Sequence record: OR757435 | Reading direction: 5' to 3' (one strand) | Length of the DNA stretch: 64,000 nt | Source of the DNA: Escherichia phage vB-EcoP-XT32 | Translations under genes and position numbers: made by a program | Notes under the pieces: model-generated | Told to the model about the DNA's origin: nothing | Seen by the model: only the letters and a program-made list of their open reading frames with translations | The model's database searches: none | Shown here: piece after piece, positions 1 through 64,000 of the stretch | Numbering within the stretch: the first letter of the stretch is position 1 | Layout of the letters: each line of letters begins with the position of its first letter

Positions 1-246
1 GAAGTAGGCATACTTTGTTTCTTTGCCATCAGTAGCCATGACACGATTACCAGAAGTTGTTTCTACAAACAGAAGCCCATCTCTTACCATACCATGAGAT
101 TCTTTGATACCAGTTAAGCTATGCTCTTTAAGAGTGCATTGCTGAACACTCTGATACTTAACCCCAATCTCTGCACTATTAACAGAGATGATACCAATGG
201 TTGTCATTAGTAGTAAGGTTGAGATGATAAAATGCTTTTGTTTCAC
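1..246 (-). CDS. exported protein, 3' end truncated by window edge
   Basis: Frame open from window start to GTG at 246 (in-frame ATG at 207), GAGG upstream; N-terminus KQKHFIISTLLLMTTIGIISVNSA looks like a Sec signal peptide; not in ORF track because partial. Confidence 0.35.
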   Translation of the reverse strand, partial: MKQKHFIISTLLLMTTIGIISVNSAEIGVKYQSVQQCTLKEHSLTGIKESHGMVRDGLLFVETTSGNRVMATDGKETKYAYF

Positions 247-264
247 ATTAACCTCTGAATTTGT

Positions 265-474
265 TTAACTGAAGATACGCAAGGCCACATCATGACCTAT
301 ATGACCGGGGACTTTATGCTGTTCTATTTTCAAACAGCGTTTACAGACACGAGATACACGAGACTCTTTCGCTTCAACTGGAGTGTCTTTAGCGTGAGTG
401 ATATGTAAGTTTTCAGTGATCACCCACTCATGTTTACATCCAGAATCTTCGGGCTTTTTCTTACGAAAGAACAT
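265..474 (-). CDS. hypothetical small Cys/His-rich protein
   Basis: 69-aa ORF; CxH...CxxC spacing suggests a zinc-binding fold. Confidence 0.4.
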   Translation of the reverse strand: MFFRKKKPEDSGCKHEWVITENLHITHAKDTPVEAKESRVSRVCKRCLKIEQHKVPGHIGHDVALRIFS

Positions 475-649
475 AACACCTCTTAGATCATATCCCGCTT
501 AGTGATATGACCACATGTTTTACATCGAAGTATGTAACGAGTTCCGGTACTTTCCAGTTTACCAAACTCATTGTATGTATTTAAACTAACCGCTTTGATT
601 GTCTCCCACTCATGGAGATGGAAGAGATATTTAAACCACTTGAACATAA

Positions 650-883
650 TTATACCACCTCAACGAGAGATGTTTTCCACCCAAACAGAGGTCCATTATC
701 ATTAAGATAAACAGCCCCTCCAGTCTCGAATGGAGTTCCATAAGGGAGTGCCCAAGCATACCCACGAATTTCTGGCTTATGAGTAAACCCATACACTTCG
801 CCGTTGCTATCAGTTGCTAAATATCTTATAGAGTTACCTATTTTAATAACTTCACCAAAATATTTAACCTCTTTAGTCTTCAC
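650..883 (-). CDS. hypothetical protein, repeat-containing (paralog of 891..1142)
   Basis: GTG at 883 preceded by GAGG that overlaps the stop of the upstream gene; N-terminal part of the longer track ORF 650..1057 is low-complexity and overlaps the neighbour; shares a RY[IL]A.D..G.V.....KP motif with 891..1142. Confidence 0.3.
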   Translation of the reverse strand: MKTKEVKYFGEVIKIGNSIRYLATDSNGEVYGFTHKPEIRGYAWALPYGTPFETGGAVYLNDNGPLFGWKTSLVEVV

Positions 884-890
884 CAGAACC

Positions 891-1142
891 TCAAACACAA
901 GCAGGGAGAGTAATGATTTTATACTGACCTTCAAACTCTCCAAATAAACCCAAGAATGTAGGACTGTAAGTACCAGTACAAACAAACTCGTCAAACAATG
1001 CGTTATAGCTAGGCTTAATCTTCCAAGCCCATACATAACCCATCTTGTCAATTGCAATGTAACGAGTGTTCAGAGGAACAGTCATCATCACATCACTAAC
1101 TGCGATCGCTTTAGTTATTGGTGCAGCTTGGAAGTTTTTCAT
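891..1142 (-). CDS. hypothetical protein, repeat-containing
   Basis: 83-aa ORF; motif RYIAIDKMGYVWAWKIKP echoed in the downstream ORF. Confidence 0.4.
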   Translation of the reverse strand: MKNFQAAPITKAIAVSDVMMTVPLNTRYIAIDKMGYVWAWKIKPSYNALFDEFVCTGTYSPTFLGLFGEFEGQYKIITLPACV

Positions 1143-1363
1143 CCTACTCTCCTAACATTTAGGGTAGCTTGATAGTATTTGACAGGGCAAGTTCTATCAA
1201 AGGTGAATCTTGTTTCAGGATTCTTTATACAGATAGCATGTCTGTGCATAACCTTCATGTATAAAGGAGGTTTTGTATCCCCGTCTATTTCTAGAGAGAA
1301 TACATCACCATTACGTAGACTACCAAAAGTATTATCTTTAGGTTCAGAGTGGACGATAATCAT
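1139..1363 (-). CDS. hypothetical small protein (GDVF-motif family)
   Basis: 74-aa ORF, ATGA overlap with neighbour; NGDVFSLE motif shared with 2118..2336 and 2337..2594. Confidence 0.45.
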   Translation of the reverse strand: MIIVHSEPKDNTFGSLRNGDVFSLEIDGDTKPPLYMKVMHRHAICIKNPETRFTFDRTCPVKYYQATLNVRRVG

Positions 1364-1371
1364 ACTTTACC

Positions 1372-1536
1372 TTTGATAAAAATATCATTACCACAGACAC
1401 AGCATGAACGAACAACAGTAGCGCCACGCTGAACGATACGAACCTCTTCCTTAACCAGATTAACACGAGCACCACAGCAAGGAGAGTTAACATAAGAGTA
1501 ACCAGCTTGTGTATTCTTGATTGTTTGCTTAGACAT
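1372..1536 (-). CDS. hypothetical zinc-ribbon-like small protein (54 aa)
   Basis: ATG at 1536 with GAGGAAG RBS; protein MSKQTIKNTQAGYSYVNSPCCGARV...SCCVCGN has paired Cys motifs; below ORF-track length cutoff. Confidence 0.4.
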
Positions 1537-1587
1537 TTGAGCTTCCTCTTGTTAGTTTAAGTAAGAGTTGTCCCTTAATTAAAACAA

Positions 1588-1620
1588 CAAAGGCCGCCCG
1601 AAGGCAGCCTTTTATTTATT
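1588..1620. terminator. hairpin flanked by T-tracts on both strands (bidirectional terminator candidate)
   Basis: aaAGGCCGCCcgaaGGCAGCCTtt stem-loop followed by TTTATTTATT on plus and TTGTTGTTTT on minus. Confidence 0.45.
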
Positions 1621-1759
1621 AACTGTTATATGTCCAATTACCTTGCTTGTTACGAATAGCCGACATTGCATGAACCCAGAAGCCTTCCAGTTTCAGAGCA
1701 CCGTTAGCTACTGCATCCATACGCTCAGGGCGGTTCATACGTTTGGTTGATACTTTCAT
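1619..1759 (-). CDS. hypothetical small protein (46 aa)
   Basis: ATG at 1759 to TAA at 1619; weak RBS; below ORF-track cutoff. Confidence 0.25.
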   Translation of the reverse strand: MKVSTKRMNRPERMDAVANGALKLEGFWVHAMSAIRNKQGNWTYNS

Positions 1760-2117
1760 ACCTATCTCTCTTTGTTAGTGGAGGCATTATTGCCAGTTGA
1801 TATAAGGGATAGCCCTAGTCAGTAGACTAATCCTGACCGCGTACTCATTGCCGACCTTCTCTGCCTAAGAGTTCAGGTTCTAGAGCTATCTCTTATTCCA
1901 ACTGGTGAAGACTCCCTACCCCTAGGAAGTCTCCTGAATCCCAAACCAATACGTACCCCTACATACCGGAAAGTCTTTCGAAAATTAACAGGTTTTAGTC
2001 TAGCACCGGATGTTTGAGCAAGCTCTCCCTAGCGGTGTGGCATATGCCTGAATTAATAAGTTAATGAGGAACACCCTCACATAGCCCTCTGGTAAACACA
2101 AGGGCTATAAGTCGGTG

Positions 2118-2336
2118 TTACTTTTGGGATAAACACAGATCAGGACGTGGCATAATAGTGGTTGATAGACCGAAGACTTCAACATAACCACTGCTCAAGT
2201 TAGCAGCCTTACACAAACCATCAAGGGTTTTATCTTCTAGCATCAGCCAGAAACGTTTATCGTAAGAGAAAACATCACCACCCTTAACGTCTTCTGCATT
2301 TGCATATTTAGGATAATCAACCACTTTAATTTCCAT
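2118..2336 (-). CDS. hypothetical small protein (GDVF-motif family)
   Basis: 72-aa ORF; motif KGGDVFSYD. Confidence 0.45.
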   Translation of the reverse strand: MEIKVVDYPKYANAEDVKGGDVFSYDKRFWLMLEDKTLDGLCKAANLSSGYVEVFGLSTTIMPRPDLCLSQK

Positions 2337-2594
2337 TCACTTACCTTTATTAGTAATTACTGCATCTGGGATAAGGATTACAGGAAGTTTTGAATTGAGC
2401 TTCATAACCTGATTAGTTCTTAAACCAAGCACAACTGTTCCAGAATCTTTCCTGTTCGACTCGGTTACGTGTGGAGTGAATAAACTAACAACCAAATAAT
2501 GATCGACGCGTGTAGCTTTAACTTGGAACACATCTCCAAGCTTTAAATCACCCACTGTAAGGTCTGGGTCTTTTAATTCAAGATCAATCTTCAT
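2337..2594 (-). CDS. hypothetical small protein (GDVF-motif family)
   Basis: 85-aa ORF immediately abutting 2118..2336; motif KLGDVFQVK. Confidence 0.45.
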   Translation of the reverse strand: MKIDLELKDPDLTVGDLKLGDVFQVKATRVDHYLVVSLFTPHVTESNRKDSGTVVLGLRTNQVMKLNSKLPVILIPDAVITNKGK

Positions 2595-2841
2595 CTTTAG
2601 CCTCGATGTTAGTTATGTGGAGATCATTGCGCACTTGGCAGACTTCGTTTTTGCTGATAACAATAAGCTCTCCAGAAACCACGTTAACACAATTGACGTG
2701 ATAGTCAGTTGTTAATCCGGTTCTGATATAGAGAGAACCTTTAAAATGAAACAGAGCACCCGGCCTCATGTTATTTAAACGAAGTGTAGTATGATCAGGC
2801 TTAATATTAACTTTCACTGTTAATCTCCTGCTGTTTAGCAA
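2584..2841 (-). CDS. hypothetical small protein (distant member of GDVF family)
   Basis: 85-aa ORF; motif RPGALFHFK at the equivalent position. Confidence 0.4.
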   Translation of the reverse strand: MLNSRRLTVKVNIKPDHTTLRLNNMRPGALFHFKGSLYIRTGLTTDYHVNCVNVVSGELIVISKNEVCQVRNDLHITNIEAKDED

Positions 2842-3103
2842 TAGCTACTCGCAAGTCTTCATTAGCACGAGCAAGGCGCAATACTTCATGGTTGAGATTC
2901 TGAAGACGCTTGTTTCTGTCCTCTACTTGCATAATAAGATCATTAAGCGTTGCTTTAACTTTCTCATTATACATCTCATCCACTCGGACTAGAGATCTAT
3001 ACATTCTCTCCCAGCTTGCTGCTTTGTTTCTGAGAACAATAAATCCTATAACGCTGATAGTTAAACAGCTTACAAAAAGGAATTTATATACTTCTAAAGT
3101 CAT
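2807..3103 (-). CDS. hypothetical membrane-anchored coiled-coil protein
   Basis: 98-aa ORF; hydrophobic N-terminus (FLFVSCLTISVIGFIVL) then charged helical region. Confidence 0.45.
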   Translation of the reverse strand: MTLEVYKFLFVSCLTISVIGFIVLRNKAASWERMYRSLVRVDEMYNEKVKATLNDLIMQVEDRNKRLQNLNHEVLRLARANEDLRVAIAKQQEINSES

Positions 3104-3302
3104 ATTATTTACCCTTTATCAGAGATTAAAAGTAATATTATTTAAGTAAGTTATATTTAGTAAACTTATTTTCTAAGAAATTTTCAAAGGGTCTATATAC
3201 AGAGCATTACCCATAGTCCCAGAATACTACCATCTTTTTCAATAAATTTACTAAGTGGTTGGTTTATAAAGGAATTTAGTTTGTCAAATCTGGCACTAGT
3301 GA

Positions 3303-3692
3303 TTATTCCCTAGAGCTATTATCGAACACTAAATCACCACAATACATAGGATTGGCATACCATTTTGGCACCCCTTCGCTCTTACTCTGAAAGTAAGTCC
3401 CACTATACAGAGGAACATAATTCTTCTTAAGGGCACGTTTAGCAAGTCGCTCGCTTTCTCCAATGGTTTGCCTAGTCATCGGATTTTTATCACGAACCAG
3501 CTTTACATAACGTTTATAAGGTTTCTCCTGTTTTAATAGTACCGGAATCCACTCAAACTGGTTCTTTTGTCTTATCACCTGTTCAGCGGTCAGTTTTCGT
3601 TGAGCCATTCTATTTATCACGGTATCCGCAACCATAGCTTTACATGCGGTTGGCTGGTCCCCTGCCTCATAATAAATAGTCAATGTCAACAT
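3303..3692 (-). CDS. cell-wall hydrolase, SleB/Hydrolase_2-like
   Basis: IYYEAG...CKAMVADTVINRM, QFEWI and YFQS...WYANP resemble the SleB-type hydrolase signature (IYGEARGE...VA.VI.NR ... QF ... YF.NP). Confidence 0.55.
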   Translation of the reverse strand: MLTLTIYYEAGDQPTACKAMVADTVINRMAQRKLTAEQVIRQKNQFEWIPVLLKQEKPYKRYVKLVRDKNPMTRQTIGESERLAKRALKKNYVPLYSGTYFQSKSEGVPKWYANPMYCGDLVFDNSSRE

Positions 3693-3740
3693 TAGCTGGG
3701 CCGTTGTTATCAGAACTTGCTACCTCCTGTTTTACGGGCA

Positions 3741-3770
3741 TAAAAAAGCCCCAGCCGTAGCCGGGGCAAA
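3741..3770 (-). terminator. rho-independent terminator (minus strand)
   Basis: Minus-strand RNA GCCCCGGC-uacg-GCUGGGGC (8-bp stem with one G-U) followed by UUUUUA. Confidence 0.6.
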
Positions 3771-3932
3771 CCTGAAAGCAATACATGACTATTGCAGTAA
3801 AAACACTCGTAAATGCGCTTACGGCAACGACAAAAGCCGCTCAAAGGCGGCTATGCGGAAGCTTCAAATGGGGAGAAGGCACGACGCGATAGAAAGAGCG
3901 TCATAGTACTAAAAGAGGGGACTATATTCCTA

Positions 3933-4376
3933 CTACTTAACCCTTGCCTCTTTGATGGGGTCAATGTATTTTTCAACTCCCCATTTGTGTTTGCTATCTG
4001 CGTAGAATACATCAGGTGCACACTGACTTGTCTTAGGAAAAGCCTGCGGGTCTTTCGTGCTACCTTTAAATTTCTGTTTACCACGGGTGCGACCATTACA
4101 GAAGATTTCTAACTTCTTCTCCTCTTCTGTTTTAGCTCCCCCGCTCTGTAATAAAGAACGTTTGTGATCGGCTAACAATAACGCATCAGCACGATGGACG
4201 CGATGGCCTACACGTTTTGCCACACTAGAAGGGATATGAGATTCAGCTTCAGCCTTTGCAGCACGACGTTTTAAACTGCGCTTACTGACGTGATTGGTTG
4301 CCTTCGGCTTCTCTTTCTCCAGTTCAGAGATAGAAAAACAACGCCCGCCCTTCATGCTGATTTTAGATTTAGCCAC
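3933..4376 (-). CDS. hypothetical basic protein
   Basis: 147-aa Lys/Arg-rich ORF; no confident motif. Confidence 0.4.
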   Translation of the reverse strand: MAKSKISMKGGRCFSISELEKEKPKATNHVSKRSLKRRAAKAEAESHIPSSVAKRVGHRVHRADALLLADHKRSLLQSGGAKTEEEKKLEIFCNGRTRGKQKFKGSTKDPQAFPKTSQCAPDVFYADSKHKWGVEKYIDPIKEARVK

Positions 4377-4445
4377 AATCTTATTCCTTTCAGTGATAAG
4401 TTATATCGGGCAAGCCCATCAAGTCGATAGGCTTGAACAAATAAC

Positions 4446-4655
4446 TTAATCGAGTAAACTAAATGACTTCCAACTGCGTAGCAGGATTGTACCGTCATCC
4501 ATAGCTACACATAATTTTAGTAGTTTCTTATTGGCACTACTCACCGTTGTAATTCTTCCGGTTGTACATTTACCTTTGTTGCTATAAAGATATACTACAC
4601 GACGGCCTAACAAGCGGGAAGGTGCTTTCTTAAATTCTGAAATGTTAGTGATCAT
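4446..4655 (-). CDS. hypothetical protein
   Basis: 69-aa ORF; ATGA start/stop overlap with upstream gene. Confidence 0.4.
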   Translation of the reverse strand: MITNISEFKKAPSRLLGRRVVYLYSNKGKCTTGRITTVSSANKKLLKLCVAMDDGTILLRSWKSFSLLD

Positions 4656-4876
4656 AATGCTTGATACCTTTGAATGTGTTCAATACGGGTGGATTGAGCA
4701 AATGATGCTTTAACAGCCATTTTTCTAACTTCTTCTTTACGCTGATTAGTGTGTACAGTATCCCAATGATTGTTATCACGTTGACGCTGTAATATCTTAC
4801 TACATTTTCGATGATTTCCCGTGCTGCGATGTTTCTCACAAATAGGACACTTGCCAAAATTGCTACTGAATATCAT
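4652..4876 (-). CDS. hypothetical Cys-containing small protein
   Basis: 74-aa ORF, CPICEKH...C motif; ATGA overlaps on both sides. Confidence 0.4.
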   Translation of the reverse strand: MIFSSNFGKCPICEKHRSTGNHRKCSKILQRQRDNNHWDTVHTNQRKEEVRKMAVKASFAQSTRIEHIQRYQAL

Positions 4877-5100
4877 TTTCTTAATCCCAGCTTTCTTAAG
4901 ATACGGCCTAACGTTGTTTCTTGCGTGATAACATAACTAACAGCGTCACGTTCCAACGTTTCAATCTTCATTGGCGACGGATACCATTCACCGGTAATAA
5001 CACATTTACATTCAACGCCATACTTTTTAGATAGGCGGTAATGTTGACCGTTGACAAGATTCCTATAAATCGTGGTATGCGTAATTAACATGATCATCAC
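4873..5100 (-). CDS. hypothetical protein
   Basis: 75-aa ORF; translationally coupled to downstream gene. Confidence 0.4.
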   Translation of the reverse strand: MMIMLITHTTIYRNLVNGQHYRLSKKYGVECKCVITGEWYPSPMKIETLERDAVSYVITQETTLGRILRKLGLRK

Positions 5101-5152
5101 CTTTGATTAGATTCTTTGATTAATGCACTGAATCAATGCACTGATAAAAGAA

Positions 5153-5180
5153 AAGGCGCTACCCGTTAAGATAGCGCCTT
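5153..5180 (-). terminator. rho-independent terminator
   Basis: Perfect 9-bp stem AAGGCGCTA/TAGCGCCTT with 10-nt loop, T-rich tracts on both sides; sits just downstream of 5203..6102. Confidence 0.6.
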
Positions 5181-5202
5181 ATGTTTATTTAGATTGTCTT
5201 AC

Positions 5203-6102
5203 TTATGCCGCCTGACGTGCCGCCATAATCTCAGCCGCTTTACGCAATACTTCTTCCTCTTCTTCTTTCGCAGCTTGTTCGGTACGGATTGCAACTGTTG
5301 AAGAGATACGACCGCGCAGATTATCCAATTTTTCCTGCATTTTTGCGATGGTTGATTCCATTTCATCGGCATATGAATCAAGTGATTCCAGCTCCTTGCT
5401 TGATGCGTTCATCAGATAGTCGACAGAGATCGCTCCCGTTGAAGCCGTGACTTTCTTGATGAGTGAATCAAAGGACTTTTTAACTTTCCCCACTTCTTCA
5501 CTCAAGGCAATAGTATTATCACTGGTAGCGCCGTTGCGCTCATCAGCCAGCAATTTGGCTTCAATACGGATTGCATTCAAGCGTTCAACTAAGGCGTAAA
5601 TATCTTGGTTAAAATCTTCCTTATTTTTCGCCGGGATTTGAAGGTGGGCCGCCACGTTGTCATTGCAACCTTTGTAAAAGTTAGGATTATCGACTTCAAT
5701 TTCACGACCGAGGGCAAAATTTTCGAAAGCATTTGACCAGCGAGCGCGGTTTTGTTCCATTTTGGCCTTAATTTGCGCTTCTTTCGCATCTTCTTTCGCT
5801 TTCGCTTCACCTTCCAGATTAATCCACTTCTTACGCCCATTTGCCGCATCGGTGTTAAACTTGATCGGAGTCAGGAAAGTAATTGCAGTGGCAATCACAT
5901 CCATATCGCGGAAACGTTCGGTTAACAGAAAATCGACCGCCGCCTGCAATACGTCCAGCTTTTTACCATTGCTACGGAAGTGCTGCAAGTGCCCTAACAG
6001 AAAATTAGAAACATCTTGTTTGATCGCCGCGTTATTGCTGCGAATGTTGTTAGCCAGTGCGTTAAAACCAGATTCTTTAACCAGATTAAAAATTTTAGCC
6101 AT
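5203..6102 (-). CDS. hypothetical protein (299 aa), helical and charged
   Basis: Long ORF; start moved from GTG 6111 to ATG 6102 with AGGTGA RBS; no recognisable catalytic motif. Confidence 0.55.
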   Translation of the reverse strand: MAKIFNLVKESGFNALANNIRSNNAAIKQDVSNFLLGHLQHFRSNGKKLDVLQAAVDFLLTERFRDMDVIATAITFLTPIKFNTDAANGRKKWINLEGEAKAKEDAKEAQIKAKMEQNRARWSNAFENFALGREIEVDNPNFYKGCNDNVAAHLQIPAKNKEDFNQDIYALVERLNAIRIEAKLLADERNGATSDNTIALSEEVGKVKKSFDSLIKKVTASTGAISVDYLMNASSKELESLDSYADEMESTIAKMQEKLDNLRGRISSTVAIRTEQAAKEEEEEVLRKAAEIMAARQAA

Positions 6103-6203
6103 GATATTCACCTTTCAATTGTAAGGGCACTATGCCCCGCTCTCTATGAGCTTTTTAAGTCGCCATTGACTTATCGATAATCACTCATTGTTAAGTAATT
6201 ATT

Positions 6204-6251
6204 GATAAGGGGGGCGGTCTTGTCAGGAGTTAACCTTGCCGCCCCCTTATC
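6204..6251. other. long inverted repeat / stem-loop
   Basis: GATAAGGGGGGCGG (6204-6217) pairs with CCGCCCCCTTATC (6239-6251) around a 21-nt loop; not followed by a T-tract. Confidence 0.5.
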
Positions 6252-6924
6252 CGTGGTGTTTCAACTGGTATCTTTAATTAGTCGCTATAAACCAAGCCGA
6301 CCTGATAGCGATGATCAATCACCACAATAAGGCAGTGCGTCCGACTCTAATTAGTTACATTGATGTAACCGTCGGCAATATCGTTTACTTTGCTTTCGCT
6401 CCCGCCTATCCTTTTATATCAGCTCTCTTTCGCTAGTCATCGCCCACTATGGGATACTATTGCGAAAGAGTCACTAACCGCCTATTATTCCGGCGTTTTA
6501 TATCTTTCGGCGAGTTTACTACATAAACCGACTATGTACTTTCATCATAAGACGAATCTCAAGCCGTTCGCATCGTAAACGTTCACACTAAACCTTATTG
6601 TTAAATAGCAATTTGCTACCCTTTAACCATCCCCCGCCGCTCTCAATTGAGCGTTATTTCGTCGGACTTGTCTGCCCTGATTAACTTATTTCACTGTAGC
6701 ACCGTGTTAGCGATGGCCGCCGCTACCCTTAACCGTGGGCGATTAGCTTAAACCGTTGCGTGTACTCAATGAATCCGCTTATCAGTGGTGACGTTTCCAG
6801 TTAAGGGATTGTAAAACTGTTTACCCTGATGGTTTAGGGAGTTTTACGCCGTTTTATCTGGTATGCTTTCCGATGGTTATTATCTTCCAGCATATTTAAC
6901 CGATATATGGGGACGTTTAAATTA

Positions 6925-7558
6925 TTAAAGAGCGGTAAATCTGTCAGCGTGCTTTCTCACGCTACGCAACTGTAAGCCGTTGTTTCGCTTTTCACTGAAG
7001 CGGTGATTTGCCTAGTGAGTACGCTCATTATGGACCATGATGTTTTTGCTGTCAACCGCTTTTTTAATCTTTTTCGTCGTTCCCGCTATTGGGAGGATAT
7101 ATCAACCAGCTTTATTTGATTGAAGATTAAGCGATAAGGCTTAAACTTATGATCCATATTGTTAAAGAGCGTTTTTAGCCTTTTATAGTGTCTGCTAATC
7201 ACTGCATCATTAAAGGCTTACTTATTCATTAACGGGGCGCCTACTCCCGAACTACTCGCTGCACTATGTGCCACCTTTCCCGCGATACGTTGACTTGGGA
7301 ACTAGTTAACGTTGTTTTGTTAACTTGTGGTTAGTATGAACTACCTTAACCACGTTTGCAACCTCTTTTTTATCATCTTCTTTTATTCTTTTCCCTTATC
7401 TCGCTTGAATCTATGCGAAAGGGCAAGATGATAAGTTTTTAAAGAGCGGGGATGTTTCACGTCATCGCTGACTTATGCTCATTATAGGTTAGGCTTTCCA
7501 GTTGTCAAATACTTTTTCAAGTATTTTTTCACTTTCTAGCCTGATTTTTAAAGAGCGG
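6925..7558. repeat. four dispersed copies of TTAAAGAGCG(G) in an ORF-free region
   Basis: Copies at 6925, 7162, 7439 and 7548; two share the longer TTTTTAAAGAGCGGGG. Confidence 0.5.
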
Positions 7559-7844
7559 GGCAATTTCTTGCCTTGTATGTTTTTCATCGTACCCGATGAA
7601 TTGAAGTATACGCCAACCAGTGAGTAATGCAATAGGGCAAAGCAAATTATTTTAAACTTTTTCGTAGAGGAGTAGGTAAAGGAACGCGCACGCGAATAAC
7701 ATACTAAAACAGGCTTGTAAAGCACTATTTGACGCTCTCAGACGCATCACAATGAGCTAAAGGAGGGTAAGGAATACAATCACCTTAGAAATGAGAAAAG
7801 CCTCACTAGGAGGCTTATAGGAAGGATTTAGAGCATCAGATAGA

Positions 7845-8168
7845 CTATCGGCACATACCGGAAAGCACAGGATTACCATTAAGATTAGATTCCGCATCTC
7901 GATAATAGATAATGGCAACCGTTTTCCCATCTTCCGTAGGAACAACCCGAAGAATTGAACCATCTTTCCGGTTATCATAGATTACAGCCTTTAAGCCATT
8001 TTCTAAAGTGATAACCTCAGTAGCGGACCAAGTCTTACCTAAAGCGGTGAGATTTTTAGCACCATTAGAGGCTGTGACCACTCCAATGCTTCCGCATTTC
8101 ATGTATGCGCTAGCACTACCAGCAAACAAAGACAAACCAACAGCCAAGCCAACGATTAACTTCTTCAT
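7845..8168 (-). CDS. exported protein (signal peptide)
   Basis: MKKLIVGLAVGLSLFAGSASA N-terminus; AGGAG RBS. Confidence 0.5.
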   Translation of the reverse strand: MKKLIVGLAVGLSLFAGSASAYMKCGSIGVVTASNGAKNLTALGKTWSATEVITLENGLKAVIYDNRKDGSILRVVPTEDGKTVAIIYYRDAESNLNGNPVLSGMCR

Positions 8169-8247
8169 TTTTAAACTCCTAACATTATGACAGCATAGAA
8201 AAGGCCCATTGCACCGACAATGGTCAAAAAGAACAGGCCCACAAGGA

Positions 8248-8622
8248 TTAAGGATTTACACACTGACCGTTACCGGATTCTACTTCATTCATAGACTCGT
8301 CAAAGAGCGTCAACGACGAGCGCATCAAGTGATCGACCGTGATTTGTTTGCCAGTGGTTTCATTCACTAGCTGAATAGTCTTAGCGTATGATTGTACATG
8401 CTCGAAATCATTTACATGTAAAATAATAACCTTAGGTGACTTTTTACCAGTCGAATAGTTTTCTACAAGGTAGGTACATTGCAAGCCGTCAACCGTAGCA
8501 GGGGAAAATGTTGCAGCCTTAACGCTACCCATAGCTGATAGCAGGACACCCAACAGAAGAACAACCAGAAAAAAGCCTACAACCGTTTTAACGACGAATT
8601 TAATAAACCACATAGTAATCAA
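8248..8622 (-). CDS. membrane-anchored protein
   Basis: N-terminal hydrophobic segment VVGFFLVVLLLGVLLSAMG followed by a soluble domain. Confidence 0.45.
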   Translation of the reverse strand: MITMWFIKFVVKTVVGFFLVVLLLGVLLSAMGSVKAATFSPATVDGLQCTYLVENYSTGKKSPKVIILHVNDFEHVQSYAKTIQLVNETTGKQITVDHLMRSSLTLFDESMNEVESGNGQCVNP

Positions 8623-8802
8623 CCTTCAATAATAAGTTTAAGAATATCGAAAGCGGCAACAATCAATAAATAGTTTAAAGAAATGAAGCCAACGACAAAC
8701 AAAAACAGAAATAACACAACCGGACCTCAAAGGATGTAAGAATAAAGCATATCAGCGACGAATGACGCCACTGTAACAACGAATAAGCACCGCCAAAAAT
8801 AG

Positions 8803-9075
8803 TCATGAATCATCACTGTTACCCTCACCAAAAACTGCTACGCTAAGTAGTTCGATCTCTTCCAGAGAAAGGAGAATCCCACGTTGCGCCAGATACTGAC
8901 CTGCTATAACGTCATCCATGATTAGAGCAACGGCAGGAAATTCAACCGCATTAGTCTTATCGCCACTAGTAAACAGGATTAAACACATGTCAGAGTTATC
9001 AGTGTATGAGAAATCAATCTCACCATAGTTATGAGTCGGGATGGTAAAGCTGTACTCTTTAGCCATTAAGACCAC
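8803..9075 (-). CDS. hypothetical protein
   Basis: 90-aa ORF in the co-directional gene array. Confidence 0.4.
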   Translation of the reverse strand: MVLMAKEYSFTIPTHNYGEIDFSYTDNSDMCLILFTSGDKTNAVEFPAVALIMDDVIAGQYLAQRGILLSLEEIELLSVAVFGEGNSDDS

Positions 9076-9275
9076 TCCTTATTGTATTTGAGCATAGATA
9101 CATATTCAGGGCCGGATAAAGTGCCGCCTAAATAAGCAACCGTAATTCGTGCGCTAAATTCCGAAAGGTTGCACAATATGGCAAGCGGTACACGACTTTC
9201 ACCGCGACTACTTGCAACTGACACAACATTATCAAAGATAGTTACGCTATCATTAACAACAACGCCATTGACCAT
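9066..9275 (-). CDS. hypothetical protein
   Basis: 69-aa ORF, short overlap with neighbour. Confidence 0.35.
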   Translation of the reverse strand: MVNGVVVNDSVTIFDNVVSVASSRGESRVPLAILCNLSEFSARITVAYLGGTLSGPEYVSMLKYNKEWS

Positions 9276-9286
9276 GAATCAATCCC

Positions 9287-9538
9287 TCACCATTTAGGCA
9301 AATCAATCTCAAGAAGACCAGAAAGCGACAAATCACCGTCAACATAGATTGATCGGAAGTCATCGCGATTAATATCAATGCGCACCAATTGAAGCCATTT
9401 TTTGGCCTCGTTAAAACTCATGGAACAAAAAGCAACGGCAGGGATTATCACATCATCTTCTTTCAAGCTGAACGCAATAAAAGTATCACAAACAAAACAA
9501 GAAAACCCGCTAGATAATTTAACTTCTTTGATAGCCAT
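9287..9538 (-). CDS. hypothetical protein
   Basis: 83-aa ORF. Confidence 0.4.
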   Translation of the reverse strand: MAIKEVKLSSGFSCFVCDTFIAFSLKEDDVIIPAVAFCSMSFNEAKKWLQLVRIDINRDDFRSIYVDGDLSLSGLLEIDLPKW

Positions 9539-9564
9539 GTTTTACACTCCCAAGAATAGGTTAT

Positions 9565-10056
9565 TTATTTACTGGCCTTGATGCAGTTGGCTAGATTAAC
9601 GTGAACAGTGTAAACAGCATTATCAGCGTTATTGTAAACAGTGGTAGCAATCATCGACTCATTGACCGGACCGTAGCTCACAAGATTGGTAACAGCTTTA
9701 ACGTCTTCATAACGTTGTACAGTGCCGAACGTCACCATATCCGCATCATTATCAGCACGCTTGAGTACCAGATCACTGTTAGGCTGACCGTCCAACGTCT
9801 TAGATTGAAAGAGAACGCCTTCATTTGTTACGTTACTAAATTTCATCTTTAACGCGATGGTATTGCCGTCACTATCCGCACCGTTGCAAATCATCCAACC
9901 TTTATTAATGGAACTAGCGAAAACATCAGCGGCATTAGTTGCAGGAGCTGGACTAGCGATAGCCTTATCAGAAAGAGATGTTACCAGTGCACTAACACCG
10001 ATCGCGGCAACCAGTACATAGCTTGCCAGATTAACTACCTGCATTACCTTAGCCAT
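9565..10056 (-). CDS. exported protein (signal peptide), first gene of the leftward block
   Basis: ATG with GAGGA RBS; hydrophobic N-terminus LASYVLVAAIGVSALVTS. Confidence 0.5.
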   Translation of the reverse strand: MAKVMQVVNLASYVLVAAIGVSALVTSLSDKAIASPAPATNAADVFASSINKGWMICNGADSDGNTIALKMKFSNVTNEGVLFQSKTLDGQPNSDLVLKRADNDADMVTFGTVQRYEDVKAVTNLVSYGPVNESMIATTVYNNADNAVYTVHVNLANCIKASK

Positions 10057-10360
10057 TTGTGAATCCTCATTGATGTGTATTTGGTTTCATGTTTCACAAG
10101 ATAGCACGTATTTCTCTTTTATACGTAGGGCCATTGCTCAGTTGGCCTCTTCACTGACTCGATAGTGTTCCAGCTTTCACCAGTCAATCGCAGAGTCCTT
10201 ATCTTTAAACATTCTCCACTACTTAGGACGATTATCCTTCATGGAGCTTACTACCATCTAGCTACTTTGCATCACTGCTTCGCTTCGATGAATACAATTT
10301 ACTACTTCTTAATAAAGAAAGCAAGTCCTACGGGTAAAATATTTCTACTATCTCTATAGG

Positions 10361-10845
10361 ACGGGGAACATACAACCGCAGGACAGACCACGGGGGAACA
10401 TTGCCAGATAGTGCGGTAATAATATACCACTTAAATAATTGTATAACTCAAACATCAAACGTTAAAAGAAAAAGACCAACAGAACGCTGAAAAAGGAAAG
10501 GAATAAACATCAATAAAAACAATCATTCTTAAAAGAATTATTAAAAGAAATATAATCATCCACTTAATTAATACATACATCATTATTGCACTCATAATAA
10601 CAACTATTGAAACTATTTACATTCAAACTATGGGGGAAGTGGGTAGTACAACACTGACGTTGTTGGTAACTAGGGGGTATTATATCGCCTATTCATAGTG
10701 CCTTAATCTAATCATTATCAGACCTATATCAGTGACTAGCCTTTCATCCATTCAGTAAAGGGGAACTAAATAAACGGGTAGGTAATGTATTGGGTAGTAT
10801 ACACGGGGGAATAATTACGGGGAGTAGGCACGGGGAAAGGTTGGA
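10361..10845. repeat. cluster of short G-rich direct repeats ACGGGG(G)AA / GGGTAG flanking an A-rich tract
   Basis: acggggaacat (10361), acgggggaacatt (10391), tgggggaag (10630), aggggaac (10760), acgggggaa (10803), acggggag (10818), acggggaaag (10831); extreme A-richness at 10400-10620. Confidence 0.45.
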
Positions 10846-10990
10846 ACGTGGAAGAAGGTGTAAAGGCATTGCCAATAACCATTTTTTATTTGAGGACTCC
10901 CCCTTTTTAACAATTCGCCGCAGAGGGCCTAGCCCCACTCGGTCAAATCAGAATTTTGAACTGTTATATATAAGCTTAAGAGAGAACTTA

Positions 10991-11152
10991 ATGAATCTAA
11001 TTAAAGTATTTAGACGGATGAAGTGTAAGCACAATTACTACCTTCTTCGTAAAGCTTACGGGGATGAAAGAATACACGGTCTCTACCTATCAACATGGAA
11101 GTGTAAGGAATGTGGTAAGTTGAGATTCAGTACGTGGGTGGATAGGTCTTAA
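10991..11152 (+). CDS. hypothetical zinc-ribbon-like small protein (53 aa)
   Basis: ATG at 10991 with AAGAGAG upstream; C-K-H ... C-K-E-C motif; upstream part of track ORF 10790..11152 overlaps the repeat region and is probably non-coding. Confidence 0.3.
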   Translation: MNLIKVFRRMKCKHNYYLLRKAYGDERIHGLYLSTWKCKECGKLRFSTWVDRS

Positions 11153-11223
11153 TGGAAATAATCTTTTGGTTAGTAATAGTCTTCTGTTTATTCATCTGCT
11201 TCTCTATAGCAAGATGTATCAAG

Positions 11224-11360
11224 TATGACTAATGACATGGCCTTAACATGAGGGTGCCTTTATGACATGCCCTTTACTTCAGAGTACACGGGTTGTTAGT
11301 ATGAGGTAGTCATCTTTGATGACGTGGCCTTTACGGGTTAGATATGACTAGCCCTTTATA
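11224..11360. repeat. iteron-like array: 4-5 direct copies of ATGAC-NN-G(G/C)CCTTTA(C/T)
   Basis: atgacatggccttaac (11232), ggtgcctttatgac (11254), atgacatgccctttac (11263), atgacgtggcctttac (11319), atgactagccctttat (11344); ends 24 nt before the first rightward gene. Confidence 0.55.
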
Positions 11361-11383
11361 CTCTTATTCAGAGGAGAAGAGTT

Positions 11384-11638
11384 ATGAATTTAGTATTAGA
11401 CTTTTTATCAGAGATAGTGCCTCGGTTCAGAACGGAGACATACGCTTTCGTAGTCAATAGTGACTCTGAAGATGGGATGGAAGCTACATGCTTAGGTCGT
11501 CTTGTTGACCTAGATGATGAAACAGATTTCGATATTACCATTGATGTGAGTAGCTTAGGTTGGCTCTTCTTTAGAGCATTCTGCACTTACAAAGTAGAAA
11601 CGTATAAAGATTACAGCAAGGGAGAGACAGATGAATAA
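11384..11638 (+). CDS. hypothetical acidic protein
   Basis: 84-aa ORF with GAGGAGAAG RBS; first gene of the rightward block. Confidence 0.5.
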   Translation: MNLVLDFLSEIVPRFRTETYAFVVNSDSEDGMEATCLGRLVDLDDETDFDITIDVSSLGWLFFRAFCTYKVETYKDYSKGETDE

Positions 11639-12263
11639 TCAAATAATCGCACGTAACATGGAAGGTATTTATGGAGGTAGTTTCCCTTCTGGCTCTCCTT
11701 TCCACACCCAAGCGATGGACCTTAACGAGTATAATTCACAGCTATGTCGCTCTGGTTGTAGCTTACAACATTTAGAAACTATGGGAAACATCTCAGGACT
11801 GGCTGTACAAGATTTGTATAGTGGAAGTATTCTTAAACCAAATATTACGGAGAACAAAAACATGTTAGATTTGATTCATACTACTCGCCCTAACTCTAAA
11901 ACTAAAACACAACCATCTACTCTGGAAGTAGTTGAATATGAATCTACTAAACATGATCACCTTCCTGACTATGCTCGTGCAATGATTGAGATGATTGAAG
12001 AAGCTGAATATGAAATGCTCCATGATTACATTACCTCTAAAGATGAATGGCATCGTGATGTTCGAATCGAAGAAGATGGTACAGAAACAATTACGTGGAT
12101 TCACAAGAGTGAGTTAGTAGACGACGCACTGCGAGACTACGAAAAATTTTTGGTCGACGGCTCTATTCTTTTAGAGGAAGAGAAGGGTGTAGAACTTCCG
12201 TGGGAGGGTGAGATAGTTACTTTAGGTAAGATGTTTAACCTGTCCGTTGGTGATTGTAAGTAA
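11631..12263 (+). CDS. hypothetical protein
   Basis: 210-aa ORF, GGGAGAG RBS, 8-nt overlap with upstream gene. Confidence 0.5.
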   Translation: MNNQIIARNMEGIYGGSFPSGSPFHTQAMDLNEYNSQLCRSGCSLQHLETMGNISGLAVQDLYSGSILKPNITENKNMLDLIHTTRPNSKTKTQPSTLEVVEYESTKHDHLPDYARAMIEMIEEAEYEMLHDYITSKDEWHRDVRIEEDGTETITWIHKSELVDDALRDYEKFLVDGSILLEEEKGVELPWEGEIVTLGKMFNLSVGDCK

Positions 12264-12267
12264 TGTT

Positions 12268-12290
12268 TGCCTCCCTTGGGAGGCTTTTTG
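12268..12290 (+). terminator. rho-independent terminator
   Basis: GCCTCCC-ttg-GGAGGC followed by TTTTTG directly after the stop of 11631..12263. Confidence 0.6.
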
Positions 12291-12319
12291 TGTTGTTGAT
12301 AATGTAGAAGGAGTATAAA

Positions 12320-12793
12320 ATGTTTGGAGAAAACGGAGAACTCACACCTGCACAGGTAGCTGAGATTACAGGAAGATTACCCGGAGTAACGGAAGAACTT
12401 GAAGGCCGTGGTATGAACCCAAGCAATGGGAAGTTTCAAAAGGGAAATAAATTCGGACGACCCAGAGGTAGTAGAGGTAAACTGACACAATTAATGTTGG
12501 ACCGTGTTGCTGCAAGTCATTTGTCTCCTGATGAAGTGTTAATTCAAATTTACGAAGATCCTAATATTCCACCTGATCTTAGATTCAAGGCTGCATCAAA
12601 AGTTGCAGATCTGGTATATCCTAAGGCGGCCTCTGTTGAAGTTAAGATTGAGGAAGAGAATGTAATTAACGAAGAATCATTGAATGCACAAATCAAGGAC
12701 TTCTTGACTGGAGCACTTGGTATCGACGTTATGCCTCCAGAAGAAGACAACTCTGAGGACGCTGAAAAGGGGGAGGAAGCGGACGAGAGTTAA
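12320..12793 (+). CDS. putative terminase small subunit / DNA-binding protein
   Basis: Immediately upstream of the large terminase; Gly/Lys-rich GKFQKGNKFGRPRGSRGK motif; acidic C-terminus; assignment is positional. Confidence 0.4.
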   Translation: MFGENGELTPAQVAEITGRLPGVTEELEGRGMNPSNGKFQKGNKFGRPRGSRGKLTQLMLDRVAASHLSPDEVLIQIYEDPNIPPDLRFKAASKVADLVYPKAASVEVKIEEENVINEESLNAQIKDFLTGALGIDVMPPEEDNSEDAEKGEEADES

Positions 12794-12954
12794 TTAAAGG
12801 AAACAGGGAGCTGTCGAAGATCATCTGATTAGCAATCTAAGGGTTGTTATAGTTTTATTGCCACGATGTTCTTTTGCAGTGTACCCTTGTAGTGGAGAGG
12901 GGAGGTTCTTTGACGAAGGGACTTTCCCTTTTCTATTTTTAAACTGGAGGAAGT

Positions 12955-14496
12955 ATGTCATTAGATAAACAAATTTATGAAGCTCTAACTGGTAACAACC
13001 TTAGTGTAGACGAAAAGAAAGCACTATTGAATATGTTGAAAGAGCGTGACCAATGGAGGAAGTATAATAAGATTTTGTCTTTCAAGGCGTATGACTTCCA
13101 AAAGAAATTTTATGCAGCAGGATTGAAGCATCGCTTTAGATTCTTGTGTGCAGCGAACCGTGTTGGTAAATCTTATAGCGAGGCATACGAGTTTGCTTGT
13201 CATGTCACAGGTCGCTACCCAACTTGGTGGACAGGATATAAATTTAAAAGACCTATCTTAGCATGGGCAGTTGGTATTACAGGGGATTCCACAAGGAAAG
13301 TATTGCAAAAGGAATTGTTTGGTACACCTATCGGAAAGGATACAAATTTATTAGGGACAGGTGTCATTCCTCGTGATGCTATCGTCATTGATACGATAGA
13401 ACGAGATGGTAACAAACTTCAAATCGTACAAATCAAACATCAAAATGAGAGAGGAGAGTTTGACGGTTTAAGTACATTAGAATTCCGTTCAACCCAACAG
13501 GGTGAACACACATTGATGGGTGCAACAGTTGACTACATTTGGTTAGACGAAGAAGATCCATACGAGTCTATGGCTATATTCGCACAGTGCGTCACACGTA
13601 CACTCACAACTAAAGGTCTAGTTACAATTACAGCTACACCAGAGAACGGTTTAACTGAACTGGTAGATAAATTTATGAAAGGTGAAGGAGATGAGAACAC
13701 AGGTTCTCTGTATTTCCAGAATGCTTCTTGGTGGGATGCTCATGCAGACCTAGGTGGACACATCACTGACCAAGATATAAAAGATATGACTGAAGGTATT
13801 CCAGCGTGGCAGTTAGAGATGCGTTCAAAAGGTATGCCATTGTTAGGAAGTGGTTTGATATATGATGTATCGGATGACACAATTAAATGTGAACCATTCG
13901 AAATTCCTGATACGTGGAAACGTGTCTGTGCAATTGATATTGGTATTGATCACCCAACTGCTGCTGTTTGGACAGCTTACGATGCAAACACGGATACTAT
14001 CTATGTTTACGACTCATATAAAGAAGGTGGCTTTACTCCAGTGTATCATGCTCCAGCTATTAATGGTCGTGGTCAGTGGATTCCTGTCATCCTACCGCAT
14101 GATGCGGACAATACTGAGAAAGGTAGTGGCTCATCTGTTGCTCAATTCTATAAGAATGCAGGAGTTAACGTACAGAGTGAGACCTTCTACAACAAAATTG
14201 GAATGGATGGTAAAAAGAACTTCTTTGTAGAACCGGGAATCACAGATATCCGAGAAAGAATGATGAGTGGACGCTTTAAAGTCTTTAACACAGCCGCTAA
14301 CGCTAAGCTATTCGAAGAGAAAGCTAGATATCACCGTAAGGTTGGTAAGATTATTAAAGAACATGATGACTTAATGGATGCAATGCGCTATTCAGCGTGC
14401 TCTGTTACACATCGTGGTCGCTCTAAGCATGATGTTAGCTACGGAAGCGCTTCTTTGTATGAGGCAAACGTAAGCAGATGGAATCAGAGCTACTAA
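12955..14496 (+). CDS. terminase large subunit
   Basis: 513 aa; Walker-A-like CAANRVGKS near N-terminus, acidic nuclease-like region (DIGIDHPTA ... HDAD); GGAGGAAG RBS. Confidence 0.8.
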   Translation: MSLDKQIYEALTGNNLSVDEKKALLNMLKERDQWRKYNKILSFKAYDFQKKFYAAGLKHRFRFLCAANRVGKSYSEAYEFACHVTGRYPTWWTGYKFKRPILAWAVGITGDSTRKVLQKELFGTPIGKDTNLLGTGVIPRDAIVIDTIERDGNKLQIVQIKHQNERGEFDGLSTLEFRSTQQGEHTLMGATVDYIWLDEEDPYESMAIFAQCVTRTLTTKGLVTITATPENGLTELVDKFMKGEGDENTGSLYFQNASWWDAHADLGGHITDQDIKDMTEGIPAWQLEMRSKGMPLLGSGLIYDVSDDTIKCEPFEIPDTWKRVCAIDIGIDHPTAAVWTAYDANTDTIYVYDSYKEGGFTPVYHAPAINGRGQWIPVILPHDADNTEKGSGSSVAQFYKNAGVNVQSETFYNKIGMDGKKNFFVEPGITDIRERMMSGRFKVFNTAANAKLFEEKARYHRKVGKIIKEHDDLMDAMRYSACSVTHRGRSKHDVSYGSASLYEANVSRWNQSY

Positions 14497-14663
14497 AATC
14501 CTAAGAGTTTCTAGAGAGACTTAGGCCAGAAATTGGTCTTTCTAGTGTAGGGGACAAGCATTCTGGCGGCTTGTTGGGGAGAGTAGGCTACGACCTCCCT
14601 TTTAGTCTTATGGTTAAGAAATTCAGGTGATTTGCTACCTTAAGTGCAGCTAGAAAGAAAAAC

Positions 14664-14696
14664 AAGAGGGGAGGTTTGTCCTCCCTTCTTTTATTT
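14664..14696 (+). terminator. rho-independent terminator/attenuator between terminase and portal
   Basis: AAGAGGGGAGG-tttgt-CCTCCCTTCTT hairpin followed by TTTATTT. Confidence 0.55.
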
Positions 14697-14722
14697 AAGC
14701 TATCAACCGAGGGAGAGAATAG

Positions 14723-16966
14723 ATGGCTAAGCAAAAATATAGTGAAGAGGTGTTGGACGAGTTACGTGTTGACCTTCAACGTCGTTTTAATTACGCTCAA
14801 GGTTACGTTGACATGGCTGTTAAGGGCTATGCTCGTGAAGCTTGGGAATATTTCTATGGTAACTTACCTGCACCAGTAACTGCTGGCAGCTCTAGTTGGG
14901 TAGATCGTACTGTTTGGGAATCCGTTAACGGTACATTGCAAGATATTATTAACGTATTCTGTTCTGGTGATGAAGCAGTTACTTTTGTAGCTGATAACCA
15001 ACAGGACTCTGATGCTGCTGATGTAGCAACTAAACTAGTTAACCAAATTCTTCTGCGTGACAATCCGGGATACAATATTATCTCCTCTGCTGCACAAGAA
15101 TGTCTAGTTACTCGTAACTCTTTTATCAAGTATTATTGGGATGAGCACACTTCTACTCAAACTGAAGAAGCTGAAGGTGTACCACCGGAAGCGTTGGCTG
15201 CATATGTTCAGGGATTAGAAGCTGGTGGACTCAAGAATCTGGAAATCTTCACTGAAGAAAATGAAGACGGTACAGTAGATGTTAAAGTTACTTATGAACA
15301 AACTGTTAAACGTGTGAAAGTTGAATATGTTCCTTCAGAGCAAATCTTTGTTGATGAACATGCTACCTCTTTTGCAGATGCACAATATTTCTGTCATCGT
15401 GTACGTCGTTCTAAAGAAGATCTGGTTGCTATGGGCTTCCCTAAAGATGAGATTGAAGCATTTAATGACTGGACAGACACGATGGATACCACTCAATCTA
15501 CAGTTGCTTGGTCTCGTACTGACTGGCGTCAGGACATTGATGCTGACATTGGCACAGATACTGAAGATATCGCTACTATGGTTTGGGTTTATGAGCACTA
15601 CATCCGTACTGGTGTTCTAGATAAGAATAAAGAATCTAAACTCTATCAGGTTATTCAAGCTGGTGAGCATATCCTTCACACTGAAGAAGTAACTCACATT
15701 CCGTTTGTAACCTTCTGTCCGTATCCGATTCCGGGTTCCTTCTATGGTCAGTCAGTCTATGACATTACGAAAGATATTCAGGATTTACGTACCGCGTTAG
15801 TTCGTGGTTATATTGATAACGTCAACAATGCTAACTATGGTCGATACAAAGCTCTTGTTGGTGCATACGATCGTCGCTCTCTGCTTGATAACCGTCCCGG
15901 TGGAGTGGTTGAAATGGAACGTCAGGACGCTATCGACCTGTTCCCATACCATAACCTACCTCAAGGTATTGATGGCCTCCTAGGTATGTCTGAGGAGCTT
16001 AAAGAGACACGTACTGGTGTAACTAAACTTGGCATGGGTATCAACCCTGATGTGTTTAAGAACGATAACGCTTATGCAACCGTAGGCTTGATGATGAATG
16101 CTGCACAGAACCGTCTCCGTATGGTATGTCGTAACATTGCTCACAATGGTATGGTTGAATTGATGCGTGGTATTTATAGCCTTATCAGAGAAAATGGTGA
16201 AGTTCCTATTGAGGTACAAACCCCTCGTGGTATGGTTCAGGTAAATCCGAAACAATTACCAGCTCGTCACAATCTTCAAGTTGTTGTAGCTATCTCTCCT
16301 AATGAAAAAGCAGAACGTGCACAGAAACTGATTAGCTTGAAGCAGCTGATTGCAGCAGATGCACAGTTAGCACCTCTCTTCGGTTTGGAGCAAGACCGTT
16401 ACATGACTGCACAGATCTTTGAGTTGATGGGTATTAAAGACACTCACAAATACCTACTGCCTCTGGAACAGTATCAGCCTCCTGAGCCGTCTCCGATGGA
16501 AATCCTCCAGCTCGAGATGACTAAAGCACAGGTTGAGAACGTACAGGCTTCTTCTCAGAAGATGATTGCTGATGCATTCGACCAGCGTGAACGTACTACA
16601 TTCGAACAGCAGAAAGCTGCGGATGAATTAAGTCTGCGTCAGGAAGAGTTGCAGTTCAAGCAAGAAAATGCAGCAGATGCTATGACTCTGGAAAACCGTA
16701 AAGAAGATAACAATGCAACTCTGGAACAAGCTAAGCACAAGTTAGCTCTTATGCAACAGCAGGTCCGTCAGTATGAGTCTGTACTGAAAGAATTGCAGAT
16801 GGTTATGGAACATCAGGTTGACCAAGAGAAGATTGTTCAGCAATCTCGTGTTCAGGATAAAACTTTGGAACTCCAGAAGAAAGAAGCAAATGTAACTAAG
16901 AAAGAGCAACAAGCTTCTCTCAAAGATTCACGGATTCCAGGCAAACGTCTTGGAAGTAAAAAGTAA
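14723..16966 (+). CDS. portal protein (putative), with C-terminal coiled-coil extension
   Basis: 747-aa ORF directly after the terminase and before scaffold/capsid; C-terminal 200 aa Q/E/K-rich coiled coil; assignment by synteny and size. Confidence 0.65.
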   Translation: MAKQKYSEEVLDELRVDLQRRFNYAQGYVDMAVKGYAREAWEYFYGNLPAPVTAGSSSWVDRTVWESVNGTLQDIINVFCSGDEAVTFVADNQQDSDAADVATKLVNQILLRDNPGYNIISSAAQECLVTRNSFIKYYWDEHTSTQTEEAEGVPPEALAAYVQGLEAGGLKNLEIFTEENEDGTVDVKVTYEQTVKRVKVEYVPSEQIFVDEHATSFADAQYFCHRVRRSKEDLVAMGFPKDEIEAFNDWTDTMDTTQSTVAWSRTDWRQDIDADIGTDTEDIATMVWVYEHYIRTGVLDKNKESKLYQVIQAGEHILHTEEVTHIPFVTFCPYPIPGSFYGQSVYDITKDIQDLRTALVRGYIDNVNNANYGRYKALVGAYDRRSLLDNRPGGVVEMERQDAIDLFPYHNLPQGIDGLLGMSEELKETRTGVTKLGMGINPDVFKNDNAYATVGLMMNAAQNRLRMVCRNIAHNGMVELMRGIYSLIRENGEVPIEVQTPRGMVQVNPKQLPARHNLQVVVAISPNEKAERAQKLISLKQLIAADAQLAPLFGLEQDRYMTAQIFELMGIKDTHKYLLPLEQYQPPEPSPMEILQLEMTKAQVENVQASSQKMIADAFDQRERTTFEQQKAADELSLRQEELQFKQENAADAMTLENRKEDNNATLEQAKHKLALMQQQVRQYESVLKELQMVMEHQVDQEKIVQQSRVQDKTLELQKKEANVTKKEQQASLKDSRIPGKRLGSKK

Positions 16967-16975
16967 GGACGTCGA

Positions 16976-17212
16976 ATGAACATTAGGCATCAATTCAATA
17001 AAGAGCACGCCGCCGCTTTGGCGGCTCTCAATCTTAACGGCAGTCTTGACGCAGCATTAGAGGCATTGAAAGAAAGACTCATGACAGAGATAGTTCAAAC
17101 TGAACCTCATGAGAATAAGAAACGCGAAGATTGTTATCAAAAGTATAAAATGGTGGGTAGCTTAAAAGAGGTCATAAAAGCTGCTATCAATAGTGCAGGA
17201 GATGTTTCATAA
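16976..17212 (+). CDS. hypothetical small protein
   Basis: 78-aa ORF between portal and scaffold. Confidence 0.45.
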   Translation: MNIRHQFNKEHAAALAALNLNGSLDAALEALKERLMTEIVQTEPHENKKREDCYQKYKMVGSLKEVIKAAINSAGDVS

Positions 17213-18297
17213 TGCCACAAGATAATTATATTGACCCGAACGATTTTAAATCTTTCCTCCAACTGGATGACCTGAAAGGTTCTTTTAAAGAAGAACTTGG
17301 TCGATTAGAATCTGAACAAGAACCAGAAGTGGACATTGACGATGAGTTCCCGGAAGATACCGGTGACAATTTCGACTTTGATACCGACCTTCTCGGTGAA
17401 AGCGATGAGCTTAAGTTCGAAGATGAAGATGGTTGGGAAGATCATGATGAGGAAGGCGAAGTCGAAGAAGATGGGGATGACTCTGATGAAGGTGATGAAA
17501 ACACTGAAGCAGAAGAGGAAGACTCAAGCGATGCAGGGTATGAAGATGATTCTGCTGACGGTGATGGTGAGGTCTTTGATGTAGACTACGAAACCGTTAT
17601 CACCCTTCCTGATGGACGTGAGATGACTATTGAAGAACTCTCCAATGGCTATCTTACTGGTGCTGACATGACCGAACGAGAATCAACTCTTCAGCGTCAC
17701 ATGGAAGCATTTGAGGAACGTGTAGTAGGTTTGAAGGATGTATTAGAATTAGCGTCTTTAGAAGCAGACCGAGTAATTGAAGATTACAACGGATTTGATT
17801 GGGACAAGCTTGCAGTAGAAGATCCTCAAGCATATGTTGAAAACAAACGTTTCCTAGAGAAGTACACAGCTCGTCGTAACCAGCTTGAACAGGCTCAGAT
17901 GCGTGTTAAGCAGGAAGCAGCAGCTAAAGAACAGGAAGCTTTCCAAGCCAAAAGTATTGAGTGCGTTAATATTCTGAAACGTGAGATTCCAAATTGGGAT
18001 GAAAACTTATATCAAAACTTAATGCAATATGCAATTGACTTAGGTGCTACTGAAGAAGAAGTATTGAAGGAAAACCGTCCGTCTATTTTCCTAGCTCTCC
18101 ATAAAGCATACCAATTTGATAAAGGTAAGCAGCAGGTGATGGCTAAGATTAAACGTCCCGGTGCTCCACGCAAGGTTGTGAAGTCTGATGCTGCAAAGTC
18201 TCGTACTTCCAATAAGCCAGACAACGCTAAGGTTGCCAAGGCATTCGCAGAGGGTCGCGTTAGTCACGAAGACGCATTCAAATTCCTCGTAGATTAA
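17212..18297 (+). CDS. scaffolding protein (putative)
   Basis: 361 aa, strongly acidic D/E-rich N-terminal half and helical C-terminal half, located immediately upstream of the major capsid gene. Confidence 0.55.
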   Translation: MPQDNYIDPNDFKSFLQLDDLKGSFKEELGRLESEQEPEVDIDDEFPEDTGDNFDFDTDLLGESDELKFEDEDGWEDHDEEGEVEEDGDDSDEGDENTEAEEEDSSDAGYEDDSADGDGEVFDVDYETVITLPDGREMTIEELSNGYLTGADMTERESTLQRHMEAFEERVVGLKDVLELASLEADRVIEDYNGFDWDKLAVEDPQAYVENKRFLEKYTARRNQLEQAQMRVKQEAAAKEQEAFQAKSIECVNILKREIPNWDENLYQNLMQYAIDLGATEEEVLKENRPSIFLALHKAYQFDKGKQQVMAKIKRPGAPRKVVKSDAAKSRTSNKPDNAKVAKAFAEGRVSHEDAFKFLVD

Positions 18298-18338
18298 TCG
18301 ACAAATTAATTATTTAATAGTATAGGAGCTAACATAAC

Positions 18339-19400
18339 ATGGCTAATCCAACTTTATTTGTATCGTATGACCAGAATGGTAAAAAACTTTCTTTTGCTAA
18401 CTGGATTTCTGTTCTGTCCCCTCAGGATACCCCGTTCGTATCCATGACCGGTAAAGAGTCTATCAACCAGACTATCTTTAGCTGGCAGACCGATGCACTG
18501 GCAAGCGTTGATGGTAATAACGCACACGTCGAAGGCTCTCGTGCTGAAGACGGCGAAATGAAACCGACTGTTATCAAGTCTAACGTTACTCAGATTCTGC
18601 GTAAGGTTGTTCGTGTTTCTGACACTGCTAACACCACCGCTAACTACGGTCGTGGTCGCGAACTGATGTACCAGCTGGAGAAGAAAGGTAAAGAGATCAA
18701 GCGTGACCTCGAGAAAATCCTTCTGTCTGGTCAGGCTCGTACCGACGTTCTGGCTGACCAATACCTGACTAACTCTGCCGCTGACCCAGATCAGATTGGC
18801 AAGAACGACACCCATGCAGCTCGTAAGACTGGTGCATTCCAGTTCCTGTGTGCTCACGGTGGTCTGGCTGGCGGCGTTGTTGACAAGACCAAGAATGGTC
18901 CTGCTGACCCGGATACTGGTGCAATCACTGTTAAAGTTGCACAGAACGCTTCTAACCCGGCTACTAACATCGGCTTTGATGAAGCAGATATCTTTGATAT
19001 GACTCTGCAACTGTACACCGCTGGTTCTGAAGCAGATATCATCATGATTAACCCGGCTCATGCTAAGATCTTCGCTGGTCTGCAAGAAAATACTCAGGGT
19101 TCACGTAAGCGTATCTTTGAAAACACCAAGCAGTTCATTTACGAAGTTAACAGCATCACTGACCCGCTGGGCCAGAGCTACAAAATCATCGTTAACCGTT
19201 GGATGCCTACCGATGCAGTTTACTTCTTCCGTAGCGCTGACTGGACTCAGATGGTTCTGCGTGCTCCGAAACGTACTGAACTGGCTAAAGATGGTTCTTA
19301 CGAAAAATGGATGATTGAGATGGAAGTTGGTCTGCGTCACCGCAACCCGTATGCTTCCGGTGTTCTGTTCACTGCTGCGGGAAAGGCAGTGGCGGCGTAA
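18339..19400 (+). CDS. major capsid protein (putative)
   Basis: 353-aa ORF with strong RBS (TAGGAGC), followed by a strong terminator after the downstream extension; position after scaffold. Confidence 0.7.
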   Translation: MANPTLFVSYDQNGKKLSFANWISVLSPQDTPFVSMTGKESINQTIFSWQTDALASVDGNNAHVEGSRAEDGEMKPTVIKSNVTQILRKVVRVSDTANTTANYGRGRELMYQLEKKGKEIKRDLEKILLSGQARTDVLADQYLTNSAADPDQIGKNDTHAARKTGAFQFLCAHGGLAGGVVDKTKNGPADPDTGAITVKVAQNASNPATNIGFDEADIFDMTLQLYTAGSEADIIMINPAHAKIFAGLQENTQGSRKRIFENTKQFIYEVNSITDPLGQSYKIIVNRWMPTDAVYFFRSADWTQMVLRAPKRTELAKDGSYEKWMIEMEVGLRHRNPYASGVLFTAAGKAVAA

Positions 19401-19927
19401 CAGTAGATACCATAACTGTTAGTCCTTCGTCGGTTGCAAGCCTTCCGACGGGGGCTACTCAGCAGTTTACAGCTACAGCACAAATCAGTGATAGCTCCAC
19501 ATCAACAACTGGATTTGTTTGGTCCGTTGAGGGTGGTGGGGCTATTTCTGTTTCTGGACTGTATACTGCACCGAGTGCGTCGCAAGAATCCCCGATTACA
19601 GTGAAAGCTACTAAAGGTGGTAAATCCGGTACATCTACGATCTCAGCTATTGCTGACCCTGAACCTACCCTTGTTAGCCGAGGGCCGATTTCAGGGAAGG
19701 TGGGTGGATCAACAACCGCATTCTCTACTATGTTTACAGCAACAAACTCTACCGGAAGTGACTATACTTTTGAGGTAACTCCTCCGGAAGCGGGCACTGT
19801 TAGTGCAGCTGGTCTTTTGACTCTTGCTGATACTGCTACGGGTGCAGTCTCTGTTACAGCTACACACGAGACTAAACCTCTTGTAACAGCCACTTGTGAA
19901 TTCACAGGTGTAACACCTGCTGCTTAA
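18339..19927 (+). CDS. major capsid protein long isoform with C-terminal Ig-like (Big_2-type) domain, predicted via -1 frameshift at 19379-19385
   Basis: -1 frame after the slippery site reads GKGSGGVTVDTITVSPSSVASLPTGATQQFTATAQ..., a Gly-rich linker plus a Big_2-like pattern; no start codon with RBS for an independent gene until 19601. Confidence 0.5.
19379..19385 (+). other. candidate -1 programmed ribosomal frameshift site (slippery heptamer G GGA AAG)
   Basis: GGGAAAG in the capsid zero frame 14 nt before its stop; the -1 frame is open from 19319 to 19927. Confidence 0.55.
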
Positions 19928-19932
19928 AATTA

Positions 19933-19965
19933 GACCCTGCCTTCGGGCGGGGTTTTTTCGTTTTA
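19933..19965 (+). terminator. rho-independent terminator after the capsid region
   Basis: ACCCTGCC-ttcg-GGCGGGGT followed by TTTTTTCGTTTT. Confidence 0.7.
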
Positions 19966-20028
19966 AGACCTATACAAGCTAGTGTGTAATGTATATTCTT
20001 TGTCTACATATAACAAGGAGGACAACCT

Positions 20029-20541
20029 ATGGCAATGCCAGATTTCAGAGGAGCTTTTACATATAACCCAAATACAGGGCATCTTTTCTGGTCTATGAGT
20101 AACATATTCAATAAACAGAAAGGGCAACGTGCTGGATGTATTAATAATAAGGGATATCGTGTACTAACCTTCAAGAAGAAATCGTACCTAGAGCACAGGG
20201 TCATAGCTGAACTCTTTCTTCCTAAAGTAGAAGGGAAGGATTATGTCAACCATAAGAATGGAATAAAAGATGATAACAGGATTGAGAATCTAGAGTGGTG
20301 TACTCAACAAGAAAACTGTGTACATGCTTATGAAACAAAACTCTCAACACCAAGAAATCTTGAGGATAACCCTAATTCCAAACTTACTAAAGAACAAGTT
20401 CTTTTCTGTTTAGAGAACTATAAACCGAGGGACAGACAGTTCGGAGCTAGAGCTTTAGCTAGGAAGTTTGGAGTCTCTTCAAGTACAATAAGCCTGATAA
20501 TCAATGGCACAAACTGGAAGGAGGTATCCTATGTTGCCTGA
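20029..20541 (+). CDS. HNH homing endonuclease (free-standing)
   Basis: GYRVLTF...EHRVIAELFL...VNHKNGIKDDNRIENLEW matches the HNH_3-type motif; AGGAGG RBS; inserted between capsid and tail genes. Confidence 0.75.
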   Translation: MAMPDFRGAFTYNPNTGHLFWSMSNIFNKQKGQRAGCINNKGYRVLTFKKKSYLEHRVIAELFLPKVEGKDYVNHKNGIKDDNRIENLEWCTQQENCVHAYETKLSTPRNLEDNPNSKLTKEQVLFCLENYKPRDRQFGARALARKFGVSSSTISLIINGTNWKEVSYVA

Positions 20542-21280
20542 CGTTCAATACCCCATCAATACCTATGGGTGGCTAAAGAAGGCCGTGGCCCTCTGGGCAG
20601 ATAGGGACGATGACGAATTTGTTAATCAAATTCCAAACTTTATTAACTTTGCAGAGAAAGAGATTTATCGTAATTTACGTATCCCTCCTCTGGAAAAAGA
20701 AGTGTATTTAGATATTAAAGATGGAGTAGCTTACATTCCTCCTGATTACTTAGAAGCTCAATGGATGATGAGAGCCAAAGATGGTACAATCTTCCAAGTA
20801 ACATCTCCTGAAGAGATTAGCTATCGTAGACAGCATGGAACAATTAACCCATCTCATTGGAACAATCAACCTGTTAACTTTGCTCGTTTCGGTAGTCGTT
20901 TCATTTTCTATCCTAGCATCGAAGCAGACACTCCGTATTACCCTGATGATGGAAGTCCTTTGATTCCAGCAGAAAACTCAGTAATTCTTAGTTATTATGC
21001 AGACCCACCGGAATTCCATGAAGACACAGACACTAGTGCTATTCTTACTATCGCACCAGAACTTCTTCTGTACTTTACTCTACGTCATGCTTGCTTGTTT
21101 GTTCAAGATGACAACGGAGTTCAGAAATGGTCAGCATTAGGAAAAGCTATCCTTGATGAAATGGTAGAGCAGAATAAGAAACAAGAGTACTCAGGTTCAC
21201 CTATCGCAATTCCGAATAACATGACTCGGCTTCAGAGCAGCTTGCCTGATATTTATGGTATTCGTACTTCTCGTGTATAA
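20531..21280 (+). CDS. virion structural protein (putative adaptor/tail component)
   Basis: Start moved to ATG 20531 (GGAGG RBS, 11-nt overlap with HNH gene); 249 aa; function by position only. Confidence 0.45.
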   Translation: MLPDVQYPINTYGWLKKAVALWADRDDDEFVNQIPNFINFAEKEIYRNLRIPPLEKEVYLDIKDGVAYIPPDYLEAQWMMRAKDGTIFQVTSPEEISYRRQHGTINPSHWNNQPVNFARFGSRFIFYPSIEADTPYYPDDGSPLIPAENSVILSYYADPPEFHEDTDTSAILTIAPELLLYFTLRHACLFVQDDNGVQKWSALGKAILDEMVEQNKKQEYSGSPIAIPNNMTRLQSSLPDIYGIRTSRV

Positions 21281-21289
21281 GGAGATAAT

Positions 21290-24200
21290 ATGATCAGTTA
21301 CAACAATTCAGCACCTACAGCGGTGAATAATGTAGGCCAATTTGGTGCTACAGAAGGATCAATTGGTGCTTATAAATCAGCGGCTGAGTATGCAGCTGAT
21401 GCTAAATATTGGGCGCTGTTATCCCAGACTAAATATTCTTCAGTAGATGAGATTCTTGCTGAGGTAGAACGTCTATACGCTCAAGGGTTCCTGCTAGAGT
21501 CTGACATTAAGCAACTTAAAGAAGACTTTGAAGCACAGAATCAGACTCTTCTAGGTCTTATTCAGTCTACGGGACAGGCTATTGACAATACAAATGCAGC
21601 TACAGATCTTTCAAGAGAAGCAACGCAGCAAGTCCTAGAACAGCTTGATATTATTTCTAATATGACGGTACAGACGACGCTACTACCCCCAGGTAGTTTG
21701 GCAACGGGTTCCTATGACAATACAACTGGTGTATTCTCTTTTGGTATTCCAGAAGGGAAGCCGGGTCGTGACGGAACAGATGGTACAATTTCAGACATTG
21801 GGGAAACTCCTGTTGGTATTCCTGTGTCGGATGATTATGGTTTTTTCGTAGATAAGGACTCTGGTGGGCTGTATAGAACCTCAATGGTTGACATTGCTAA
21901 TCTAATCCCCTCTGTTCGGTCAGTATCTCTTAATGGAGGTGTTGCTCAAACAGGAGAAGTTTCTTTACAGGTGGTTTCCAGTTTTAACTCACGGACAGGT
22001 GTTGTATCACCGCAGGCCGGAGACTATACTGTTGAGCAGATTACCGGTGCAGCTAAGAGTGGCTCTAACTCAGATATTACCTCCCTCTCAGGTCTAACCA
22101 CACCTCTCTCTCTGCTCCAAGGCGGTACGGGTTCTTCCACGGCAGAGGGGTCTAGATCTAATTTAGGATTAGGTGATGTTTCTGTAGAAAATATTGTTCC
22201 TATTTCGAAAGGTGGTACAGGAGCAATTAATACTACTATTGCTAGATCTAATTTAGGATTAGGTGATGTTTCTGTAGAAAATATTGTTCCTATTTCGAAA
22301 GGTGGTACAGGAGCAATTAATACTACTATTGCTAGATCTAATTTAGGATTAGGTGATGTTTCTGTAGAAAATATTGTTCCTATTTCGAAAGGTGGTACAG
22401 GAGCAATTAATACTACTATTGCTAGATCTAATTTAGGATTAGGTGATGTTTCTGTAGAAAATATTGTTCCTATTTCGAAAGGTGGTACAGGAGCAATTAA
22501 TACTACTATTGCTAGATCTAATTTAGGATTAGGTGATGTTTCTGTAGAAAATATTGTTCCTATTTCGAAAGGTGGTACAGGAGCAATTAATACTACTATT
22601 GCTAGATCTAATTTAGGATTAGGTGATGTTTCTGTAGAAAATATTGTTCCTATTTCGAAAGGTGGTACAGGAGCCTCTTCTCCGGACACGGCAAGGCTCG
22701 CACTGGTTGCGGCTAAGAGTGGGGCTAACTCAGATATTACTTCGATGACAAATAAGGTAACTTTTTCTCAACCTATACGTATACCAAACGCCGTTGAGAG
22801 TGACGAAGCAGTGGCATTAGGTCAGGTATCTAATGTGGTCTCTCAAGAACTAGGCCTGCCTACAGGGTTTAATCTTATTGGAGATCTCCCCTCTATTGAA
22901 CAACTTCAGACCTTAGAGGGAGCTTCTGTAGGTGACAAAGTCTTTGTAAGATCTTATGTCGAAGGGGCTAATATGGGAGGGGGTGTGTTTGTAGCAATAG
23001 ACAATTCAGAAACAGCTGATGGGGTGGTGGTTTTCAGTGGAGTTTCTGTAAAATGGAAGAGGTTGCTATTCTCTGGAGAAGCTTCTGTGTTTGATGCAGG
23101 CTACACTGGCAGCGGGGATATTGCTGTTTATATCAACAAAGTGAACTCCTCTGGTTACGATTGTATAGTTCCAACTTCTGGATCCGTATTATCTGAGATA
23201 GCTATTGACGTTTCTAAAGGAGCCTTGATAGGCTATAATAATTGTAAGCTTCAGGAAGGGGCTGGAGCAACAGGTCAATATTTCTTGAAGATTATAAATT
23301 CAAACACAGATTATGGGCTTAGAGATTCGATTTCTTCAACAGCTAAGATATCAGGAGTGTCCTTTGTTGGTCTAGGTGCCAGAAAGGTTGTAATTGGAGG
23401 GACTGATAGTGGGGAGGTGTCGGAAGTTCGGATAGAAAATTGTGGTTTTATCTCAACAGCTGGTCTTGAATTCCTTGATAATTCATATAGGATCCTTTTT
23501 GACAAATGTGCAATAAGTAGAAGCTTTACGGACACGGTTGTTTTTAAATCAAGAGCGAACTCTGGAGAAGTTATAAAGTTCAATCACTGCTGGTGCGTGG
23601 ATAACGGAGGACCTTTTACTTTTGAGAATGGACAATTCATCTTTGATACGTGTTCACTTCCTGCTGGGAAAAAGTCTGGATATTTTGACCCAACCATTAT
23701 AATGACAGACAACGCCACAGTTGTTTTTTCTAATGGGAACATTGAGTATCAACCGGATCAGTCTTTTGTTTCTTTTTCTGTTAATGGTAGTTCGAGATTG
23801 AGCATAAAAGATTCGACAATTTTGGTCCCTGTAGGTTTTAGTTCTGTCCCTATAGTAAGTAATGGGGATGGTTTTGTTTCTCTGACAAACTGCTCTCTAC
23901 CTCTGTATGGCAACAATACTCTAGCCACTGGTTTCCCTACTCGCCAACTCATCGGCGGTGATAGTAAGAGAGTTGTGTCTAACGGATGTTACCCTAGAGC
24001 TGGTTTTGTCTTAAGTAGGTGGGATCTTGGATCTATTGTAAGCCCTTACATTAATAGTCTTAGTAATGGTTCCGGGCAATTCTTAAATACATCTAACTGG
24101 ACATTTAGTCAAACAGGATCAGGGGTAGTGTCAGTTTCTCAACCCAATGATGTTCCGAGTTCGTCTCCTATGTTTAACACATCATTCTCTTTTGGTGTCC

Positions 24201-24505
24201 CAGATACGACTAGCTCGGCAAACTTCACCCAATCAGTGAGTGAGTGTCATCCCGGAAGATACTTTCAGTTTGGTTTTTGGGCTAAGAATACAACCACTAC
24301 ACTAGCATCTATTAGGTTTCTAGATTCAGCAGGTAATGCAGTTTCTGAGTCTATTGGATATTACATACCTAGTAACAACTCGTTCAGTTTCTATGCTGTT
24401 ATTGATTCAGTTCCTCCAGGGTCCAGTAAGGCTGAAATTAATTTCAACATAGGTGGCGCAGTTGGGGGGTGTGTTCTTCACAACATCATCTATGGATTGA
24501 TATGA
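21290..24505 (+). CDS. tailspike/tail fibre protein with tandem 30-aa repeats and C-terminal beta-helix-like domain
   Basis: 1071 aa; N-terminal helical region; AAKSG(S/A)NSDITS fibre-type motifs; 5.8 identical repeats RSNLGLGDVSVENIVPISKGGTGAINTTIA; C-terminal half rich in NG/GS turns with Cys-containing rungs typical of right-handed beta-helix enzymes. Confidence 0.65.
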   Translation: MISYNNSAPTAVNNVGQFGATEGSIGAYKSAAEYAADAKYWALLSQTKYSSVDEILAEVERLYAQGFLLESDIKQLKEDFEAQNQTLLGLIQSTGQAIDNTNAATDLSREATQQVLEQLDIISNMTVQTTLLPPGSLATGSYDNTTGVFSFGIPEGKPGRDGTDGTISDIGETPVGIPVSDDYGFFVDKDSGGLYRTSMVDIANLIPSVRSVSLNGGVAQTGEVSLQVVSSFNSRTGVVSPQAGDYTVEQITGAAKSGSNSDITSLSGLTTPLSLLQGGTGSSTAEGSRSNLGLGDVSVENIVPISKGGTGAINTTIARSNLGLGDVSVENIVPISKGGTGAINTTIARSNLGLGDVSVENIVPISKGGTGAINTTIARSNLGLGDVSVENIVPISKGGTGAINTTIARSNLGLGDVSVENIVPISKGGTGAINTTIARSNLGLGDVSVENIVPISKGGTGASSPDTARLALVAAKSGANSDITSMTNKVTFSQPIRIPNAVESDEAVALGQVSNVVSQELGLPTGFNLIGDLPSIEQLQTLEGASVGDKVFVRSYVEGANMGGGVFVAIDNSETADGVVVFSGVSVKWKRLLFSGEASVFDAGYTGSGDIAVYINKVNSSGYDCIVPTSGSVLSEIAIDVSKGALIGYNNCKLQEGAGATGQYFLKIINSNTDYGLRDSISSTAKISGVSFVGLGARKVVIGGTDSGEVSEVRIENCGFISTAGLEFLDNSYRILFDKCAISRSFTDTVVFKSRANSGEVIKFNHCWCVDNGGPFTFENGQFIFDTCSLPAGKKSGYFDPTIIMTDNATVVFSNGNIEYQPDQSFVSFSVNGSSRLSIKDSTILVPVGFSSVPIVSNGDGFVSLTNCSLPLYGNNTLATGFPTRQLIGGDSKRVVSNGCYPRAGFVLSRWDLGSIVSPYINSLSNGSGQFLNTSNWTFSQTGSGVVSVSQPNDVPSSSPMFNTSFSFGVPDTTSSANFTQSVSECHPGRYFQFGFWAKNTTTTLASIRFLDSAGNAVSESIGYYIPSNNSFSFYAVIDSVPPGSSKAEINFNIGGAVGGCVLHNIIYGLI
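22152..22674 (+). repeat. perfect tandem repeat, 90-bp unit x about 5.8 copies, in-frame inside the tailspike gene
   Basis: Units start at 22154, 22244, 22334, 22424, 22514, 22604 and are identical at nucleotide level. Confidence 0.9.
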
Positions 24506-24534
24506 TCTTGATACTCTATATGTGATAAGAACAG

Positions 24535-24572
24535 CCCATCAAGAATTTTTAGCAGTACCTTTTCTTGATGGG
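24535..24572 (+). other. 10-bp perfect stem-loop downstream of the tailspike gene
   Basis: CCCATCAAGA ... TCTTGATGGG with 19-nt loop; no clear U-tract. Confidence 0.4.
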
Positions 24573-24620
24573 TAATGAAACTAATATATCTCAAGAGGTT
24601 AATATATAGGAGACACTTAA

Positions 24621-24839
24621 ATGAAAATGATGAAACAAGCTGCATATGGTTTGGTGTGTTTAGGTGCAGGTGTTGTGGTGTCGACCGCAGTTCCTGTAGG
24701 TGCAGTTCACCCATTAGTAAATATCCCTGCTCCAGTAGAGAAACTTAGTTCTCAATGTAAGCAGAGAATAATTCAAAATAACTTAGTTGTTATTTGTCCT
24801 GATGCTGAATCTAACGCTCTGAGAAAGATATTACCTTAA
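24621..24839 (+). CDS. small protein with N-terminal hydrophobic segment (signal-anchor; weak holin candidate)
   Basis: 72 aa; AAYGLVCLGAGVVVSTAVPVGAV hydrophobic stretch; directly upstream of the lysozyme gene. Confidence 0.35.
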   Translation: MKMMKQAAYGLVCLGAGVVVSTAVPVGAVHPLVNIPAPVEKLSSQCKQRIIQNNLVVICPDAESNALRKILP

Positions 24840-24868
24840 TCTAAAGGGACTACAAAAGGAGGTTAGAA

Positions 24869-25360
24869 ATGGATAACGCCGCATTGCCACCTGTACAATT
24901 AAACTTAAGCCCAGCTGGAATTGAATTTATCATGAAGCATGAGGGTATGAGAACTAAGGCTTATAAAGATTCCGCAGGTATCTGGACGATATGTGTAGGG
25001 GCTACGCGCGATATGAATGGTTATCCGGTTAGACAAGGATTAACGTATTCTATAGAGGATTGTCTAGCTCTGCTAGATAGAGACACACAAGACTCTGTTC
25101 GTGCTACTCAGAAGAACATAAAGGTTCCTTTGCTAGTTCATGAGTTTGATGCACTCACCTCTTTCAACTTTAATGTTGGTAGTGGGGCTTTGAGCACATC
25201 TAAGTTAAGGAAGGTTATCAATGGAGACGTTAAAGGGGATGTATATTCTGAATTTCTTCGTTGGGATAAGATAACGGTCAAGGGAGTGAAGCAGAGAAGT
25301 CAGGGTCTTCATAACAGAAGGGTTGCAGAAGCTGATCTTTATACCGAAGGTAAATATTAA
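24869..25360 (+). CDS. lysozyme (T4-e/GH24-like muramidase)
   Basis: FIMKHEGMRTKAYKDSAGIWTICVG matches the GH24 catalytic region (E..EG.R...YKD..G..TIG.G); AAGGAGG RBS. Confidence 0.75.
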   Translation: MDNAALPPVQLNLSPAGIEFIMKHEGMRTKAYKDSAGIWTICVGATRDMNGYPVRQGLTYSIEDCLALLDRDTQDSVRATQKNIKVPLLVHEFDALTSFNFNVGSGALSTSKLRKVINGDVKGDVYSEFLRWDKITVKGVKQRSQGLHNRRVAEADLYTEGKY

Positions 25361-25372
25361 TGGAGGTGCCTC

Positions 25373-26176
25373 TTGGCTATTGAAACTAATGCGGTAGTAG
25401 TTACCGACTTAAACCCTCTCTATCCTCGTGATAGAGATTATATCTATGAAGGTGCAGCCCAGCTGCGCCTAGTTAAGCAAGTATTACAGAACACATTCCC
25501 CAACTTAACTGAGCCTATGACAGTAGATTCTGATACACTAGCCGCCATCTCTGACAAGATCTCTTTTGCTGGTGACTATATGGATGTTGGTGGTCTGATG
25601 ATTAAGAACGGTACAGCAGGTACTGGTAATAGCGACTTTACCACCAAAGCTCAAATGGAATCTTTTATGCTCAACTGGATGCAGAATAAGATTTACAGGG
25701 TTGGGTCTTATTACATCACTGAGGAAGATATTAACCCTGGAGATTCTACATCTTTAGGGTTTGGTATCTGGACAGCAGTTACTGGTGTTATCATGGGTGC
25801 TGGGGTTGTGAACCCTGATGGGACAGTCCCTAATGCTCAGCGTGTGGAGTTTACTGCTGGTGCTACAGGTGGTCGTGTTTACAACACAGTTAAGACAGAG
25901 AACCTGCCATTGACTACAATCTCTGGTTCAAGTTTTTCTCTTTCTAACTATACACACTCACACACTACATCATTTGGACGTGGAGATGCAAGTGGTCATA
26001 ATAGCTCACCTAACTGGTACAGTCCAGGTAGTGGATATTCTGCTGTAACAAGTTCTGATACCCACACCCACTCTATCACTGGCAATGCAACATTTGGCTA
26101 TGATGACGTATCTCGTCAACCTATAAATACGCTACCACCTTTCCGTGCAGCATATATCTGGAGACGTATTAGTTAA
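25373..26176 (+). CDS. tail fibre-like protein with C-terminal His-x-His motifs
   Basis: TTG start with GGAGGTG RBS; C-terminus YTHSHTTSFG ... DTHTHSITG resembles HxH metal-binding motifs of phage fibre tips. Confidence 0.45.
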   Translation: MAIETNAVVVTDLNPLYPRDRDYIYEGAAQLRLVKQVLQNTFPNLTEPMTVDSDTLAAISDKISFAGDYMDVGGLMIKNGTAGTGNSDFTTKAQMESFMLNWMQNKIYRVGSYYITEEDINPGDSTSLGFGIWTAVTGVIMGAGVVNPDGTVPNAQRVEFTAGATGGRVYNTVKTENLPLTTISGSSFSLSNYTHSHTTSFGRGDASGHNSSPNWYSPGSGYSAVTSSDTHTHSITGNATFGYDDVSRQPINTLPPFRAAYIWRRIS

Positions 26177-26185
26177 GGAGGAAGT

Positions 26186-29143
26186 ATGGCTCTCTACCCA
26201 ATAAAATCTTTGGGTGCGGTTGGTGTTATTGCCGACCAATCTCCTACAGATCTGGCTCCTAATGCATTCACTAATGCAATCAATGCTCGGTTTGTAGAAC
26301 AGCGTGTGTTTAAAACGGGGGGCTCTGCCCCTCTTTCTTACGTTGAGAGTGATAAAGAAATAAAACCATTATCATTCGCTTCAATGCCTTTTGACTACTT
26401 TAGCGCTAACAATAGCTTCTTGCTGGTAGGTACAGATAAGAGTATTTTTAGACTGAACAACGAATCTATGATTGATGTTAGTCGAAGAGTGGCTACAGTC
26501 ACCAAAAAAGCTGTGTCTTATGTTAAGATAAATCCTGTACTAACGGAGATCATCCCTAAAGAAACGTCTGTCATTATGAATTTTAATGAAAGCAAGACTC
26601 TTGAGGTATCTCTTCTTCCGGAGGGTGTTACTACACCATCTCTTGTGTGGGAGGTTAGTAATCCTTCTTATGGTTCAATACTAGTTGATCCTGATGATAG
26701 TAAGAAAGCTACATTGAGTGTCTTATCTAATGAGGGCAGCTTTACTGTCACTGTCTCTAATGAAGATGATTCTGTGACTGCCAGCATCTCCGTAAGGGTT
26801 GTTGATTCTGATTCTGGTATCTTCCTTAACCGGGACTCTGTCCAACTCCGTAAAGGCGGAACAACCACACTTACAGCAACATCCAGTAAGACCCCTCTAA
26901 CATGGACTTCTTCTAACCCAGCCATTATTTCTGTAGCTCCTAACGGTGATACTACTACAGCAGTTTTATCCGCTCAAGGAGTAGGTAATGCACTAATAAC
27001 TGCAAGCAATGGGTCTAAGACCTCAGAATGTTCTGTTAGTGTTATTAATCAAATTGACAGTATATCTTTGAGTCAAACAGATTTACAAATTAACCGTGGG
27101 GCGTCATATGTCTTGTATGCTAGTTTAATCCCATCAAATGCTGCAAATCAGAAAATAACTTGGACCTCCTCTAATCCAAATATTGCTACTGTTTCTGGAA
27201 CAGGTCTTCAAGGTACTATCTCTGGACTCACAGCTGGGTTCACAGTTATAACAGCAACTACGGAAGAAGGTGAGAGGACAGCTACCTGTAGTGTTAGAGT
27301 TGAGCTGTCAAGTAGAACCCTTTTTGCTGCTGCATCAGCTCCTCCTGAAGAACCGAGTTCTACGGATTCAGGTATCGACACTTCGGCTATGTCAGAGGGC
27401 AACCCTTTTTATGACTATTCTATGGTTGATGGAGTCGAAGCCTATTCTTTAAATGCAGTTATGTCAAGGTCAGCTCAACTTGAAACTTTAACTCTTGACA
27501 TTGTGGATACTGAAATTGATGTTGGAGATGAATTAGTAATAACTGCAACGGCATTCCCTGAAGGAGACTATCTTTATAATTGGGTGGTAGATCAGCCGGG
27601 ATATGTATCCTCTACTTCCACTACTGGGCCTTCCTTTACCTTAACTGCTATTAAGACTGGCAAAGTGAAGATAACCTGTACTGCTAGTCAGGTAGCTCGT
27701 AGAGACTATGAAGCGTTTGAGGAATATCCTTGGTACAATACGATTATTTCTAACTGCGCAGTATTCACCACTCACTACGAAACCCCTCAAGTAAAAGAGT
27801 TTGCCTCTGAGTACTTCACAGATCTTCCGGGGTGGGGGGAGCAGACGATAGTTGATGCTAACGGAAACCCATCTGTTGTAAAATATAACTGGAAGTGCGA
27901 AAGGATTCGTGCATTTAATAATCGCCTATTTGCTCTTAATATGCGAGAGTCTAATGCATCAGGGGTTACCACTCACTATCCTCTTCGCCTTCGCTGGTCT
28001 AATTACGCTAATGAGAATAAGGCACCTACTTTATGGGATGATTTTGCTTACGATAGATATGTGACTTCAGACTTAGCGGCAAACGTTGTAGGTCAGACTG
28101 AGGCTCTGGAAAATGGATATGCTGGGTATATAGATTTAGCTGACTCAAACGGTAGTTTAGTTGAGATTCTTCCTCTTAAGGATTACTTATTTATCTACAC
28201 AGAGTTTGAGACTTACATCGGATCCCCAACTAACAACACATATCAACCACTAATGTTCAAGAAGCTCTTCAACGATTCTGGAATCTTAGCTCCTGAGTGT
28301 GTGGTTGAAGTTGAGAGCAGTCACTTTGTTGTTACTCAGAATGATGTTATTCTACACAATGGTGCAACTAAGAAATCTATTGCATCCAACAGGGTCAAGA
28401 ACATGCTTATCAACGAAATCTGTTTAGTAAACCCTTTAGCCACTAAGGTTCACTTACATCAAGATAAGAAGGAAGTGTGGATTCTCTATGTTGGACCCGG
28501 AGAGCCTGCTGGGAGTTTTGCTTGTACTAAAGCCGCTGTATGGAACTATGAGTTTGATACATGGTCTTTCCGTACAATCCCATTCTCTCATTGTATCGGT
28601 TTAGTTGATCCTCCAACTCTAGAGAAAGGTCCTACTTGGGTGGATTTCCAAGAGTATACTTGGGATGACCCTTCAATCAGTGAACTTGTGTGGAGAAAGG
28701 ATTCTACTAACTTCCGTCAGAGAGTCACTGTAGTAGGTTCTTGGATGAAAGGCTTTTACCAAGTGGATGTAGGTCCTTATGACTACTCATTCGATAGGTT
28801 GAATGATATTGTTGTCAGGAAGCCTTTAGAGATGAAACTGGAAAGAACTGGTATAGATTTTGACAATGTAACTAACGAATGGAATCAGAAGCACATAAAC
28901 CGATTCCGTCCACAAGTAACAGGGTCAGGTACCTATATATTCCAAGCTGGCGGTAGTCAGTATTCTGATCAGGAAGATAGACATATTCACAGTGAAAAGT
29001 CTTATACGATTGGTGTGGACAGACATGTAGGTGTCCGACTGAACCATCCGTATCTATTCTATAATGTTATAGATAATGATGTTAACAGTAATGCAGCTAT
29101 CAATGGCCTAACTATTGAATTTGCTGTTGGCGGGCGAAGATAA
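26186..29143 (+). CDS. tail protein with multiple Ig-like (Big_2) domains
   Basis: 985 aa; at least three Big_2-like segments (e.g. TLTATSSKTPLTWTSSNPAIISVAPNGDTTTAVLSAQGVGNALITA); AAGGAGG RBS. Confidence 0.55.
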   Translation: MALYPIKSLGAVGVIADQSPTDLAPNAFTNAINARFVEQRVFKTGGSAPLSYVESDKEIKPLSFASMPFDYFSANNSFLLVGTDKSIFRLNNESMIDVSRRVATVTKKAVSYVKINPVLTEIIPKETSVIMNFNESKTLEVSLLPEGVTTPSLVWEVSNPSYGSILVDPDDSKKATLSVLSNEGSFTVTVSNEDDSVTASISVRVVDSDSGIFLNRDSVQLRKGGTTTLTATSSKTPLTWTSSNPAIISVAPNGDTTTAVLSAQGVGNALITASNGSKTSECSVSVINQIDSISLSQTDLQINRGASYVLYASLIPSNAANQKITWTSSNPNIATVSGTGLQGTISGLTAGFTVITATTEEGERTATCSVRVELSSRTLFAAASAPPEEPSSTDSGIDTSAMSEGNPFYDYSMVDGVEAYSLNAVMSRSAQLETLTLDIVDTEIDVGDELVITATAFPEGDYLYNWVVDQPGYVSSTSTTGPSFTLTAIKTGKVKITCTASQVARRDYEAFEEYPWYNTIISNCAVFTTHYETPQVKEFASEYFTDLPGWGEQTIVDANGNPSVVKYNWKCERIRAFNNRLFALNMRESNASGVTTHYPLRLRWSNYANENKAPTLWDDFAYDRYVTSDLAANVVGQTEALENGYAGYIDLADSNGSLVEILPLKDYLFIYTEFETYIGSPTNNTYQPLMFKKLFNDSGILAPECVVEVESSHFVVTQNDVILHNGATKKSIASNRVKNMLINEICLVNPLATKVHLHQDKKEVWILYVGPGEPAGSFACTKAAVWNYEFDTWSFRTIPFSHCIGLVDPPTLEKGPTWVDFQEYTWDDPSISELVWRKDSTNFRQRVTVVGSWMKGFYQVDVGPYDYSFDRLNDIVVRKPLEMKLERTGIDFDNVTNEWNQKHINRFRPQVTGSGTYIFQAGGSQYSDQEDRHIHSEKSYTIGVDRHVGVRLNHPYLFYNVIDNDVNSNAAINGLTIEFAVGGRR

Positions 29144-29146
29144 TAC

Positions 29147-29177
29147 TAAGGGAGCTTCGTGCTCCCTTTTCTTGTTT
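29147..29177 (+). terminator. rho-independent terminator
   Basis: AAGGGAGC-ttcgt-GCTCCCTT followed by TTCTTGTTT. Confidence 0.65.
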
Positions 29178-29193
29178 ATAAGAAGGAGGTTAT

Positions 29194-30162
29194 ATGGGTG
29201 CTGGTGGCTTTCGTAAGAATACCGGAAGAAACAACACAACACAACCTTATAGTGTGGGTTTTCTAAACACCTCTGAGAGTGTAGAAACTAACAACGTTGC
29301 AATATATGATGAACTCCAGAATATCAGTACTGCAACTAATCAAATGTTCCAAGCTATAGATGAAATCCATGAGGAGATTGATGTTCGTATTAAAGCTCTT
29401 CATGCTATGAATTTACAATTCGATGAACTAGAGAACCGTGTTACTACAGAGATTGAGACTGCCATTGCAGATATCATAACACAAATGGGTAATCTATCCA
29501 CTGATGACATTTGGGATAATTCTGTTAGTCCTCCTGTCAAGCTGGATTCAACTGTGTCCGGTATCAAAACGTCTATAGAAGGAAATACAGCATCTATCCA
29601 AACTGTCGAAGGGATTGTTAACGACCAAGGACAAGAGATAGCTCTTATTCAATCTGATCTCACTAATGGCACAGGAAGTGCATCTCAGTATATGAAGCTC
29701 ACCGAGTATGAGGCTACTTGGGGTGTTAATTCCACAGTAAACGGCAAGACAGCAGGGGTAAAGCTAACAAACAATGGCACTATAAGCCAGTTCCAAGTAA
29801 CAGCTGATAAGTTTGTGGTATCTGATGGCACGTCAGGAAGTACCCCATTCAGGGTTGAGAACGGTAGAGCTGTTATGGAGTTTGCTGATATCACTAACGT
29901 AGTTATCACCTCTGCTCAAATTGCAACTGCTACTATTGAGTGGGGGCAGATTACCAACGTATCAATCACCAATGCTCAGATTCAAAGTTTGTCTGCTGAT
30001 AAAATAACTGCTGGTACAATGTCAGGTACTAACTGGAGGTTTACTGTTGGAGGTGATTTCGTTATGGGTGGCACAGGTGGGGCACAATTATGGATGAATG
30101 GAAACAGGATAGACTTCTATGATGGAAGTGGTGCTCTGAGAATTAGGATAGGGAGTTGGTGA
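29194..30162 (+). CDS. tail fibre/structural protein
   Basis: 322 aa; N-terminal coiled-coil then Thr/Ser/Gly-rich beta-type region; AGGAGG RBS. Confidence 0.45.
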   Translation: MGAGGFRKNTGRNNTTQPYSVGFLNTSESVETNNVAIYDELQNISTATNQMFQAIDEIHEEIDVRIKALHAMNLQFDELENRVTTEIETAIADIITQMGNLSTDDIWDNSVSPPVKLDSTVSGIKTSIEGNTASIQTVEGIVNDQGQEIALIQSDLTNGTGSASQYMKLTEYEATWGVNSTVNGKTAGVKLTNNGTISQFQVTADKFVVSDGTSGSTPFRVENGRAVMEFADITNVVITSAQIATATIEWGQITNVSITNAQIQSLSADKITAGTMSGTNWRFTVGGDFVMGGTGGAQLWMNGNRIDFYDGSGALRIRIGSW

Positions 30163-30163
30163 T

Positions 30164-31195
30164 ATGGCATATGGAATTTGGACACAACCGGTAGGGCCGG
30201 GACCAGCTACACCAGCCCCTCTTTTCATAGACAGTGGAAGTACTTTCCCTCAGTTCAAGAATAGTATAAGAGGAAGTTTTAACTTTAACGGGGCAGGGAG
30301 GTCTTTCCCTATTAGTGGGTGGGATGGCAGTGGTCAGATAGTTATTGTTCCTACTGGTTCTTTATGCTGGCAATGGGAAGTCCCTCCTAACCTAGTTCCT
30401 GATGTTTATTGTGTGAATGATATCTACGTAGAAAACAACTCCTCTTTTAGAGTCACTCTGAATCAGAACCCAGGTAGTAACCCTCTGTTCGACTGTGGGT
30501 TCAACGTATACCAAATATGGCCTAGAGCGGATAGGAATTATGGAATTACCTTTTCCAATACAGCAGACTACTTCTCAATATCGGATAGTGGGGTTGTTGG
30601 TCAATGTATTTGGGCTTGGCAGGGGACCATAAACAACTCCCTTCAGATACCAAATATTGGTGGGTTCAATATGACCAATGCTGTTGTATTTGCTAATTGG
30701 TCTGATGGAGGGGTTGGTTTATCTTACACATCTGATGACAGGATTATTCGAGTCTATCAGAATAGGCCTTATGTCAACGGAAACACTAATGAAGGAGGGT
30801 CCGTCTTTGTGAGGATTGCCGTATTCTGCAACGGAGCTGGCGTTCCTGAGCATAACGGGGGTTTGAATATCTACTCTCCGGGCACCACTCAGTGCGTCTT
30901 CTCTACTAACAGAACACCTTTCACTGTAGATACTTTTATAGGTTCAGGTGGTGGTAACACTGGAATGTCGTATCCTATGATACCTCTTACTTCTGGAATA
31001 GGTGCAATAAAAGGCCAAGGTAGTGGATGGAGATATCAGCAAATGAGATCTCACACAATGAGCGGCTCTAGCATAGGAACTGGCTATGGAAGATACCTAT
31101 TTCAGTGGGATCAAAATTACGACCTAGGAGCTGACACTGTAGTTAATCTATCAGTTCCTGTAATGAATGCAGCTAAGGTTTTTGCTGGACTATAA
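30164..31195 (+). CDS. virion structural protein (hypothetical)
   Basis: 343-aa Gly/Asn/Ser-rich ORF in the tail gene array. Confidence 0.45.
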   Translation: MAYGIWTQPVGPGPATPAPLFIDSGSTFPQFKNSIRGSFNFNGAGRSFPISGWDGSGQIVIVPTGSLCWQWEVPPNLVPDVYCVNDIYVENNSSFRVTLNQNPGSNPLFDCGFNVYQIWPRADRNYGITFSNTADYFSISDSGVVGQCIWAWQGTINNSLQIPNIGGFNMTNAVVFANWSDGGVGLSYTSDDRIIRVYQNRPYVNGNTNEGGSVFVRIAVFCNGAGVPEHNGGLNIYSPGTTQCVFSTNRTPFTVDTFIGSGGGNTGMSYPMIPLTSGIGAIKGQGSGWRYQQMRSHTMSGSSIGTGYGRYLFQWDQNYDLGADTVVNLSVPVMNAAKVFAGL

Positions 31196-31207
31196 CAAGG
31201 AGATATT

Positions 31208-31990
31208 ATGGCAATTAAAATGGGTATTGAAGAACTAGACCCAATGGTTCAACAGGCTTCAAAGAAGTATGGAATACCAGCTGCTTTGATTCATGCTGTA
31301 ATCCAAAGAGAGTCTAGTGGACGTCCTAAAGTGGCCTCTGGAACTGGTCCTGTAGGTTTAATGCAGATCAGTAAAGGGTTGGCTAAAGACTATGGATATA
31401 AGCTGGAAGATAGACTGGACCCAGCAAAAAATATTGACATGGGTGCTCGTTATATTAGAGATAACTTAAAGGCTTTTAATGGTGATGTTAAGAAAGCAAT
31501 GGTTGGTTATTCAGAAGGTATAGGTGGTGCTAAGCAGATGTTCGCTGGTAAAAGAGGGTTTACCCCTCAGGCTCTTGATTCAATGAACAACAAACATTTT
31601 CTCCCTTTCTATGGTGATGCAGCTTCTCAGATTGCTAACCCTATTGGAGCTTTGCAAGCTGTCCAACCGGTCAACCAGTTTAATCCAGAAAATCTAAATA
31701 GAGAGAAGGCTGCACAAGCTCCAACTCAGGCAGAGATTTCTGCTTCTAAGACAGGTGCTTTAGGTGGTAATCCGGTAGAGTTTTACTCTGATGAAGTACA
31801 GGAAGGTGAAGACCAGAAGCCTCAACAGAACTTTGGTAATGCAGTATTAGGAGTAGCTGCTATGCTTGCTGGTAAACCTCCTACTTCTCAAACAGTTCAG
31901 AGAGTGAGTACACCTCATGCAGCAGGTTCTCAGTACAGTCCACAAACACAAGCAGTGCTTAGACGTTTGGCTAGCATTGGTGTTAAGTAA
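31208..31990 (+). CDS. lytic transglycosylase (SLT domain), probably virion-associated
   Basis: IHAVIQRESSGRPKVASGTGPVGLMQI matches the SLT signature (catalytic E-S, GLMQ); located with ejection-protein-like genes. Confidence 0.75.
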   Translation: MAIKMGIEELDPMVQQASKKYGIPAALIHAVIQRESSGRPKVASGTGPVGLMQISKGLAKDYGYKLEDRLDPAKNIDMGARYIRDNLKAFNGDVKKAMVGYSEGIGGAKQMFAGKRGFTPQALDSMNNKHFLPFYGDAASQIANPIGALQAVQPVNQFNPENLNREKAAQAPTQAEISASKTGALGGNPVEFYSDEVQEGEDQKPQQNFGNAVLGVAAMLAGKPPTSQTVQRVSTPHAAGSQYSPQTQAVLRRLASIGVK

Positions 31991-32009
31991 TAGTCATTAA
32001 GGAGGACTT

Positions 32010-33062
32010 ATGTCTTTATTTGGAAAATCAGCTTCTAGCAAAACCACAGTGGCTCCTTCCTCTCAGGTTGATGCCCTGCTGAAGCAGATTGTTGCTAATG
32101 CTCAGAATATGCAGAACAACGATCAGGGATTTATTTCCCAACAGCTGGCTGGGTTTAATGGCAACCAACAAGGTGCTCTGAATAACTTAGCAGCTTCTAC
32201 AACTCAAAAGCAATTAGCTGATATGTACACACCTCGTACACAGCAAGGTTTGGACCAACTCAACTCTCTTGCTCAACAGTATCAGAATATTGTCAATGGT
32301 GGTGGAGTTACGGCTGAGGGTGTTAATAACTTTAGTAAAGGACTAAACAACTCAGCTCTTGCACAAGCTACTAGCAAAGCAGCTTCTAATGTCTCTCTTG
32401 GCAATGGCTCTGATTCTGGTTCTCTCCGTAGGGCTGCGGCTCAAGGGGCTGCTTTGAATGGTGCTAATACAAACCTGTCTCGTACTATCAGTGGCAAGAA
32501 TATGGGTGTAAGTGCTTTGCAACAAGATCAGAACTTCCAGAGAGGGTTACTTGGTGCTCAATCCGGTCTAGCTGGACAGAACCTCAACCTAGGTGCTCAA
32601 GGTGTTCAGGCAACTCAACAGGCCATTCAGAATCAACTCATGGCTGGCAATCTGCAACAGCAACAAGCCCAAGCTCAGGCTGATATTAATTGGCAGAATG
32701 CTATCGGCTCTCAGCAGTATGGATGGAATCAGCTTAACAATCAGCTTAATGTACTAAATAGTGTAAGTCCTATGGCTGGATACACGATTAAGAATGCTGC
32801 TCCGGGGATTAATACTGGACAACAGCTCCTAGGTGCTGGTATCACTGGTTTGGGTATTGCAGGTCGTATGGGAGTTTTCTCTCCTAACCAACAGACTCAG
32901 AATGCTTGGAGTTCCTATAACAACTCAGGTGGGCAATCTGGAATGGCTGGTCCTATGATTGGAGGTTCTAATCTTTCTCAACAGAAAGGTCAGTCTAACT
33001 GGTTATCCACAACGGGTAATAATATCTTAGGTGGGGTCTTAGGGGCATTCGGAGCAAACTAA
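32010..33062 (+). CDS. Q/N/G-rich virion protein (putative internal/ejection protein), paralog A
   Basis: 350 aa; shares N-terminus and NQ.(G/E)ALNNLA motif with 33075..34043; Gly-rich hydrophobic C-terminus. Confidence 0.45.
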   Translation: MSLFGKSASSKTTVAPSSQVDALLKQIVANAQNMQNNDQGFISQQLAGFNGNQQGALNNLAASTTQKQLADMYTPRTQQGLDQLNSLAQQYQNIVNGGGVTAEGVNNFSKGLNNSALAQATSKAASNVSLGNGSDSGSLRRAAAQGAALNGANTNLSRTISGKNMGVSALQQDQNFQRGLLGAQSGLAGQNLNLGAQGVQATQQAIQNQLMAGNLQQQQAQAQADINWQNAIGSQQYGWNQLNNQLNVLNSVSPMAGYTIKNAAPGINTGQQLLGAGITGLGIAGRMGVFSPNQQTQNAWSSYNNSGGQSGMAGPMIGGSNLSQQKGQSNWLSTTGNNILGGVLGAFGAN

Positions 33063-33074
33063 AGGAGATTTAAT

Positions 33075-34043
33075 ATGGGACTTTTCGGAGGCGGGGGTAG
33101 TAAGACTACTTCTCAAATGATTCGCCCTGAATACATTCAACAGTATATTGACCAGCTTAACCAGCAGATTGGTAATACTAGTTCAGGGGATTATGTTTAT
33201 CGTGACAATGTAGGGTTTAATAACAACCAGACAGAAGCTCTTAACAACTTGGCACAATCTGGTGCTCTAGGGACTCTCTCACAACAATACATGGATGCAG
33301 CAGGCCAAGGGTTGGGTTATCTAGATAATGCCTATAAAGGCTACCAGAGCCTTTCTGGACAAGGTGGGGTTACTGGAGAACAGATTGGTGCTCTTGCTGG
33401 TCAATTGTATGATGACGATGCTGTGCAAGCAGCTATTACAGCTAATAACGAACAAGTTCAACAGAACCTAGCACGTAATGCTTTGCCTCAGTTAGCTCAA
33501 CAGTATGCTGGTCAGCAGGGTTCAGGTGCTCGTATGGCTAAATCTTTCGCTCAAGGCGATGCTCTGAATCAGATGCAAGGACAAGCAACAGATATTACCA
33601 ATAGCGCCTATAACTCAGCTATTAGTCAAGCTGAAAGCATCCTCTCTGGTAATAGGCAGAATCAGGCAGCTGCTCTCTCAGGTCTTTCTACTATCGGTTC
33701 TAATCTTTCTAACTTAGGCCAGCAAGGTGCTAATTTGTCTCAACAGCAAATGATGAATCAATGGAATGCAGGGTTGCAGCAACAACAGCAACAACAGAAT
33801 GAATATGATAATGCCTACCAGAATGCTCAGAACGCAGCTAACTGGGGATGGCAGGACATTAACAACCAACTAGGTGCAGCAGGTGTACTTAACGGTGCTC
33901 TCGGACAAACTACAACTACTAAAACATCTGGTGGCAAAGGTGGTTTCCTTGGTGGAGCTATGAGTGGTGCAGCAGCTGGCTCTTCTTTTGGTCCTTGGGG
34001 TGCCTTGGCTGGAGGGGTGATTGGCGGGATGGCTAGTTCTTAA
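33075..34043 (+). CDS. Q/N/G-rich virion protein, paralog B
   Basis: 322 aa; same architecture as 32010..33062. Confidence 0.45.
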   Translation: MGLFGGGGSKTTSQMIRPEYIQQYIDQLNQQIGNTSSGDYVYRDNVGFNNNQTEALNNLAQSGALGTLSQQYMDAAGQGLGYLDNAYKGYQSLSGQGGVTGEQIGALAGQLYDDDAVQAAITANNEQVQQNLARNALPQLAQQYAGQQGSGARMAKSFAQGDALNQMQGQATDITNSAYNSAISQAESILSGNRQNQAAALSGLSTIGSNLSNLGQQGANLSQQQMMNQWNAGLQQQQQQQNEYDNAYQNAQNAANWGWQDINNQLGAAGVLNGALGQTTTTKTSGGKGGFLGGAMSGAAAGSSFGPWGALAGGVIGGMASS

Positions 34044-34056
34044 TTAGGAGATAAAT

Positions 34057-35712
34057 ATGCAACAGACAACTTACGCTCAGGTCAGAAGTCGTGACCCGAG
34101 AAATACTTTCTACGGTGTTAATCCGGGAGCGGCTTCGGCCTCTCCTTATATGGCTAGACCTACTCAGACAGCGGATGTTTCTATGTACCAGCGTCCTGCT
34201 GTACCTTCATCTCTCGCAGGTCTTGTCTCTCAGGCAGAAGAAGATCAGAATGCTATGATGAATCCGGGATTCCAGCAACGTCTTATGGAACAACAGAATC
34301 AAGGAACCCCAACAAGTCTTCAGGGTATTGACATTGGAGCACCAGCCCCTGTAGCAGCTAATCCTAATTTATCTACTGATCAAGGTTTGCAGGATGCTGG
34401 ACTTATGCCTAGTGACCCTCTTCCGGTGACACCTCCTGCCAAGCCACTAGAAACTGGTCCTATGGAGTTTACTCCTTCTCAGGTTGAACAAGCACAAGGT
34501 GTTGTTAATACTCTTGCTCAAGGACAAGACACCGGTGACGGAATGGCTGCTGCTACTCGTACTAAAGATCAAGAGCGTGTTAACAATGATATCTTGCAAG
34601 TTGCAAAAGCTAAAGATCCTTCAGAAGCTTGGAAGAAGTTACAGAAAGAACCTTTCTATCAGAACTCTAGTTTCTATACAGGTTTAATGGGTGTAGGTCT
34701 TTCTATCATGTCAGGTAAATCTCCTATCGAAGCATTCCAGATTGGTCAGGGGATGGCTAATCAAGATGAGACTAAAAAGCAACTGGAAGCTAACCGTGAT
34801 GCTCTGATTGAACAAGGTTTCTCTCAAGACTCAATTGCAGCTGCTATAGCTCAGGGTGATCCTTCTCTTCTGAAGATGAAAGCTAAAGACCCTCTTCAAC
34901 AGGAAGCTCTGTATGCTGCTCGTGAAGAACGTCAGAATGCTGAATGGGATAGACGTCAACAGATTCAAGAGCAGTCTATGCGTGAACGTGCTGAGGAAAC
35001 TCGTCGTGCTGCTGAAAAGAGAACTGACATGAACTTTGAACGTCAGAAAGAGTTGATTGGTTATCGTGATAAAGTTAAGGCTGAACGTGCTGAACAAGTT
35101 GCTCAGAGTTTTAACTTTAACCCGAAAGAAGTTCGTCTTGCTCAGAACACAGCTGAAGGTACAGTTGCTAAGCAGTGGGCAGAGAAAGGTGGTCTGTTTA
35201 ACCAGTCCAACAAAGACTTGGATTTGGCTGACAAAGCAGTTAAAGATAAAGACTACCAGACAGCTCGTTCTGCTTACATGCAGGCTATCATGAACTCCGC
35301 AAGGGCTGAAATCGGTGCTACTCGTTCCCTTACCGAAGAAGACTTGGGACACTTCGCAGAAGACCCATCAATCTTCATTCGTGTTGGCAACAAGTTTGCT
35401 CTTAAGTCAGGATGGCGTCCTACTGACTCTGCTCTTTCTTATGCCCGTAAGCAGGCTAATGTTGGTCATACATCTGCAATGAAAGGTGTTGCTGATGCTA
35501 AGAGAGCTACTATCGAAGCGTACATTGGTTCAGGTATGGATAAGAAGAGGGCTACTGCATTGGTTAACCGTGCAATTCCTTCTGGTGGTTTCTATGACCC
35601 ACTCGGTGTTTTCTCTGAACAGGCAGAAGAGGCAGTTGGTGGTGCAGCAACCAATCCTAAACTAAACGGTGCTTTATCAGCTGTTGAAGACACCAGCTGG
35701 TTCGCTCAATAA
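34057..35712 (+). CDS. virion protein (hypothetical)
   Basis: 551-aa ORF with TAGGAG RBS in the array of ejection-protein-like genes. Confidence 0.45.
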   Translation: MQQTTYAQVRSRDPRNTFYGVNPGAASASPYMARPTQTADVSMYQRPAVPSSLAGLVSQAEEDQNAMMNPGFQQRLMEQQNQGTPTSLQGIDIGAPAPVAANPNLSTDQGLQDAGLMPSDPLPVTPPAKPLETGPMEFTPSQVEQAQGVVNTLAQGQDTGDGMAAATRTKDQERVNNDILQVAKAKDPSEAWKKLQKEPFYQNSSFYTGLMGVGLSIMSGKSPIEAFQIGQGMANQDETKKQLEANRDALIEQGFSQDSIAAAIAQGDPSLLKMKAKDPLQQEALYAAREERQNAEWDRRQQIQEQSMRERAEETRRAAEKRTDMNFERQKELIGYRDKVKAERAEQVAQSFNFNPKEVRLAQNTAEGTVAKQWAEKGGLFNQSNKDLDLADKAVKDKDYQTARSAYMQAIMNSARAEIGATRSLTEEDLGHFAEDPSIFIRVGNKFALKSGWRPTDSALSYARKQANVGHTSAMKGVADAKRATIEAYIGSGMDKKRATALVNRAIPSGGFYDPLGVFSEQAEEAVGGAATNPKLNGALSAVEDTSWFAQ

Positions 35713-35719
35713 GACCTAA

Positions 35720-35766
35720 GTCCTGCCTTCTATAATGTATATAGGGGGTAGGACATTTTTATTTAT
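35720..35766 (+). terminator. candidate terminator/attenuator hairpin
   Basis: GTCCTGCC ... GGTAGGAC (8 bp with G-U) with 19-nt loop, then ATTTTTATTT. Confidence 0.35.
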
Positions 35767-35779
35767 AAAAGGAGACGTT

Positions 35780-38700
35780 ATGGCTAACATTAAACCGTGG
35801 GAAGAAGCTTCCAAAGCTCCTGCGTATCTGAATGCCTCTCCGGAGCGTCAAGCTCAAATGAGAGAACAATATAAGGCAGCAGGTGGCTCTATTCCTGAGG
35901 AACAACCAGTAGCACAACCACAACAAGAAGAACGTGGTGCTATAGGTGAGTTTGCTCAAGGTGTGTCAAATGCTCTTCAATCTGGTGGTGCAAACATTGC
36001 AGCTAGTGCTGCTAAAGGTATTGGTGGTTTAGTTGAGATTGGTGAGAATCTAGCTGGAGCACAAACTAGTTATGGTAAGCGTATCCAAGAGAACTCTCAG
36101 AACCTTCTGAAAGATCGTATGGATAAGATTGAGGATGGGATTGGTAAAACTGCTGGGCAATATGCTGGCGTTGTTGGTGATATTGGTTTGACTGTTGCTA
36201 ACCCATTAGCTGCCGCTGCTATCATTGCAGGTCGTGAGACAGGTCGTGCATATGCAGACCAAACTCCTGAAGAGGGAGAAGATAAGTCTGTTCTGGATGC
36301 CGCTCTAGTTGGTGGTGCTAACTATGCAGCTCAGAGAATCCTTCCGGGTGCTGTTGGTACAGCTGAGTCTACACTTGGTCGTATTGGTCAGAACGTTGCT
36401 AGTAACGCAGTGGCTGGTGCTAAAGGTGGTGCTCTTGTAGGTGCTGCTGAAGCTCAGAACAAACATGGTGATGACACAACCTTTTCTAATGTCTTAGAAG
36501 GTGCTATTGAAGAAGGCGCTATGGGTGCTGCATTCGGTGGTGCAGTTGGTGGTGTCCATGGTTTGATTAGTCGTCCAGATTCTGCTGTCTTTAAGAATAC
36601 TCCAGAGTATGCAAAGACTGACATTGCTGCTGATGATGAATTAATTCGTAGTGCTAAGAACATTGATGAGCTGAAAGAAGCATACTCTAAAGCTGAAACT
36701 GCTAACGCCGCTTCTGCCCTTAACCTTCTGGATGAGAACGGATTCCGTATCACAGATGCTGTTGCTGTAGACTCTCCTGCTGCTCAGCGCATCCTTAATA
36801 CAGACCAAGCTCGTGCCGAGAAAGCTGCTTCTGTTCAGAAAGAACATTCTAACATTCCTGGCCTCAATCCTTTGGCTTCTCCTTCTAAAGTTCGTGGTAA
36901 AGCATTCGCTGATAACGAGCACAACCAGAAGCAAGCTGTTGCTATGAAAGATGCAATGGCTGATTACACAAAGGATAACACTAAAGCTCTTACAGATGTT
37001 CTGGATAATCTTGATCGTGAGTTAGTGTCTCTCCGAGCTTCTGGTGATTTTCCTGGTAGTCCGATTGACATTAAGAACCGTACACAAGCTGACCGTGATT
37101 TCATTGATGCTTACAAGACTTTCTACAATGAAGCAAATCGATTCAAAGCTCGTGATGGTGAAGACTTTAATAACTTTGTAGAGAAAGCTGCTGAACTACA
37201 GAAGATGGCTGATAATGTTTCTCCAGAGATGAAGAAAGCTATTGGTGGGTTGAAGAAACTGAAAGGTATGCCTGAAGGTTTTAATCCTATTCAAGATGCT
37301 TACACTCTGAATAATACAGCTAAGTTCATGAGCAACCAAGACCGTGGTTGGACGTCCCTGACTGATGATGGATTCCGTGAGGCTTCTTCTCCTAGTCTGG
37401 TTATGAACACACTCGGTGCTGCTAAGTATGCTCTGAATCGCTTCTCTTCTCAGCGTGCTCGCTCTCAACGTGTTAAGCAACAAGAATCTAACAGTGAAGC
37501 TATCCGCTCTCTGGCTCGTGGTGATTTGGAAGTTGCTCGTGCTAAGTCTACTGCTGATGAAGCTCGTGCTAAAATGGAAGAAGAACCAGTTGTTGGTGAC
37601 ATTAAATTTAAGACGCAAAATGACGTAGAAACCGAACCGGTTCGGGAGCCTTCTTCTAGTACTGTGACGGAAGAAAATCTTTCTTCTTCTGCTCCTCAAG
37701 AAACCCCTCTTACAGCTCGTGATTTAGTTGCGCAAAGACGTGCTATCCGTCAGGCTGAACAGCGTCGCGCTGAAGAAGAGGCAGCACAGGCTCAAGAAGC
37801 TCCGGTCGAACAAGCTCCACAGGCTGAACCTCTCCCTGCTCGTAACCCTTTAGAGGAACGTCGTGCAATGGAACAGCAACGTGCTCAAGAAGAGGCCGCA
37901 CAGGCTCCAGAACCAACCGTAGAGGAACCAACAGTCAAAGCTGAGCCATTACCTGCCCGTGCTCCTAAAGCTCCTAAGGAAGCTGTACAGGACGTTAAAC
38001 CGGCAAGTGGTGTAGAACGTTTAGCTGCTATGTCTAGTGCTGCTCGTCAGGCTACTAAAGATCGTGCAGAACGCTTTGCTCGTTCTCTGTACTCTGAGGC
38101 TGCTAAGGCTAAAGCTACTGCTGAAAACTTCTTGGCTTATAAAGGTGGTACTAAGGAATTGATGCGTCGTATTCGTCAGGAAGATAATGCTATCAACACT
38201 GAACGTCATGAAGAAATGGCTCGTAACCAGTTGTCTTCTCAGCAAGGTATTGCTACTGCTAAGAACAACACTGTACGAACTAATTTTGCTGAATGGGTTA
38301 AGGAACGTGGTCTGCCAGAAGATATTGCTACTAAGGCATTACGTGCTGAAGAGAAAGGTTTAGGTGGGAACGTTACTAACTTGGATAGTCTGAAACGTCG
38401 TGCTGAAAGATTGTATCAGAAGCAGCGTGAGGATGAGTTTGATAGACTGTATCAACAAGCTCTAGAAGAGAACAAAGCTTTTGATAAGAAAGATGCTCCT
38501 AAACTGGTTGACCAGAAGAAAGAGCTTCAGTCTGAGATTGACACTTTGATTGATTCAGAACCTTTACGTCCTGCTCAGAAAGATGCTATGCGTAAGCTGA
38601 TGAATGATTATGTAGATGGGAAGTTTAAATCTTCAGAGAAGGCTGGTAGAGAAGAGGCTTTGGAAGTTGGTCAGATGAAGGATGTTTGGGATGGGTTTAT

Positions 38701-40201
38701 TAACACCTATAACAGAGAAGTGAATGCCTTCAACAAAGCTAACAAGAACTCTCAGTATGAAGCTGCTGCTAAGCATTTACAGGCTCGTGAAGAACGTCTT
38801 GCCACTCTGAAAAACAAAGCTCAGGCTCGTTCAGATGCTAAGGCTGCTGTTGAGAATGAACGTAAAACTCTAGAGGCTATTGCAGCTCAGAAGAGTGAGA
38901 TTGAGAAGATGATGGAAGGTTTACCTAAACCTGTTCGTGAGGCTCAGGAATCTCGTACATTGAAACAGTTGGCTGCTCACCATGACAAGAACTCTCCAGT
39001 TCCTCCAGAGAAGTTCCGTAGTTACATTGAACGTATCCACAACGCCGAGTCAGATTACCTTGATCGTCAGCGTCGTTTAACTGATGCAGAGGAAGATGCT
39101 CGTCAGGCCAAGTGGAACAAGATGTATGAGCAAGCGGAAGAGATGAACCGTAAGTTTGATGTGGACAAGAGAGTTAAGCGCAGTGAAGAGCTTAAAGCGG
39201 CCCAAGAGCGTGAGAATGACCTTATGGCAGTACAACGTCAACGTGATGACATTCATCGCCGTCTGGTGCGTACTATGGAAGATAAGGGCATATCTAGAGA
39301 GGATGCTGAAGCGTTTGCTGGTTCCTACATGGATAACCGTTATGCACTTCTTGAGAAGCCTATGACTCCAACTGAACATCAGAATGCTCGTTCTCGTATC
39401 GAGGCTGATGTTGAGAAGTTTGCTAAGAAGTACGAATCAATGACTCCTATCGAGAAAGAGATTGTTAAGGTTACTGGAGATACTGAAGGTAAGATTGATA
39501 ATTTGGATTCGGATACTAGGAAGGCTATTGAGGAAGCTCAGAAGGTTGACTCTGATATTAAGAAACTGCAAGAGGAAGAGATGGAGATGGAGAAGATTCG
39601 TTCTGCTCTGCCTGACGATGAAAAATCTCAAGCAAATTCTGATATCTTGGAAAGTATTAAGCAGCAGGAAGAAGTCTTTGCTGATAAAGTAGAGAAAGCT
39701 TTCTTGAGTGGGAAGAGCTTGGATGAGTTAGCTAGTGTGGCTGAAGTTTTAGACAGGGTTCATGGTGCAGATAAGGCTGGTAACAACCGTCGCTTTGTAC
39801 GTGCATTGCAGACTGCTGCTGAAAACAAGAAGAAGTATGGCGATAATCCGGTAGCTTGGTTTAGTGCTGATGATTATTCTGCTATTGCTAAACTTGGTGC
39901 TTCTTCCGCAGGTGGTAACAAATCCAGAGCACTGGAGAAGATCTTTGGTTCTACAGCTGAACAGGCTAAGAGTAAGTTGCTTGGCAGGGATGATGTAGCG
40001 AAGATGAGACGTGTGATTGAAGAGAACCCTGATGTTAAGATTCCTTCTTACAAGACAACGAATCGTACTGAGTACTTGCAGTTCTTGGAGAAGTTTAATG
40101 ACGAAGGGAAGCCGAAGATTAAACGTGGCTCATTGTCAGAGAAGCTTGAACGCAGTAAGCGTCAATCGAGACTCCGTGTAAGAGTTCGACCTAAGGAGTG
40201 A
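35780..40201 (+). CDS. large virion protein (1473 aa), coiled-coil rich; putative internal/ejection protein
   Basis: Start set to ATG 35780 (AAGGAG RBS); Ala/Glu/Lys/Arg-rich helical protein with internal EEEAAQA...EPLPAR duplication; last gene of the morphogenesis block. Confidence 0.5.
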   Translation: MANIKPWEEASKAPAYLNASPERQAQMREQYKAAGGSIPEEQPVAQPQQEERGAIGEFAQGVSNALQSGGANIAASAAKGIGGLVEIGENLAGAQTSYGKRIQENSQNLLKDRMDKIEDGIGKTAGQYAGVVGDIGLTVANPLAAAAIIAGRETGRAYADQTPEEGEDKSVLDAALVGGANYAAQRILPGAVGTAESTLGRIGQNVASNAVAGAKGGALVGAAEAQNKHGDDTTFSNVLEGAIEEGAMGAAFGGAVGGVHGLISRPDSAVFKNTPEYAKTDIAADDELIRSAKNIDELKEAYSKAETANAASALNLLDENGFRITDAVAVDSPAAQRILNTDQARAEKAASVQKEHSNIPGLNPLASPSKVRGKAFADNEHNQKQAVAMKDAMADYTKDNTKALTDVLDNLDRELVSLRASGDFPGSPIDIKNRTQADRDFIDAYKTFYNEANRFKARDGEDFNNFVEKAAELQKMADNVSPEMKKAIGGLKKLKGMPEGFNPIQDAYTLNNTAKFMSNQDRGWTSLTDDGFREASSPSLVMNTLGAAKYALNRFSSQRARSQRVKQQESNSEAIRSLARGDLEVARAKSTADEARAKMEEEPVVGDIKFKTQNDVETEPVREPSSSTVTEENLSSSAPQETPLTARDLVAQRRAIRQAEQRRAEEEAAQAQEAPVEQAPQAEPLPARNPLEERRAMEQQRAQEEAAQAPEPTVEEPTVKAEPLPARAPKAPKEAVQDVKPASGVERLAAMSSAARQATKDRAERFARSLYSEAAKAKATAENFLAYKGGTKELMRRIRQEDNAINTERHEEMARNQLSSQQGIATAKNNTVRTNFAEWVKERGLPEDIATKALRAEEKGLGGNVTNLDSLKRRAERLYQKQREDEFDRLYQQALEENKAFDKKDAPKLVDQKKELQSEIDTLIDSEPLRPAQKDAMRKLMNDYVDGKFKSSEKAGREEALEVGQMKDVWDGFINTYNREVNAFNKANKNSQYEAAAKHLQAREERLATLKNKAQARSDAKAAVENERKTLEAIAAQKSEIEKMMEGLPKPVREAQESRTLKQLAAHHDKNSPVPPEKFRSYIERIHNAESDYLDRQRRLTDAEEDARQAKWNKMYEQAEEMNRKFDVDKRVKRSEELKAAQERENDLMAVQRQRDDIHRRLVRTMEDKGISREDAEAFAGSYMDNRYALLEKPMTPTEHQNARSRIEADVEKFAKKYESMTPIEKEIVKVTGDTEGKIDNLDSDTRKAIEEAQKVDSDIKKLQEEEMEMEKIRSALPDDEKSQANSDILESIKQQEEVFADKVEKAFLSGKSLDELASVAEVLDRVHGADKAGNNRRFVRALQTAAENKKKYGDNPVAWFSADDYSAIAKLGASSAGGNKSRALEKIFGSTAEQAKSKLLGRDDVAKMRRVIEENPDVKIPSYKTTNRTEYLQFLEKFNDEGKPKIKRGSLSEKLERSKRQSRLRVRVRPKE

Positions 40202-40203
40202 TA

Positions 40204-40245
40204 AAAGAAAAGCCCTCAAGGAGAAATCCAAGAGGGCTTTATTAT
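40204..40245. terminator. bidirectional terminator at the convergence of the two blocks
   Basis: AAAGCCCTC ... GAGGGCTTT hairpin flanked by A-tract upstream and TTATTATTT downstream; lies between the converging stops at 40201 and 40246. Confidence 0.55.
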
Positions 40246-40611
40246 TTAACGTCCCCAATCTTTATTGGTAAACGTTTTCAGTCTGTGACAGTTCGCACAA
40301 AGTGTTTGAAGGTTTTCTTCTCTGTTATCTTTGTGGTTACCATTTATGTGATCTACATCTAATTGGCAAGTGTGTTTAGGGATGAAACCGCACATCTCGC
40401 ACACTTCTTTCTTAAAGTCTACATATGGTGATTTATACCTTCTAGTACGCTCTCTGTGTGCATCCATATTCTCATACTCTCTTTTATTACAAGGAGAGCA
40501 CAAGGGTGCAAACTTTCCACCACCCTTTGATTTCTGAGGGTTCTTGTTGCACAAAACACAAAGACCACGAACATTAGATGGCTCTGTTTTTCTAAACCTC
40601 CATGTTCCCAT
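40246..40611 (-). CDS. HNH endonuclease
   Basis: CEMCG ... HTCQLDVDHINGNHKDNREENLQTLCANCH matches the HNH zinc-finger nuclease signature. Confidence 0.75.
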   Translation of the reverse strand: MGTWRFRKTEPSNVRGLCVLCNKNPQKSKGGGKFAPLCSPCNKREYENMDAHRERTRRYKSPYVDFKKEVCEMCGFIPKHTCQLDVDHINGNHKDNREENLQTLCANCHRLKTFTNKDWGR

Positions 40612-40881
40612 TAATCCTCCTTGGAAGGGGCTTTATTTATTTCTAGATTTTCTTGTAAGTGATAGTTCCTTCTTTAACAGCTTTATCATAAGCCGCTTTG
40701 AACTTTTTCATCATATCAATTTTGCTCTGTTTTATCTTTTCAAGATCCATCAAATTCATCCTCATACATCCCAATTCTCTTCAGAAATCTGGATGTTCAT
40801 CTTCAAAGCATCCTGAGATGCCTCCATAGAACCAATCTGATTTACTGCCAAGGATAACAACTTCTTCATTCATATACCCTC

Positions 40882-41043
40882 CTAGATTGTGTTTATAAAA
40901 TTAGTAAGTTTCTCTTCGCTTTCATCAAAAGCTTTTCCAGCTGCTTCCATCTCCCAAGTCTCGGCATTGTCAATAAAGCTCTGAGCTTCTAATAGATCGT
41001 GGATTAAGTCGAAGAGTTTATTTTTATCTGCTTGTGTGATCAT
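40882..41043 (-). CDS. hypothetical small acidic protein (53 aa)
   Basis: ATG 41043, TAG 40882; AGGAA RBS; next ATG preceded by GGAGGG; below ORF-track cutoff. Confidence 0.25.
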   Translation of the reverse strand: MITQADKNKLFDLIHDLLEAQSFIDNAETWEMEAAGKAFDESEEKLTNFINTI

Positions 41044-41051
41044 GTCAGTTC

Positions 41052-41309
41052 CTAGATTAAATCGTAATACTGAATAATGTCAGAGAGTTTGAACTCTCGA
41101 ATCTCATCTTTCTCTACATCTATCGCTGTCATAATCCAACAAGGTTTGCCACCGTTATGAAAACGGGAGCTAGCAACGGAGGTTCGGAGTGGAATAACGG
41201 ACCGGTCAGCAATCTCGCCTCTCCAATTGCGATAGCGAAAGCGAAGCACTTGTTGCGTAGATTTTTGATCATCACTCATTTCCTTTTTTGAATTGTTTTC
41301 TTGCATCAT
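41052..41309 (-). CDS. hypothetical protein
   Basis: 85-aa ORF overlapping the end of the upstream HNH gene. Confidence 0.4.
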   Translation of the reverse strand: MMQENNSKKEMSDDQKSTQQVLRFRYRNWRGEIADRSVIPLRTSVASSRFHNGGKPCWIMTAIDVEKDEIREFKLSDIIQYYDLI

Positions 41310-41694
41310 TTTCCATCTTAGTTTTTAGTTTATGACAAGGGTCTTTACACAGAACCTGAAAACCTTCTTTCTCACACAGAGCACGAGAGATAATTTCATC
41401 CCAAGTTGCTTCATGGTCAAGAGGAACGATAGGATTTATATGATCTATAGCCATATCCTTTACAGGGTGATCAGAACCACACATGGCACACTTAAAGTGC
41501 ATTGCCAGTCTGCCTGTTTTTGGATTAATCTTCTGCTCTGTCTTGGCGTCTGCTAGTGCATCGAACATGGGCTTCCACTTTCTAGTCAGAGAACGAATCC
41601 CTGACTTGATGAAAGAATTGTAACGAGCTTCAGTCCACATTCCAGAGCATCTAGTCTTCTCAGACTTCGCCATAATCAGCTTCTTCCCATACAC
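41272..41694 (-). CDS. HNH endonuclease
   Basis: CAMCG ... DMAIDHINPIVPLDHEATWDEIISRALC...LCKDPCH matches HNH. Confidence 0.7.
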   Translation of the reverse strand: MYGKKLIMAKSEKTRCSGMWTEARYNSFIKSGIRSLTRKWKPMFDALADAKTEQKINPKTGRLAMHFKCAMCGSDHPVKDMAIDHINPIVPLDHEATWDEIISRALCEKEGFQVLCKDPCHKLKTKMENDARKQFKKGNE

Positions 41695-41839
41695 GTTTAT
41701 CTACTCGATGTGATACTTTTTCACGCTTTTCTTTAATATAGCGATTGCCTAATTCATGACTATATTTAATACGCTGCTCTTTTCGAGATTCGCGATTGGA
41801 GGAGTTTTCATCATATGAACGATAGTCAAATTTACCCAT
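41660..41839 (-). CDS. hypothetical basic small protein
   Basis: Start moved to ATG 41839 (AAGGA RBS) to avoid a 95-nt overlap; 59 aa, Lys/Arg/Glu-rich. Confidence 0.35.
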   Translation of the reverse strand: MGKFDYRSYDENSSNRESRKEQRIKYSHELGNRYIKEKREKVSHRVDKRVWEEADYGEV

Positions 41840-41852
41840 TATAATATCCTTA

Positions 41853-42671
41853 TTACCAAGTTTTTTCGAGCCACGACCAATCAAATAGGTCTTCCGGAGT
41901 CTGACCAACAAAGAGCAGCCGAGCATTCTCAAGCATCTTCTCTTCATCTTCAGTATCGAACTTCTTATAATATTCCATTCGTACTATATGATACATGGTC
42001 CACTTGTCTGTAACACCAGCCAACAACTTAGCTGCTGCTTTCTTCCCTATTCCTTGACGTCGAAGCTGGAGCTTACCTCCCCACATAACTTCTTTACGTT
42101 CTCCACATCCGGGGATATTATCTGTACCGTCTCCAATCAACATCTGATAGAAGAAGTTTTGCCACGAAACTAAATCAGATACATAGTGAGGAGGAACTTC
42201 TTTCTGTCTTTCTCCACAAGCCCAACGGTAGTGCCATCCGGGAGTTATCAACAAATCCTTGTCTCTAGTACAGATGATAGTGTTCTTATCTCTACGCTGT
42301 CTTTCAGCTAGTGCATCATCAGCCTCTCTCCCAAATACATCTATGTATTCATATTTACCTTTAATGTAATCACCAACGTTCTGCCAGTGAAAAGGTCTTT
42401 CTCCGGGAGGTCTGTTTGCCTTGTAGTCTTGCTGCTTAGCAACATCGAAACGGAAGTTACCACCTTCGCTGAAGTAGAACACAACCTTACTGCAACCTGA
42501 TCGAGCAATTATAGTATCTATCTTGTACTGAAGTCGTTCAATCATGAAATTGTAATCAACTGGAACACGTCCTGTGTCAAGGAAGGGATGCTCCTGAGTA
42601 AGAGCACCCACTTCATATCGAAGAACGTCAGCATCCACTATAGCTACTTCAGGGAGCTTAACTTCTTCCAT
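41853..42671 (-). CDS. 5'-3' exonuclease (FEN/flap endonuclease family)
   Basis: VDADVL, YKANR, GREADD and GDGTDNIPG match the conserved FEN family acidic clusters. Confidence 0.8.
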   Translation of the reverse strand: MEEVKLPEVAIVDADVLRYEVGALTQEHPFLDTGRVPVDYNFMIERLQYKIDTIIARSGCSKVVFYFSEGGNFRFDVAKQQDYKANRPPGERPFHWQNVGDYIKGKYEYIDVFGREADDALAERQRRDKNTIICTRDKDLLITPGWHYRWACGERQKEVPPHYVSDLVSWQNFFYQMLIGDGTDNIPGCGERKEVMWGGKLQLRRQGIGKKAAAKLLAGVTDKWTMYHIVRMEYYKKFDTEDEEKMLENARLLFVGQTPEDLFDWSWLEKTW

Positions 42672-43262
42672 AAACTTTATCTCTATTTTCAGCTATAATC
42701 CAATCCAAGTAGTACCGAGCTTCCGAAATAGTTCGATTGTTGGATAATGTACAAGTTTCTAACTGCTCCCCTTCAATATAATTCCTAGAATCTCCAGAAA
42801 AATCACAACCATTCCTGTGAACTTGAACTACTACTACATTGAAAGACTTTTCTAGCTCTCTCACCTCTGCTTCAAACCCACCATCAGTAAACAGGATAAC
42901 ATCATTGTGATTCCTTCCTTCTGACTTGATACTATTTACTGCTTGGGTTCCCATGTAGTTCTTACCAAACATAGGTTTTAAGTAATCTTCACTTGTGGAA
43001 ATCATTAAATCTCTGACAGACCTACCTCCCCATTCAGGCCTAGGTTTTTCTTTCCAGTTTCGATCTTTATAAAACTCCAGAAAATCCTCCAAGTTCAAAC
43101 CTAATGCTGCGGAGGCGACTTTGTACATAGGCTCTTTAAATGATTTAATATAACGAGAATAAGACGCAATGTGGGATTTTAGTAACCACTCCTCAGCTAT
43201 CGTATCCTTACCACAACCCGGAGGCCCATTAAGAATTACTACTAAAGGTTTAGGCTCATTAC

Positions 43263-43272
<10 letters not shown>
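42658..43272 (-). CDS. P-loop nucleotide kinase, dNMP-kinase-like
   Basis: GPPGCGKDT Walker A near the N-terminus in a 204-aa protein; resembles phage deoxynucleoside monophosphate kinases. Confidence 0.5.
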
Positions 43273-44758
<1,486 letters not shown>

Positions 44759-44762
<4 letters not shown>

Positions 44763-45019
44763 TCTACTCCACGCTCTTTCAGAGCTTCTAACAATCCATT
44801 GTGATTAGCAGCACATTCTGTGTACTGGTCCTGATACCACTCCAACGTAGTGGCTAGTGCCTTTCCTTGAGCACTCTCTAAAAGAGGCAGGTCAACCCTA
44901 CATTCAGCTTTTAGGTTTGTTGGTAAGGGCATCGATTGCCTGCTGCTGTCGCTCGTTGAACATGCGGATGTAGTCATCACTAGCGCAGACATTATAAAAA
45001 ACTGGTTTAGTTTTCTCAT
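44759..45019 (-). CDS. o-spanin (outer-membrane lipoprotein spanin subunit), putative
   Basis: Starts inside the i-spanin gene in another frame and extends beyond it; MRKLNQFFIMSALVMTTSAC has a signal peptide plus lipobox-like TSAC; mature part Pro-rich with Cys. Confidence 0.5.
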
Positions 45020-45254
45020 AATGCATCTCTTTATAAACGGTTTCCGTGTTCTTCTTCCAGTTGGATAAACCGGTAAGAACTCTCTGAGCAACTTCATCAG
45101 CTGCCTTACTTCTTTCAATCTCTAACTCTTGTTGATGCTTTTCTTTATCCAGATTGTTACTGTCTGTTCTGTACTCATTAAACTTCATACCACCAAAGAA
45201 CACCAGAGCAGAGAAGATAACAAATCCTAGATTATCACTTAAAGTGCTTTGCAT
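44904..45254 (-). CDS. i-spanin (inner-membrane spanin subunit), putative
   Basis: Start set to ATG 45254 (GGAG RBS); N-terminal TM helix GFVIFSALVFFGG then charged coiled-coil region; overlapped architecture with the o-spanin. Confidence 0.5.
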   Translation of the reverse strand: MQSTLSDNLGFVIFSALVFFGGMKFNEYRTDSNNLDKEKHQQELEIERSKAADEVAQRVLTGLSNWKKNTETVYKEMHYEKTKPVFYNVCASDDYIRMFNERQQQAIDALTNKPKS

Positions 45255-45264
45255 ATTGACTCCA

Positions 45265-45290
45265 ACGAAAAAAGCCACCCGAAGGTGGCT
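45265..45290 (-). terminator. rho-independent terminator (minus strand)
   Basis: AGCCACC-cgaa-GGTGGCT with A-tract on plus side (U-tract on minus transcript); downstream of 45312..46058. Confidence 0.65.
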
Positions 45291-45311
45291 AAGCTATAAC
45301 AAGGAGAGTTA

Positions 45312-46058
45312 TCAGAATGGGCTGTCGTTGTCATCTTCATAAGTAGAAGCAGGCTCTTTATCAATCGTAGGGATTGAAGGAGTAGCTTCTTTCTGCTCTG
45401 TTTCAGAAGCACGAGTAATTTCACGACCAGCCAGAGGCATGTTCTTAGCGTCATTAGCTTGAGTAAGCAGGTTGCGCTGGAACGGGAACATCAGTTGATA
45501 GGATGCTACGTTCTCATCGGTTTCCGCATACGGTTCGAAGAATACCAGAGGACTGCGAGCTTCACCAACTGCTGCACGATATTTGGTTGGGATTGGAGAA
45601 ATGGTCTTGATGGAGTTTTTAACTTCACCAGCTTTGTTAGTGTAGGAGTTAACCAGAATGTTAACAGGCTGACCTAACAACACATCCTTAAACCAAGACA
45701 GATCACCTTTCAGTGCTTGAATGCTTGGGTCAATCATCTTGCAGAGATCAAGAATACCAGAGTTCTTAGCTCGTGGGTTTACATCATAACTCTTGAACTG
45801 GCAAGCAGGACGTGGTTCTAATGCCTTACCATCGGAATCTTTACCAGTAGCATCAACACCAATCAGCTCGAAAGCCAAATCCATACGGAAAGCTGGATTC
45901 TTAGGAGTTACTGCTTTGGTCTTCGGGTCAACCCAAGGATCACGATTGTGAACACCCAAACCTACTACACGAACGATACGTGCTTCATATTCACCATCAG
46001 GGATAATATCGTAGTTGGATTTACGAGAAGAAGTTGCGATAGTTGGGATCATGCTCAT
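45312..46058 (-). CDS. single-stranded DNA-binding protein, T7 gp2.5-like (putative)
   Basis: 248 aa with acidic C-terminal tail ending in Phe (EDDNDSPF), a hallmark of gp2.5-type SSBs; located in the replication block and followed by a strong terminator. Confidence 0.45.
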   Translation of the reverse strand: MSMIPTIATSSRKSNYDIIPDGEYEARIVRVVGLGVHNRDPWVDPKTKAVTPKNPAFRMDLAFELIGVDATGKDSDGKALEPRPACQFKSYDVNPRAKNSGILDLCKMIDPSIQALKGDLSWFKDVLLGQPVNILVNSYTNKAGEVKNSIKTISPIPTKYRAAVGEARSPLVFFEPYAETDENVASYQLMFPFQRNLLTQANDAKNMPLAGREITRASETEQKEATPSIPTIDKEPASTYEDDNDSPF

Positions 46059-46391
46059 TATTAATTTCCTTATTTAATTTGAAAGATTGTTGCTCTCTTT
46101 GAGCGGTTATGTATAGTATACATTACGCTTATACCGATAAGGGTACTATATAATATAAGTATCTTTGGTAGTAGATATAACACACTAGTAATGTATATAT
46201 TGTATAGCTAGTAAAGCTATTGCAGGCTTGTATATTGGGCAATCATCGTAACCCTTGCAAGTACCGAAGGGCAGGAGACACCTGCGAGATAAAAATAGAG
46301 AATTGAGGAAATCCTTGATTTAGGTTGAGGACTCCTAGGACTTTGATTCTCTATTAAAATCAAAAGAAAACTTAACTTAAAACAATAACTT

Positions 46392-47030
46392 CTACCATTC
46401 TAAAAGACCTTTAAAACTAGTTTGTTCTACTGTTCTCTGAAAAAGTAAGTTAGATTCTGCTTGAGATTCTAATTGAATCTTCTTTCGGATTTCATCCAAT
46501 TGCTCTCTACTTTTATCTCCCACTGGAAATAATGTAGTTTCTAAAATGCTTTTTCTTGCAGCGAACTCTTTACGAATTTCTTGCAGAGACACAGCTCTGT
46601 AATCAATCTGTTCCATAGAAGTACAAAAGTATCTCCAATCTCTGATAGTAGAATTATGAGTATGAGCATAGATATTATACTTTCCTCTCATTTCATCAGA
46701 GTGAATAGGAATATGAGTTACCCAAAACTCTTTATATTTAAAGTCACCAGAGATTCTACGGAAGACTTTCATCATATCAGGGAGAAGTTCTAATCTGTCA
46801 TGATTTCCTAAGACCAGATGCTTCTCTCCTCTAACTTCAGCGATGATGTCAAGGGCATACTTTTCAAACACCCAATCACCGGTAAAGAAAACTTTATCAC
46901 GTTTGGTTACGTGGTCAAAAGCAGCCAGAATTGCTTTGTCATGTTCTTCGATGTTTTTAAATTGCTTACGAAAACTACAGATGTTTCGATGGCCTAAGTG
47001 ACCATCTCCTGCAAAATAAACTTCAGCCAT
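46392..47030 (-). CDS. calcineurin-like metallophosphoesterase (protein phosphatase-like)
   Basis: GDGHLGH, FFTGDWV, LVLGNHD and THIPIH match the metallophosphatase motifs GDxHG / GDxxD / GNH[DE] / H. Confidence 0.65.
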   Translation of the reverse strand: MAEVYFAGDGHLGHRNICSFRKQFKNIEEHDKAILAAFDHVTKRDKVFFTGDWVFEKYALDIIAEVRGEKHLVLGNHDRLELLPDMMKVFRRISGDFKYKEFWVTHIPIHSDEMRGKYNIYAHTHNSTIRDWRYFCTSMEQIDYRAVSLQEIRKEFAARKSILETTLFPVGDKSREQLDEIRKKIQLESQAESNLLFQRTVEQTSFKGLLEW

Positions 47031-47039
47031 AAAGACCTC

Positions 47040-47522
47040 TTAGGTAGTTAATTTATGATCTTCCTCCGCTCTGTTTCTAACAGAGACGGCTTCCTCTAGG
47101 GTTGAGAAAGTTCCTAGGTATTTAGTTTTACCTCTAATATGTATGTTGGCTATGTACTTCCCTCTTGAATTGAGGTATACGCCCTTAGCTCCTGATGTGT
47201 TGTTAGAGTTCAAACCCTTGTTCCAAGAATTATTCTCGTTGTTAACTTCTCTAAGGTTGCCTATGGAATCGTTGGAAGGGTTTCGATCAATGTGATCTAT
47301 TTGATCTTTAGGTAAAACACCATTAGCAAAATACCAAATGATGTGGTATCTGTAAATGGCTCTTCCTTTCAATCGAATAAGCACTCTTCCATCCTTTTTT
47401 GAAGTTCCTGCCTCGTCACCCCGCCTGCATTTTGTTCCGTTGTGAATTCTCCAGAACACTTTCCCAGATGATAAATCACAAACAAAGAACTCATCCAGAA
47501 GATCTTCTATCATATCATGCAA
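47040..47522 (-). CDS. HNH homing endonuclease with AP2-type DNA-binding domain
   Basis: QIDHIDRNPSNDSIGNLREV (HNH) plus SGAKGVYLNSRGKYIANIHIRGKTKYLGTFSTLEEA (AP2-like). Confidence 0.7.
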   Translation of the reverse strand: MHDMIEDLLDEFFVCDLSSGKVFWRIHNGTKCRRGDEAGTSKKDGRVLIRLKGRAIYRYHIIWYFANGVLPKDQIDHIDRNPSNDSIGNLREVNNENNSWNKGLNSNNTSGAKGVYLNSRGKYIANIHIRGKTKYLGTFSTLEEAVSVRNRAEEDHKLTT

Positions 47523-47761
47523 CCATCACAGGTTAAGTCACCTAGCAGGGACAAGGAAAGTAATCTGGATTGCTCATCACTGTATAGTTGATCAATTTCT
47601 TCTTTAAGTTTTGCCAATTCAATAAAGTTGATAAGCTGTCCATGTTCTAAACAGTCTGTTTTCAGTACGAACAAAACTTCAGCGTCTTTTGAATCTTCAC
47701 TTGAGTATTTATCAATGTATTCCATTTTACACCACATCTCCTTGTTTGTTGTTAATAACAT
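47510..47761 (-). CDS. hypothetical protein
   Basis: 83-aa ORF. Confidence 0.35.
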   Translation of the reverse strand: MLLTTNKEMWCKMEYIDKYSSEDSKDAEVLFVLKTDCLEHGQLINFIELAKLKEEIDQLYSDEQSRLLSLSLLGDLTCDGCMI

Positions 47762-47948
47762 CCAGTGCTGTGTAAGCCTTACCTGTTCCTAGATATTCTA
47801 GAACCGGAGGACTTTTCTTTTCTTCAGCGACTACATAAGGTGTGATCTTTCCTTTCAGTACAGCCTGAGATGCTTTAGCACTGTCTTCAGATGTGTGAAC
47901 AGTAGTAAGCCCTTTCTTTCCAATTCTATAAGTGTGAATCCAAATCAT
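47727..47948 (-). CDS. hypothetical protein
   Basis: Start at ATG 47948 in ATGA overlap with upstream small gene. Confidence 0.35.
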   Translation of the reverse strand: MIWIHTYRIGKKGLTTVHTSEDSAKASQAVLKGKITPYVVAEEKKSPPVLEYLGTGKAYTALDVINNKQGDVV

Positions 47949-48112
47949 ACTTCTTCCTCGTATTCCCAATTTCTTTCATAATATCCAGAGTTATAGTTTA
48001 GGGCGCACTTCTCGGCCTCTTCTATATCATCAGTGTTTAGGATATTAACCCATCCACCAACTTCATCAAAACCTTCTTCTACCTCGTTAAACCATACACT
48101 ATACTTTTTCAT
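47945..48112 (-). CDS. hypothetical small acidic protein (55 aa)
   Basis: ATGA overlap at both ends (48109-48112 and 47945-47948); below ORF-track cutoff. Confidence 0.3.
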   Translation of the reverse strand: MKKYSVWFNEVEEGFDEVGGWVNILNTDDIEEAEKCALNYNSGYYERNWEYEEEV

Positions 48113-48501
48113 CGAATCACCAGAGGCTCTTCAGAGTACACAGGAGCGGCTATTTCTACAGGAGGTGCTGCCCTAAGGTCATTAAGTCTTACACCCTTCA
48201 GCATACCATCTAGGTGGTCCTTTTTGGGGATTCCAACAGGGAAATCGTCAATCCAGATATCTACAAAGAAACCTAACTGTCGACAAACCTCATCCTTCTG
48301 CACACCATTACAAAAGATGATAGGAATTTGCAAACACTCTGCATCAATCTTAATGTCGTGATTATCATATCCATTAGGCTCTGCAAAGCGATAAGTTACA
48401 AAACGTACATCATAACCTTTAGCTTGCATTAATGCCACCACAGAGCGCCACAGCTTCTTATCTGAGGTGTAAGTATCATCGTAATCTAAACCAATATTCA
48501 T
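48109..48501 (-). CDS. HAD-superfamily phosphatase (nucleotidase-like), putative
   Basis: Start set to ATG 48501 (AAAGGA RBS); N-terminal MNIGLDYDDTYT fits HAD motif I (DxDxT). Confidence 0.45.
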   Translation of the reverse strand: MNIGLDYDDTYTSDKKLWRSVVALMQAKGYDVRFVTYRFAEPNGYDNHDIKIDAECLQIPIIFCNGVQKDEVCRQLGFFVDIWIDDFPVGIPKKDHLDGMLKGVRLNDLRAAPPVEIAAPVYSEEPLVIR

Positions 48502-48515
48502 GTCAAATCCTTTAG

Positions 48516-48541
48516 ACAAGAAAAGCCGCCCTAAGGCAGCT
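48516..48541 (-). terminator. rho-independent terminator (minus strand)
   Basis: AGCCGCC-ctaa-GGCAGCT hairpin preceded on plus strand by an A-tract (U-tract on minus transcript). Confidence 0.5.
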
Positions 48542-48547
48542 TCTTAT

Positions 48548-48724
48548 TTAACTTTTTACTTTAGCTTCAAGTGTTTCATTTTCAATACTCAAGTCAATCA
48601 CTACACCAGTAAGCTCAACGACTGCTTGGCGAAGGGCATCTTTACCCATAGAGTGTACTTGAGTTAGGAAGAAAGCTTTACCTTCTTCAGTGGACATGGT
48701 TTCTTTCAATTCAGTTGCAGTCAT
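48548..48724 (-). CDS. hypothetical small protein (58 aa)
   Basis: ATG 48724 with GAGGAAAAG RBS; below ORF-track cutoff. Confidence 0.3.
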   Translation of the reverse strand: MTATELKETMSTEEGKAFFLTQVHSMGKDALRQAVVELTGVVIDLSIENETLEAKVKS

Positions 48725-48917
48725 TCTTTTCCTCTCTCTCTTTCCATAGTTCAGCGAGTTCTAAATAAAACTCAGCTTCATCAGGACGTCCTTGTTCATT
48801 ACAGATGGCGCTCTGACGATAACACCAATCCGATTGCATCTCTTCCACTTCAATCTCCTTGTTATGAACTAATCAATAAGACTAGTTCATTTGTATTCCA
48901 ATCTTTCAGTTCTGAAT

Positions 48918-50762
48918 TTAGTGAGTTTGCATCCAATTCAATCCGATTTTACAATCAGAAGCTAGTTCACAGTGCATGTTTAGATATTCACCTGCCTTCT
49001 TAACACAAGTCTCAGCTATCTTCTTCATTTTATCAACGTCGTTACGGTTGACAGACCACTGTGCTTCATCATGATAATCGATCACTTTGTTTCCTCTAAT
49101 ATTCTGCTGCTCTACCCATTTGTTTGTAAACAGAATAGAGTACTTCATGACAATGGCACCTGCACTCTGAAGTAGAGTATTCAGTGCTTTATGCACCATA
49201 ACCTTACCAGTAGCATCTCGTCTCATAGTTAACTTACGACCATCCACACCTTCCAAAGTGCCTGATTCCGCTCGGGCCTGAACTCTCTCCAGTACGATAG
49301 GAATACAAGGACATTCCGCTAAGAATCGCTCTCTAAGAATTTCACCTTCTTGAGCACCCCCTCCAACTATTTCCCCAATTTTAGCTGCTCCTGCTCCATA
49401 CAGGAATCCATAGATGAAGGTTTTTGCATTGTCACGAGTTGGAAGCCCAGCGAGTTTCTGATTGTGGGAATGAATATCACCAGACAGCAGTACATCTCTG
49501 TATGTATAGGCAGCTTCTAAGCCTTTCTCAGCTCTTAGATATTTAACTTTGTCATTTTCTAGTTTAGCCTCCTCCATCATATCAAGGCACTCTTTTACTA
49601 GATAATGTACCAGCATACGCAACTCTAACCCAGAACCATCATACCCTAAGAATACTTCTTTACCAGCGGGTATGTAATATTTGTAAGCACCTACAGGCTT
49701 ATCTTTCTTCCCCGGCTTACCTTTCTCGTAAATTACGTTAGTACCTTTTCGTATATAACAACCATCAGGAACAACGTTAGTAATAACGAAAGGACGAGAG
49801 TGATCATCATCTGAGTTATAGTCAGACTCAAACAAACTGCGACACTCATGACCAAACAAACCACGGGAGGGAATATTAACCACGATACGATGTTTGAATC
49901 GAAAAGTCGGCGTAGCGCAGCTGTTAGCTTCTGCCGAAAGTTTACCATCTTCGCGTTCCTTTGCTATTAGTCCACTGATAAGACCTAGCCTGTGAGCCGC
50001 TACAACGCGTCTCTTAAGCAAACTTCCGACACTTCCTAACTCACCCCCTAACCCTTCTTCAAGAGTCTCCTCGAGGTTTGTAGGAGCTGTAGGCCACTTG
50101 TTTGAGGTAGCTAGTGCTATCTTAATCTCGTCAAAAGTGATAGGTCTACGTCGGTTAGGATTTAAACCTAAACCAAATACATAAGCCTTCATATAGTTCT
50201 TAGTCTTAAACCTAAAATGCTTTTCTAAGAACTTCCTAATATCAGCGTCAACCATCTCGGCTGTCTGCTTCTGTTTAGCATTACCTCGCATCCAAGCTGA
50301 ATACCATGCTTGGTATGTTCCATACTTTCGCATATCTTTCTTGATTTCAAAAGTATTCCAAGGTTTCTTTGATACGTTAAACTCTGGAGGAAGAAAACCC
50401 TCATCCATAAGGGCTTCTTTAACTCGTGCATCTTTCGATGGGTCAAAGTCTACGTATTCAACACAGGTGAATGCTCCACCAATGTCTTCTCTCTTAAGTC
50501 CAACTCTATCACAATAGGCTTGAGGCCATTTCTGTAAAGCTCCAGACTTCTTAAATGGTTTCATGTAAGTAGAGCCATCTAATCGCATCTTAGGTAAGAG
50601 AGGAATCAGTTCTTTGTCAATATTAACAATAATCTCTTTAAGGAGGTGAACATACCACCGAGCATTTCTTCGGTTGAAACTCACTCCGTGCTTCGCTTGC
50701 TTAGAGATTATATCAGCGACAGTCATCTCTGTCAAAAATGGGAGAGCGTCCGGGTTGCTCAC
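48918..50762 (-). CDS. DNA polymerase, family A (T7-like), polymerase domain only
   Basis: Motif A DGSGLELRMLVHY, motif B RDNAKTFIYGFLYGAG, motif C HDE; lacks 3'-5' exonuclease motifs, which are encoded at 60053..60607. Confidence 0.85.
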   Translation of the reverse strand: MSNPDALPFLTEMTVADIISKQAKHGVSFNRRNARWYVHLLKEIIVNIDKELIPLLPKMRLDGSTYMKPFKKSGALQKWPQAYCDRVGLKREDIGGAFTCVEYVDFDPSKDARVKEALMDEGFLPPEFNVSKKPWNTFEIKKDMRKYGTYQAWYSAWMRGNAKQKQTAEMVDADIRKFLEKHFRFKTKNYMKAYVFGLGLNPNRRRPITFDEIKIALATSNKWPTAPTNLEETLEEGLGGELGSVGSLLKRRVVAAHRLGLISGLIAKEREDGKLSAEANSCATPTFRFKHRIVVNIPSRGLFGHECRSLFESDYNSDDDHSRPFVITNVVPDGCYIRKGTNVIYEKGKPGKKDKPVGAYKYYIPAGKEVFLGYDGSGLELRMLVHYLVKECLDMMEEAKLENDKVKYLRAEKGLEAAYTYRDVLLSGDIHSHNQKLAGLPTRDNAKTFIYGFLYGAGAAKIGEIVGGGAQEGEILRERFLAECPCIPIVLERVQARAESGTLEGVDGRKLTMRRDATGKVMVHKALNTLLQSAGAIVMKYSILFTNKWVEQQNIRGNKVIDYHDEAQWSVNRNDVDKMKKIAETCVKKAGEYLNMHCELASDCKIGLNWMQTH

Positions 50763-50778
50763 TTTATACTCCTTTAAA

Positions 50779-51195
50779 TTATTGGTAAAGTAAATCTGTA
50801 AATGCTTGGTTATCTTCTACCACATCTAACATGGTAGCTTCGTCACTATAAGCCCTAACCATCCCATTGATAACTGTACGAGGAGGAGGTGGTGCATGGT
50901 TAGCCCCAGCTTCACGAGGTTGCTCTCGTACTAAATGGGCCACAACCCTTTGGTTAGCGACTTCTTCTCTTTCTCGAATAGCTCTCTGGATATAAGCTAA
51001 CTTCATACCCCAAACTTCTTCAAACTCTTGAGGGTGCTTATCACTGATAACTACATACTGACGATCAGGGATACCAGAGCGAATCTCTGACAACAGTTCA
51101 TGGAACAAATCAAGTTCGTGTTCAGTGAGATTCATTTCGATATCATCCCACTTGAGAACTAGGAATCTGTTTTGATGTCTAGCTGGTAATGGCAT
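50779..51195 (-). CDS. hypothetical protein
   Basis: 138-aa ORF immediately upstream of the polymerase gene. Confidence 0.45.
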   Translation of the reverse strand: MPLPARHQNRFLVLKWDDIEMNLTEHELDLFHELLSEIRSGIPDRQYVVISDKHPQEFEEVWGMKLAYIQRAIREREEVANQRVVAHLVREQPREAGANHAPPPPRTVINGMVRAYSDEATMLDVVEDNQAFTDLLYQ

Positions 51196-51197
51196 TC

Positions 51198-51355
51198 TAC
51201 TCCACCTCTACTTCAATGTAAGTTCTCTCACCAACGTCATCTTTTAAGACCCACGCCTTAGCATCTTCTTCAGACTTAAAAGCTTTCACAACGCTGTATC
51301 CACCTTCCCATTCATCACCGACCCAGCGCTTTCCTACGTAAATGTATTCTTTCAT
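51198..51355 (-). CDS. hypothetical small acidic protein (52 aa)
   Basis: ATG 51355 to TAG 51198, tightly packed between neighbours; below ORF-track cutoff. Confidence 0.3.
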
Positions 51356-51358
51356 CAC

Positions 51359-51634
51359 TCAACCTTTTGGGAATGGCGTTAAAGATTCCATAGCAGATTT
51401 AATTTCGCTATTGATTCGAGCATCTCGATAAGAGATAAACTTACCTTTGCTGTCACGTAACATCACATGGGTTCTGGCTGTTTTGTGAGGGAGCAATGTG
51501 ATACTGGTTGGGATAGTGTCAACCCCTGCAAGATATGTGTCAATAGTCTTGCTTTCAGTCAACAGATAAGACCAAGTTTTCTCCGGATGGTTAGGGTATA
51601 TGTCTCGAATCTGAACCATAGCTAATTTATTCAT
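51359..51634 (-). CDS. hypothetical protein (paralog pair member)
   Basis: Shares (H/P)KTART.V.LR...GKFISY ... FPKG motif with 51636..51884. Confidence 0.45.
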   Translation of the reverse strand: MNKLAMVQIRDIYPNHPEKTWSYLLTESKTIDTYLAGVDTIPTSITLLPHKTARTHVMLRDSKGKFISYRDARINSEIKSAMESLTPFPKG

Positions 51635-51635
51635 A

Positions 51636-51884
51636 TTAAACTCCTTTAGGGAATGGGATGAGGTTTTCTACTGCAACACGGAATTCTTTCTCTACATCTT
51701 TATTCTTATAAGAAATGAACTTCCCATCAGCACCACGGAGGATTACGTTAGTACGAGCTGTTTTTGGGTTATGACCAATCTGGTTTGCAATGAGATTAGC
51801 AATGCCATGATTGTTGGTGAATTTCCACTTAACCAGACGGACAGTCATTACATCAATAATAGTTACAGTTTTTACAATAGACAT
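51636..51884 (-). CDS. hypothetical protein (paralog pair member)
   Basis: Same motif as 51359..51634; tandem arrangement. Confidence 0.45.
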   Translation of the reverse strand: MSIVKTVTIIDVMTVRLVKWKFTNNHGIANLIANQIGHNPKTARTNVILRGADGKFISYKNKDVEKEFRVAVENLIPFPKGV

Positions 51885-51952
51885 AGTTATTACCTAAGAA
51901 GTTTAATTCGGTTTATATAAAAGAAAAGGCCACCCATTTGGGTAGCCTCATA

Positions 51953-52276
51953 TTACGAGGAGCTTAAAGCTCCTTTTCGCTTAGCAGCGCCAGCTGCCTT
52001 CCCAGCTCGATCTCCACTTTTGCCGCCAGCTGAACGATTTCCGCTGACTGTTTCAACACGTAAGTTGCTTGACGCATTAGAGCCTCCTGACTTGATGGCT
52101 CGCTTGTGTCCAACGTCTTTACCTCTGACAGCAGCTTTTCCATCGCGCTTTTCAACGATGCGACGTGCACGGTGGCGCTGAGCATCTCCGCTCTTGCTAC
52201 CAATTCCCGTTTCACCCCTTGCGATGGCGGTACGTCTTTCTTGTGCATAATCTCTCTTTCCTACATGGTCTGCCAT
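51953..52276 (-). CDS. basic Gly/Lys/Arg-rich protein (possible nucleic-acid binding)
   Basis: Perfect AAGGAG RBS before ATG 52276; 107 aa, highly basic, low complexity. Confidence 0.45.
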   Translation of the reverse strand: MADHVGKRDYAQERRTAIARGETGIGSKSGDAQRHRARRIVEKRDGKAAVRGKDVGHKRAIKSGGSNASSNLRVETVSGNRSAGGKSGDRAGKAAGAAKRKGALSSS

Positions 52277-52332
52277 TTAAAACTCCTTAATATATCAGTG
52301 TACACTAAGGAGTATACATTATAAGTTACTGT

Positions 52333-53070
52333 TTAAGCTTTCTTTTCCATTGCTTTAACAATAGCTTTACAGAAACCAGAACGAACAATGTCATCTGATT
52401 CGCCGTCTACAATCTCAGCGAACTCATACAGATCATGTTCATCAATAAAGTTAGTAGCCCAAGTAAGACCACTCTCACGACCACGCATATCATGCTGGTT
52501 TGTATCACCCATGCAGAACAGCTGAGAGGTTTCTCCCAATCGAGTCATGATTGAGAAGGCTTCATCTTTAGTGGTGTTCTGGAACTCATCAACGATAACG
52601 ATAGCATCATTGAAAGAACGACCACGGAGATACTCCAGAGGTACAAACTCAATGTTACTATTACCGAGCTGGCATTCATAGAACCCCTTACCATATCTCT
52701 GAGTAATAACATCAATGATTGGCATCAGATATGGTTCAAATTTCTCACGCATTCCTCCCGGAAGCAACCCAAGTGAGTTACCCATGCCAACAGAAGGGCG
52801 ACTCAGAATGATCTTCTGAATCTTACCACTCTTCAGTGCATCAATAACTGTGGAAGTGATTACAAAGGTCTTCCCGCAGCCCGCAGGAGCGTCTGTGAAC
52901 ACAACTTGTTTAGTCTTGATAGCATTGAGCAGTTCAGACTGGAACTGGTTCTGAGGGACTACAGGCTTTGCTAAAACCACCTCTTCAAACTCGCGCTTAC
53001 CCTTACGAGTGACAAGTGCTTCCCGACGAAGGTCTTTCCGTGATTCTTTCCGTGATTGACGACGACTCAT
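52333..53070 (-). CDS. phoH: PhoH-like ATPase
   Basis: Walker A DAPAGCGKT and overall length/pattern of PhoH-family proteins. Confidence 0.7.
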   Translation of the reverse strand: MSRRQSRKESRKDLRREALVTRKGKREFEEVVLAKPVVPQNQFQSELLNAIKTKQVVFTDAPAGCGKTFVITSTVIDALKSGKIQKIILSRPSVGMGNSLGLLPGGMREKFEPYLMPIIDVITQRYGKGFYECQLGNSNIEFVPLEYLRGRSFNDAIVIVDEFQNTTKDEAFSIMTRLGETSQLFCMGDTNQHDMRGRESGLTWATNFIDEHDLYEFAEIVDGESDDIVRSGFCKAIVKAMEKKA

Positions 53071-53279
53071 TTACGCTCTCCAATTTCTTCGTAATGACAT
53101 TCAGTAGTTAAACAATCTTTACAGATTGCTGTATAAACCCTGACGTTAGTAAATCGTTTGTTCTTCCCTTTGGTTGGAGAGCCTTTGGCAAGCTCTCTGA
53201 TAACCTTGTTACTTAAATGAAGGTTTGTCCCTTCACATCTAGAGCACTTCACCACAATGTCCATTCGGTAAGAGACCAC
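53067..53279 (-). CDS. hypothetical zinc-binding small protein
   Basis: CSRCEG ... CKDC...C motif; ATGA overlap with phoH. Confidence 0.4.
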   Translation of the reverse strand: MVSYRMDIVVKCSRCEGTNLHLSNKVIRELAKGSPTKGKNKRFTNVRVYTAICKDCLTTECHYEEIGERK

Positions 53280-53449
53280 AGAGAGTCACCTATGTGGGCA
53301 TTGTCATTCCTGATGAGGTCTTTGATTTTATCAACATTAGTTAAGTGAGTCACATTCAAAATATCCTCAACATCTGGGGCATATTTAAATATGGCAACAA
53401 TACTGTTGTGATCTTCAGCATATCTTTCTAGAACATAAACTACGCTCAT
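53249..53449 (-). CDS. hypothetical protein
   Basis: 66-aa ORF. Confidence 0.35.
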   Translation of the reverse strand: MSVVYVLERYAEDHNSIVAIFKYAPDVEDILNVTHLTNVDKIKDLIRNDNAHIGDSLWSLTEWTLW

Positions 53450-53769
53450 GCGAAGTTAACCTCTTTATGAAGTCTGTAAACAGCTGTCGCCATACAAGCA
53501 ACAGCTTCGTTATGTGGGAGATGCATCCCTGTAGAACCATCCCAATCTTTGAACTCATTGTCAAAGACTCCGGTAGGCTCTGGATACAAGGCTTGCAACT
53601 CAACCAAATCGTTAGCAACTTGTTGCCATTTATCATCAGACCAGATAGGGTCATCCAACCAGTAATACAAATAGGAATGGATGATCAATTGCCTTCTGTG
53701 CCGATTAATCACTTCAGCGGGACTTATTTCACTTCCATTTGAAGTCCTAAATGTATTACCGTCAATCAT
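53446..53769 (-). CDS. hypothetical protein
   Basis: 107-aa ORF; HSYLYYWLDDPIWSDDKWQQVANDLVELQALYPE loosely recalls the N-terminal helical region of NAD-dependent ligases, but no catalytic motif. Confidence 0.35.
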   Translation of the reverse strand: MIDGNTFRTSNGSEISPAEVINRHRRQLIIHSYLYYWLDDPIWSDDKWQQVANDLVELQALYPEPTGVFDNEFKDWDGSTGMHLPHNEAVACMATAVYRLHKEVNFA

Positions 53770-53972
53770 TATGAAAATTTCCGTTCTGTTAAAAAGTACT
53801 GAACTTCATTATCCGGAGACCAAACCTTTTCTCCATTTACCAGCTTCTTAGCATCTTCATATGAAGCACAATCCAAAGCAGGGTTCTCGGGTGTTGGTTT
53901 CCCTAGGAAATATTTCCAAGTCCAACGCTCTCCGTCATCATCTTGACAGTCAAGAGTCCATAATGTTTTCAT
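53769..53972 (-). CDS. hypothetical protein
   Basis: 67-aa ORF. Confidence 0.35.
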   Translation of the reverse strand: MKTLWTLDCQDDDGERWTWKYFLGKPTPENPALDCASYEDAKKLVNGEKVWSPDNEVQYFLTERKFS

Positions 53973-54187
53973 TTAACAACCTTAAATTTGAATGTTGTTG
54001 GGTGATAATAATGCAACCTGTTAATGGTGTGCTTTGTTTCAAGATATATCCTACAAGAGTGACACATAACATGAGACAGACCAGTTACAGGATTAGGTTT
54101 GAAGTTGATGATAGTCTTCTCTTTCTTACAGAAGCTACACACTTTATGTGTCATTAACTCTCCAAAGTTTTCTTCAGAGCTGCCCAC
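53969..54187 (-). CDS. hypothetical zinc-finger small protein
   Basis: CSFC ... CHSC motif. Confidence 0.4.
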   Translation of the reverse strand: MGSSEENFGELMTHKVCSFCKKEKTIINFKPNPVTGLSHVMCHSCRIYLETKHTINRLHYYHPTTFKFKVVK

Positions 54188-54801
54188 GAGATTGGGTAGA
54201 GTTTAGCCATCTCTTCATCCAGAGATTGAGCAAACACTCGAACTTCATACTGAGCATGGGAGGATAGTCGCTGACGACACAACTCAAACCAGCCATACAA
54301 AGAACCAGTCCAGTACCAAGTAGTTACCATACCTTGAGGTAAAACAAATCTAGCCTGTTCAGGAGCTACGAACTTAATTAATTCATCATAACTAGCAAGA
54401 GATGCCTCATATGCAGAGTTAAACAAAGCTAAAGCCTTTACCTCTTCATCTCCTTCAAGGAGTGTTCCAGAACCCGAATGTAGATCATCGGGGCGAGAGA
54501 AGATTTCTTTAGGTATAAAAATATCCACTGCTCCATCTTTATATCTACGACTCATCTCATTCCAAGAAAAACCAACTTGATGCTTCTGTAGCTGACGTGC
54601 AATTGCTATAGGGGCTTCGCATCTGAAGCTAGCTTGTGGGTGGCGAAAAGGGCTTACGTGTCGCTCTCGAGCTAGGAAGTTAATAAGCCGAGTATCACTT
54701 TCTTTCAACTCCTCTCTTTCTACCCCCATAGTCACACGAGCAGCATTGACCACAGTAAGGTCGGAACCGAAGTTATCAATTAGTGAAGCTTTGATTGTCA
54801 T
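54154..54801 (-). CDS. thyX: flavin-dependent thymidylate synthase ThyX homolog (divergent signature)
   Basis: HVSPFRH ... APIAIARQ ... KHQVGFSWNEMSRRY ... FIP and VLPQG...W...SHAQ align with ThyX; canonical RHR of the RHRx7S motif reads KHQ here. Confidence 0.7.
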   Translation of the reverse strand: MTIKASLIDNFGSDLTVVNAARVTMGVEREELKESDTRLINFLARERHVSPFRHPQASFRCEAPIAIARQLQKHQVGFSWNEMSRRYKDGAVDIFIPKEIFSRPDDLHSGSGTLLEGDEEVKALALFNSAYEASLASYDELIKFVAPEQARFVLPQGMVTTWYWTGSLYGWFELCRQRLSSHAQYEVRVFAQSLDEEMAKLYPISWAALKKTLES

Positions 54802-55267
54802 TTATATAAGTCTCCTTGACTTTATTATATGCTTTAGAGGCTTCTTCTATAGTTGAGAAGAGTCCTATGTGCTTAGATTTGAATACCGCCCGGTAAGCAA
54901 TAGAGCCACTTTTCCTTCTATGAAGAGTTACTCCAATCACTCCGGTTGATAAGTTGTTACTTTGGGCTATTTTGTTGAGTCCATTCCCTGACCTAGTAGT
55001 CCCTCTAAGGTTCTCTCTTTTGTTATTTAGTCTGTTGCGGTCTACATGGTCCACTTCTTCAGGAAGCAATCCAGTGTCCCACCAGTAAGCAAGTCGATGA
55101 GCATAATACCTAACACCTTTATAAACGATTCTCAAATACCCGTTGGTATTTATAGAACCAGCTATAGACCCTTTGCGCCCTTTTCCATAAGTTTTAACCC
55201 ATCGGAAATCTCCAGTCAAAGGGTCATAATCAAGAGCTTCTTTTATTGATGGATCAATATCATTCAT
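54776..55267 (-). CDS. HNH homing endonuclease with AP2-type domain
   Basis: EVDHVDRNRLNNKRENL (HNH) plus TGVIGVTLHRRKSGSIAYRAVFKSKHIGLFSTIEEA (AP2-like). Confidence 0.7.
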   Translation of the reverse strand: MNDIDPSIKEALDYDPLTGDFRWVKTYGKGRKGSIAGSINTNGYLRIVYKGVRYYAHRLAYWWDTGLLPEEVDHVDRNRLNNKRENLRGTTRSGNGLNKIAQSNNLSTGVIGVTLHRRKSGSIAYRAVFKSKHIGLFSTIEEASKAYNKVKETYINDNQSFTN

Positions 55268-55282
55268 CCGTGAATTTCCTTA

Positions 55283-55492
55283 TTAATATTCTTTTACATA
55301 ACAAACCACTAAGGTTCCCTTCTCTGACAATGTTGATTTATGTAAGCTTACTTTACTATAAATCTTTGGAGACATCTTAAGAGCCTTCTTAAAACGGCGA
55401 GCATCTTTACGAGTAGCAAAGTGCTCTGTAACAGGTATAGCCGGGTCTTGGTAGAGGTAATATACCACCGTCCAATATTTTTTCATAATCAA
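55283..55492 (-). CDS. hypothetical small protein (MKKxW paralog family)
   Basis: MKKYWTVVYY ... ATRKDARRFKK shared with 57448..57962 genes. Confidence 0.4.
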   Translation of the reverse strand: MIMKKYWTVVYYLYQDPAIPVTEHFATRKDARRFKKALKMSPKIYSKVSLHKSTLSEKGTLVVCYVKEY

Positions 55493-55761
55493 ACACCTAG
55501 GGCAGTAGTTAAGAATGCTTTCAGGTTTGCTTCGGTCTGCATACCAGAGAGACTATAGTGTGCACCACTATTACGGTCAGGTACAACGAAAGCAGGGATG
55601 CTTCTTACACCATACTTAACAGCTTGTTCACGACCATCACCTTCAAGGATGTTAATCTCTTCTACTTCTACATCGAACTCCTTAACAACCTTCTCAAAGG
55701 TAGGAGCCATTGCTTTACATGGAGCACACTGATCGCTATAAAACTTAATCACTTTAGACAT
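55489..55761 (-). CDS. thioredoxin-like protein
   Basis: Start set to ATG 55761 (AAGGAA RBS); CAPC active-site motif at the thioredoxin position (YSDQCAPCKAMAP), cis-Pro context SIPAFVV. Confidence 0.7.
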   Translation of the reverse strand: MSKVIKFYSDQCAPCKAMAPTFEKVVKEFDVEVEEINILEGDGREQAVKYGVRSIPAFVVPDRNSGAHYSLSGMQTEANLKAFLTTALGV

Positions 55762-55762
55762 T

Positions 55763-55939
55763 CTATTCCTTGTTAATAAACAGGTTGATATGACGTTGGG
55801 TAGCAGGAACAACAATAAAAGATTTATACTGACCTTTTGCTAAGTCATGAGCAATCTTCTTTGTTTGACCAAGACCCATCACACAGCCACTAACGATAAT
55901 GGCATGTGCTTGTAATTCTTCAGGTAGGTTTAGTTTCAC
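55763..55939 (-). CDS. hypothetical small protein (58 aa)
   Basis: GTG start with AAGGAAA RBS; stop 1 nt before the thioredoxin start; below ORF-track cutoff. Confidence 0.25.
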   Translation of the reverse strand: MKLNLPEELQAHAIIVSGCVMGLGQTKKIAHDLAKGQYKSFIVVPATQRHINLFINKE

Positions 55940-55951
55940 TCTTTGGTTTCC

Positions 55952-56137
55952 TTATAGCATACAAAGAATAATAACAAGAGGTAGTGTTATAGCAAAATGT
56001 ACCAGAACAACACTGCCTAGCTTGATAGCTTTAACATCCTCTTCTGCTGGGTTTTCTTTAATTGCTAAATTTCGAGCTTTATATATAACAGTACCAACTA
56101 TTAACGACCACACGGCCCACACAATCAGTGAAATCAT
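55952..56137 (-). CDS. small two-helix membrane protein (paralog A)
   Basis: 61 aa with two hydrophobic segments; paralogous to 56147..56326. Confidence 0.45.
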   Translation of the reverse strand: MISLIVWAVWSLIVGTVIYKARNLAIKENPAEEDVKAIKLGSVVLVHFAITLPLVIILCML

Positions 56138-56146
56138 ATCAAACCC

Positions 56147-56326
56147 TTATGCAGTCAGGAGGTGAAGCAGGAATGGGATAACAACAGCTACGACAACCAT
56201 GATGGTTGATGCTGTTTGAATCTCACCTTTCTTGTCAGGAGTTTCTTCAATAAGCTTGCCAGAAGCCCAATAGATACCACCACCAATAAAGACAGCCCAA
56301 ATACCCCATACGATTGCTGATAACAT
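56147..56326 (-). CDS. small two-helix membrane protein (paralog B)
   Basis: ATG 56326; MLSAIVWGIWAVFIGGGIYWASGKLIEETPDKKGEIQTASTIMVVVAVVIPFLLHLLTA; in a different frame from track ORF 56188..56442. Confidence 0.4.
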   Translation of the reverse strand: MLSAIVWGIWAVFIGGGIYWASGKLIEETPDKKGEIQTASTIMVVVAVVIPFLLHLLTA

Positions 56327-56387
56327 ATATCTATATCCTTATAAATAAGTTCGCCCCACCTCGGGTTAGGAGACAGGGCGGAGGTTT

Positions 56388-56951
56388 TTAGTAAGACACA
56401 TCGCCACTTGAGTGGGACATGTTGCTCTTGACGAAGTAGCAATACTTGCCAAGACCTTCATTAATTTCTTGAAGCATACTCTGATCAACTGGATAAGTGG
56501 CTAAATCACCATCAAACTCATCCATCTTCTCAATAATACACATCAAGGTCATGCACATATCAGAGAGCATACCGTCCATATCTAGGTCAGCATTACCCTC
56601 TGAGAACCAAGCATGGGAGAGATAATTGGCTGCTGTGGCGTCCACTTTAACACAGTGGTAACGCATACGTTCAGCAATACGATCTCCTACTTGTCGTGCG
56701 TAATCTTCCAGCTCATCAAACATACCATGAACACCCTGAAATCCTGCACCAGAGACGTTCCAATGGTAGTTTTTAGCTTTGATATGCAAGAGTTCTATGT
56801 TAGCTTGTAAGCAGCTCAGGATGTGTTCTAGGCTGTTTCCACTAATCATACCCTGCATTGTTTCAAGGCGAGAGATTGAAAGCTCTGATCGGTCTAACAT
56901 ATTATATTCGGCACGACCAATCTCAGGTAAATCAAAAACATTCTTATGCAT
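56388..56951 (-). CDS. dps: Dps-like ferritin-fold protein
   Basis: LHIKAKNYHWNVSGAGFQGVHGMFDELEDYARQVGDRIAERM matches the Dps signature (KN.HWNV.G..F..VH..FDE ... D.IAER); start codon is 2 nt from the N-run, so upstream context is unknown. Confidence 0.65.
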   Translation of the reverse strand: MHKNVFDLPEIGRAEYNMLDRSELSISRLETMQGMISGNSLEHILSCLQANIELLHIKAKNYHWNVSGAGFQGVHGMFDELEDYARQVGDRIAERMRYHCVKVDATAANYLSHAWFSEGNADLDMDGMLSDMCMTLMCIIEKMDEFDGDLATYPVDQSMLQEINEGLGKYCYFVKSNMSHSSGDVSY

Positions 56952-56952
56952 T

Positions 56953-57447
56953 NNNNNNNNNNNNNNNNNNNNNNNNNNNNNNNNNNNNNNNNNNNNNNNN
57001 NNNNNNNNNNNNNNNNNNNNNNNNNNNNNNNNNNNNNNNNNNNNNNNNNNNNNNNNNNNNNNNNNNNNNNNNNNNNNNNNNNNNNNNNNNNNNNNNNNNN
57101 NNNNNNNNNNNNNNNNNNNNNNNNNNNNNNNNNNNNNNNNNNNNNNNNNNNNNNNNNNNNNNNNNNNNNNNNNNNNNNNNNNNNNNNNNNNNNNNNNNNN
57201 NNNNNNNNNNNNNNNNNNNNNNNNNNNNNNNNNNNNNNNNNNNNNNNNNNNNNNNNNNNNNNNNNNNNNNNNNNNNNNNNNNNNNNNNNNNNNNNNNNNN
57301 NNNNNNNNNNNNNNNNNNNNNNNNNNNNNNNNNNNNNNNNNNNNNNNNNNNNNNNNNNNNNNNNNNNNNNNNNNNNNNNNNNNNNNNNNNNNNNNNNNNN
57401 NNNNNNNNNNNNNNNNNNNNNNNNNNNNNNNNNNNNNNNNNNNNNNN
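56953..57447. other. assembly gap (495 N)
   Basis: Continuous run of n characters. Confidence 1.
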
Positions 57448-57556
57448 GTTTCTTAGCAATACGAGCCTCTTTGCGAGTGTCAAACAATTTGATGCTATCT
57501 TTTCTCGTGTGTTGATCAAGATCCCAAACAACACGAATCGCCCACATCTTTTTCAT
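57448..57556 (-). CDS. hypothetical small protein (MKKxW family), 3' end lost in assembly gap
   Basis: N-terminal MKKMWAIRVVWDLDQHTRKDSIKLFDTRKEARIAKK then N-run. Confidence 0.35.
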
Positions 57557-57765
57557 TAGTAATGTACCTTTCCGCTGATATAAACACGACCAGAAGAATA
57601 CTCCTTGGCCTTATGGATACTGATACTATTGACCACGTCACCAGTAAGCATAGTCTTTTTAAAATCTCGAGCCTGTTGACGAGTAGGAAGTGCAGTCATA
57701 GTCATACCACCTGATGCCCACTTAATCTTTGCTAACCAAAACTGTCTCATAGTGATTGGTCTCAT
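57556..57765 (-). CDS. hypothetical small protein (MKKxW family)
   Basis: 69-aa ORF; ...TRQQARDFKK motif. Confidence 0.4.
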   Translation of the reverse strand: MRPITMRQFWLAKIKWASGGMTMTALPTRQQARDFKKTMLTGDVVNSISIHKAKEYSSGRVYISGKVHY

Positions 57766-57962
57766 TAATAATAAACCTTGCTGTTGGCAAAAAGAGCACC
57801 TTCGTTATTCACAATAGCTTTTCCTATTGTAACCTTATTGAGTCTAAAAGTAGACTTGTATTGGTTTTTGACCCTACGGGCGTGTTCTCGAGTGTTAATA
57901 AAATCTACAGCTACCAAGTCTCCAGTCGTATCATCATGTACACGAACAATCCACTTTTTCAT
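57765..57962 (-). CDS. hypothetical small protein (MKKxW family)
   Basis: MKKWIVRVHDD ... NTREHARRVKNQ. Confidence 0.4.
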   Translation of the reverse strand: MKKWIVRVHDDTTGDLVAVDFINTREHARRVKNQYKSTFRLNKVTIGKAIVNNEGALFANSKVYY

Positions 57963-58165
57963 TTTACTAAACCCTTCATATAGTTATAAAGATCGTTAGA
58001 GGCTTTACCCCATTCAAGGTGCTTCTTATCCATATAGCTCTTACAAGCTTCTTTACTGCTTTCGACGCATATATCAAATTGATGACATGCTCGACCAAAT
58101 GTCATAGCTTTTAATTGAACCTCGGTAGTCAAACCTTTCAGTTCTTGGAACTCTTCTTCAGTCAT
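57959..58165 (-). CDS. hypothetical protein
   Basis: 68-aa ORF, ATGA overlap with neighbour. Confidence 0.4.
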   Translation of the reverse strand: MTEEEFQELKGLTTEVQLKAMTFGRACHQFDICVESSKEACKSYMDKKHLEWGKASNDLYNYMKGLVK

Positions 58166-58699
58166 TTACACACCTTTAGATGCAACTACACCTTCAGAGT
58201 TATTATAACGCCCCTTCACTGCATAGGAATGTTCCCCTGCATGAGAGTGCTCAAACATCACCATCTGACCAACACGCATACCAGCACGAACTCGTAAACT
58301 GTGGTGCTTGGTTACGTTATGGAATTCAAATGTCAGCTTACTGCTATTAAATCCTGCATCTGCCCAACCGGCGTGAAGGTGGTTCAAACCACAACGAGCC
58401 ATAGACGAACGCAGAACAAACAGACTTGAGATGTTATCTGGAAGATTAAACTCCTCCATGGAGTGAGCCAAGAAGAACTGACCCGGAGTGATAACCAAAC
58501 CCTCTTCAGGAATTTTTACTTCCTTCCACTGAAGATTTTCTTTCGCATCAATATCAACGATGCCATCAGCCTGTTCTTCAACAAGGATAGTATCACCAAT
58601 ACGGATATCCACACTAGCAGCGTTAACATACTTATGCTCCGCATCCAGATAGCCATTATCAATTACATCGTGTAGTTCAACACTTCCTAGTAAACTCAT
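58166..58699 (-). CDS. dcd: dCTP deaminase
   Basis: AASVDIRIGD, HAGWADAGFNSSKLTFEF and C-terminal YNNSEGVVASKG match the Dcd signature (VD.RLG, GW.D.G..G...LE, Y..QQGAVASR). Confidence 0.75.
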   Translation of the reverse strand: MSLLGSVELHDVIDNGYLDAEHKYVNAASVDIRIGDTILVEEQADGIVDIDAKENLQWKEVKIPEEGLVITPGQFFLAHSMEEFNLPDNISSLFVLRSSMARCGLNHLHAGWADAGFNSSKLTFEFHNVTKHHSLRVRAGMRVGQMVMFEHSHAGEHSYAVKGRYNNSEGVVASKGV

Positions 58700-58708
58700 T
58701 TTTATTCC

Positions 58709-59785
58709 TTAGTTATTTGTTTCCATGTCAAAAGAAAATCCACGACCCGCTTCATCGGCAAACCGAACTGTACGGGTTTGAGGCTCTAATACTTCAGGGT
58801 TGTTAGCAACAAACCGATCAGCGAGACTTTGGTTGACAGTTTCAGCGAGTTCCCCATGAGAGGGAATATTAAGATCGGCGAGATTATCAACCACATCTTG
58901 GGCCACGTCTTCATCAGTCCATACAGCCCTAACAGGTGCGTTGAAACTCTGACCAGAGAACTGGTGACGGCTAACAGTCAAACCATTTGATTGACCATTA
59001 GAACGTCTAGACAACCACTGCTCAAATGAATCGCCAGTAACACCAAGAGCTTCTTCAAAAGATGTTCTACGAGTAGAGCTTAGATTTCGTGCTTCGTTTG
59101 CTCGACGTCTTGCAGGGGCTACAAACACCCCTTCAACTGCATTGTGCCGATTAGGTTCATCTTCTCGACCAAGGAGATCTCCTCCTGTATTAGTTGTTAA
59201 GTTTGTCAACCCTTCAGACCAATATGCACGAATCTGGCTAGAGCCGTGAATGATTGACATTAACTGAATCTCTTCATAAGGGATTCCAAAGAATATACTC
59301 ATGTCTCGGTTAACACAATATTGAGCACTTGTTGTATCCTCAATAAGAGAAACCTGACCTAATCCACTAACCAGATGACTAACTGGCTGAGGTGTAGGAA
59401 GGTATCGAGTTTGGGCCATATATTGATATGCAACAGATGGAGCTGAGAATCTTAACACTTGTGAATTAGGCCACTTTTTGTGAACGTATCTGATTTCACG
59501 ACTAGAAACAACCACCGGGCAAGGAGCGGTCATAGCCAAATATCCATGAGGAGTCATGAATAGGTTTTCAAGGGTCATCGCACCACGACACATCATAGGA
59601 AAATTATCCAATACCTCTTCGATAGAAGTGGGATAATTAAACATGAATTGGATTCGAGTTCCCTGCCACTGAAATTCAATGATATCAGTGAATGTTAATT
59701 GGGAAGTTCCTGTATATGGTTCATCTGTAGTTTCAGCAAGAAGAGATGAATACTCAATATCTTGTGACTCTAGCCACTCTTTCAC
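58709..59785 (-). CDS. hypothetical protein (358 aa), partner of the upstream nucleotidyltransferase
   Basis: GTG start in ATGA-type overlap with the NTase stop; no ATG in frame upstream; no recognised motif. Confidence 0.45.
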   Translation of the reverse strand: MKEWLESQDIEYSSLLAETTDEPYTGTSQLTFTDIIEFQWQGTRIQFMFNYPTSIEEVLDNFPMMCRGAMTLENLFMTPHGYLAMTAPCPVVVSSREIRYVHKKWPNSQVLRFSAPSVAYQYMAQTRYLPTPQPVSHLVSGLGQVSLIEDTTSAQYCVNRDMSIFFGIPYEEIQLMSIIHGSSQIRAYWSEGLTNLTTNTGGDLLGREDEPNRHNAVEGVFVAPARRRANEARNLSSTRRTSFEEALGVTGDSFEQWLSRRSNGQSNGLTVSRHQFSGQSFNAPVRAVWTDEDVAQDVVDNLADLNIPSHGELAETVNQSLADRFVANNPEVLEPQTRTVRFADEAGRGFSFDMETNN

Positions 59786-60051
59786 ATTGCTTTCAATCTC
59801 ACGCCCAAGAGCTTGCCACTGAAAGTGTTTTGAGTTCTTGGTGTCTGTCCTCTGACAATAAAGATATCGATGTCATGAGGTGCTATGTTATTAAGAACAG
59901 CGTCACGAACAGCCCCACCAGTAATGATGGGACAGATACCATCTGGAATCAAGTTGTTGTTAATCAGCTGTTCAATGAAGTGACGACCGACAGTGATATC
60001 AGGTTGTTGAGCAACCTTATCTTCAATTCGGTTAATCGGGATAACAATCAT
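59782..60051 (-). CDS. pol-beta-superfamily nucleotidyltransferase (CCA-adding/poly(A) polymerase-type head motif)
   Basis: GGAVRDAVLNNIAPHDIDIFI matches the GGxVRD...DxD signature of class II tRNA nucleotidyltransferases; ORF stops 24 aa after the motif. Confidence 0.5.
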   Translation of the reverse strand: MIVIPINRIEDKVAQQPDITVGRHFIEQLINNNLIPDGICPIITGGAVRDAVLNNIAPHDIDIFIVRGQTPRTQNTFSGKLLGVRLKAM

Positions 60052-60052
60052 T

Positions 60053-60607
60053 TTACATTTTCCAATATAATGAAGGTGGGTCGTAAGGGTCAAATCCTGT
60101 GAGTTCACACAAGTATTTATAAACCTTAACGGTTAAGTTAACGTCCTGTTCACAGTAAGTAAACATATCTTCAGTGAAAGCATCCCATGCTTCCTCTTGC
60201 TCACCGTAGTCTCCTTTAAGTTCCTCTAAGAACTCACCCCATTGCTTCAAACCATGACCTCTTGGGCCATGTCTAGGGTCACCTTTCGGATACTCAGGAC
60301 TGTCACCAATACGGTCAGGTTTAAGATATCGACTAAGACACAAGGTGTCGAAGACGTTAAAACGATAGTCGATCAGATTGGGATACATCTTCTTCAGAGC
60401 ACAAAGGTCGAAGTCAATAATATTATGACCTACGAGCACATCAGCTTCTGTAAGTTTACGAACCCCATCTTCAATTTGGTGAGGCCGATAGCCCCACCTT
60501 TCACCAGTTTCAACATCGAAGATGTAAATACACCATACTTTAGTTATGTCATCGTATAGTGCATTACTCTCGATATCAAAAGCAAACACTTTCTTTTTCT
60601 TTACCAC
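60053..60607 (-). CDS. 3'-5' proofreading exonuclease domain of T7-like DNA polymerase, separately encoded
   Basis: Exo I FDIESNAL, Exo II HNIIDFD, Exo III YCEQDV; alignable along its length with the T7 gene 5 N-terminal domain. Confidence 0.75.
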
Positions 60608-62391
60608 GGTGAAGCTCCATCTGCTTGATTGACGAGAGAAGCTGCATCCTCTCCGTTAGTCAAAACGAATGGATTATCTTCATCAACTTCAAAGTCTTCC
60701 CTTTCTACAAGTCTACCGGTTTCGCTGATATACTTAGTATAGCAGACACCTGTCTGACCGTAGTTACGTTCTTTCAGTAATCGAATGACTGAGAGGTTCT
60801 TAGCTAAGCCGTCAGCTTGCTTGTCACGCTCAAAGCCAATGATACACTGACACCAACGCATAAGGGAACGAGAGCCAGTGAACTGTACTTCACGTACCTG
60901 TCCACCTTCTTCGTGAGGAGCACCACCTGCCGGAGCATTAAGGTGAGATAGCACGAAAGCGGTAAAGTCTAACTCTTTACACATACCAGCAAGCTCTGAA
61001 GCAATCTTACTGATCTCAGTGTTAATCTCTGAAGGTGTTAAATGAGATACCAGAGCGGTAATGTTATCGAGGATGATGAACTTACACTGGTTTTCAACTA
61101 CCCAGAAACGGATACACTGTTTAATGTCTTCCCATTCGTTCTGCCCGAAGTTGTCATACAAGAAGAATTTGTCTGCATAACGAAGTGCTTCATTACGCAA
61201 ATCCTCTTCATCATATTCAACATCTGGTCGGTGGAAAGGAATTGATGCTGACTTACCAGCGATGTTCTTAACAGACATGCCTACCTTCTCTTCCAAGAAG
61301 AAGCCACCTCCATTAAAACCATGCTCTAAGCACAGATGAGCAACCAGCTCGTGAGCAATTAGTGTTTTACCACTACCTACACCACCACCGATGGCTACCA
61401 CCTCTCCCCATCGAATACCGAAGGTCATCTCATTCAGAGTCTTCCACGGATATGGAATACCCCACTCCGCTTTCTTCAGAGCATCATCAAGGCAATCAAA
61501 GATTGTTACAGCACCAGCAGGAGATTCCCGCTTTGCTGAATACTTGAGAATGTTGAATAACTCTTGACCACGACCAGACAGAAGCATGTCATTCGCATCC
61601 TTAATCTCTTTCTCCACACCGTTGTATGGGAAAGTTCCTTTAGGAATACGAGCAAACTTGACATGAGGGAATAAAGAACGACCTTTTGTTAAAGCTATCT
61701 CACCTGCATCGTCATTGTCCATGCAGAGCACAACCTCCTCAAAACCATTTACGAAGTCTCGATTACGAGACAACACAGAAGAGATTGAACCTGCACCGAA
61801 CGGTAAAGAAACACATGCTGGCTTAATATTTGTTGCATTTGTAAAAGCTGTAAGGACATGGAAACCAGACATACAAGATAGCGGGTCTTCAAAAATAAAC
61901 AGCTTCTTGTTGTACACATCTCCACGTTGAGCTTGTGCCATACCAAATAAGTCTGCTTCTTTCACACTGCCAACGTAATAAAACTTCTTACTATCTAGCA
62001 GCTTAACCTCGTAACCAACAATGTTTCCATCACGTTCACGAGGAAAGAAGTAGCTGTCTGGAGTCTGACCATCAGTCTGACTTAGACCAATGCGACACTC
62101 AAAACGCTCTGATACAGCTTTAGGGATTAAACGTCGAGTAAGTTCACCCTGAGGAAGCTCTAAGCAATCATCTAAGACTTCTCTTAACTCTTCAGGGGAT
62201 AACTCTTTCTTCTCATTTGGAGTAGGTGTAGTGCCCTTTTCGAACACTTCGTAATTCCCACAACGGTTACAACTTCCCCACTCCTCACCTGTCTCTTCGT
62301 TACGGAAGAGAATCATGTGGTTGTGGGTTTTATCACGACCATGAGAGATACATTCCTTACAACCTGTGTCTCCCAAAATGATCTTTGACAT
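60601..62391 (-). CDS. primase-helicase (T7 gp4-like)
   Basis: N-terminal Cys4 zinc ribbon (CKEC ... CNRC), TOPRIM-like acidic region, helicase Walker [10 protein letters not shown]; AAGGAGG RBS. Confidence 0.85.
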
Positions 62392-62417
62392 GCTCTTCCT
62401 CCTTGGAATCCTTGAGC

Positions 62418-62621
62418 TTAGTAGAACGAACGAATTTCATCCCACACTTGTTCCTGTTCTTTCCTATAAAAAGAAAGTTGGGTCTTGAACATCTCCACTG
62501 ATGATTCAAAGTTTTTAGATTGTGCAGCTTCAACGAAACGTTCATGTCGGTTGATTTTGCACCGTAGCATTAAATACTTGGCTTCAAGTCTCCGAAGAGC
62601 CTGTCTTTTCTCAAGATTCAC
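62418..62621 (-). CDS. hypothetical small helical protein
   Basis: 67-aa ORF directly upstream of the primase-helicase RBS. Confidence 0.4.
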   Translation of the reverse strand: MNLEKRQALRRLEAKYLMLRCKINRHERFVEAAQSKNFESSVEMFKTQLSFYRKEQEQVWDEIRSFY

Positions 62622-63030
62622 TTTTCAGATACTCTGACCAGTCGCCAGATTCAACCAGAACGTCTTGTTCTTCGTCAATGTGATAAATCCAAGCGATAAC
62701 AGTTTCACCTGAGTCCAGCTTAACGGCAATCTGGGTGCGTTGATAGAAGCTGTCTTCAGGGCTACGTTTGTTGTAACCTTCCAGTCGGTCATATGGGCCT
62801 TCCAGACCTGCTTTGTCAGTAGCAAACACTTCTACACGAACAGGCTTATTGTTATTGCTGTGTGCAAGAGAGATGCTTGGGAAGTAGGAACCACCATAAC
62901 GGAACAGATCAAAGTTGTCTTCAGTCCAACCTTCACCGATTGACTTAGCACCAGCTCGGTCATTAACTAGATAGTTAGCTTGACCACGACGAAGAGAACC
63001 ATAAGTTGCTACGTAAATTACTTCTGACAT
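62611..63030 (-). CDS. gamma-glutamyl cyclotransferase-like (GGCT/AIG2 family) protein
   Basis: N-terminal YVATYGSLRRGQANY matches the AIG2/GGCT motif (Y.F.YGTL..G..N). Confidence 0.55.
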   Translation of the reverse strand: MSEVIYVATYGSLRRGQANYLVNDRAGAKSIGEGWTEDNFDLFRYGGSYFPSISLAHSNNNKPVRVEVFATDKAGLEGPYDRLEGYNKRSPEDSFYQRTQIAVKLDSGETVIAWIYHIDEEQDVLVESGDWSEYLKSES

Positions 63031-63031
63031 T

Positions 63032-63241
63032 TTAAATACCTTTCCAGTCTTTCATGATGTTTTCAATATAAGCACACTGCTGATCAGTGGCTCCTGTTAC
63101 AAACACTTCTAACCCCAACTGCTCGCAGAAGGGATTAAGAATCAATATTCTGGTTTGTCCGTATGAGTGATGCTCTCGGTAGATAACACACCCGGCATCC
63201 CATACAGAGTCAATGGCTTTACTTAATCTTTCATGTTTCAT
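63032..63241 (-). CDS. hypothetical protein
   Basis: 69-aa ORF. Confidence 0.35.
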   Translation of the reverse strand: MKHERLSKAIDSVWDAGCVIYREHHSYGQTRILILNPFCEQLGLEVFVTGATDQQCAYIENIMKDWKGI

Positions 63242-63294
63242 AAAACCTCCAGTTTATCCGAACTAGCCTCCTCTTTCGAAGAGGCTAAAGCAGA

Positions 63295-63480
63295 TTACTC
63301 TGTAATAAAGATTTTGATTACACCGCAGATTGCCGCACTTTCAAACACTGCAACAGCTTCACTTCCTTGAAAGAAGGCCACTTTGCCATCAGAGAAGTTA
63401 AACATGTCAGCATCTAGGTCCATAGCTCGCATTTCGCCAGCTGCATTGGTGTCTTTAAACAGAACTTTATACTTATTCAC
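63295..63480 (-). CDS. hypothetical protein
   Basis: 61-aa ORF; hairpin in the gap downstream. Confidence 0.35.
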   Translation of the reverse strand: MNKYKVLFKDTNAAGEMRAMDLDADMFNFSDGKVAFFQGSEAVAVFESAAICGVIKIFITE

Positions 63481-63725
63481 AGATATGTTACTCCTTTGTC
63501 TTGTTGTGCTTCAGTGATGATACGTTCTACGCATTCCATAGAGTATTTATCACCACGTTTTAGGAAAGTTACAATTGCAGAGAATTGATTACCAACCATT
63601 CGCTGATTAGTAATACCCCACTCCTCACACAATTTACGCAACTCTTTACGAGAGCCTACAATAAGAGGCTCTTTTTGTTCCATCATTCCATTTTGTACTA
63701 GATCTTCCAATGAAAACATATCCAT
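63477..63725 (-). CDS. hypothetical protein
   Basis: 82-aa ORF with ATGA overlap. Confidence 0.4.
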   Translation of the reverse strand: MDMFSLEDLVQNGMMEQKEPLIVGSRKELRKLCEEWGITNQRMVGNQFSAIVTFLKRGDKYSMECVERIITEAQQDKGVTYL

Positions 63726-63731
63726 ATATCC

Positions 63732-63980
63732 TTAGTAGTTTACAACAGTGCCATCATTCAGGGTAAGACTATTAATCTGCAACACACGACCAAGCTGACG
63801 ATCGCTAATCGGTGCGTTCCAGCCAGAGCGGTAGAAGTTACGACCACAGAAGAACAAGATCACATTACTTGCTACAGTTGAACCGTTCTCAGGGTGCTTG
63901 ATGTTAGCAATATAATAGCCACGACGTAAAGCACGACGGGTTACAGGGTTGATCTCTAACCCTTGTTCTTCAACTTGCAT
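63732..63980 (-). CDS. hypothetical protein
   Basis: 82-aa ORF near window end. Confidence 0.35.
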   Translation of the reverse strand: MQVEEQGLEINPVTRRALRRGYYIANIKHPENGSTVASNVILFFCGRNFYRSGWNAPISDRQLGRVLQINSLTLNDGTVVNY

Positions 63981-64000
63981 TGTTTCAGGAACAGGTTCCG

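What the first reader, a model, noticed from the sequence alone, without database searches (positions are those of the whole stretch)
22152..22674. Perfect 90-bp tandem repeats (about 5.8 copies) inside the tailspike gene
Identical 90-bp units encode the 30-aa module RSNLGLGDVSVENIVPISKGGTGAINTTIA in frame. Nucleotide-perfect copies imply very recent expansion and a recombination-prone site that could vary fibre length, or an assembly artefact. The array also creates a spurious 221-aa antisense ORF.
Basis: seen in the sequence. Interest (0 to 1): 0.55.

Follow-up and report, generated by a model that had tools for sequence, protein, structure and literature searches.

The report
Amplified shaft repeat in phage tailspike
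One 30-amino-acid building block of the stalk of an E. coli O78 phage's tail fibre/tailspike has been copied head-to-tail about six times with no sequence differences, probably lengthening the fibre; the copy number differs between sister phages, and one sister's database record is misassembled at this site.

Summary
Window 22152-22674 is a perfect 90-bp tandem array of 5.8 copies, in frame in a 1071-aa gene (21290-24505). The genome is a Kuravirus (phiEco32/SU10-like podovirus), a close sibling of Escherichia phages vB-EcoP-XT18 and XT73. The protein is a chimera. Residues 1-229 match the SU10 long-tail-fibre proximal protein, residues 509-1071 match the O78-cleaving tailspike TSP4 of CBA120, and the array lies in the shaft between them. 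The unit is a bona fide member of an old, widespread 30-aa fibre-shaft module (GGTGAxxAAxARxNLGLGxVATENxVPISK). Orthologues carry 0 (an IMG/VR contig), 1 (ES17), 4 (XT73) or 6 (window) units at the same junction. Independent, slightly diverged 90-bp duplications of this module occur in a T5-like phage and in Kuravirus TH42. XT73 has 3.8 perfect copies. XT18 has the same 3.8 copies plus a 31-nt out-of-phase insertion with the signature of a k=31 assembly misjoin. The locus is therefore most likely a real, recently amplified, recombination-prone length polymorphism of the fibre shaft, but the exact copy number in any of these assemblies is unverified. In-frame tandem duplication in phage fibre genes is a known phenomenon, so interest is modest.

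The parts
21290..24505 (+). Fibre-tailspike gene (1071 aa), orthologue of SU10 gp12 by position and by N-terminus. It is followed directly by the holin and lysozyme genes, with no distal-fibre (gp13) gene.
   Evidence: ORF. PHROG tail fiber / tail protein hits. Gene order in XT18 and XT73 annotation. PDB matches.
21290..21976 (+). N-terminal anchor domain (aa 1-229), homologous to the SU10 long-tail-fibre proximal protein that docks on the tail adaptor.
   Evidence: PDB 7z47_D residues 1-226, E 1e-95. Role of gp12 from PMC9509320.
22049..22153 (+). Upstream degenerate shaft module (AAKSGSNSDITSLSGLTTPLSLLQGGTGSSTAEGS), whose GGTG starts the first 30-aa unit. GC here is about 0.5, against 0.33 in the array.
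   Evidence: Translation. The same module is in SU10 gp12 residues 465-545. Composition.
22152..22674 (+). Perfect 90-bp tandem array of 5.8 copies. Together with the preceding GGTG it forms six GGTG-to-GGTG 30-aa shaft units (aa 278-457).
22676..22834 (+). Conserved junction after the array (SSPDTARLALVAAKSGANSDITSMTNKVTFSQP...), shared with ES17, 1-6bf, FH3, WFI101126 and the IMG/VR orthologue. It links the shaft to the head.
22814..24502 (+). Receptor-destroying head (aa 509-1071), homologous to CBA120 TSP4, the O78 O-antigen depolymerase.
   Evidence: PDB 5w6h, E 1e-245. About 63-68% identity to tailspikes of many O78 phages. Specificity from PMC8825819.
22024..22689 (-). 221-aa antisense ORF, a by-product of the repeat. 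It is not considered a gene.
   Evidence: Only one antisense frame of the unit is stop-free. No real family hits.

Best explanation
The array is a real, very recently amplified or continually homogenised, in-frame variable-number tandem repeat of one 30-aa structural module of the trimeric fibre shaft. The gene encodes the single long fibre of a Kuravirus. An N-terminal anchor binds the tail adaptor, a modular shaft follows, and a C-terminal O78 O-antigen-degrading tailspike head ends the protein. The module (GGTGA-x5-ARxNLGLG-x8-VPIxK) is an ancient shaft building block that normally occurs as one to three diverged copies. In this lineage two adjacent units became identical. Replication slippage or unequal homologous recombination between 90-bp direct repeats then added units, and it can also remove them. 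Because 90 is a multiple of 3, every copy number keeps the reading frame. The result is a shaft whose length changes in steps of one module. I estimate roughly 2-3 nm per unit by analogy with a slender trimeric fibre that carries the same motif. This moves the enzymatic head further from or closer to the tail. Shown here: the array itself, its in-frame position between anchor and head, module homology, unit-number variation among orthologues and siblings, and independent duplications of the same module elsewhere. Inferred: the slippage/recombination mechanism, the length increment per unit, and any effect on adsorption. The exact copy number (5.8) is not verified, because perfect 523-nt arrays exceed short-read length and a sibling record is misassembled at this very place.
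For: The array is perfect and in frame. The domain map comes from PDB 7z47 (aa 1-229) and 5w6h (aa 509-1071). The unit keeps all invariant positions of a 21-member module alignment. The same module is found in SU10 gp12, PhiM1 gp47 and P7-1 gp92 fibres and in 251 fibre proteins with diverse heads. Unit number at the conserved ARLALVAAKSG junction is 0 in L013, 1 in ES17, 4 in XT73 and 6 in the window. XT73 differs from the window by exactly 180 nt in the array and by 4 SNPs elsewhere in the gene. The window is a distinct isolate, 99.5-99.96% identical to XT18 over most of the genome and 93-98% at one end. Independent 90-bp duplications of this module that have begun to diverge, and are therefore unambiguous to assemble, occur in T5-like mar003J3 (2.3 copies, 96%), Kuravirus TH42 (1.8 copies, 98%) and an IMG/VR contig (2.3 copies, 89%). 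The inter-unit linker AINTTIA exists only between units, so at least 1.8 copies must be physically real. De Bruijn assemblers tend to collapse perfect tandem arrays rather than expand them (general knowledge). There is an experimental precedent for in-frame tandem duplications of varying copy number in a phage tail-fibre gene just upstream of its carbohydrate-binding part (PMC6365445).
Against: No reads are available, so the copy number cannot be checked. The XT18 record shows that assembly fails inside this array. After correction, XT18 and XT73, which come from the same submission series, both have 3.8 copies. The 5.8 versus 3.8 difference could therefore reflect different pipelines rather than biology. 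In my sample of about 39 module-bearing loci nothing outside this clade exceeds 2.3 copies, so 5.8 perfect copies is an outlier. The AF2 monomer model of the shaft is of low confidence (pLDDT 58.7), so the structural consequence is inferred, not shown.
Confidence: 0.68

Rival explanations
1. Assembly artefact. The physical genome has only about 1.8-2 units, and the assembler or gap-closer traversed the 90-bp loop too many times, so the extra copies do not exist.
For: The XT18 record contains a 31-nt out-of-phase insertion inside the array. Two abutting 31-mers share a 30-nt prefix, which fits a k=31 graph branch misjoin, and the insertion breaks the gene at aa 354. A 523-nt perfect array cannot be spanned by 150-nt reads (general knowledge). 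The 5.8 perfect copies are an outlier among sampled module-bearing loci. The exact 1071-aa protein is not on record in public assemblies.
Against: Three assemblies of three distinct isolates all give at least 3.8 copies. Graph assemblers usually collapse tandem repeats rather than inflate them (general knowledge). The window's array is in phase and keeps the reading frame. Variation in unit number at this junction is seen in unambiguous, diverged form in other phages.
Confidence: 0.17
2. Selected contingency locus. The array is maintained as a hypermutable fibre-length rheostat. Phage populations constantly contain plus or minus one-unit variants, and selection by O-antigen chain length or capsule thickness picks the best reach for the tailspike head. 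This extends the best explanation rather than excluding it.
For: Sibling phages isolated on the same O78 host differ by exactly two units. All copy numbers preserve the frame (90 = 30 codons). The array sits just N-terminal to the O-antigen-degrading head. In EfV12-phi1, in-frame fibre duplications arose only under coevolution with hosts mutated in exopolysaccharide genes and were heterogeneous within populations (PMC6365445).
Against: There are no population data and no phenotype. The difference may be neutral or technical. Most relatives manage with 0-3 diverged units.
Confidence: 0.2
3. Imported cassette. The AT-rich unit was acquired by recombination from a lower-GC phage fibre gene and then amplified, rather than arising from the resident module.
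For: The array has GC 0.33 and GC3 0.03, against flanks of about 0.5 and gene GC3 of 0.32 (binomial P 1.3e-4). The best nucleotide matches outside the clade are to T5-like and Klebsiella jumbo-phage fibres at 70-79%. The linker AINTTIA resembles neither flanking linker.
Against: No donor was found. The unit and its linker are absent from viral, metagenome and genome contigs, even in a codon-independent search. Homologous resident modules in relatives also have low GC3, 0.10-0.37. Most unit codons are the gene's own preferred synonymous codons. ES17 has a 70%-identical module at the same position.
Confidence: 0.1

Closest known systems
SU10 (Kuravirus) long tail fibre proximal protein gp12 (PDB 7z47; PMC9509320)
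   Same: The N-terminal 229 residues are homologous (E 1e-95). The gene sits in the same position, after the virion structural gene. The same shaft modules are present, including two tandem 30-aa units (residues 465-545). It is a trimeric fibre attached to the adaptor.
   Different: SU10 gp12 ends in a joint to a separate distal protein, gp13. Here there is no gp13, and the shaft is fused directly to a TSP4-type enzymatic head. SU10's units are diverged copies, not identical ones. The shaft was not resolved in the SU10 maps, where only residues 1-90 were built.
CBA120 tailspike TSP4 (PDB 5w6h), O78 O-antigen depolymerase
   Same: Residues 509-1071 align over the whole catalytic and C-terminal part at about 65% identity. 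The siblings' host is E. coli O78.
   Different: TSP4 has an N-terminal baseplate-anchor and TSP-assembly region for a branched complex in a myovirus. It has no 30-aa shaft array.
In-frame tandem duplications in the tail-fibre gene of Enterococcus phage EfV12-phi1 (PMC6365445)
   Same: Both are identical in-frame tandem copies just upstream of the carbohydrate-binding part of a fibre. Copy number is variable and was heterogeneous within populations there. No sequence diversification occurs within copies.
   Different: The unit there is 1.8 kb and arose during a laboratory coevolution experiment, verified by PCR and MinION. Here the unit is 90 bp, exactly one pre-existing structural module, seen only in assemblies.
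Diverged tandem 30-aa GGTG/ARxNLGLG modules in other fibres (T5-like L-shaped fibre of mar003J3, Kuravirus TH42, prophage and tailocin fibres)
   Same: They share the same module, the same 30-aa period and the same head-to-tail arrangement. Recent duplications are also seen (96-98% identity).
   Different: They have at most 2.3 copies, already carrying substitutions. The window has 5.8 copies with none.
Length-determining repeats in other viral fibres and rulers (adenovirus fibre shaft pseudo-repeats; phage tape-measure protein repeats); from general knowledge, not tested here
   Same: The number of in-frame repeats sets the length of an elongated virion protein.
   Different: These are unrelated sequences and folds. 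Their repeats are diverged and fixed per type, not nucleotide-identical.

Membership tests
Kuravirus long tail fibre proximal protein (SU10 gp12-like) | N-terminal adaptor-binding and coiled-coil region homologous to gp12 | tested here: met
   PDB 7z47_D residues 1-226 against query 1-229, E 1e-95. phrog_10305 residues 1-228, E 3e-90.
Kuravirus long tail fibre proximal protein (SU10 gp12-like) | Syntenic position downstream of major capsid, Ig-like and virion structural genes in a Kuravirus genome | tested here: met
   Gene order in XT18, XT73, ES17, WFI101126 and Bas92 annotations. Window identity to XT18 is 99.5-99.96%.
Kuravirus long tail fibre proximal protein (SU10 gp12-like) | C-terminus that joins a separate distal fibre protein (gp13) | tested here: not met
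   The next genes are holin and lysozyme. The C-terminus is a TSP4-like head. This is therefore a fused fibre-tailspike variant, as in XT73, ES17, WFI101126 and 1-6bf.
TSP4-type O78 tailspike (CBA120 orf213) | Homology over the catalytic beta-helix and C-terminal domain | tested here: met
   5w6h_A residues 139-697 against query 509-1071, E 1e-245. tblastn gives about 65% identity.
TSP4-type O78 tailspike (CBA120 orf213) | Enzymatic cleavage of O78 O-antigen | not testable with these tools
   Inferred from homology and from the O78 host of XT18 and XT73.
30-aa GGTG/ARxNLGLG fibre-shaft module | Conserved positions G1 G2 T3 R12 L15 G16 G18 P27 with a 30-residue period | tested here: met
   Alignment A2 of 21 modules from unrelated fibres. 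The window unit has every invariant residue and is 57-74% identical to the others.
30-aa GGTG/ARxNLGLG fibre-shaft module | Forms part of a slender trimeric shaft | tested here: inconclusive
   The motif occurs in fibres described as slender trimers (P7-1 gp92, PMC12697256). My AF2 monomer model has pLDDT 58.7 and shows only a 30-residue periodicity.
Variable-number tandem repeat (length-polymorphic coding repeat) | Head-to-tail identical units whose number differs between otherwise near-identical genomes | tested here: met
   The window has 5.8 copies and XT73 3.8 copies, with 4 SNPs in the other 2693 nt of the gene. XT18 has 0 SNPs in the gene flanks. Caveat: the comparison is between assemblies, not reads.
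Variable-number tandem repeat (length-polymorphic coding repeat) | Copy number physically verified and shown to change on propagation | not testable with these tools
   This needs reads, PCR or long-read data.

The most novel reading that the evidence does not exclude
The array is a dedicated, selected fibre-length rheostat. A perfect in-frame VNTR makes every lysate a mixture of tailspike reach variants, allowing a podovirus with a single fused fibre-spike to track changes in O-antigen chain length or capsule thickness without changing its receptor specificity.
Probability: 0.15. Interest if true: 0.6.

Novelty: new member of a known kind. Interest (0 to 1): 0.3.

Why it matters
This has two practical uses. 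First, it is a quality flag. The fibre gene, which determines host range, contains a stretch that short reads cannot size. The public XT18 record already carries a frameshifting misjoin there that splits the gene into two annotated CDSs. Anyone using these O78/APEC phages for therapy or engineering should size the locus by PCR or long reads. Second, it gives a clean natural series (0, 1, 4, 6 units) of one defined shaft module between a conserved anchor and a conserved enzymatic head. This would be a convenient system for testing how fibre length affects adsorption through O-antigen or capsule layers, and a natural site for engineering fibre length. Conceptually it adds an example to the known phenomenon of in-frame duplication in phage fibre genes. 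It does not reveal a new mechanism.

Tried and rejected
- **Pfam on the whole protein, the shaft segment and the antisense ORF:** only hits such as INPP5B_PH (E 3.8e-10) and Ste5 (E 4.3e-8), each with zero significant stretches. These are summation artefacts of the repeat and were rejected.
- **Exact 47- and 50-nt unit probes:** no match in viral, metagenome or genome contigs.
- **Codon-independent probe for GAINTTIARSNLGLG:** no match in the same three collections, so no donor and no further copy-number variants were found.
- **Exact-protein look-up in public assemblies:** not on record.
- **Large protein search with aa 230-520:** 251 module-bearing fibres but no near-identical protein, and oddly not the Kuravirus orthologues.
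- **N-terminal anchor used to fetch orthologues from IMG/VR:** only one locus returned, so the copy-number survey is small.
- **AF2 monomer of the shaft:** pLDDT 58.7 and pTM 0.26, too poor for a fold search, which I therefore did not run.
- **Literature searches:** no paper on XT18/XT73 sequencing methods. Peptide strings of the motif returned nothing.
- **Engineered concatemer:** the first boundary reads TCTAGATCT (XbaI+BglII) and internal junctions read GCTAGATCT, like an NheI/XbaI scar. I rejected this because the sites follow directly from the conserved Ser/Ala-Arg-Ser codons. The codons include rare E. coli ones, and the sibling phages carrying the array (XT18, XT73) are sewage isolates.
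- **tRNA supply for AGA/TTA codons:** no tRNA gene in the window.
- **Promoter or terminator function of the array:** no such sites inside it.

Full report
**Observation.** The sequence at 22152-22674 is a perfect tandem array. Tandem Repeats Finder gives period 90, 5.8 copies, 100% matches and no indels. A direct scan finds exact lag-90 identity over 523 nt. The only other array in the 64-kb window is a 25-nt one at 53033-53057, so chance is excluded. The array lies in frame in the 1071-aa ORF 21290..24505(+) and encodes RSNLGLGDVSVENIVPISKGGTGAINTTIA, with the first full unit at aa 289. The 221-aa antisense ORF (22024..22689, minus strand) exists. It reflects the fact that one of the three antisense frames of the unit has no stop codon, and it has no genuine family match.

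**What the genome and the gene are.** The gene is 99.9% identical to that of Escherichia phage vB-EcoP-XT73, and its flanks are 100% identical to those of vB-EcoP-XT18. Both are Kuravirus (Gordonclarkvirinae; phiEco32/SU10-like podoviruses) isolated from chicken-farm sewage on an E. coli O78 strain. Over the whole window, identity to XT18 is 99.5-99.96% for positions 1-56952 and 93-98% for 57448-64000. The window is therefore a distinct sibling isolate, not the same assembly.

The protein is a chimera:
- Residues 1-229 match the long-tail-fibre proximal protein gp12 of SU10 (PDB 7z47, E 1e-95).
- Residues 509-1071 match the crystal structure of CBA120 tailspike TSP4 (PDB 5w6h, E 1e-245).
- In SU10, gp12 is a trimer whose N-terminus docks on the tail adaptor, and only residues 1-90 could be built (PMC9509320).
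- TSP4 cleaves the O78 O-antigen (PMC8825819), and the same head is shared at 63-68% identity by many O78-infecting phages of unrelated morphotypes.
- Unlike SU10, there is no distal-fibre gene. Holin and lysozyme genes follow directly.

The array therefore sits in the shaft between the virion anchor and the enzymatic head.

**What the unit is.** The 30-aa unit is not an oddity. It belongs to an ancient, widespread fibre-shaft module.
- An alignment of 21 modules from unrelated fibres gives the consensus GGTGAxxAAxARxNLGLGxVATENxVPISKGGTGA. The window unit has every invariant residue (G1 G2 T3 R12 L15 G16 G18 P27) and is 57-74% identical to the others. Only its linker, INTTI, is atypical.
- The module occurs in SU10 gp12 itself (residues 465-545, two tandem units) and in the fibres of PhiM1 (8vbx) and Pakpunavirus P7-1 (9zd7).
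- It also occurs in 251 proteins in the large protein collection. These are mostly short prophage, tailocin and phage fibres with diverse C-terminal heads.
- P7-1 gp92 is described as a slender trimer about 410 A long and about 25 A thick for 499 residues (PMC12697256). From this I estimate, roughly and by analogy only, 2-3 nm per 30-aa unit.
- My AF2 monomer model of aa 230-520 is of low confidence (pLDDT 58.7, pTM 0.26). It shows only a 30-residue periodicity with one short helix per unit, so I did not use it for fold comparison.

**Variation at this site.** Orthologues share the conserved junction ...GGTG(x6)ARLALVAAKSGxNSDITSMTNKVTF that follows the array. The number of 30-aa units immediately before it differs:
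- none in an IMG/VR Kuravirus contig (L013)
- one in ES17
- four in XT73
- six in the window

XT73 has the identical unit in 3.8 perfect copies. It differs from the window by exactly 180 nt in the array and by 4 SNPs in the remaining 2693 nt of the gene. Independent 90-bp duplications of the same module family that have already begun to diverge, and are therefore unambiguous to assemble, exist in three places:
- the L-shaped fibre of T5-like vB_Eco_mar003J3 (2.3 copies, 96%)
- Kuravirus TH42 (1.8 copies, 98%)
- one IMG/VR contig (2.3 copies, 89%)

Duplication of exactly one module is thus a recurrent natural event. However, in my sample of about 39 module-bearing loci nothing outside the XT clade exceeds 2.3 copies, so 5.8 perfect copies is an outlier.

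**Evidence of assembly trouble.** The XT18 record has a 374-nt array. It equals XT73's 343-nt array plus a 31-nt insertion (CTGTTCC...GGAGC). The insertion places two 31-mers that share a 30-nt prefix next to each other. One is the array's exit branch (...GGAGCC) and the other is its loop branch (...GGAGCA). This is what a k=31 de Bruijn graph misjoin would produce (inference). It shifts the frame, stops translation at aa 354, and caused the gene to be annotated as two CDSs. A phage isolated on O78 is unlikely to lack its O78 tailspike, so I read this as an error in the record. It shows that short-read assembly fails at this locus and that the numbers 5.8 and 3.8 are not verified. Three points argue against a purely artefactual array:
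- Three assemblies of three distinct isolates all give at least 3.8 copies.
- Graph assemblers usually collapse tandem repeats rather than inflate them (general knowledge).
- The inter-unit linker exists only between units, so at least 1.8 copies must be real.

**Composition and origin.** The array has GC 0.33 and GC3 0.03 (29 of 30 codons end in A or T). This compares with about 0.5 GC in the 200-nt flanks and GC3 0.32 in the rest of the gene (binomial P 1.3e-4). This suggested import from a low-GC phage, but several results argue against it:
- Homologous modules in relatives also have low GC3, 0.10-0.37.
- Most unit codons are the gene's own preferred ones.
- ES17 has a 70%-identical module at the same place.
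- No donor exists in any collection. Exact probes and a codon-independent probe for GAINTTIARSNLGLG found nothing in viral, metagenome or genome contigs.
- The best matches in annotated phages outside the clade are 70-79% identical.

I therefore favour in-situ amplification of a resident pair of modules.

**Mechanism.** The steps, with their basis:
1. Shown: two adjacent units of a modular shaft are identical at the nucleotide level.
2. Inferred: replication slippage or unequal homologous recombination between the 90-bp direct repeats adds or removes whole units.
3. Shown: every copy number keeps the frame.
4. Inferred: each unit lengthens the trimeric shaft by one module, changing the distance between the tail and the O-antigen-degrading head.

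Whether this is neutral or selected is open. A precedent exists in Enterococcus phage EfV12-phi1. There, identical in-frame tandem duplications just upstream of the carbohydrate-binding part of the fibre arose only under coevolution with hosts mutated in exopolysaccharide genes. They varied in copy number within populations, as shown by PCR and MinION (PMC6365445).

**Verdict.** The feature is most likely a real, recently amplified length polymorphism of a known kind of shaft module in a fibre-tailspike chimera, with an unverified exact copy number. It is a new member of a known kind. Its value is mainly practical: an annotation and assembly warning for a host-range gene, and a natural series for testing the effect of fibre length.

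Noticed in passing
L002 4837-5210 (GenBank OR757434.1, XT18, about 39328-39701): The public XT18 record has a 31-nt out-of-phase insertion inside the array, which splits the fibre-tailspike gene into two overlapping annotated CDSs (WPK41844.1 and WPK41843.1). Removing it restores an array identical to XT73's. This is probably a k=31 assembly misjoin.
   Followed up: yes
window 20029-20541 (+): An HNH endonuclease gene lies just upstream of the fibre module and overlaps the start of the next virion structural gene (20504-21280). It is present in the window, XT18, 1-6bf, FH3 and IME267 but absent from XT73, ES17 and WFI101126. Window 20048-20534 has no counterpart in XT73. This is a presence/absence polymorphism typical of a homing endonuclease.
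   Followed up: partly
window 57448-61458: This stretch is only about 93-94% identical to XT18, whereas the rest of the window is 99.5-99.96% identical. It is a mosaic patch marking the window as a distinct isolate.
   Followed up: no
phage record MZ417522.1 (hits H79, H111): A 24,953-bp record labelled 'Mycolicibacterium phage J1' (host M. smegmatis) carries a fibre gene with the same match statistics as E. coli Kuravirus ES17. This suggests contamination or mislabelling of that record.
   Followed up: no
L011 300-503 (T5-like vB_Eco_mar003J3 fibre g125) and L012 283-447 (Kuravirus TH42): These are independent recent 90-bp tandem duplications of the same 30-aa shaft module (2.3 copies at 96%; 1.8 copies at 98%). 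They show that single-module duplication recurs in unrelated phage lineages.
   Followed up: yes
window 21977-22849 (+) and 22027-22689 (-): Pfam reports seemingly significant whole-protein E-values (INPP5B_PH 3.8e-10, Ste5 4.3e-8) with zero significant individual stretches. These are false positives produced by summing weak matches over identical repeats.
   Followed up: yes
window 24621-25360: The lysis cassette (holin and lysozyme) sits between the long-fibre gene and the short-fibre and nozzle genes (25373-29143). There is no distal long-fibre gene (SU10 gp13 equivalent), unlike Bas92 and IME267, where a second fibre gene follows.
   Followed up: partly
window 22152-22674: 29 of 30 codons of the unit end in A or T (GC3 0.03 against 0.32 for the rest of the gene), and the window encodes no tRNA. 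The cause of the compositional patch is unexplained, and no donor sequence was found.
   Followed up: partly
P0002, P0003 (proteins): Other prophage and metagenomic fibres carry their own near-identical duplicated blocks of the related 37-aa module (…SGANSDITSLSxLSTPLSLSQGGTGATTASGARSNLSAA…). Recent module duplication is therefore common across this fibre class.
   Followed up: no

Follow-up and report, generated by a model that had tools for sequence, protein, structure and literature searches.

In Escherichia phage vB-EcoP-XT32 (OR757435), the T7-type DNA polymerase is encoded by two separate genes, one for a proofreading exonuclease and one for the polymerase proper. Both are on the minus strand of the 64,000-nt stretch of DNA analysed here (the window), at 60053..60607 and 48918..50762, respectively, and together they tile gp5 of T7, as a sequence-only reading of this DNA had proposed. 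The window comes from a phiEco32-like (Kuravirus) E. coli podophage, with about 13 kb of the genome lying outside it. Its polymerase is 99.8% identical to the DNA polymerase of vB-EcoP-XT18 (hereafter XT18), which is collinear with the window over 26 kb. The split arrangement is already published and annotated for the whole phiEco32-like group. In phiEco32, phi32_53 is annotated as "DNA polymerase, lacks 5'-3' and 3'-5' exonuclease domains" and phi32_74 as "DNA polymerase exonuclease subunit"; PHROGs holds families for DNA polymerase exonuclease subunits; and the split has been described as common to the phiEco32-like group and the LUZ24-like phages (PMC3517423, 2012; PMC9965538, 2023), the earlier paper crediting its first report to the 2008 phiEco32 genome paper. 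As the split already stands in the GenBank and RefSeq annotation of this type phage, it carries little weight as a discovery. What is added here is the placement of the break exactly at the interdomain linker of gp5, evidence that three phage lineages have this break and its synteny in common, and the rejection of a scenario driven by HNH endonucleases.

The gene at 60053..60607 encodes a 184-aa protein, the orthologue of phi32_74 (95% amino-acid identity), which corresponds to residues 1 to about 200 of T7 gp5. It matches Pfam DNA_pol_A_exo1 (PF01612; E 1.2e-8, 35.3 bits against a cut-off of 23.6) and the PHROG 'DNA polymerase exonuclease subunit' families (E 1e-75 and 7e-38). BLASTP aligns residues 7–180 with T7 gp5 1–196 at 32% identity (E 2e-16), and T7 gp5 chains are the only matches among solved structures (E 1.5e-10; residues 9–163 against T7 3–182). 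As had been claimed, the protein is thus alignable with the N-terminal domain of gp5 and carries the Exo I, II and III motifs. All of their acidic residues are kept, with D11/E13, D67 and Y151/D155 corresponding to T7 D5/E7, D65 and Y170/D174. The motifs Exo I DxE, Exo II D and Exo III YxxxD follow one another in order, which places the protein among the DEDD 3'-5' exonucleases of the Pol A type. Its closest outgroup homologues are the N-terminal domains of fused T7-like polymerases. The Pfam and structure matches do not place it in the DnaQ-epsilon type.

A Shine-Dalgarno-like GGAG lies upstream of the GTG start of the exonuclease gene, and the start itself overlaps the stop of the preceding gene by 7 nt (GTGGTAA), which suggests translational coupling. 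The preceding gene, at 60601..62391 on the minus strand, encodes a T7 gp4-type primase/helicase (Pfam DnaB_C, 9.9e-11, with a sub-threshold Toprim match).

The gene at 48918..50762 encodes a family A DNA polymerase domain protein of 614 aa, the orthologue of phi32_53, corresponding to T7 gp5 residues from about 204 to 704. It is 87% identical to phi32_53 at the amino-acid level, and the difference is concentrated in the C-terminal part, a diverged allele that begins at about residue 386 and has ~70% identity, as against ~98%. DNA_pol_A (1e-20) is the only Pfam domain found in it; no exonuclease domain was detected by Pfam, and the alignment with T7 starts at about T7 residue 204, in agreement with the view that this gene encodes polymerase motifs only. 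BLASTP matches residues 271–614 to T7 gp5 412–704 (E 4e-41) and residues 72–134 to T7 293–362. In the alignment, motif A residues D375/E380 correspond to T7 D475/E480, motif B R443/K447/Y451 to R518/K522/Y526, and motif C H564/D565/E566 to H653/D654/E655. With the motifs A (DxxxLE), B (RxxxKxxxYG) and C (HDE) collinear, the protein falls among the family A polymerases of the T7 gp5 type. A Shine-Dalgarno-like AAGGAG is found 6 nt upstream of its GTG start.

When the exonuclease and polymerase sequences are concatenated and aligned to T7 gp5, the junction falls at T7 residues 203/204, in the interdomain linker, and the two proteins tile gp5 without overlap. Likewise, the exonuclease falls on positions 668–826 of the PHROG profile phrog_17 and the polymerase on positions 836–1233. 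A tblastn search of the whole window with T7 gp5 found no gp5-like sequence other than these two places, and in the complete genomes of close relatives the polymerase and the exonuclease each match at one place per record only. The two halves are about equally diverged from T7 (30.7% identity for the exonuclease and 31.1% for the polymerase). In three phage lineages both halves retain their catalytic residues and evolve under purifying selection. Compared with T7 gp5 (PDB 1T7P and others), the two domains, the catalytic residues and the C-terminal His are the same, whereas gp5 is one chain of 704 aa and two chains are encoded here.

The two genes are separated by 9,290 nt (50763..60052) rather than the 8.3 kb of the earlier estimate, and the interval holds about 25 ORFs, well above the 'about ten' genes previously counted; XT18 annotates 27 CDS between the two genes. 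Conserved nucleotide-metabolism genes form the bulk of it (nucleotidyltransferase, Dcd, Dps-like, thioredoxin, ThyX, ligase-like and PhoH). Among the genes that the sequence-only reading had named, ThyX, Dcd, PhoH, thioredoxin and HNH are borne out by Pfam matches above gathering scores, and a Dps-like gene by a partial Ferritin-like match above the gathering score together with the phiEco32 annotation 'member of the Dps family'. The AP2 domain attributed to the HNH protein was not found by Pfam at E<=0.01.

The HNH endonuclease gene (54776..55267, minus strand; Pfam HNH_3, 1.2e-10) is inserted between thioredoxin and ThyX, two genes that are adjacent in phiEco32, where HNH is absent at that position. 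A second HNH gene is present in XT18 and absent in phiEco32. In the window the corresponding place is a run of 495 N (56953..57447), which replaces the homologue of phi32_68, the 3' end of the homologue of phi32_69 and the P68 middle promoter. The counterpart of this run measures 494 nt in phiEco32 and 982 nt in XT18, the latter because of the extra HNH gene; judged from the length of the N-run, the second HNH gene is probably absent here. The presence of HNH genes thus varies among near-identical phages, and they entered the interval late, when it was already in place; the HNH gene at 54776..55267 is a variable passenger of the interval, outside the polymerase proper.

The same split is found in phiEco32 (gp53 and gp74), with orthologues in all Kuravirus / Gordonclarkvirinae (XT18, 172-1, SU10, NJ01 and others). 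The window has the Kuravirus pattern in full, with both orthologues and the order primase/helicase, exonuclease, nucleotide-metabolism block and polymerase on one strand, and this gene order matches phiEco32, XT18 and 172-1. Between phiEco32 and the window, the strand, the order, the overlap of helicase and exonuclease and the core interval genes are alike. The two differ in the polymerase allele described above and in the nucleotidyltransferase gene, which is frameshifted here. The phiEco32 interval is shorter (7,991 nt with 20 CDS and no HNH, against 9.29 kb), the greater length here coming from the extra HNH gene and a handful of small ORFs.

Outside this group, the PaP3-like phage p2-10_Or1 (LUZ24/PaP3-like, Bruynoghevirus) has the two genes split by 1.7 kb with five small non-HNH genes between them, and Cronobacter phage A24 (Grimontviridae) by 7.7 kb with a single HNH gene. 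In both, the junction lies at T7 residues ~203–214 and the exonuclease directly follows the primase/helicase, as in the window. Both also share with Kuravirus the insertions of the polymerase relative to T7. Their interval cargo differs from that found here, and their exonucleases are 35–49% identical to ours. The comparison of synteny that had been proposed as a check thus gave the same split and the same adjacency of helicase and exonuclease in phiEco32, XT18, 172-1, A24 and PaP3-like phages, and the shared break and synteny in three lineages (Kuravirus, A24 and PaP3-like) imply one old event. Among the marine cyanopodoviruses whose polymerase is divided between adjacent ORFs, S-SBP1 has the same break (T7 203/204). 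Unlike the genes described here, its exonuclease and polymerase ORFs are adjacent with a 40-nt overlap, and its polymerase is without the insertions of the Kuravirus/A24/PaP3 lineage, so the S-SBP1 split is probably an independent event.

Very probably, then, a gene for a T7 gp5-type family A polymerase was split by an ancient fission, and the halves are presumed to rebuild a proofreading enzyme non-covalently. The fission would have occurred long ago in the linker that joins the 3'-5' exonuclease domain to the polymerase domain. Of the two halves, the one with the exonuclease would have stayed directly behind the primase/helicase, which is the place of gene 5 in T7-like genomes, and the polymerase half would have come to lie 9.3 kb downstream on the same strand, with the nucleotide-metabolism block and small ORFs accumulating between them. 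The two proteins may associate to give a gp5-like proofreading polymerase. Such assembly in trans is plausible, with indirect support from the purifying selection on both halves and from their equal divergence from T7. In E. coli Pol III, polymerase (alpha, DnaE) and DEDD proofreading exonuclease (epsilon, DnaQ) are likewise separate polypeptides that assemble in trans. The analogy is functional only; the Pol III polymerase is of the unrelated family C, its genes lie far apart on a cellular chromosome, and its exonuclease is of the DnaQ-epsilon type, unlike the Pol A exo1/gp5 type found here. Among the papers found, none gives biochemistry on this split polymerase.

A further component of the rebuilt polymerase may be the phage's own thioredoxin (55489..55761, minus strand; Pfam Thioredoxin, 2e-13), which probably starts at M19 of the listed ORF and would then have 90 aa, in agreement with the 273-nt, 90-aa thioredoxin annotated in XT18. 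It is possibly the processivity partner of the polymerase, in analogy to the pairing of host thioredoxin with T7 gp5, and a phage thioredoxin has been put forward as processivity factor for phage Privateer (PMC7881722). T7 uses the thioredoxin of its host, whereas this phage encodes its own, and the T7 thioredoxin-binding loop (thumb, T7 residues 262–338) is longer. Alignment of the polymerase reaches the C-terminal two-thirds of the T7 loop, with ~21 residues missing and low identity; with the loop only partly kept, the link to thioredoxin is speculative.

An alternative interpretation is that the polymerase does not hold the 184-aa DEDD exonuclease as a stable subunit and that the exonuclease works alone or through the primase/helicase, in which case it might be a trans-proofreader at the fork or have another early role (for instance, processing DNA ends or primers, or degrading host DNA). 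In Kuravirus, A24 and PaP3-like phages alike, its gene comes immediately after the helicase gene or overlaps it, whereas the polymerase gene is anywhere from 1.7 to 9.8 kb away, and by homology it falls into the early class and the polymerase into the middle class. However, the adjacency to helicase is the ancestral order from gene 4 to gene 5 of T7, the outgroup homologues are domains of fused polymerases, and the equal divergence of the halves from T7 is as expected for co-evolving parts of one enzyme. We therefore regard this alternative as unlikely. Considerably less probable is that repeated HNH homing-endonuclease insertion split an intact polymerase gene and pushed the halves apart, as the sequence-only reading had suggested from HNH genes in the interval. 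One HNH gene lies there in this phage and two in XT18. Homing endonucleases do target the polymerase gene in relatives; according to the annotation, in Bas93 and LAMP (two of three such relatives) the CDS is joined across intervening sequences that lie within the polymerase domain, and PE006 has separate CDS on either side of a homing endonuclease. Yet none of these mobile elements sits at the junction of exonuclease and polymerase, the split exists without any HNH gene in the interval in phiEco32 and PaP3-like phages, HNH genes are presence/absence polymorphisms among near-identical phages, and most of the interval is made up of conserved nucleotide-metabolism genes. The HNH genes, late and variable, are thus not accepted as the driver of the split.

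It might also be argued that the contig is chimeric, misassembled or affected by sequencing error and that the true gp5-like gene is intact, given the 495-N run inside the interval, the drop of identity to XT18 across that run from 99.5% to 93.4%, and a 13-nt deletion that puts the nucleotidyltransferase gene next to it out of frame. This is hardly credible, as the same gene order recurs in complete genomes that were sequenced independently, by the dozen; at least 80% of 57448–62400 is covered in 63 records, and at least 80% of the polymerase in 242. The N-run is within 1 nt of the phiEco32 segment in length, its flanks are collinear with relatives including XT18, and both ORFs have their own ribosome-binding site, start and stop, and the earlier worry about a chimeric assembly at the gap is not supported. 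Finally, the halves could be rejoined after expression by a split intein or RNA trans-splicing, and split-intein polymerases do exist (cyanobacterial DnaE), but nothing that favours this was found here. The alignment to gp5 runs to the very end of the exonuclease and resumes with the first residues of the polymerase, so that intein halves have no place at the junction; in the window no RNA family, introns included, reaches its Rfam gathering score, and about 25 independent ORFs lie between the genes. The gene is accordingly not a split-intein or intron-interrupted polymerase gene, and the chance of such rejoining is negligible.

By homology with the transcription maps of phiEco32 and SU10 (PMC4281155, PMC8948821), the exonuclease would belong with the helicase to the early class, and the polymerase, downstream of the P68 and P58 promoters dependent on the phage sigma factor gp36, to the middle class. 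The gp36-dependent middle-promoter motif, for which motif and promoter positions are given in the same two papers, occurs as TAATGTATA inside the interval at 52313..52321 (minus strand), upstream of the phi32_58 homologue; the window contains 5 matches against 0.67 expected. According to the SU10 transcription paper, one of these timing sources, the early unit ends without a terminator, and read-through may therefore blur the temporal classes. It is conceivable, though rather improbable, that the fission is functional and not neutral. The exonuclease would then be made early, translationally coupled to the primase/helicase, and reach the replisome via the helicase, and the polymerase would be made later from phage-sigma-dependent promoters. 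If so, the ratio of proofreading to synthesis, hence fidelity, would change during infection; alternatively, the early exonuclease could have a second role before replication starts.

The 13-nt deletion that frameshifts the nucleotidyltransferase gene near the polymerase reflects either a sequence error or local decay. Outside the interval, a 5'-3' exonuclease / RNase H-like protein (41853..42671, minus strand), the orthologue of phi32_33, matches Pfam 5_3_exonuc_N at 6.5e-6, below the gathering score, and its orthologues are annotated 'RNaseH' in XT18 and 'similar to exonuclease domain of DNA polymerase I' in phiEco32. It is the third Pol I-type activity, on a gene of its own, and the same point on the separately encoded 5'-3' exonuclease has been made before (PMC9965538). 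T7 and this phage are alike in having a polymerase or exonuclease gene next to a gp4-type primase/helicase together with a separate 5'-3' exonuclease gene.

The sequence-only reading had placed a T7-type DNA polymerase in two genes of the window, and this is what we find. The exonuclease open reading frame (ORF) encodes 184 aa at 60053–60607 and the polymerase ORF 614 aa at 48918–50762, both on the minus strand; together they tile gp5, the single-chain T7 gene 5 DNA polymerase, and keep its catalytic residues. When the exonuclease was compared with all PDB sequences, T7 gp5 chains were the only matches (E = 1.5e-10; query residues 9–163 with gp5 3–182). For the polymerase, too, the best PDB matches were T7 gp5 (E of about 9e-37), and three collinear segments together span gp5 ~295–703. 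In BLASTP against T7 gene 5, exonuclease residues 7–180 correspond to gp5 1–196 (E = 2e-16, 32% identity), polymerase residues 72–134 to gp5 293–362, and polymerase residues 271–614 to gp5 412–704 (E = 4e-41). The exonuclease and polymerase were then joined end to end and aligned with gp5 by L-INS-i. In this alignment the exonuclease ends at gp5 203 and the polymerase begins at gp5 204, with no overlap between the two, and the break coincides with the linker joining the two gp5 domains. All catalytic residues are retained, namely D11/E13 (Exo I), D67 (Exo II) and Y151/D155 (Exo III) in the exonuclease, and D375 (motif A), R443/K447/Y451 (motif B) and D565/E566 (motif C) in the polymerase, which also keeps the C-terminal His of gp5. 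The exonuclease and polymerase have diverged from T7 to the same extent (30.7% and 31.1% identity), and both match the family phrog_17 ("DNA polymerase") of the PHROG database at abutting positions (668–826 and 836–1233). A tblastn search of the whole window with gp5 revealed no gp5-like place besides these two ORFs.

Could the 614-aa protein contain an exonuclease domain of its own, or the 184-aa protein belong to an unrelated DnaQ family? Both possibilities fail, because no exonuclease domain is present in the 614-aa protein, where Pfam reports DNA_pol_A alone (residues 364–611, E = 1e-20), and the 184-aa protein is of the gp5 type, for which the DnaQ assignment was rejected. The latter protein matches Pfam DNA_pol_A_exo1 with E = 1.2e-8, exceeding the gathering score; an NCBIfam search with it returned no model. 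Both ORFs start with GTG. The polymerase GTG is preceded by AAGGAG at a distance of 6 nt, and the exonuclease GTG opens the sequence GTGGTAA, which ends in the TAA stop of the upstream primase/helicase ORF (60601–62391, minus strand), so that these two ORFs overlap by 7 nt. The two halves are intact, conserved, complementary and of gp5 type, each with its own translation signals.

The split polymerase of phiEco32-like phages is already known and annotated, as phage annotations, published papers and dedicated PHROGs families all attest, and its interest here is accordingly low. The polymerase shares 99.8% identity with its counterpart in Escherichia phage vB-EcoP-XT18 (Kuravirus, Gordonclarkvirinae), and 87–88% with the polymerases of dozens of further kuraviruses. 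In XT18, a "DNA polymerase exonuclease subunit" adjoins the primase/helicase, and a "DNA polymerase" is annotated 9.8 kb downstream. The orthologues in the type phage phiEco32 are phi32_53 (87% identity), annotated "DNA polymerase; lacks 5'-3' and 3'-5' exonuclease domains", and phi32_74 (95%), annotated [quoted passage not shown]; a separate 5'-3' exonuclease is encoded by phi32_33. RefSeq gives the genes of 172-1 and SU10 the same names as in phiEco32, and the 184-aa protein matches PHROGs "DNA polymerase exonuclease subunit" families with E = 1e-75 and 7e-38. The split is described as common to the phiEco32-like group, with 7-11, Privateer, Vp_R1 and BUCT695 also listed (PMC9965538, 2023), and as present in all LUZ24-group phages (PMC3517423, 2012); the latter paper credits the E. 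coli case to the 2008 phiEco32 paper.

The distance between the two ORFs is 9,290 nt (50763–60052), instead of the 8.3 kb first estimated, and holds ~25 ORFs (27 annotated CDS in the XT18 counterpart), not about ten genes. The genes originally named there, encoding Dcd, PhoH, ThyX, thioredoxin, HNH_3 and a Dps/ferritin-like protein, are all present, together with genes for a nucleotidyltransferase and a protein with an NAD-ligase Ia-like domain. Compared with 172-1, XT18 and phiEco32, the nucleotidyltransferase gene (phi32_73 homologue, 58709–60051, minus strand) lacks 13 nt at about 59822. The resulting frameshift breaks the gene, which is intact in 172-1 and XT18 (451–453 aa), into ORFs of ~89 aa (ATG at 60051; an upstream GTG at 60108 would give 108 aa) and 358 aa; either the gene is truly a pseudogene or the sequence contains an error.

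What is the origin of the split? The sequence-only reading had proposed that repeated HNH insertion drove the two halves apart, and an HNH gene in the interval (54776–55267, minus strand) does sit between the thioredoxin and ThyX genes, which adjoin in phiEco32. A second HNH gene is found in XT18 beside the Dps-like gene, where phiEco32 has none. However, an HNH-driven origin is unsupported, because the halves are also separated where HNH genes are lacking (none in the phiEco32 interval of 7,991 nt and 20 CDS, nor in that of the PaP3-like Pseudomonas phage p2-10_Or1, a Bruynoghevirus), because the HNH genes are variable, and because the mobile elements in the polymerase genes of the relatives Bas93, LAMP and PE006 all lie inside the polymerase domain. 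The polymerase genes of Bas93 and LAMP are annotated as joined CDS, and in PE006 a homing endonuclease is flanked by separately annotated CDS. The same architecture recurs in three further lineages. Cronobacter phage A24 (Grimontviridae) shows primase/helicase, overlapping exonuclease gene, 7.7 kb and polymerase; p2-10_Or1 has the same order with five small genes in 1.7 kb between the halves; in cyanopodovirus S-SBP1 the two ORFs adjoin and overlap. The junction falls at gp5 203–214 in all of them, Kuravirus included. A single old fission, after which the interval grew, is favored since Kuravirus, A24 and PaP3-like phages share polymerase insertions relative to T7, such as the segment before motif A, as well as an upstream amidoligase/glutamine amidotransferase/gamma-glutamyl cyclotransferase module. 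A split intein or trans-splicing was considered and rejected. Scanning the window for Rfam families and for tRNAs gave no matches. At least three HNH genes are dispersed in the replication module on the minus strand (40246–40611, 47040–47522 and 54776–55267), and their presence varies among close relatives.

The sole N-run of the window (495 nt, 56953–57447) lies in the interval and had raised the worry of a chimeric assembly. Chimerism is not indicated and was rejected, as both flanks of the run are collinear with XT18 (34930–56952 at 99.5%, 57448–61458 at 93.4%) and the run is matched in length. In a three-way alignment it stands for 494 nt of phiEco32, comprising phi32_68 with its promoter and the 3' end of phi32_69. 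The corresponding XT18 segment measures 982 nt because of an additional HNH gene; the length of the run therefore fits the HNH-less arrangement. To the right of the run the closest relative is 172-1 (96.3%), a change of best relative that is ordinary kuravirus recombinational mosaicism. The polymerase itself is a mosaic. Compared with phiEco32 gp53, residues 1–385 are ~98% identical and residues ~386–614 (48918–49607, minus strand) ~70%, with the break just past motif A. Its 3' half carries intervening sequences in Bas93, LAMP and PE006, with the homing endonuclease present or absent, and endonuclease-associated exchange of flanking sequence would fit this pattern.

In the phiEco32/SU10 transcription maps, CDS 69–125 are early and CDS 25–68 middle (PMC4281155). 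By homology, the exonuclease would fall, like the helicase, among the early genes, and the polymerase among the middle ones. Genes 68, 58 and 40 are preceded by promoters that depend on gp36, the phage's own sigma factor (PMC8948821), and the motif of these promoters includes AATGTA (PMC12276001). The published motif TAATGTATA has five matches in the window, with 0.67 expected. Three are on the plus strand (19987, 35733 and 46189). The minus-strand matches are P58-like (52313–52321, inside the interval, upstream of the phi32_58 homologue) and P40-like (46117–46125, upstream of the phi32_40 homologue), both genes being reported behind middle promoters in phiEco32. The equivalent of P68, an experimentally studied middle promoter of phiEco32, is masked by the N-run. 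A perfect sigma-70 consensus with extended −10 (TTGACA, 17 nt, TGaTATAAT; 12/12), unique within the 64 kb, occurs at 50707–50735 on the minus strand, in polymerase codons 9–18. A transcript from this predicted promoter would lack the polymerase start codon. The match is kept in XT18, Bas93, PE006 and LAMP, which may merely reflect conservation of the coding sequence.

From T7 biology and the analogy of Pol III alpha/epsilon, the two halves would associate non-covalently into a proofreading replicase, which would work with the gp4-type primase/helicase. Such assembly in trans, already presumed in the sequence-only reading, is plausible; our literature search found no biochemical study of an exonuclease–polymerase complex. 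The phage thioredoxin may be a candidate processivity factor, a hypothesis also made for phage Privateer (PMC7881722). The thioredoxin-binding loop of gp5 is partially retained in the polymerase. At its C-terminus the primase/helicase has an acidic tail whose last residue is aromatic (...ADGASPW). In T7, the acidic C-terminal tail of the primase/helicase gp4 contacts gp5, and the tail seen here appears reminiscent of it.

What the first reader, a model, noticed from the sequence alone, without database searches (positions are those of the whole stretch)
55489..55761. Thioredoxin gene beside T7-type replication genes: possible self-supplied polymerase processivity factor
T7 DNA polymerase uses host thioredoxin as its processivity factor. 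This phage encodes its own thioredoxin-like protein (CAPC motif) in the island between the exonuclease and polymerase genes, and the polymerase protein is about 100 aa longer than the T7 polymerase domain, leaving room for a thioredoxin-binding insertion.
Basis: inference. Interest (0 to 1): 0.5.

Follow-up and report, generated by a model that had tools for sequence, protein, structure and literature searches.

The report
Phage thioredoxin gene in a Kuravirus
The small thioredoxin gene is real and already annotated in this known group of E. coli phages; whether it clamps the phage's T7-like DNA polymerase (an idea published in 2021) or is simply a redox enzyme remains untested, and the comparative evidence leans slightly towards redox.

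Summary
The window is a Kuravirus (phiEco32-like E. coli podophage; 99.9% identical to vB-EcoP-XT18). ORF 55489-55761(-) is a genuine 90-aa thioredoxin: Pfam E 2.5e-13, CAPC site, AF2 pLDDT 93, TM 0.8 to E. coli TrxA. It is annotated in many relatives and was seen by mass spectrometry in SU10.

The processivity idea was already published as an untested hypothesis for this phage group (PeerJ 2021).

In favour: the 614-aa polymerase is a T7-clade enzyme. It has a 46-49-aa insertion exactly at the T7 thioredoxin-binding site, and the thioredoxin-contacting strand is conserved (T7 E319/T327/V329/E330 = E92/T99/V101/E102).

Against:
- The extra ~100 aa lie mostly in three other insertions.
- The same thumb insertion occurs in relatives with no thioredoxin gene (LUZ24-like phages).
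- All orthologues keep CxPC and the cis-proline.
- The gene travels with Dps, ThyX and dCTP deaminase.
- In relatives that encode a ribonucleotide reductase, small thioredoxin-like or glutaredoxin genes lie next to it.

Best reading (0.45): a redox-active thioredoxin supporting dNTP supply or DNA protection, with the thumb loop an ancestral feature that may recruit host TrxA. Self-supplied clamp: 0.3. No complex could be modelled here. Already known; moderate interest.

The parts
55489..55761 (-). Thioredoxin gene: 90 aa, C12-A-P-C15 active site, cis-Pro56, and no N-terminal beta1-alpha1 of E. coli TrxA.
55767..55771 (-). AAGGA ribosome-binding site 5 nt upstream of the thioredoxin ATG. The upstream ORF stops at 55763-55765.
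   Evidence: Read directly from the sequence.
48918..50762 (-). DNA polymerase, polymerase domain only (614 aa), T7 clade of family A.
50451..50597 (-). Codons 56-104 of the polymerase: an insertion at the site of the T7 thioredoxin-binding domain. It includes the conserved docking strand (codons 92-102, 50457-50489).
   Evidence: BLASTP HSP with E 7e-5 to gp5 residues 293-362. hhalign. Conserved across the clade. AF2 pLDDT about 90.
50094..50360 (-). Codons 135-223 of the polymerase: a second insertion with no T7 counterpart. It is helical and strongly basic (19 K/R against 8 D/E), and it is shorter in the relatives that lack the CxPC thioredoxin.
60053..60607 (-). Separate 3'-5' proofreading exonuclease subunit (184 aa). 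It corresponds to the N-terminal domain of T7 gp5.
   Evidence: Pfam PF01612. phmmer matches to gp5 and to relatives.
60601..62391 (-). T7 gp4-like primase-helicase (596 aa). Its C-terminal tail is acidic and ends ...DGASPW.
56388..56951 (-). Dps-family ferritin-like protein. It is a conserved neighbour of the thioredoxin gene in this phage group.
   Evidence: Pfam Ferritin. Solved Dps proteins at E about 2e-9. Synteny.
54154..54801 (-). Flavin-dependent thymidylate synthase ThyX, close to the thioredoxin gene here. In L084 and in a crAss-like phage it lies directly after the thioredoxin gene.
58166..58699 (-). dCTP deaminase, part of the same nucleotide-metabolism block.
55763..55939 (-). 58-aa ORF of unknown function (phrog_19504) immediately upstream of the thioredoxin gene and coupled to it.
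55283..55492 (-). 69-aa ORF of unknown function (phrog_4939) that overlaps the thioredoxin stop codon.

Best explanation
The gene encodes a minimal but catalytically intact thioredoxin. It belongs to the nucleotide-metabolism and DNA-protection block of the phage (dCTP deaminase, PhoH, Dps-like protein, ThyX).

Inferred mechanism: host thioredoxin reductase keeps it reduced, and it passes electrons through its CAPC dithiol to disulfide-cycling enzymes. The most likely target is the host class Ia ribonucleotide reductase, because Kuraviruses encode none of their own; in relatives that do encode one, the phage enzyme would be the target. It may also contribute to peroxide defence alongside the phage Dps. 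Either way it would raise dNTP supply and protect replicating DNA.

On this reading the polymerase's T7-like thumb insertion is an ancestral feature of the whole polymerase clade and does not depend on a phage thioredoxin. If it binds a thioredoxin at all, host TrxA, which has all the T7 contact residues, is at least as good a candidate.

Shown here: the fold, the active-site conservation, the synteny, the phyletic pattern, and the presence of the thumb insertion in relatives without a thioredoxin gene. Inferred: the redox activity, its targets, and the absence of binding to the polymerase.
For: 1. C-x-P-C, the following Lys, the cis-Pro and the Gly92 equivalent are kept in all 15 database homologues and in orthologues down to about 40% identity, including 7-11, L085, L087, L092 and L003. 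(The annotated Privateervirus ORF starts after the CxxC motif, so it is uninformative on that point.)
2. The protein is closest to bacterial Trx1 in sequence and fold.
3. Conserved neighbours are Dps, ThyX, dCTP deaminase, PhoH and, in some relatives, a stand-alone ATP-cone protein. This holds in Kuravirus, 7-11, Privateervirus and four metagenomic contigs, despite rearrangements.
4. A thioredoxin of this family lies 10 nt upstream of ThyX in an unrelated crAss-like phage.
5. In relatives with a class Ia ribonucleotide reductase, a small thioredoxin-like or glutaredoxin gene lies directly beside it: BUCT695 nrdB-nrdA-trx, L089, L088.
6. The TBD-like insertion and its docking motif are present in every polymerase of the clade examined, including phages with no thioredoxin gene. 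Examples are Teru (whole genome, hmmsearch E<=10), L086, L093 and L094. No Pseudomonas phage appears among the named groups of the 140 thioredoxin tblastn hits, although 107 carry this polymerase.
7. Precedent: for cyanophage Syn5, the phage thioredoxin is redox-active, and AF3 docks the host thioredoxins, not the phage one, on the polymerase (bioRxiv 10.1101/2025.10.05.680603).
8. The residue matching E. coli Lys90, the proposed partner of T7 E319, is Leu, and Gly74 is Ser.
Against: 1. Kuraviruses encode no ribonucleotide reductase, so the canonical phage partner is missing, yet the protein stays 98-100% identical while the polymerase diverges to 88%.
2. E. coli already has abundant TrxA and glutaredoxins, so the benefit of one more reductant is not obvious.
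3. The active-site surroundings are atypical for a working Trx1: Asp26 is Lys, Trp28 is Tyr, and Trp31 is Gln and varies between orthologues.
4. The T7 docking strand on the polymerase is strikingly conserved, and the thioredoxin keeps the Arg73, Ile75, Pro76 and Gly92 equivalents, so T7-type binding is sterically plausible.
5. The synteny argument is weakened by shared ancestry, because the whole replication module is collinear in these phages.
6. No redox assay or interaction test could be run.
Confidence: 0.45

Rival explanations
1. Self-supplied processivity factor. The phage thioredoxin binds the TBD-like thumb insertion of the phage polymerase as E. coli TrxA binds T7 gp5. It orders the basic thumb-tip elements over the duplex and raises processivity, and it makes the phage independent of host trxA, whose loss gives T7 resistance.
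For: - The insertion is at the exact TBD site, and T7's thioredoxin-contact strand is conserved: E92, T99, V101, E102, with Pro at the P325 position in the family consensus.
- The thioredoxin is of Trx1 type and keeps the Arg73, Ile75, cis-Pro76 and Gly92 equivalents.
- Kuraviruses have no ribonucleotide reductase.
- Thioredoxin and polymerase are both among the few genes shared by all C3-morphotype phages (PMC4281155; PMC7881722).
- The thioredoxin is 98-100% conserved.
- In the sampled loci, a CxPC thioredoxin co-occurs with the long form of the basic second thumb insertion.
- In five relatives the thioredoxin has Lys or Arg at the K90 position and the polymerase has Glu or Asp at the E319 position.
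- The primase-helicase has a T7-like acidic tail ending in an aromatic residue.
Against: - The thumb insertion and motif are equally present in relatives without any thioredoxin gene.
- The link between thioredoxin and the long insertion coincides with a single clade split, so it may reflect one evolutionary event. BUCT695 has the long form with only a reductase-adjacent CQTC thioredoxin-like gene.
- The gene is not adjacent to the polymerase gene in any genome examined; it keeps company with Dps, ThyX and dCTP deaminase.
- The strict retention of both cysteines is not required for the T7 role (established knowledge: Cys-less TrxA still supports T7 polymerase, though it binds more weakly).
- In this window Lys90 is Leu and Gly74 is Ser.
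- Syn5 is a precedent against.
Confidence: 0.3
2. The thioredoxin is a specific partner of the flavin-dependent thymidylate synthase ThyX or of the Dps-like protein. It might keep ThyX cysteines or flavin chemistry functional, or remove the peroxide made by the ThyX oxidase side reaction together with Dps. This would be a new thioredoxin-ThyX-Dps module.
For: - Thioredoxin and ThyX are directly adjacent in L084 (19-nt gap) and in crAss-like phage cr128_1 (10-nt gap). In Kuravirus they are separated only by a 67-69-aa ORF, plus an HNH insertion in this window.
- In the sampled polymerase-clade loci where a thioredoxin or glutaredoxin was seen, ThyX was usually present too. The exceptions are Privateervirus, L092 and L093, where no ThyX was seen in the stretch examined. 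Three loci lack both.
- Dps is a constant neighbour.
Against: - No biochemical link between thioredoxin and ThyX is known, and none was found in the literature search.
- Privateervirus and L092 have thioredoxin and Dps but no ThyX in the stretch seen.
- The sample is small and the loci are phylogenetically related.
Confidence: 0.1
3. Another redox-independent recruitment, such as a virion-assembly role like host thioredoxin in filamentous phage f1, or a counter-defence role.
For: Thioredoxin is known to be co-opted structurally by T7 and f1 (established knowledge). The protein was abundant in the SU10 particle preparation, which also contained other non-structural proteins.
Against: There is no supporting context. 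The gene is in the middle (replication) gene block, not the late block. The active site is strictly conserved.
Confidence: 0.05

Closest known systems
T7 gp5 DNA polymerase with E. coli TrxA as processivity factor (PDB 1T7P)
   Same: - Same polymerase clade.
- Insertion at the same thumb position.
- The thioredoxin-contacting strand is conserved (E319/T327/V329/E330 = E92/T99/V101/E102).
- gp4-like primase-helicase with an acidic tail.
- The phage thioredoxin superposes on TrxA (TM about 0.8).
   Different: - The exonuclease is a separate polypeptide.
- The insertion is about 24 aa shorter, and most of T7's region of basic loops (residues 275-314, from my own knowledge of the T7 literature) is missing.
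- There is a second, basic 89-aa thumb insertion that T7 lacks.
- The thioredoxin would be phage-encoded, lacks beta1-alpha1, and differs at D26, W28, W31, G74 and K90.
- Binding has not been tested.
Phage redoxins that serve ribonucleotide reductase (T4 NrdC thioredoxin; NrdH and glutaredoxin genes next to nrdAB)
   Same: A small phage-encoded CxxC redoxin inside a nucleotide-metabolism block. Relatives of this phage have thioredoxin-like or glutaredoxin genes directly beside nrdAB (BUCT695, L089, L088).
   Different: This phage encodes no ribonucleotide reductase. The motif is CAPC (Trx1-like), not CVYC, CVQC or CPYC. The target would have to be the host enzyme.
Cyanophage Syn5 thioredoxin (bioRxiv 10.1101/2025.10.05.680603)
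   Same: A phage with T7-type replication genes that carries its own thioredoxin, posing the same question of clamp versus redox. There the phage protein is redox-active, and AF3 docks the host thioredoxins on the polymerase instead.
   Different: Syn5 encodes a ribonucleotide reductase and this phage does not. The host, phage family and polymerase architecture (fused versus split) also differ.
Thioredoxin of C3-morphotype phages (phiEco32 'thiol-disulfide isomerase and thioredoxin', SU10 gp65, Privateer QIN94863)
   Same: The same gene family. The window's protein is about 98-99% identical to the phiEco32 and SU10 proteins over the aligned 88 aa. The processivity hypothesis was stated for Privateer in PMC7881722.
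   Different: Nothing substantive. This window is another member of a sequenced genus.

Membership tests
Thioredoxin (PF00085, bacterial Trx1 type) | Thioredoxin fold (central beta-sheet flanked by helices) | tested here: met
   AF2 pLDDT 93 with beta-alpha-beta-alpha-beta-beta-alpha topology. Foldseek TMq about 0.8 to E. coli TrxA. Pfam 50.3 bits against a cutoff of 23.5.
Thioredoxin (PF00085, bacterial Trx1 type) | CxxC active site at the N-terminus of helix 2, and a cis-proline loop | tested here: met
   C12-A-P-C15 and I55-P56 align with C32-G-P-C35 and I75-P76 of TrxA, and are invariant in the homologues.
Thioredoxin (PF00085, bacterial Trx1 type) | Canonical W-C-G-P-C motif, buried Asp26, and N-terminal beta1-alpha1 | tested here: not met
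   The motif is Q-C-A-P-C, Asp26 is Lys6, and Trp28 is Tyr8. The alignment starts at TrxA residue 21-24, so beta1-alpha1 is absent.
Thioredoxin (PF00085, bacterial Trx1 type) | Disulfide reductase activity; reduced by thioredoxin reductase | not testable with these tools
   Needs an insulin or DTNB assay with E. coli TrxB.
T7-type polymerase-thioredoxin processivity system | T7-clade family A polymerase | tested here: met
   hhalign probability 100%. Foldseek top hits are T7 DNA polymerase structures at E about 1e-25.
T7-type polymerase-thioredoxin processivity system | Insertion between thumb helices H and H1 (the thioredoxin-binding domain) | tested here: met
   46-49 aa at the same position, against about 70 in T7 and almost none in the most distant family A polymerases of the alignment.
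T7-type polymerase-thioredoxin processivity system | Conserved thioredoxin-contact residues on the polymerase | tested here: met
   E92, T99, V101 and E102 correspond to T7 E319, T327, V329 and E330. P325 is Ala here and Pro in the family consensus. The contact list comes from PMC5984650.
T7-type polymerase-thioredoxin processivity system | Basic loops of the domain that contact DNA and the helicase tail | tested here: inconclusive
   The insertion has a net charge of only +4 and lacks most of T7's loop region. However, the adjacent insertion 2 has a net charge of +11.
T7-type polymerase-thioredoxin processivity system | The insertion is coupled to the thioredoxin that is claimed to bind it (here, the phage gene) | tested here: not met
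   The same insertion and motif occur in phages without a thioredoxin gene: Teru, L086, L093 and L094.
T7-type polymerase-thioredoxin processivity system | Tight 1:1 complex and thioredoxin-dependent processivity | not testable with these tools
Ribonucleotide-reductase-linked phage redoxin (NrdC, NrdH, Grx type) | Encoded beside, or together with, phage ribonucleotide reductase genes | tested here: not met
   There is no reductase in the window or in the annotated Kuravirus genome. The feature is met in relatives BUCT695, L089 and L088.
Ribonucleotide-reductase-linked phage redoxin (NrdC, NrdH, Grx type) | Located in a nucleotide-metabolism gene block | tested here: met
   dCTP deaminase, ThyX and PhoH lie within a few kb. 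This is conserved in 7-11, Privateervirus, L084, L085, L087 and L092.

The most novel reading that the evidence does not exclude
The phage thioredoxin is a dedicated, virus-encoded subunit of the replicative polymerase. It would dock on the conserved T7-like strand (residues 92-102) and, together with the basic second thumb insertion, close over the DNA. That would be the first virus-encoded thioredoxin clamp, and it would free the phage from the host trxA dependence that makes T7 vulnerable.
Probability: 0.28. Interest if true: 0.6.

Novelty: already known. Interest (0 to 1): 0.33.

Why it matters
If the phage protein really is a polymerase subunit, it would show that thioredoxin recruitment, a textbook host-factor dependency of T7, has been internalised by another phage lineage. 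That would explain why host trxA loss would not protect against these phages, some of which are candidates for phage therapy. It would also offer a compact new processivity module for engineered polymerases.

If it is a redox enzyme, it adds to the case, now under study in cyanophages, that phage thioredoxins mainly serve dNTP supply. It would also raise the narrower question of what a thioredoxin does in a phage that has no ribonucleotide reductase. Either way the question can be settled with a few simple experiments on phiEco32, SU10 or the BASEL phages Bas91 and Bas94.

Tried and rejected
- **Complex prediction.** I built a Trx-(GGGGS)7-polymerase fusion with a block alignment. The tool also returns no coordinates or PAE, so docking could not have been read anyway.
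- **Polymerase scan of viral contigs**. It returned mostly distant T7-like polymerases; only L003, L005 and L006 were useful.
- **Thioredoxin scan of viral contigs**. It found 16 loci. The non-Kuravirus ones showed no ThyX, Dps, ribonucleotide reductase or polymerase with single-sequence phmmer. Sensitivity was too low to conclude anything.
- **Literature.** The phiEco32 genome paper (PMID 18294652) is not held. No paper links trxA to Kuravirus. No paper links ThyX functionally to thioredoxin.
- **Covariation** between the polymerase docking strand and the thioredoxin surface. Only about 10 pairs were available, which is too few, so I treat it as suggestive at most.
- **Stand-alone ATP-cone protein next to Dps in Kuravirus.** Not found: Paul gp070 has no Pfam hit and no similarity to the 7-11 ATP-cone protein.
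- **Dps-like protein as a disguised ribonucleotide reductase small subunit.** Rejected: it matches solved Dps proteins.

Full report
**What the window is.** An 8-kb stretch around the finding is 99.9% identical to Escherichia phage vB-EcoP-XT18 and 88-98% identical to many phiEco32-like phages (genus Kuravirus, subfamily Gordonclarkvirinae, C3-morphotype podophages of about 77 kb). The region is the middle (replication) gene block, all on the minus strand. In order it holds:
- the primase-helicase (60601-62391);
- a separate 3'-5' exonuclease subunit (60053-60607);
- a nucleotidyltransferase;
- dCTP deaminase (58166-58699);
- small ORFs;
- a Dps-like protein (56388-56951);
- the thioredoxin (55489-55761);
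- an HNH endonuclease;
- ThyX (54154-54801);
- an NAD-ligase-like fragment;
- PhoH;
- the polymerase domain (48918-50762).

**Checking the observation.** The ORF is exactly as described.
- It is 90 aa, starts with ATG, has an AAGGA ribosome-binding site, and is coupled to the upstream ORF.
- It scores Pfam Thioredoxin E 2.5e-13 and PHROG 'thioredoxin domain'.
- A profile search of the PDB puts bacterial Trx1 proteins first (E about 1e-15).
- The AF2 model (pLDDT 93) is a minimal thioredoxin fold.
- The model superposes on E. coli TrxA at TM about 0.8, including the TrxA chain of the T7 polymerase complex.
- It is 31% identical to TrxA and begins at TrxA strand beta2, so beta1-alpha1 is missing.
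- Relative to TrxA, Asp26 is Lys, Trp28 is Tyr, Trp31 is Gln, Gly33 is Ala, Gly74 is Ser and Lys90 is Leu. Cys32, Pro34, Cys35, Arg73, Ile75, cis-Pro76 and Gly92 are kept.
- The gene is annotated as thioredoxin in phiEco32, NJ01, SU10, Paul and others, and the protein was detected by mass spectrometry in SU10.

**The polymerase.** BLASTP against T7 gp5 gives 30% identity over the palm and fingers. A second HSP (E 7e-5) aligns residues 72-134 with gp5 residues 293-362, the C-terminal half of the thioredoxin-binding domain plus the following helix. Profile alignment (hhalign, probability 100%) and an AF2 model (pLDDT 92.7; best Foldseek hits are T7 polymerase structures at E about 1e-25) confirm a T7-clade enzyme whose exonuclease domain is a separate gene.

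Between the helix ending '...ELIPLLP' and the conserved 'FDPSK' motif (T7 'FNPSS') there are 46-49 residues here. T7 has about 70, and the most distant family A polymerases of the alignment have almost none. So a thumb insertion exists at the thioredoxin-binding position.

A molecular-dynamics study of the crystal complex lists the T7 residues that contact thioredoxin as E319, P325, T327, V329, E330 and Y265 (PMC5984650). In both alignments E319, T327, V329 and E330 fall on E92, T99, V101 and E102. P325 is Ala here but Pro in the family consensus (...E-V-G-G-P-F-T-x-V...).

The extra ~110 residues come from insertions at about 135-223 (89 aa, helical, net charge +11, placed by my reading of the alignment in the loop after the helix that follows the first insertion), 313-363 and 391-416. 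The TBD-like element itself is shorter than T7's.

**Is the thumb insertion tied to the phage thioredoxin?** No.
- The insertion and its docking motif are conserved throughout the polymerase clade, down to about 36% identity.
- Pseudomonas phage Teru (Bruynoghevirus, LUZ24-like) has the same layout of primase-helicase, exonuclease and polymerase, and the same insertion. No thioredoxin was found in its complete genome.
- No Pseudomonas phage appears among the named groups of the 140 thioredoxin tblastn hits, although 107 Pseudomonas phages carry this polymerase.
- Metagenomic relatives L086, L093 and L094 have no thioredoxin within 10 kb. L088 and L093 have a glutaredoxin instead; in L088 it sits beside nrdAB.

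There is one correlation. The polymerases of phages with the CxPC thioredoxin are the 600-614-aa type with the full second insertion, whereas those lacking it (529-566 aa) have a shorter one. This coincides with a single clade split. BUCT695 has the long form but only a 76-aa CQTC thioredoxin-like gene beside its nrdA. I therefore treat the correlation as a lead, not evidence.

**What the thioredoxin gene travels with.**

| Phage or contig | Local gene order |
|---|---|
| Kuravirus | Dps - small ORF - Trx - small ORF - ThyX |
| L084 (polymerase 64% identical) | Dps - Trx - ThyX, directly adjacent, with NrdD/NrdG further on |
| Salmonella phage 7-11, L085, L087 | dCTP deaminase - PhoH - Trx - small ORFs - ThyX - (Dps; not detected in L087) - ATP-cone |
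| Privateervirus, L092 | dCTP deaminase - Trx - small ORF - Dps - ATP-cone; the phage encodes a class Ia reductase |
| L089 | 72-aa thioredoxin-like gene between nrdD and nrdB-nrdA |
| BUCT695 | nrdB - nrdA - thioredoxin-like |
| L088 | glutaredoxin - nrdA - nrdB |
| crAss-like phage cr128_1 (unrelated) | a thioredoxin of this family 10 nt upstream of ThyX |

The Dps-like protein is a true Dps homologue. Every orthologue whose N-terminus is available keeps C-x-P-C, and all keep the cis-proline. This is the pattern of a redox enzyme in a nucleotide-metabolism and DNA-protection block.

**What remains in favour of the clamp idea.**
- Kuraviruses have no ribonucleotide reductase, yet the thioredoxin is 98-100% conserved while the polymerase drifts to 88%.
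- The protein is of Trx1 type, not NrdH or glutaredoxin type.
- The docking strand on the polymerase is conserved.
- The thioredoxin keeps the Arg73, Ile75, Pro76 and Gly92 equivalents.
- A phage that carries its own clamp would escape trxA-null resistance.

The same polymerase features are equally compatible with recruitment of host TrxA, which by definition has all the T7 contact residues. For cyanophage Syn5, a recent preprint found the phage thioredoxin to be redox-active, and AF3 docked host thioredoxins on the polymerase but not the phage one.

**Prior art.** Corban & Ramsey (PeerJ 2021, PMC7881722) noted that the thioredoxin is conserved in all C3 phages and explicitly hypothesised that it couples with the T7-like polymerase to improve processivity.

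**Verdict.**

| Reading | Confidence |
|---|---|
| Redox-active thioredoxin serving dNTP supply (host NrdAB) and/or peroxide defence with Dps; the thumb insertion is ancestral and independent of it | about 0.45 |
| Self-supplied processivity factor | about 0.30 |
| Specific partner of ThyX or Dps | about 0.10 |
| Other recruitment | about 0.05 |

I could not model the complex, and the discriminating tests are experimental. Novelty: already known, both the gene and the hypothesis. This analysis adds four points: the residue-level match to the T7 docking strand, the finding that the insertion does not depend on a phage thioredoxin, the mapping of the extra polymerase length to other insertions, and the Dps/ThyX/reductase gene context.

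Noticed in passing
window 58709-60051 (-): The nucleotidyltransferase gene between dCTP deaminase and the exonuclease is a single 447-aa ORF in phage Paul. In the window it lies in two reading frames: residues 1-92 in one frame and 82-433 in another. The break is near 59790-59820. It could be a frameshift, a sequencing error or recoding.
   Followed up: partly
window 54776-55267 (-): An HNH_3 homing-endonuclease ORF sits between ThyX and the 69-aa ORF next to the thioredoxin gene, overlapping the start of ThyX. It is absent from this position in phage Paul. A second HNH ORF lies at 47040-47522.
   Followed up: partly
window 56954-57447: A run of 494 N masks the gene just upstream of the Dps-like gene. 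Its counterpart is Paul gp070, phrog_10984, which is conserved in C3 phages and of unknown function.
   Followed up: partly
window 55952-56137 and 56147-56326 (-): Two tandem, similar ORFs of 59-61 aa that look like hydrophobic membrane proteins lie between the thioredoxin and Dps genes. They have no counterpart at this position in phage Paul.
   Followed up: no
L098 12122-14756; proteins P0013-P0017; L113 11974-14443: In some relatives (KBNP1711, several metagenomic Kuraviruses, Aeromonas phage BUCT695) the polymerase-domain gene is itself split into pieces of about 450 aa and about 100-160 aa. In BUCT695 an endonuclease gene lies between the pieces.
   Followed up: no
L090 11292-11591; L091 10035-10331; L085 5665-5937; L087 7426-7716; L092 6220-6516: A stand-alone ATP-cone protein of 90-99 aa (the allosteric domain of ribonucleotide reductases and NrdR) follows the Dps-like gene, or ThyX in L087, in 7-11, Privateervirus and related contigs. 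This includes phages where no reductase was seen nearby. It is not detectable in Kuravirus. It might act on host reductase regulation.
   Followed up: partly
window 50094-50360 (-), polymerase residues 135-223: This is a strongly basic (net +11), confidently folded helical insertion in the thumb that T7 lacks. Together with the TBD-like insertion it adds about 135 aa to the thumb. It could give intrinsic DNA clamping or bind the acidic helicase tail.
   Followed up: partly
window 60601-60735 (-), primase-helicase C-terminus: The tail is acidic and ends in an aromatic residue (...[32 protein letters not shown]). This resembles the T7 gp4 and gp2.5 tails that bind the polymerase.
   Followed up: no
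L095 5998-7137; L084 1322-2332: A thioredoxin of this family lies directly upstream of ThyX in a crAss-like phage (10-nt gap) and in a Kuravirus relative (19-nt gap). This recurring adjacency has no known biochemical rationale.
   Followed up: partly

Follow-up and report, generated by a model that had tools for sequence, protein, structure and literature searches.

Two adjacent open reading frames in the genome of Escherichia phage vB-EcoP-XT32, a Kuravirus, raise the question whether a nucleotidyltransferase can be divided between two polypeptides. The first, ORF1, carries the GGAVRD and DIDI motifs of the class II tRNA nucleotidyltransferase head and stops shortly afterwards, and the second, ORF2, begins in an overlap with this stop. 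An earlier note on this DNA, made from the letters alone, had accurately described a motif-bearing ORF at 59782..60051, a GTG-started partner of 358 aa and their stop-start overlap. It had considered one enzyme split by a frameshift, programmed or otherwise, as well as a two-subunit enzyme, and had suggested that the product might add CCA to tRNA. Here we follow up this arrangement in the window, that is the whole analysed stretch of 64,000 nt from record OR757435. We conclude with high confidence that the two ORFs are the halves of one conserved Kuravirus nucleotidyltransferase gene that has been broken by a 13-nt deletion. By comparison with related phages we show the unity of this gene, the deletion itself and the uniqueness and recency of the latter.

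Results

Two reading frames in the deposited sequence

Both ORFs are exact matches to deposited XT32 proteins: ORF1 is 100% identical to WPK42006.1 and ORF2 100% identical to WPK42005.1, and each is annotated as 'hypothetical protein' in XT32. The region is 92–97% identical to that of many Kuravirus (phiEco32-like, Gordonclarkvirinae) coliphages. In ORF1, GGAVRD occupies residues 45–50 (59919..59902) and DIDI residues 60–63 (59874..59863). The early stop after the motif had been noted before, albeit with a count of 24 residues; it lies 26 residues past DIDI. A GTG at 60108 is available as an alternative upstream start for ORF1, and the ATG of MIVIP is the start in every relative. The GTG of ORF2 overlaps the TGA of ORF1 within ATGTGA. 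No start codon precedes this GTG in the frame of ORF2, which is open upstream to about 59875 and encodes the homologous residues QWQALGREIESN before the GTG. In Pfam, ORF1 gave a sub-threshold match to the PolyA_pol head (E 0.0017; score 19.1 bits, cut-off 23), whereas ORF2 gave no match, in agreement with the earlier reading that ORF2 has no recognised motif. The features of the locus are listed in Table 1.

Table 1. Features of the interrupted nucleotidyltransferase gene of XT32 and its direct neighbours (positions in the window).
Feature	Position	Strand	Basis
DNA polymerase 3'-5' exonuclease subunit, upstream neighbour	60053..60607	minus	DNA_pol_A_exo1 E 1.2e-8; PHROG 38876, 403; synteny
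ORF1	59782..60051	minus	ATG at 60051, TGA at 59784..59782; 89 codons
Gene codons 1–77, original frame	59821..60051	minus	PHROG 12715 positions 1–77; 100% nt identity to XT73; motif A
Deletion junction	59820..59823 (gap ~59821/59822)	minus	13 nt CATCCGTCATGAA of XT73 absent between ...CACTTT and CAGTGG...
Out-of-frame tail of ORF1, SGKLLGVRLKAM plus TGA	59782..59820	minus	12 codons without homology, frameshift-made
Homologous codons QWQALGREIESN, -1 frame	59786..59821	minus	N-terminal half of helix 80–100
ORF2	58709..59785	minus	GTG at 59785..59783, stop 58709..58711; 358 codons
First ~187 codons of ORF2 (~190 residues)	59225..59785	minus	rest of folded nucleotidyltransferase domain; PHROG 12715
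C-terminal ~170 codons plus stop	58709..59224	minus	Kuravirus-specific tail, predicted disordered; Arg/Ser/Gly/Asn-rich
dCTP deaminase, downstream neighbour	58166..58699	minus	Pfam DCD E 3.5e-34; 100% protein identity to 172-1; synteny

One conserved gene

ORF1 and ORF2 match one and the same entry, PHROG 12715 ('nucleotidyltransferase', 457 positions), ORF1 at positions 1–77 (E 1e-43) and ORF2 at positions 94–457 (E 7.7e-193), collinearly and across two frames. Since both match a single phage protein family in this collinear manner, the ORF pattern is not a product of chance. In each of the 69 related phage records the length of the homologous span is divisible by three (1245–1374 nt, 415–458 codons), whereas the window has 1343 nt; an unbroken frame is thus present in 69 of 69 relatives and missing in XT32, where 13 nt are deleted. 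The RefSeq records inspected (172-1, NJ01 and SU10) show a single CDS of 451–456 aa at the same place, and both halves lie in one frame in seven IMG/VR loci (L005–L011), which include distant relatives at 30–46% identity.

The same gene occupies the same position in 172-1 (YP_009208240.1), NJ01 (YP_006906138.1) and XT73 (WPK42040.1), and a note in the NJ01 record names 'phi32-73' as its phiEco32 counterpart. ORF2 shares 95% protein identity with the nucleotidyltransferase of 172-1. Whereas the gene is uninterrupted in other Kuravirus members, it is interrupted in XT32 and annotated as two hypothetical proteins. The intact family is already known and annotated, though functionally uncharacterised, and the 'split enzyme' of XT32 is a frameshifted copy of it. 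The proposal of a single enzyme split by a frameshift was right in this respect, and alignments with the relatives and with XT73 trace the split to the 13-nt deletion. The alternative proposal of a two-subunit enzyme finds no support, given the one in-frame gene in all 69 related records and in the distant loci L005–L011.

A 13-nt deletion and its consequences

The sibling phage vB-EcoP-XT73, from chicken-farm sewage, shares its host strain and apparently the study of origin with XT32. Its gene begins with ~540 nt that are base-identical to the window, the 13-nt gap excepted. Aligned with 172-1, NJ01 and SU10, the gap lies directly after ...QNTF, and the missing 13 nt encode I-R-H-E plus 1 nt. 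The exact breakpoint is ambiguous because a CA dinucleotide is found at both ends of the missing segment (2-nt microhomology). The gap falls in a five-residue stretch that is variable among close relatives (TTVDH, IRHEQ, VRHDQ, IPTDR and others), and across the wider family this region varies in length as well as in sequence. In the structure model it corresponds to the low-confidence loop 71–79 between the DxD strand and helix 80–100.

The GTG 'start' of ORF2 encodes Val94 in intact genes, and the TGA of ORF1 is the first out-of-frame stop; both are unchanged in intact genes. For this reason the two ORFs overlap from stop to start and ORF2 possesses neither an ATG nor a motif. In relatives, the bases of the out-of-frame tail of ORF1 read ...WQALGREIESNV... 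instead. In the -1 frame the protein can be read on as QWQALGREIESN-V-KEWLES..., its true continuation, and as the QWQALGREIESN codons lie upstream of the GTG they are encoded by neither ORF.

In XT32, then, 13 bases are missing where the gene encodes a hypervariable surface loop next to the DxD strand. A ribosome that starts at the normal ATG is carried into the neighbour of the -1 frame, passes through 12 nonsense codons and reaches a stop, with the remainder of the gene staying open in another frame. To this remainder an ORF finder assigns its first start-like codon, the GTG of Val94, and the stop-start overlap arises by accident from the position of the first out-of-frame TGA. The break parts the motif-A aspartates in ORF1 from the third conserved acidic residue in ORF2 and removes half a helix. 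We infer that XT32 makes little or no active enzyme.

Recency of the deletion

Re-reading a single base at the junction yields a clean ORF of 447 codons. This reconstruction keeps the shared residue in each of the 201 alignment columns without variation among 25 relatives, contains no private residues outside the loop and has a dN/dS of 0.11 against 172-1. Among intact relatives dN/dS is 0.11–0.16 in the folded part and 0.3–0.6 in the tail, which indicates that the gene is normally under selection. Around the gap the window shows not one substitution against XT73, so that the lesion must either have arisen very recently or be an artefact. The undecayed state of ORF2 fits both, and it would fit continued function as well.

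Of ~85 genes shared with 172-1 the nucleotidyltransferase gene is the only one that is split in the window, and the assembly is therefore not generally error-prone. The other genes flagged in the comparison with 172-1 reflect tail-fibre replacements, small ORFs, a masked N run and the end of the window. The junction sequence is absent from IMG/VR, metagenome contigs and genome contigs. Four candidates for further split copies (P0076, P0054, P0058 and P0057) were rejected as contig-end truncations or chimeras with other junctions. A partial homologue of 283 aa on an ENA metagenome contig (P0044) has a tail that shifts frame after ...SARQFS, which points to an independent frameshift or an assembly error in the indel-prone disordered tail.

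The 5' portion of the gene belongs to a patch of ~570 nt (60098..59530) of XT73 type, in which 51 consecutive informative sites match XT73 and which is flanked on both sides by backbone matching phage 172-1 at 99–100%. This pattern represents either recombination mosaicism centred on the nucleotidyltransferase gene or a chimeric assembly. We also considered the deletion as a by-product of imprecise recombination at a mosaic breakpoint and rejected this idea, since the gap is placed centrally within the patch.

Fold and conservation of the intact protein

A first model from a Kuravirus-only alignment, in which identity to the query was 77% or higher, had a mean pLDDT of 33 and was unusable. After the alignment had been widened with distant relatives from an exhaustive HMM search and a second, word-based search, the first 280 residues were resolved. 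In the resulting AlphaFold model residues 1–280 form one confident domain (pLDDT 80–95 up to ~280), and residues 283–432 have pLDDT values below 50 and are predicted to be disordered. The intact protein is a Pol-beta-fold nucleotidyltransferase that comprises a head and part of a neck only.

The catalytic D60-x-D62 is encoded at 59874..59866, and residues G45, G46, R49, D50, D60 and D62 are invariant across the family. Motif A reads GG.[VP]RD in 28 of the 30 members and D.D in all 30. Within its first ~187 codons ORF2 contains a further acidic residue that is invariant in the family (D127 when numbered on the intact protein and D34 in ORF2, at 59686..59684) and a conserved R-D/E-x-x-Y-x-x-K-K motif. 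When 1.84 billion representative proteins were searched exhaustively with a profile, only 31 clusters (50% identity) were recovered; they have the first ~210–290 residues in common, and the C-terminal ~150 are confined to Kuravirus. The Kuravirus tail, which is absent from distant family members of 274–320 aa, ends in the conserved motif TRTVRFADEAGRG-SFDMETNN, and the tails of the window and XT73 differ by in-frame indels of 15 nt and 9 nt. NCBIfam and PADLOC yielded no matches. In precomputed annotation, PF26128.2 is listed for many intact relatives (P0002, P0004, P0009 and others); a local Pfam-A scan of these relatives gave only the sub-threshold PolyA_pol match, even at E values up to 1.

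Relation to CCA-adding and other nucleotidyltransferases

Class II CCA-adding enzymes and bacterial poly(A) polymerase (PF01743; PDB 1miv, 3h37, 1ou5 and 3aql) are the nearest solved folds to the catalytic head, and their motif A (GGxVRD followed by DxD) is present in the XT32 family. Sequence searches of the PDB found nothing with a narrow profile and, with a wide profile, aligned only the 27 residues of motif A, to the CCA enzyme 6ibp (E 0.005). Motif A alone was likewise aligned by hhalign against E. coli Cca, at a probability of 12%. Intact relatives score 18.0–21.5 bits against the PF01743 head, a range that includes the 19.1 bits of ORF1 and lies below the gathering cut-off of 23.

Class II CCA-adding enzymes are further characterised by motif B, DxxRRD, for ribose recognition, by motif D, EDxxR, which serves as an amino-acid template for the selection of CTP and ATP, and by a head-neck-body-tail architecture (PMC2910056). 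Motif B was found in none of the 30 family members (RRD occurs once, at a non-homologous tail position) and EDxxR in two of them, both times at non-conserved tail positions. In place of four domains there are ~280 folded residues followed by a disordered tail, with no body or tail domain. Because motifs B and D and the architecture are missing, we regard the protein as a class-II-like head with a phage-specific disordered tail and not as a demonstrated CCA enzyme. Unlike CCA enzymes, the XT32 gene sits in a DNA-replication module, and no tRNA genes were found in the window. The earlier note had likened ORF2 in size to the body of a CCA enzyme; instead, its first ~190 residues complete the catalytic domain begun in ORF1 and the remaining ~170 are predicted to be disordered. 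The idea of CCA addition or tRNA repair finds no support either, given that the likeness is limited to motif A and that both a body or tail domain and, in the window, tRNA genes are lacking.

Small head-only podovirus nucleotidyltransferases in BFVD (Pseudomonas phage LKD16, Aeromonas phage phiAS7, Vibrio phage VEN and Providencia phage PS3; PHROG 1614) have a similar fold. About 200 residues align with target-normalised TM-scores of 0.4–0.59 and E values of 1e-7 to 1e-5, and ORF1 matches PHROG 1614 with E 1.3e-5. With 167–236 aa these proteins lack the Kuravirus C-terminal tail; they are 14–18% identical and uncharacterised too. The MenT family of minimal toxin-antitoxin nucleotidyltransferases shares the core of the Pol-beta superfamily. 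A match of this kind had been named earlier as an argument against a CCA enzyme, and a MenT-like protein was not found as the best structural match together with an antitoxin or defence profile.

Genomic neighbourhood

As in Kuravirus relatives, the gene is located between the exonuclease subunit and the dCTP deaminase; a primase/helicase is a further neighbour, and a family-A DNA polymerase and ThyX follow farther along. Primase/helicase, exonuclease, nucleotidyltransferase and dCTP deaminase form a cassette with strict synteny among related phages of 76–90 kb. By far its most divergent and fastest-evolving member is the nucleotidyltransferase, with 30–46% identity against 55–96% for its neighbours in L005–L011; in these loci, where the gene lies at 6001–~7300, the primase/helicase is 77–95% and the dCTP deaminase 75–96% identical. 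The pairing of dCTP deaminase and nucleotidyltransferase has been noted before, and DNA modification has been speculated to underlie the restriction resistance of these phages (PMC11990801).

Several other features of the window came to light. The family-A DNA polymerase is encoded in two pieces ~9 kb apart on the minus strand, a 614-aa polymerase (48918..50762) and the 184-aa exonuclease (60053..60607), and is annotated likewise in relatives. A masked run of 495 N (56953..57447) covers the counterparts of 172-1 ORF87 and part of ORF88 and gives rise to spurious X-filled ORFs in all frames. A 1071-aa ORF (21290..24505, plus strand) stands in place of two tail-fibre genes of 172-1 and is similar to them only in its N-terminal ~223 residues (56%), a pattern as expected for a swap of receptor-binding proteins. 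In the slot of the 172-1 dNMP kinase (ORF50), which has no homologue in the window, there is an unrelated GTG-started ORF of 204 aa without Pfam match (42658..43272, minus strand). Directly upstream of ThyX (54154..54801), an ORF for an HNH endonuclease (54776..55267, minus strand; HNH_3, E 1.2e-10) is probably a homing-endonuclease insertion, since 172-1 has no counterpart at that place.

Discussion

Before the deletion is taken at face value, it has to be asked whether the two ORFs could still give rise to an active enzyme. ORF1, with the half that bears motif A, and ORF2, translated by reinitiation at the GTG, might assemble non-covalently into an active nucleotidyltransferase, and the ATGTGA overlap could indeed permit termination-reinitiation. 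The break is also located within a surface loop of low model confidence and ORF2 shows no decay. Nevertheless, we consider such a functional split very improbable: none of the 69 records is split, nor are the distant relatives, the GTG and TGA are made up of ordinary coding bases, which intact genes share, and no Shine-Dalgarno-like sequence was read at a suitable distance 5' of the GTG. Moreover, residues 78–93 and with them half of helix 80–100 would be missing, ORF1 would carry 12 junk residues, and the cut separates D60/D62 from the third invariant acidic residue (D127 intact, D34 in ORF2). Without a single substitution against XT73 across ~540 nt, the split arrangement is also too recent to have been under selection. 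Alternatively, a programmed -1 ribosomal frameshift might restore the full-length protein from the two frames. Were tRNA-Phe to slip by -1 on C-UUU-C exactly at the junction, the product would read ...QNTF-QWQALG..., with the loop four residues shorter. Such slippage could produce a near-normal protein of 447 aa, at most at a low, spontaneous level. However, direct reading of the overlap 59782..59875 revealed no X XXY YYZ heptamer but only the single-tRNA site U-UUC, and the 116 nt around and downstream of it fold no better than shuffled sequences (MFE -25.6 kcal/mol, mean of shuffles -26.0, z = 0.12). The same downstream sequence is present in intact genes, and none of the 69 records or of the 7 distant loci has the two-frame arrangement. 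The programmed frameshift raised in the earlier note is therefore scarcely credible, with no heptamer, an unremarkable RNA fold and no frameshift in any relative.

The reading of one gene broken by a deletion includes a sub-case in which there is still one gene but it is not biologically broken. The real XT32 would then carry an intact XT73-like gene and the gap would exist only in the deposited consensus, for instance due to mis-assembly of a mixed lysate of XT32 and XT73 type. This is a serious possibility, although not the one that we favour. It would agree with the lack of any other lesion in the gene and the retention of all 201 invariant residues, with the position of the gap inside the XT73-type patch of 570 nt (60098..59530) within a 172-1-type backbone and with a deletion junction that is found nowhere else. 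A mixed template is conceivable because XT73 comes from the same host strain and apparently from the same study. On the other hand, a clean 13-nt deletion with 2-nt microhomology is atypical of homopolymer or short-read errors, and no other shared gene is frameshifted in 64 kb, although neither of these points is proof. Furthermore, it is the interior of the XT73-type patch that holds the gap, away from its borders. A search for literature on phage XT32 found none. Roughly weighed, the balance tips towards a real deletion over an assembly error.

These findings, of little consequence as they stand, correct the annotation of XT32 in that two 'hypothetical proteins' correspond to one frameshifted nucleotidyltransferase gene. 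They also remove the ideas of a split enzyme and of a CCA-adding function for this phage. If the deletion is real, the gene would be dispensable for growth on the isolation host of XT32, and a comparison of XT32 with XT73 would offer a ready genetic test of the part that the enzyme plays in restriction resistance as speculated for these phages (PMC11990801). We put forward only tentatively, as a possibility that we regard as rather unlikely in its entirety, that XT32 is a viable natural null mutant and that this phage-only, head-only class-II-like enzyme would act beyond the CCA ends of tRNA, for example on a replication-linked or anti-defence substrate. The residual value of the locus lies in the uncharacterised intact family, which has been kept beside the dCTP deaminase in Kuravirus and in the more distant related phages examined.
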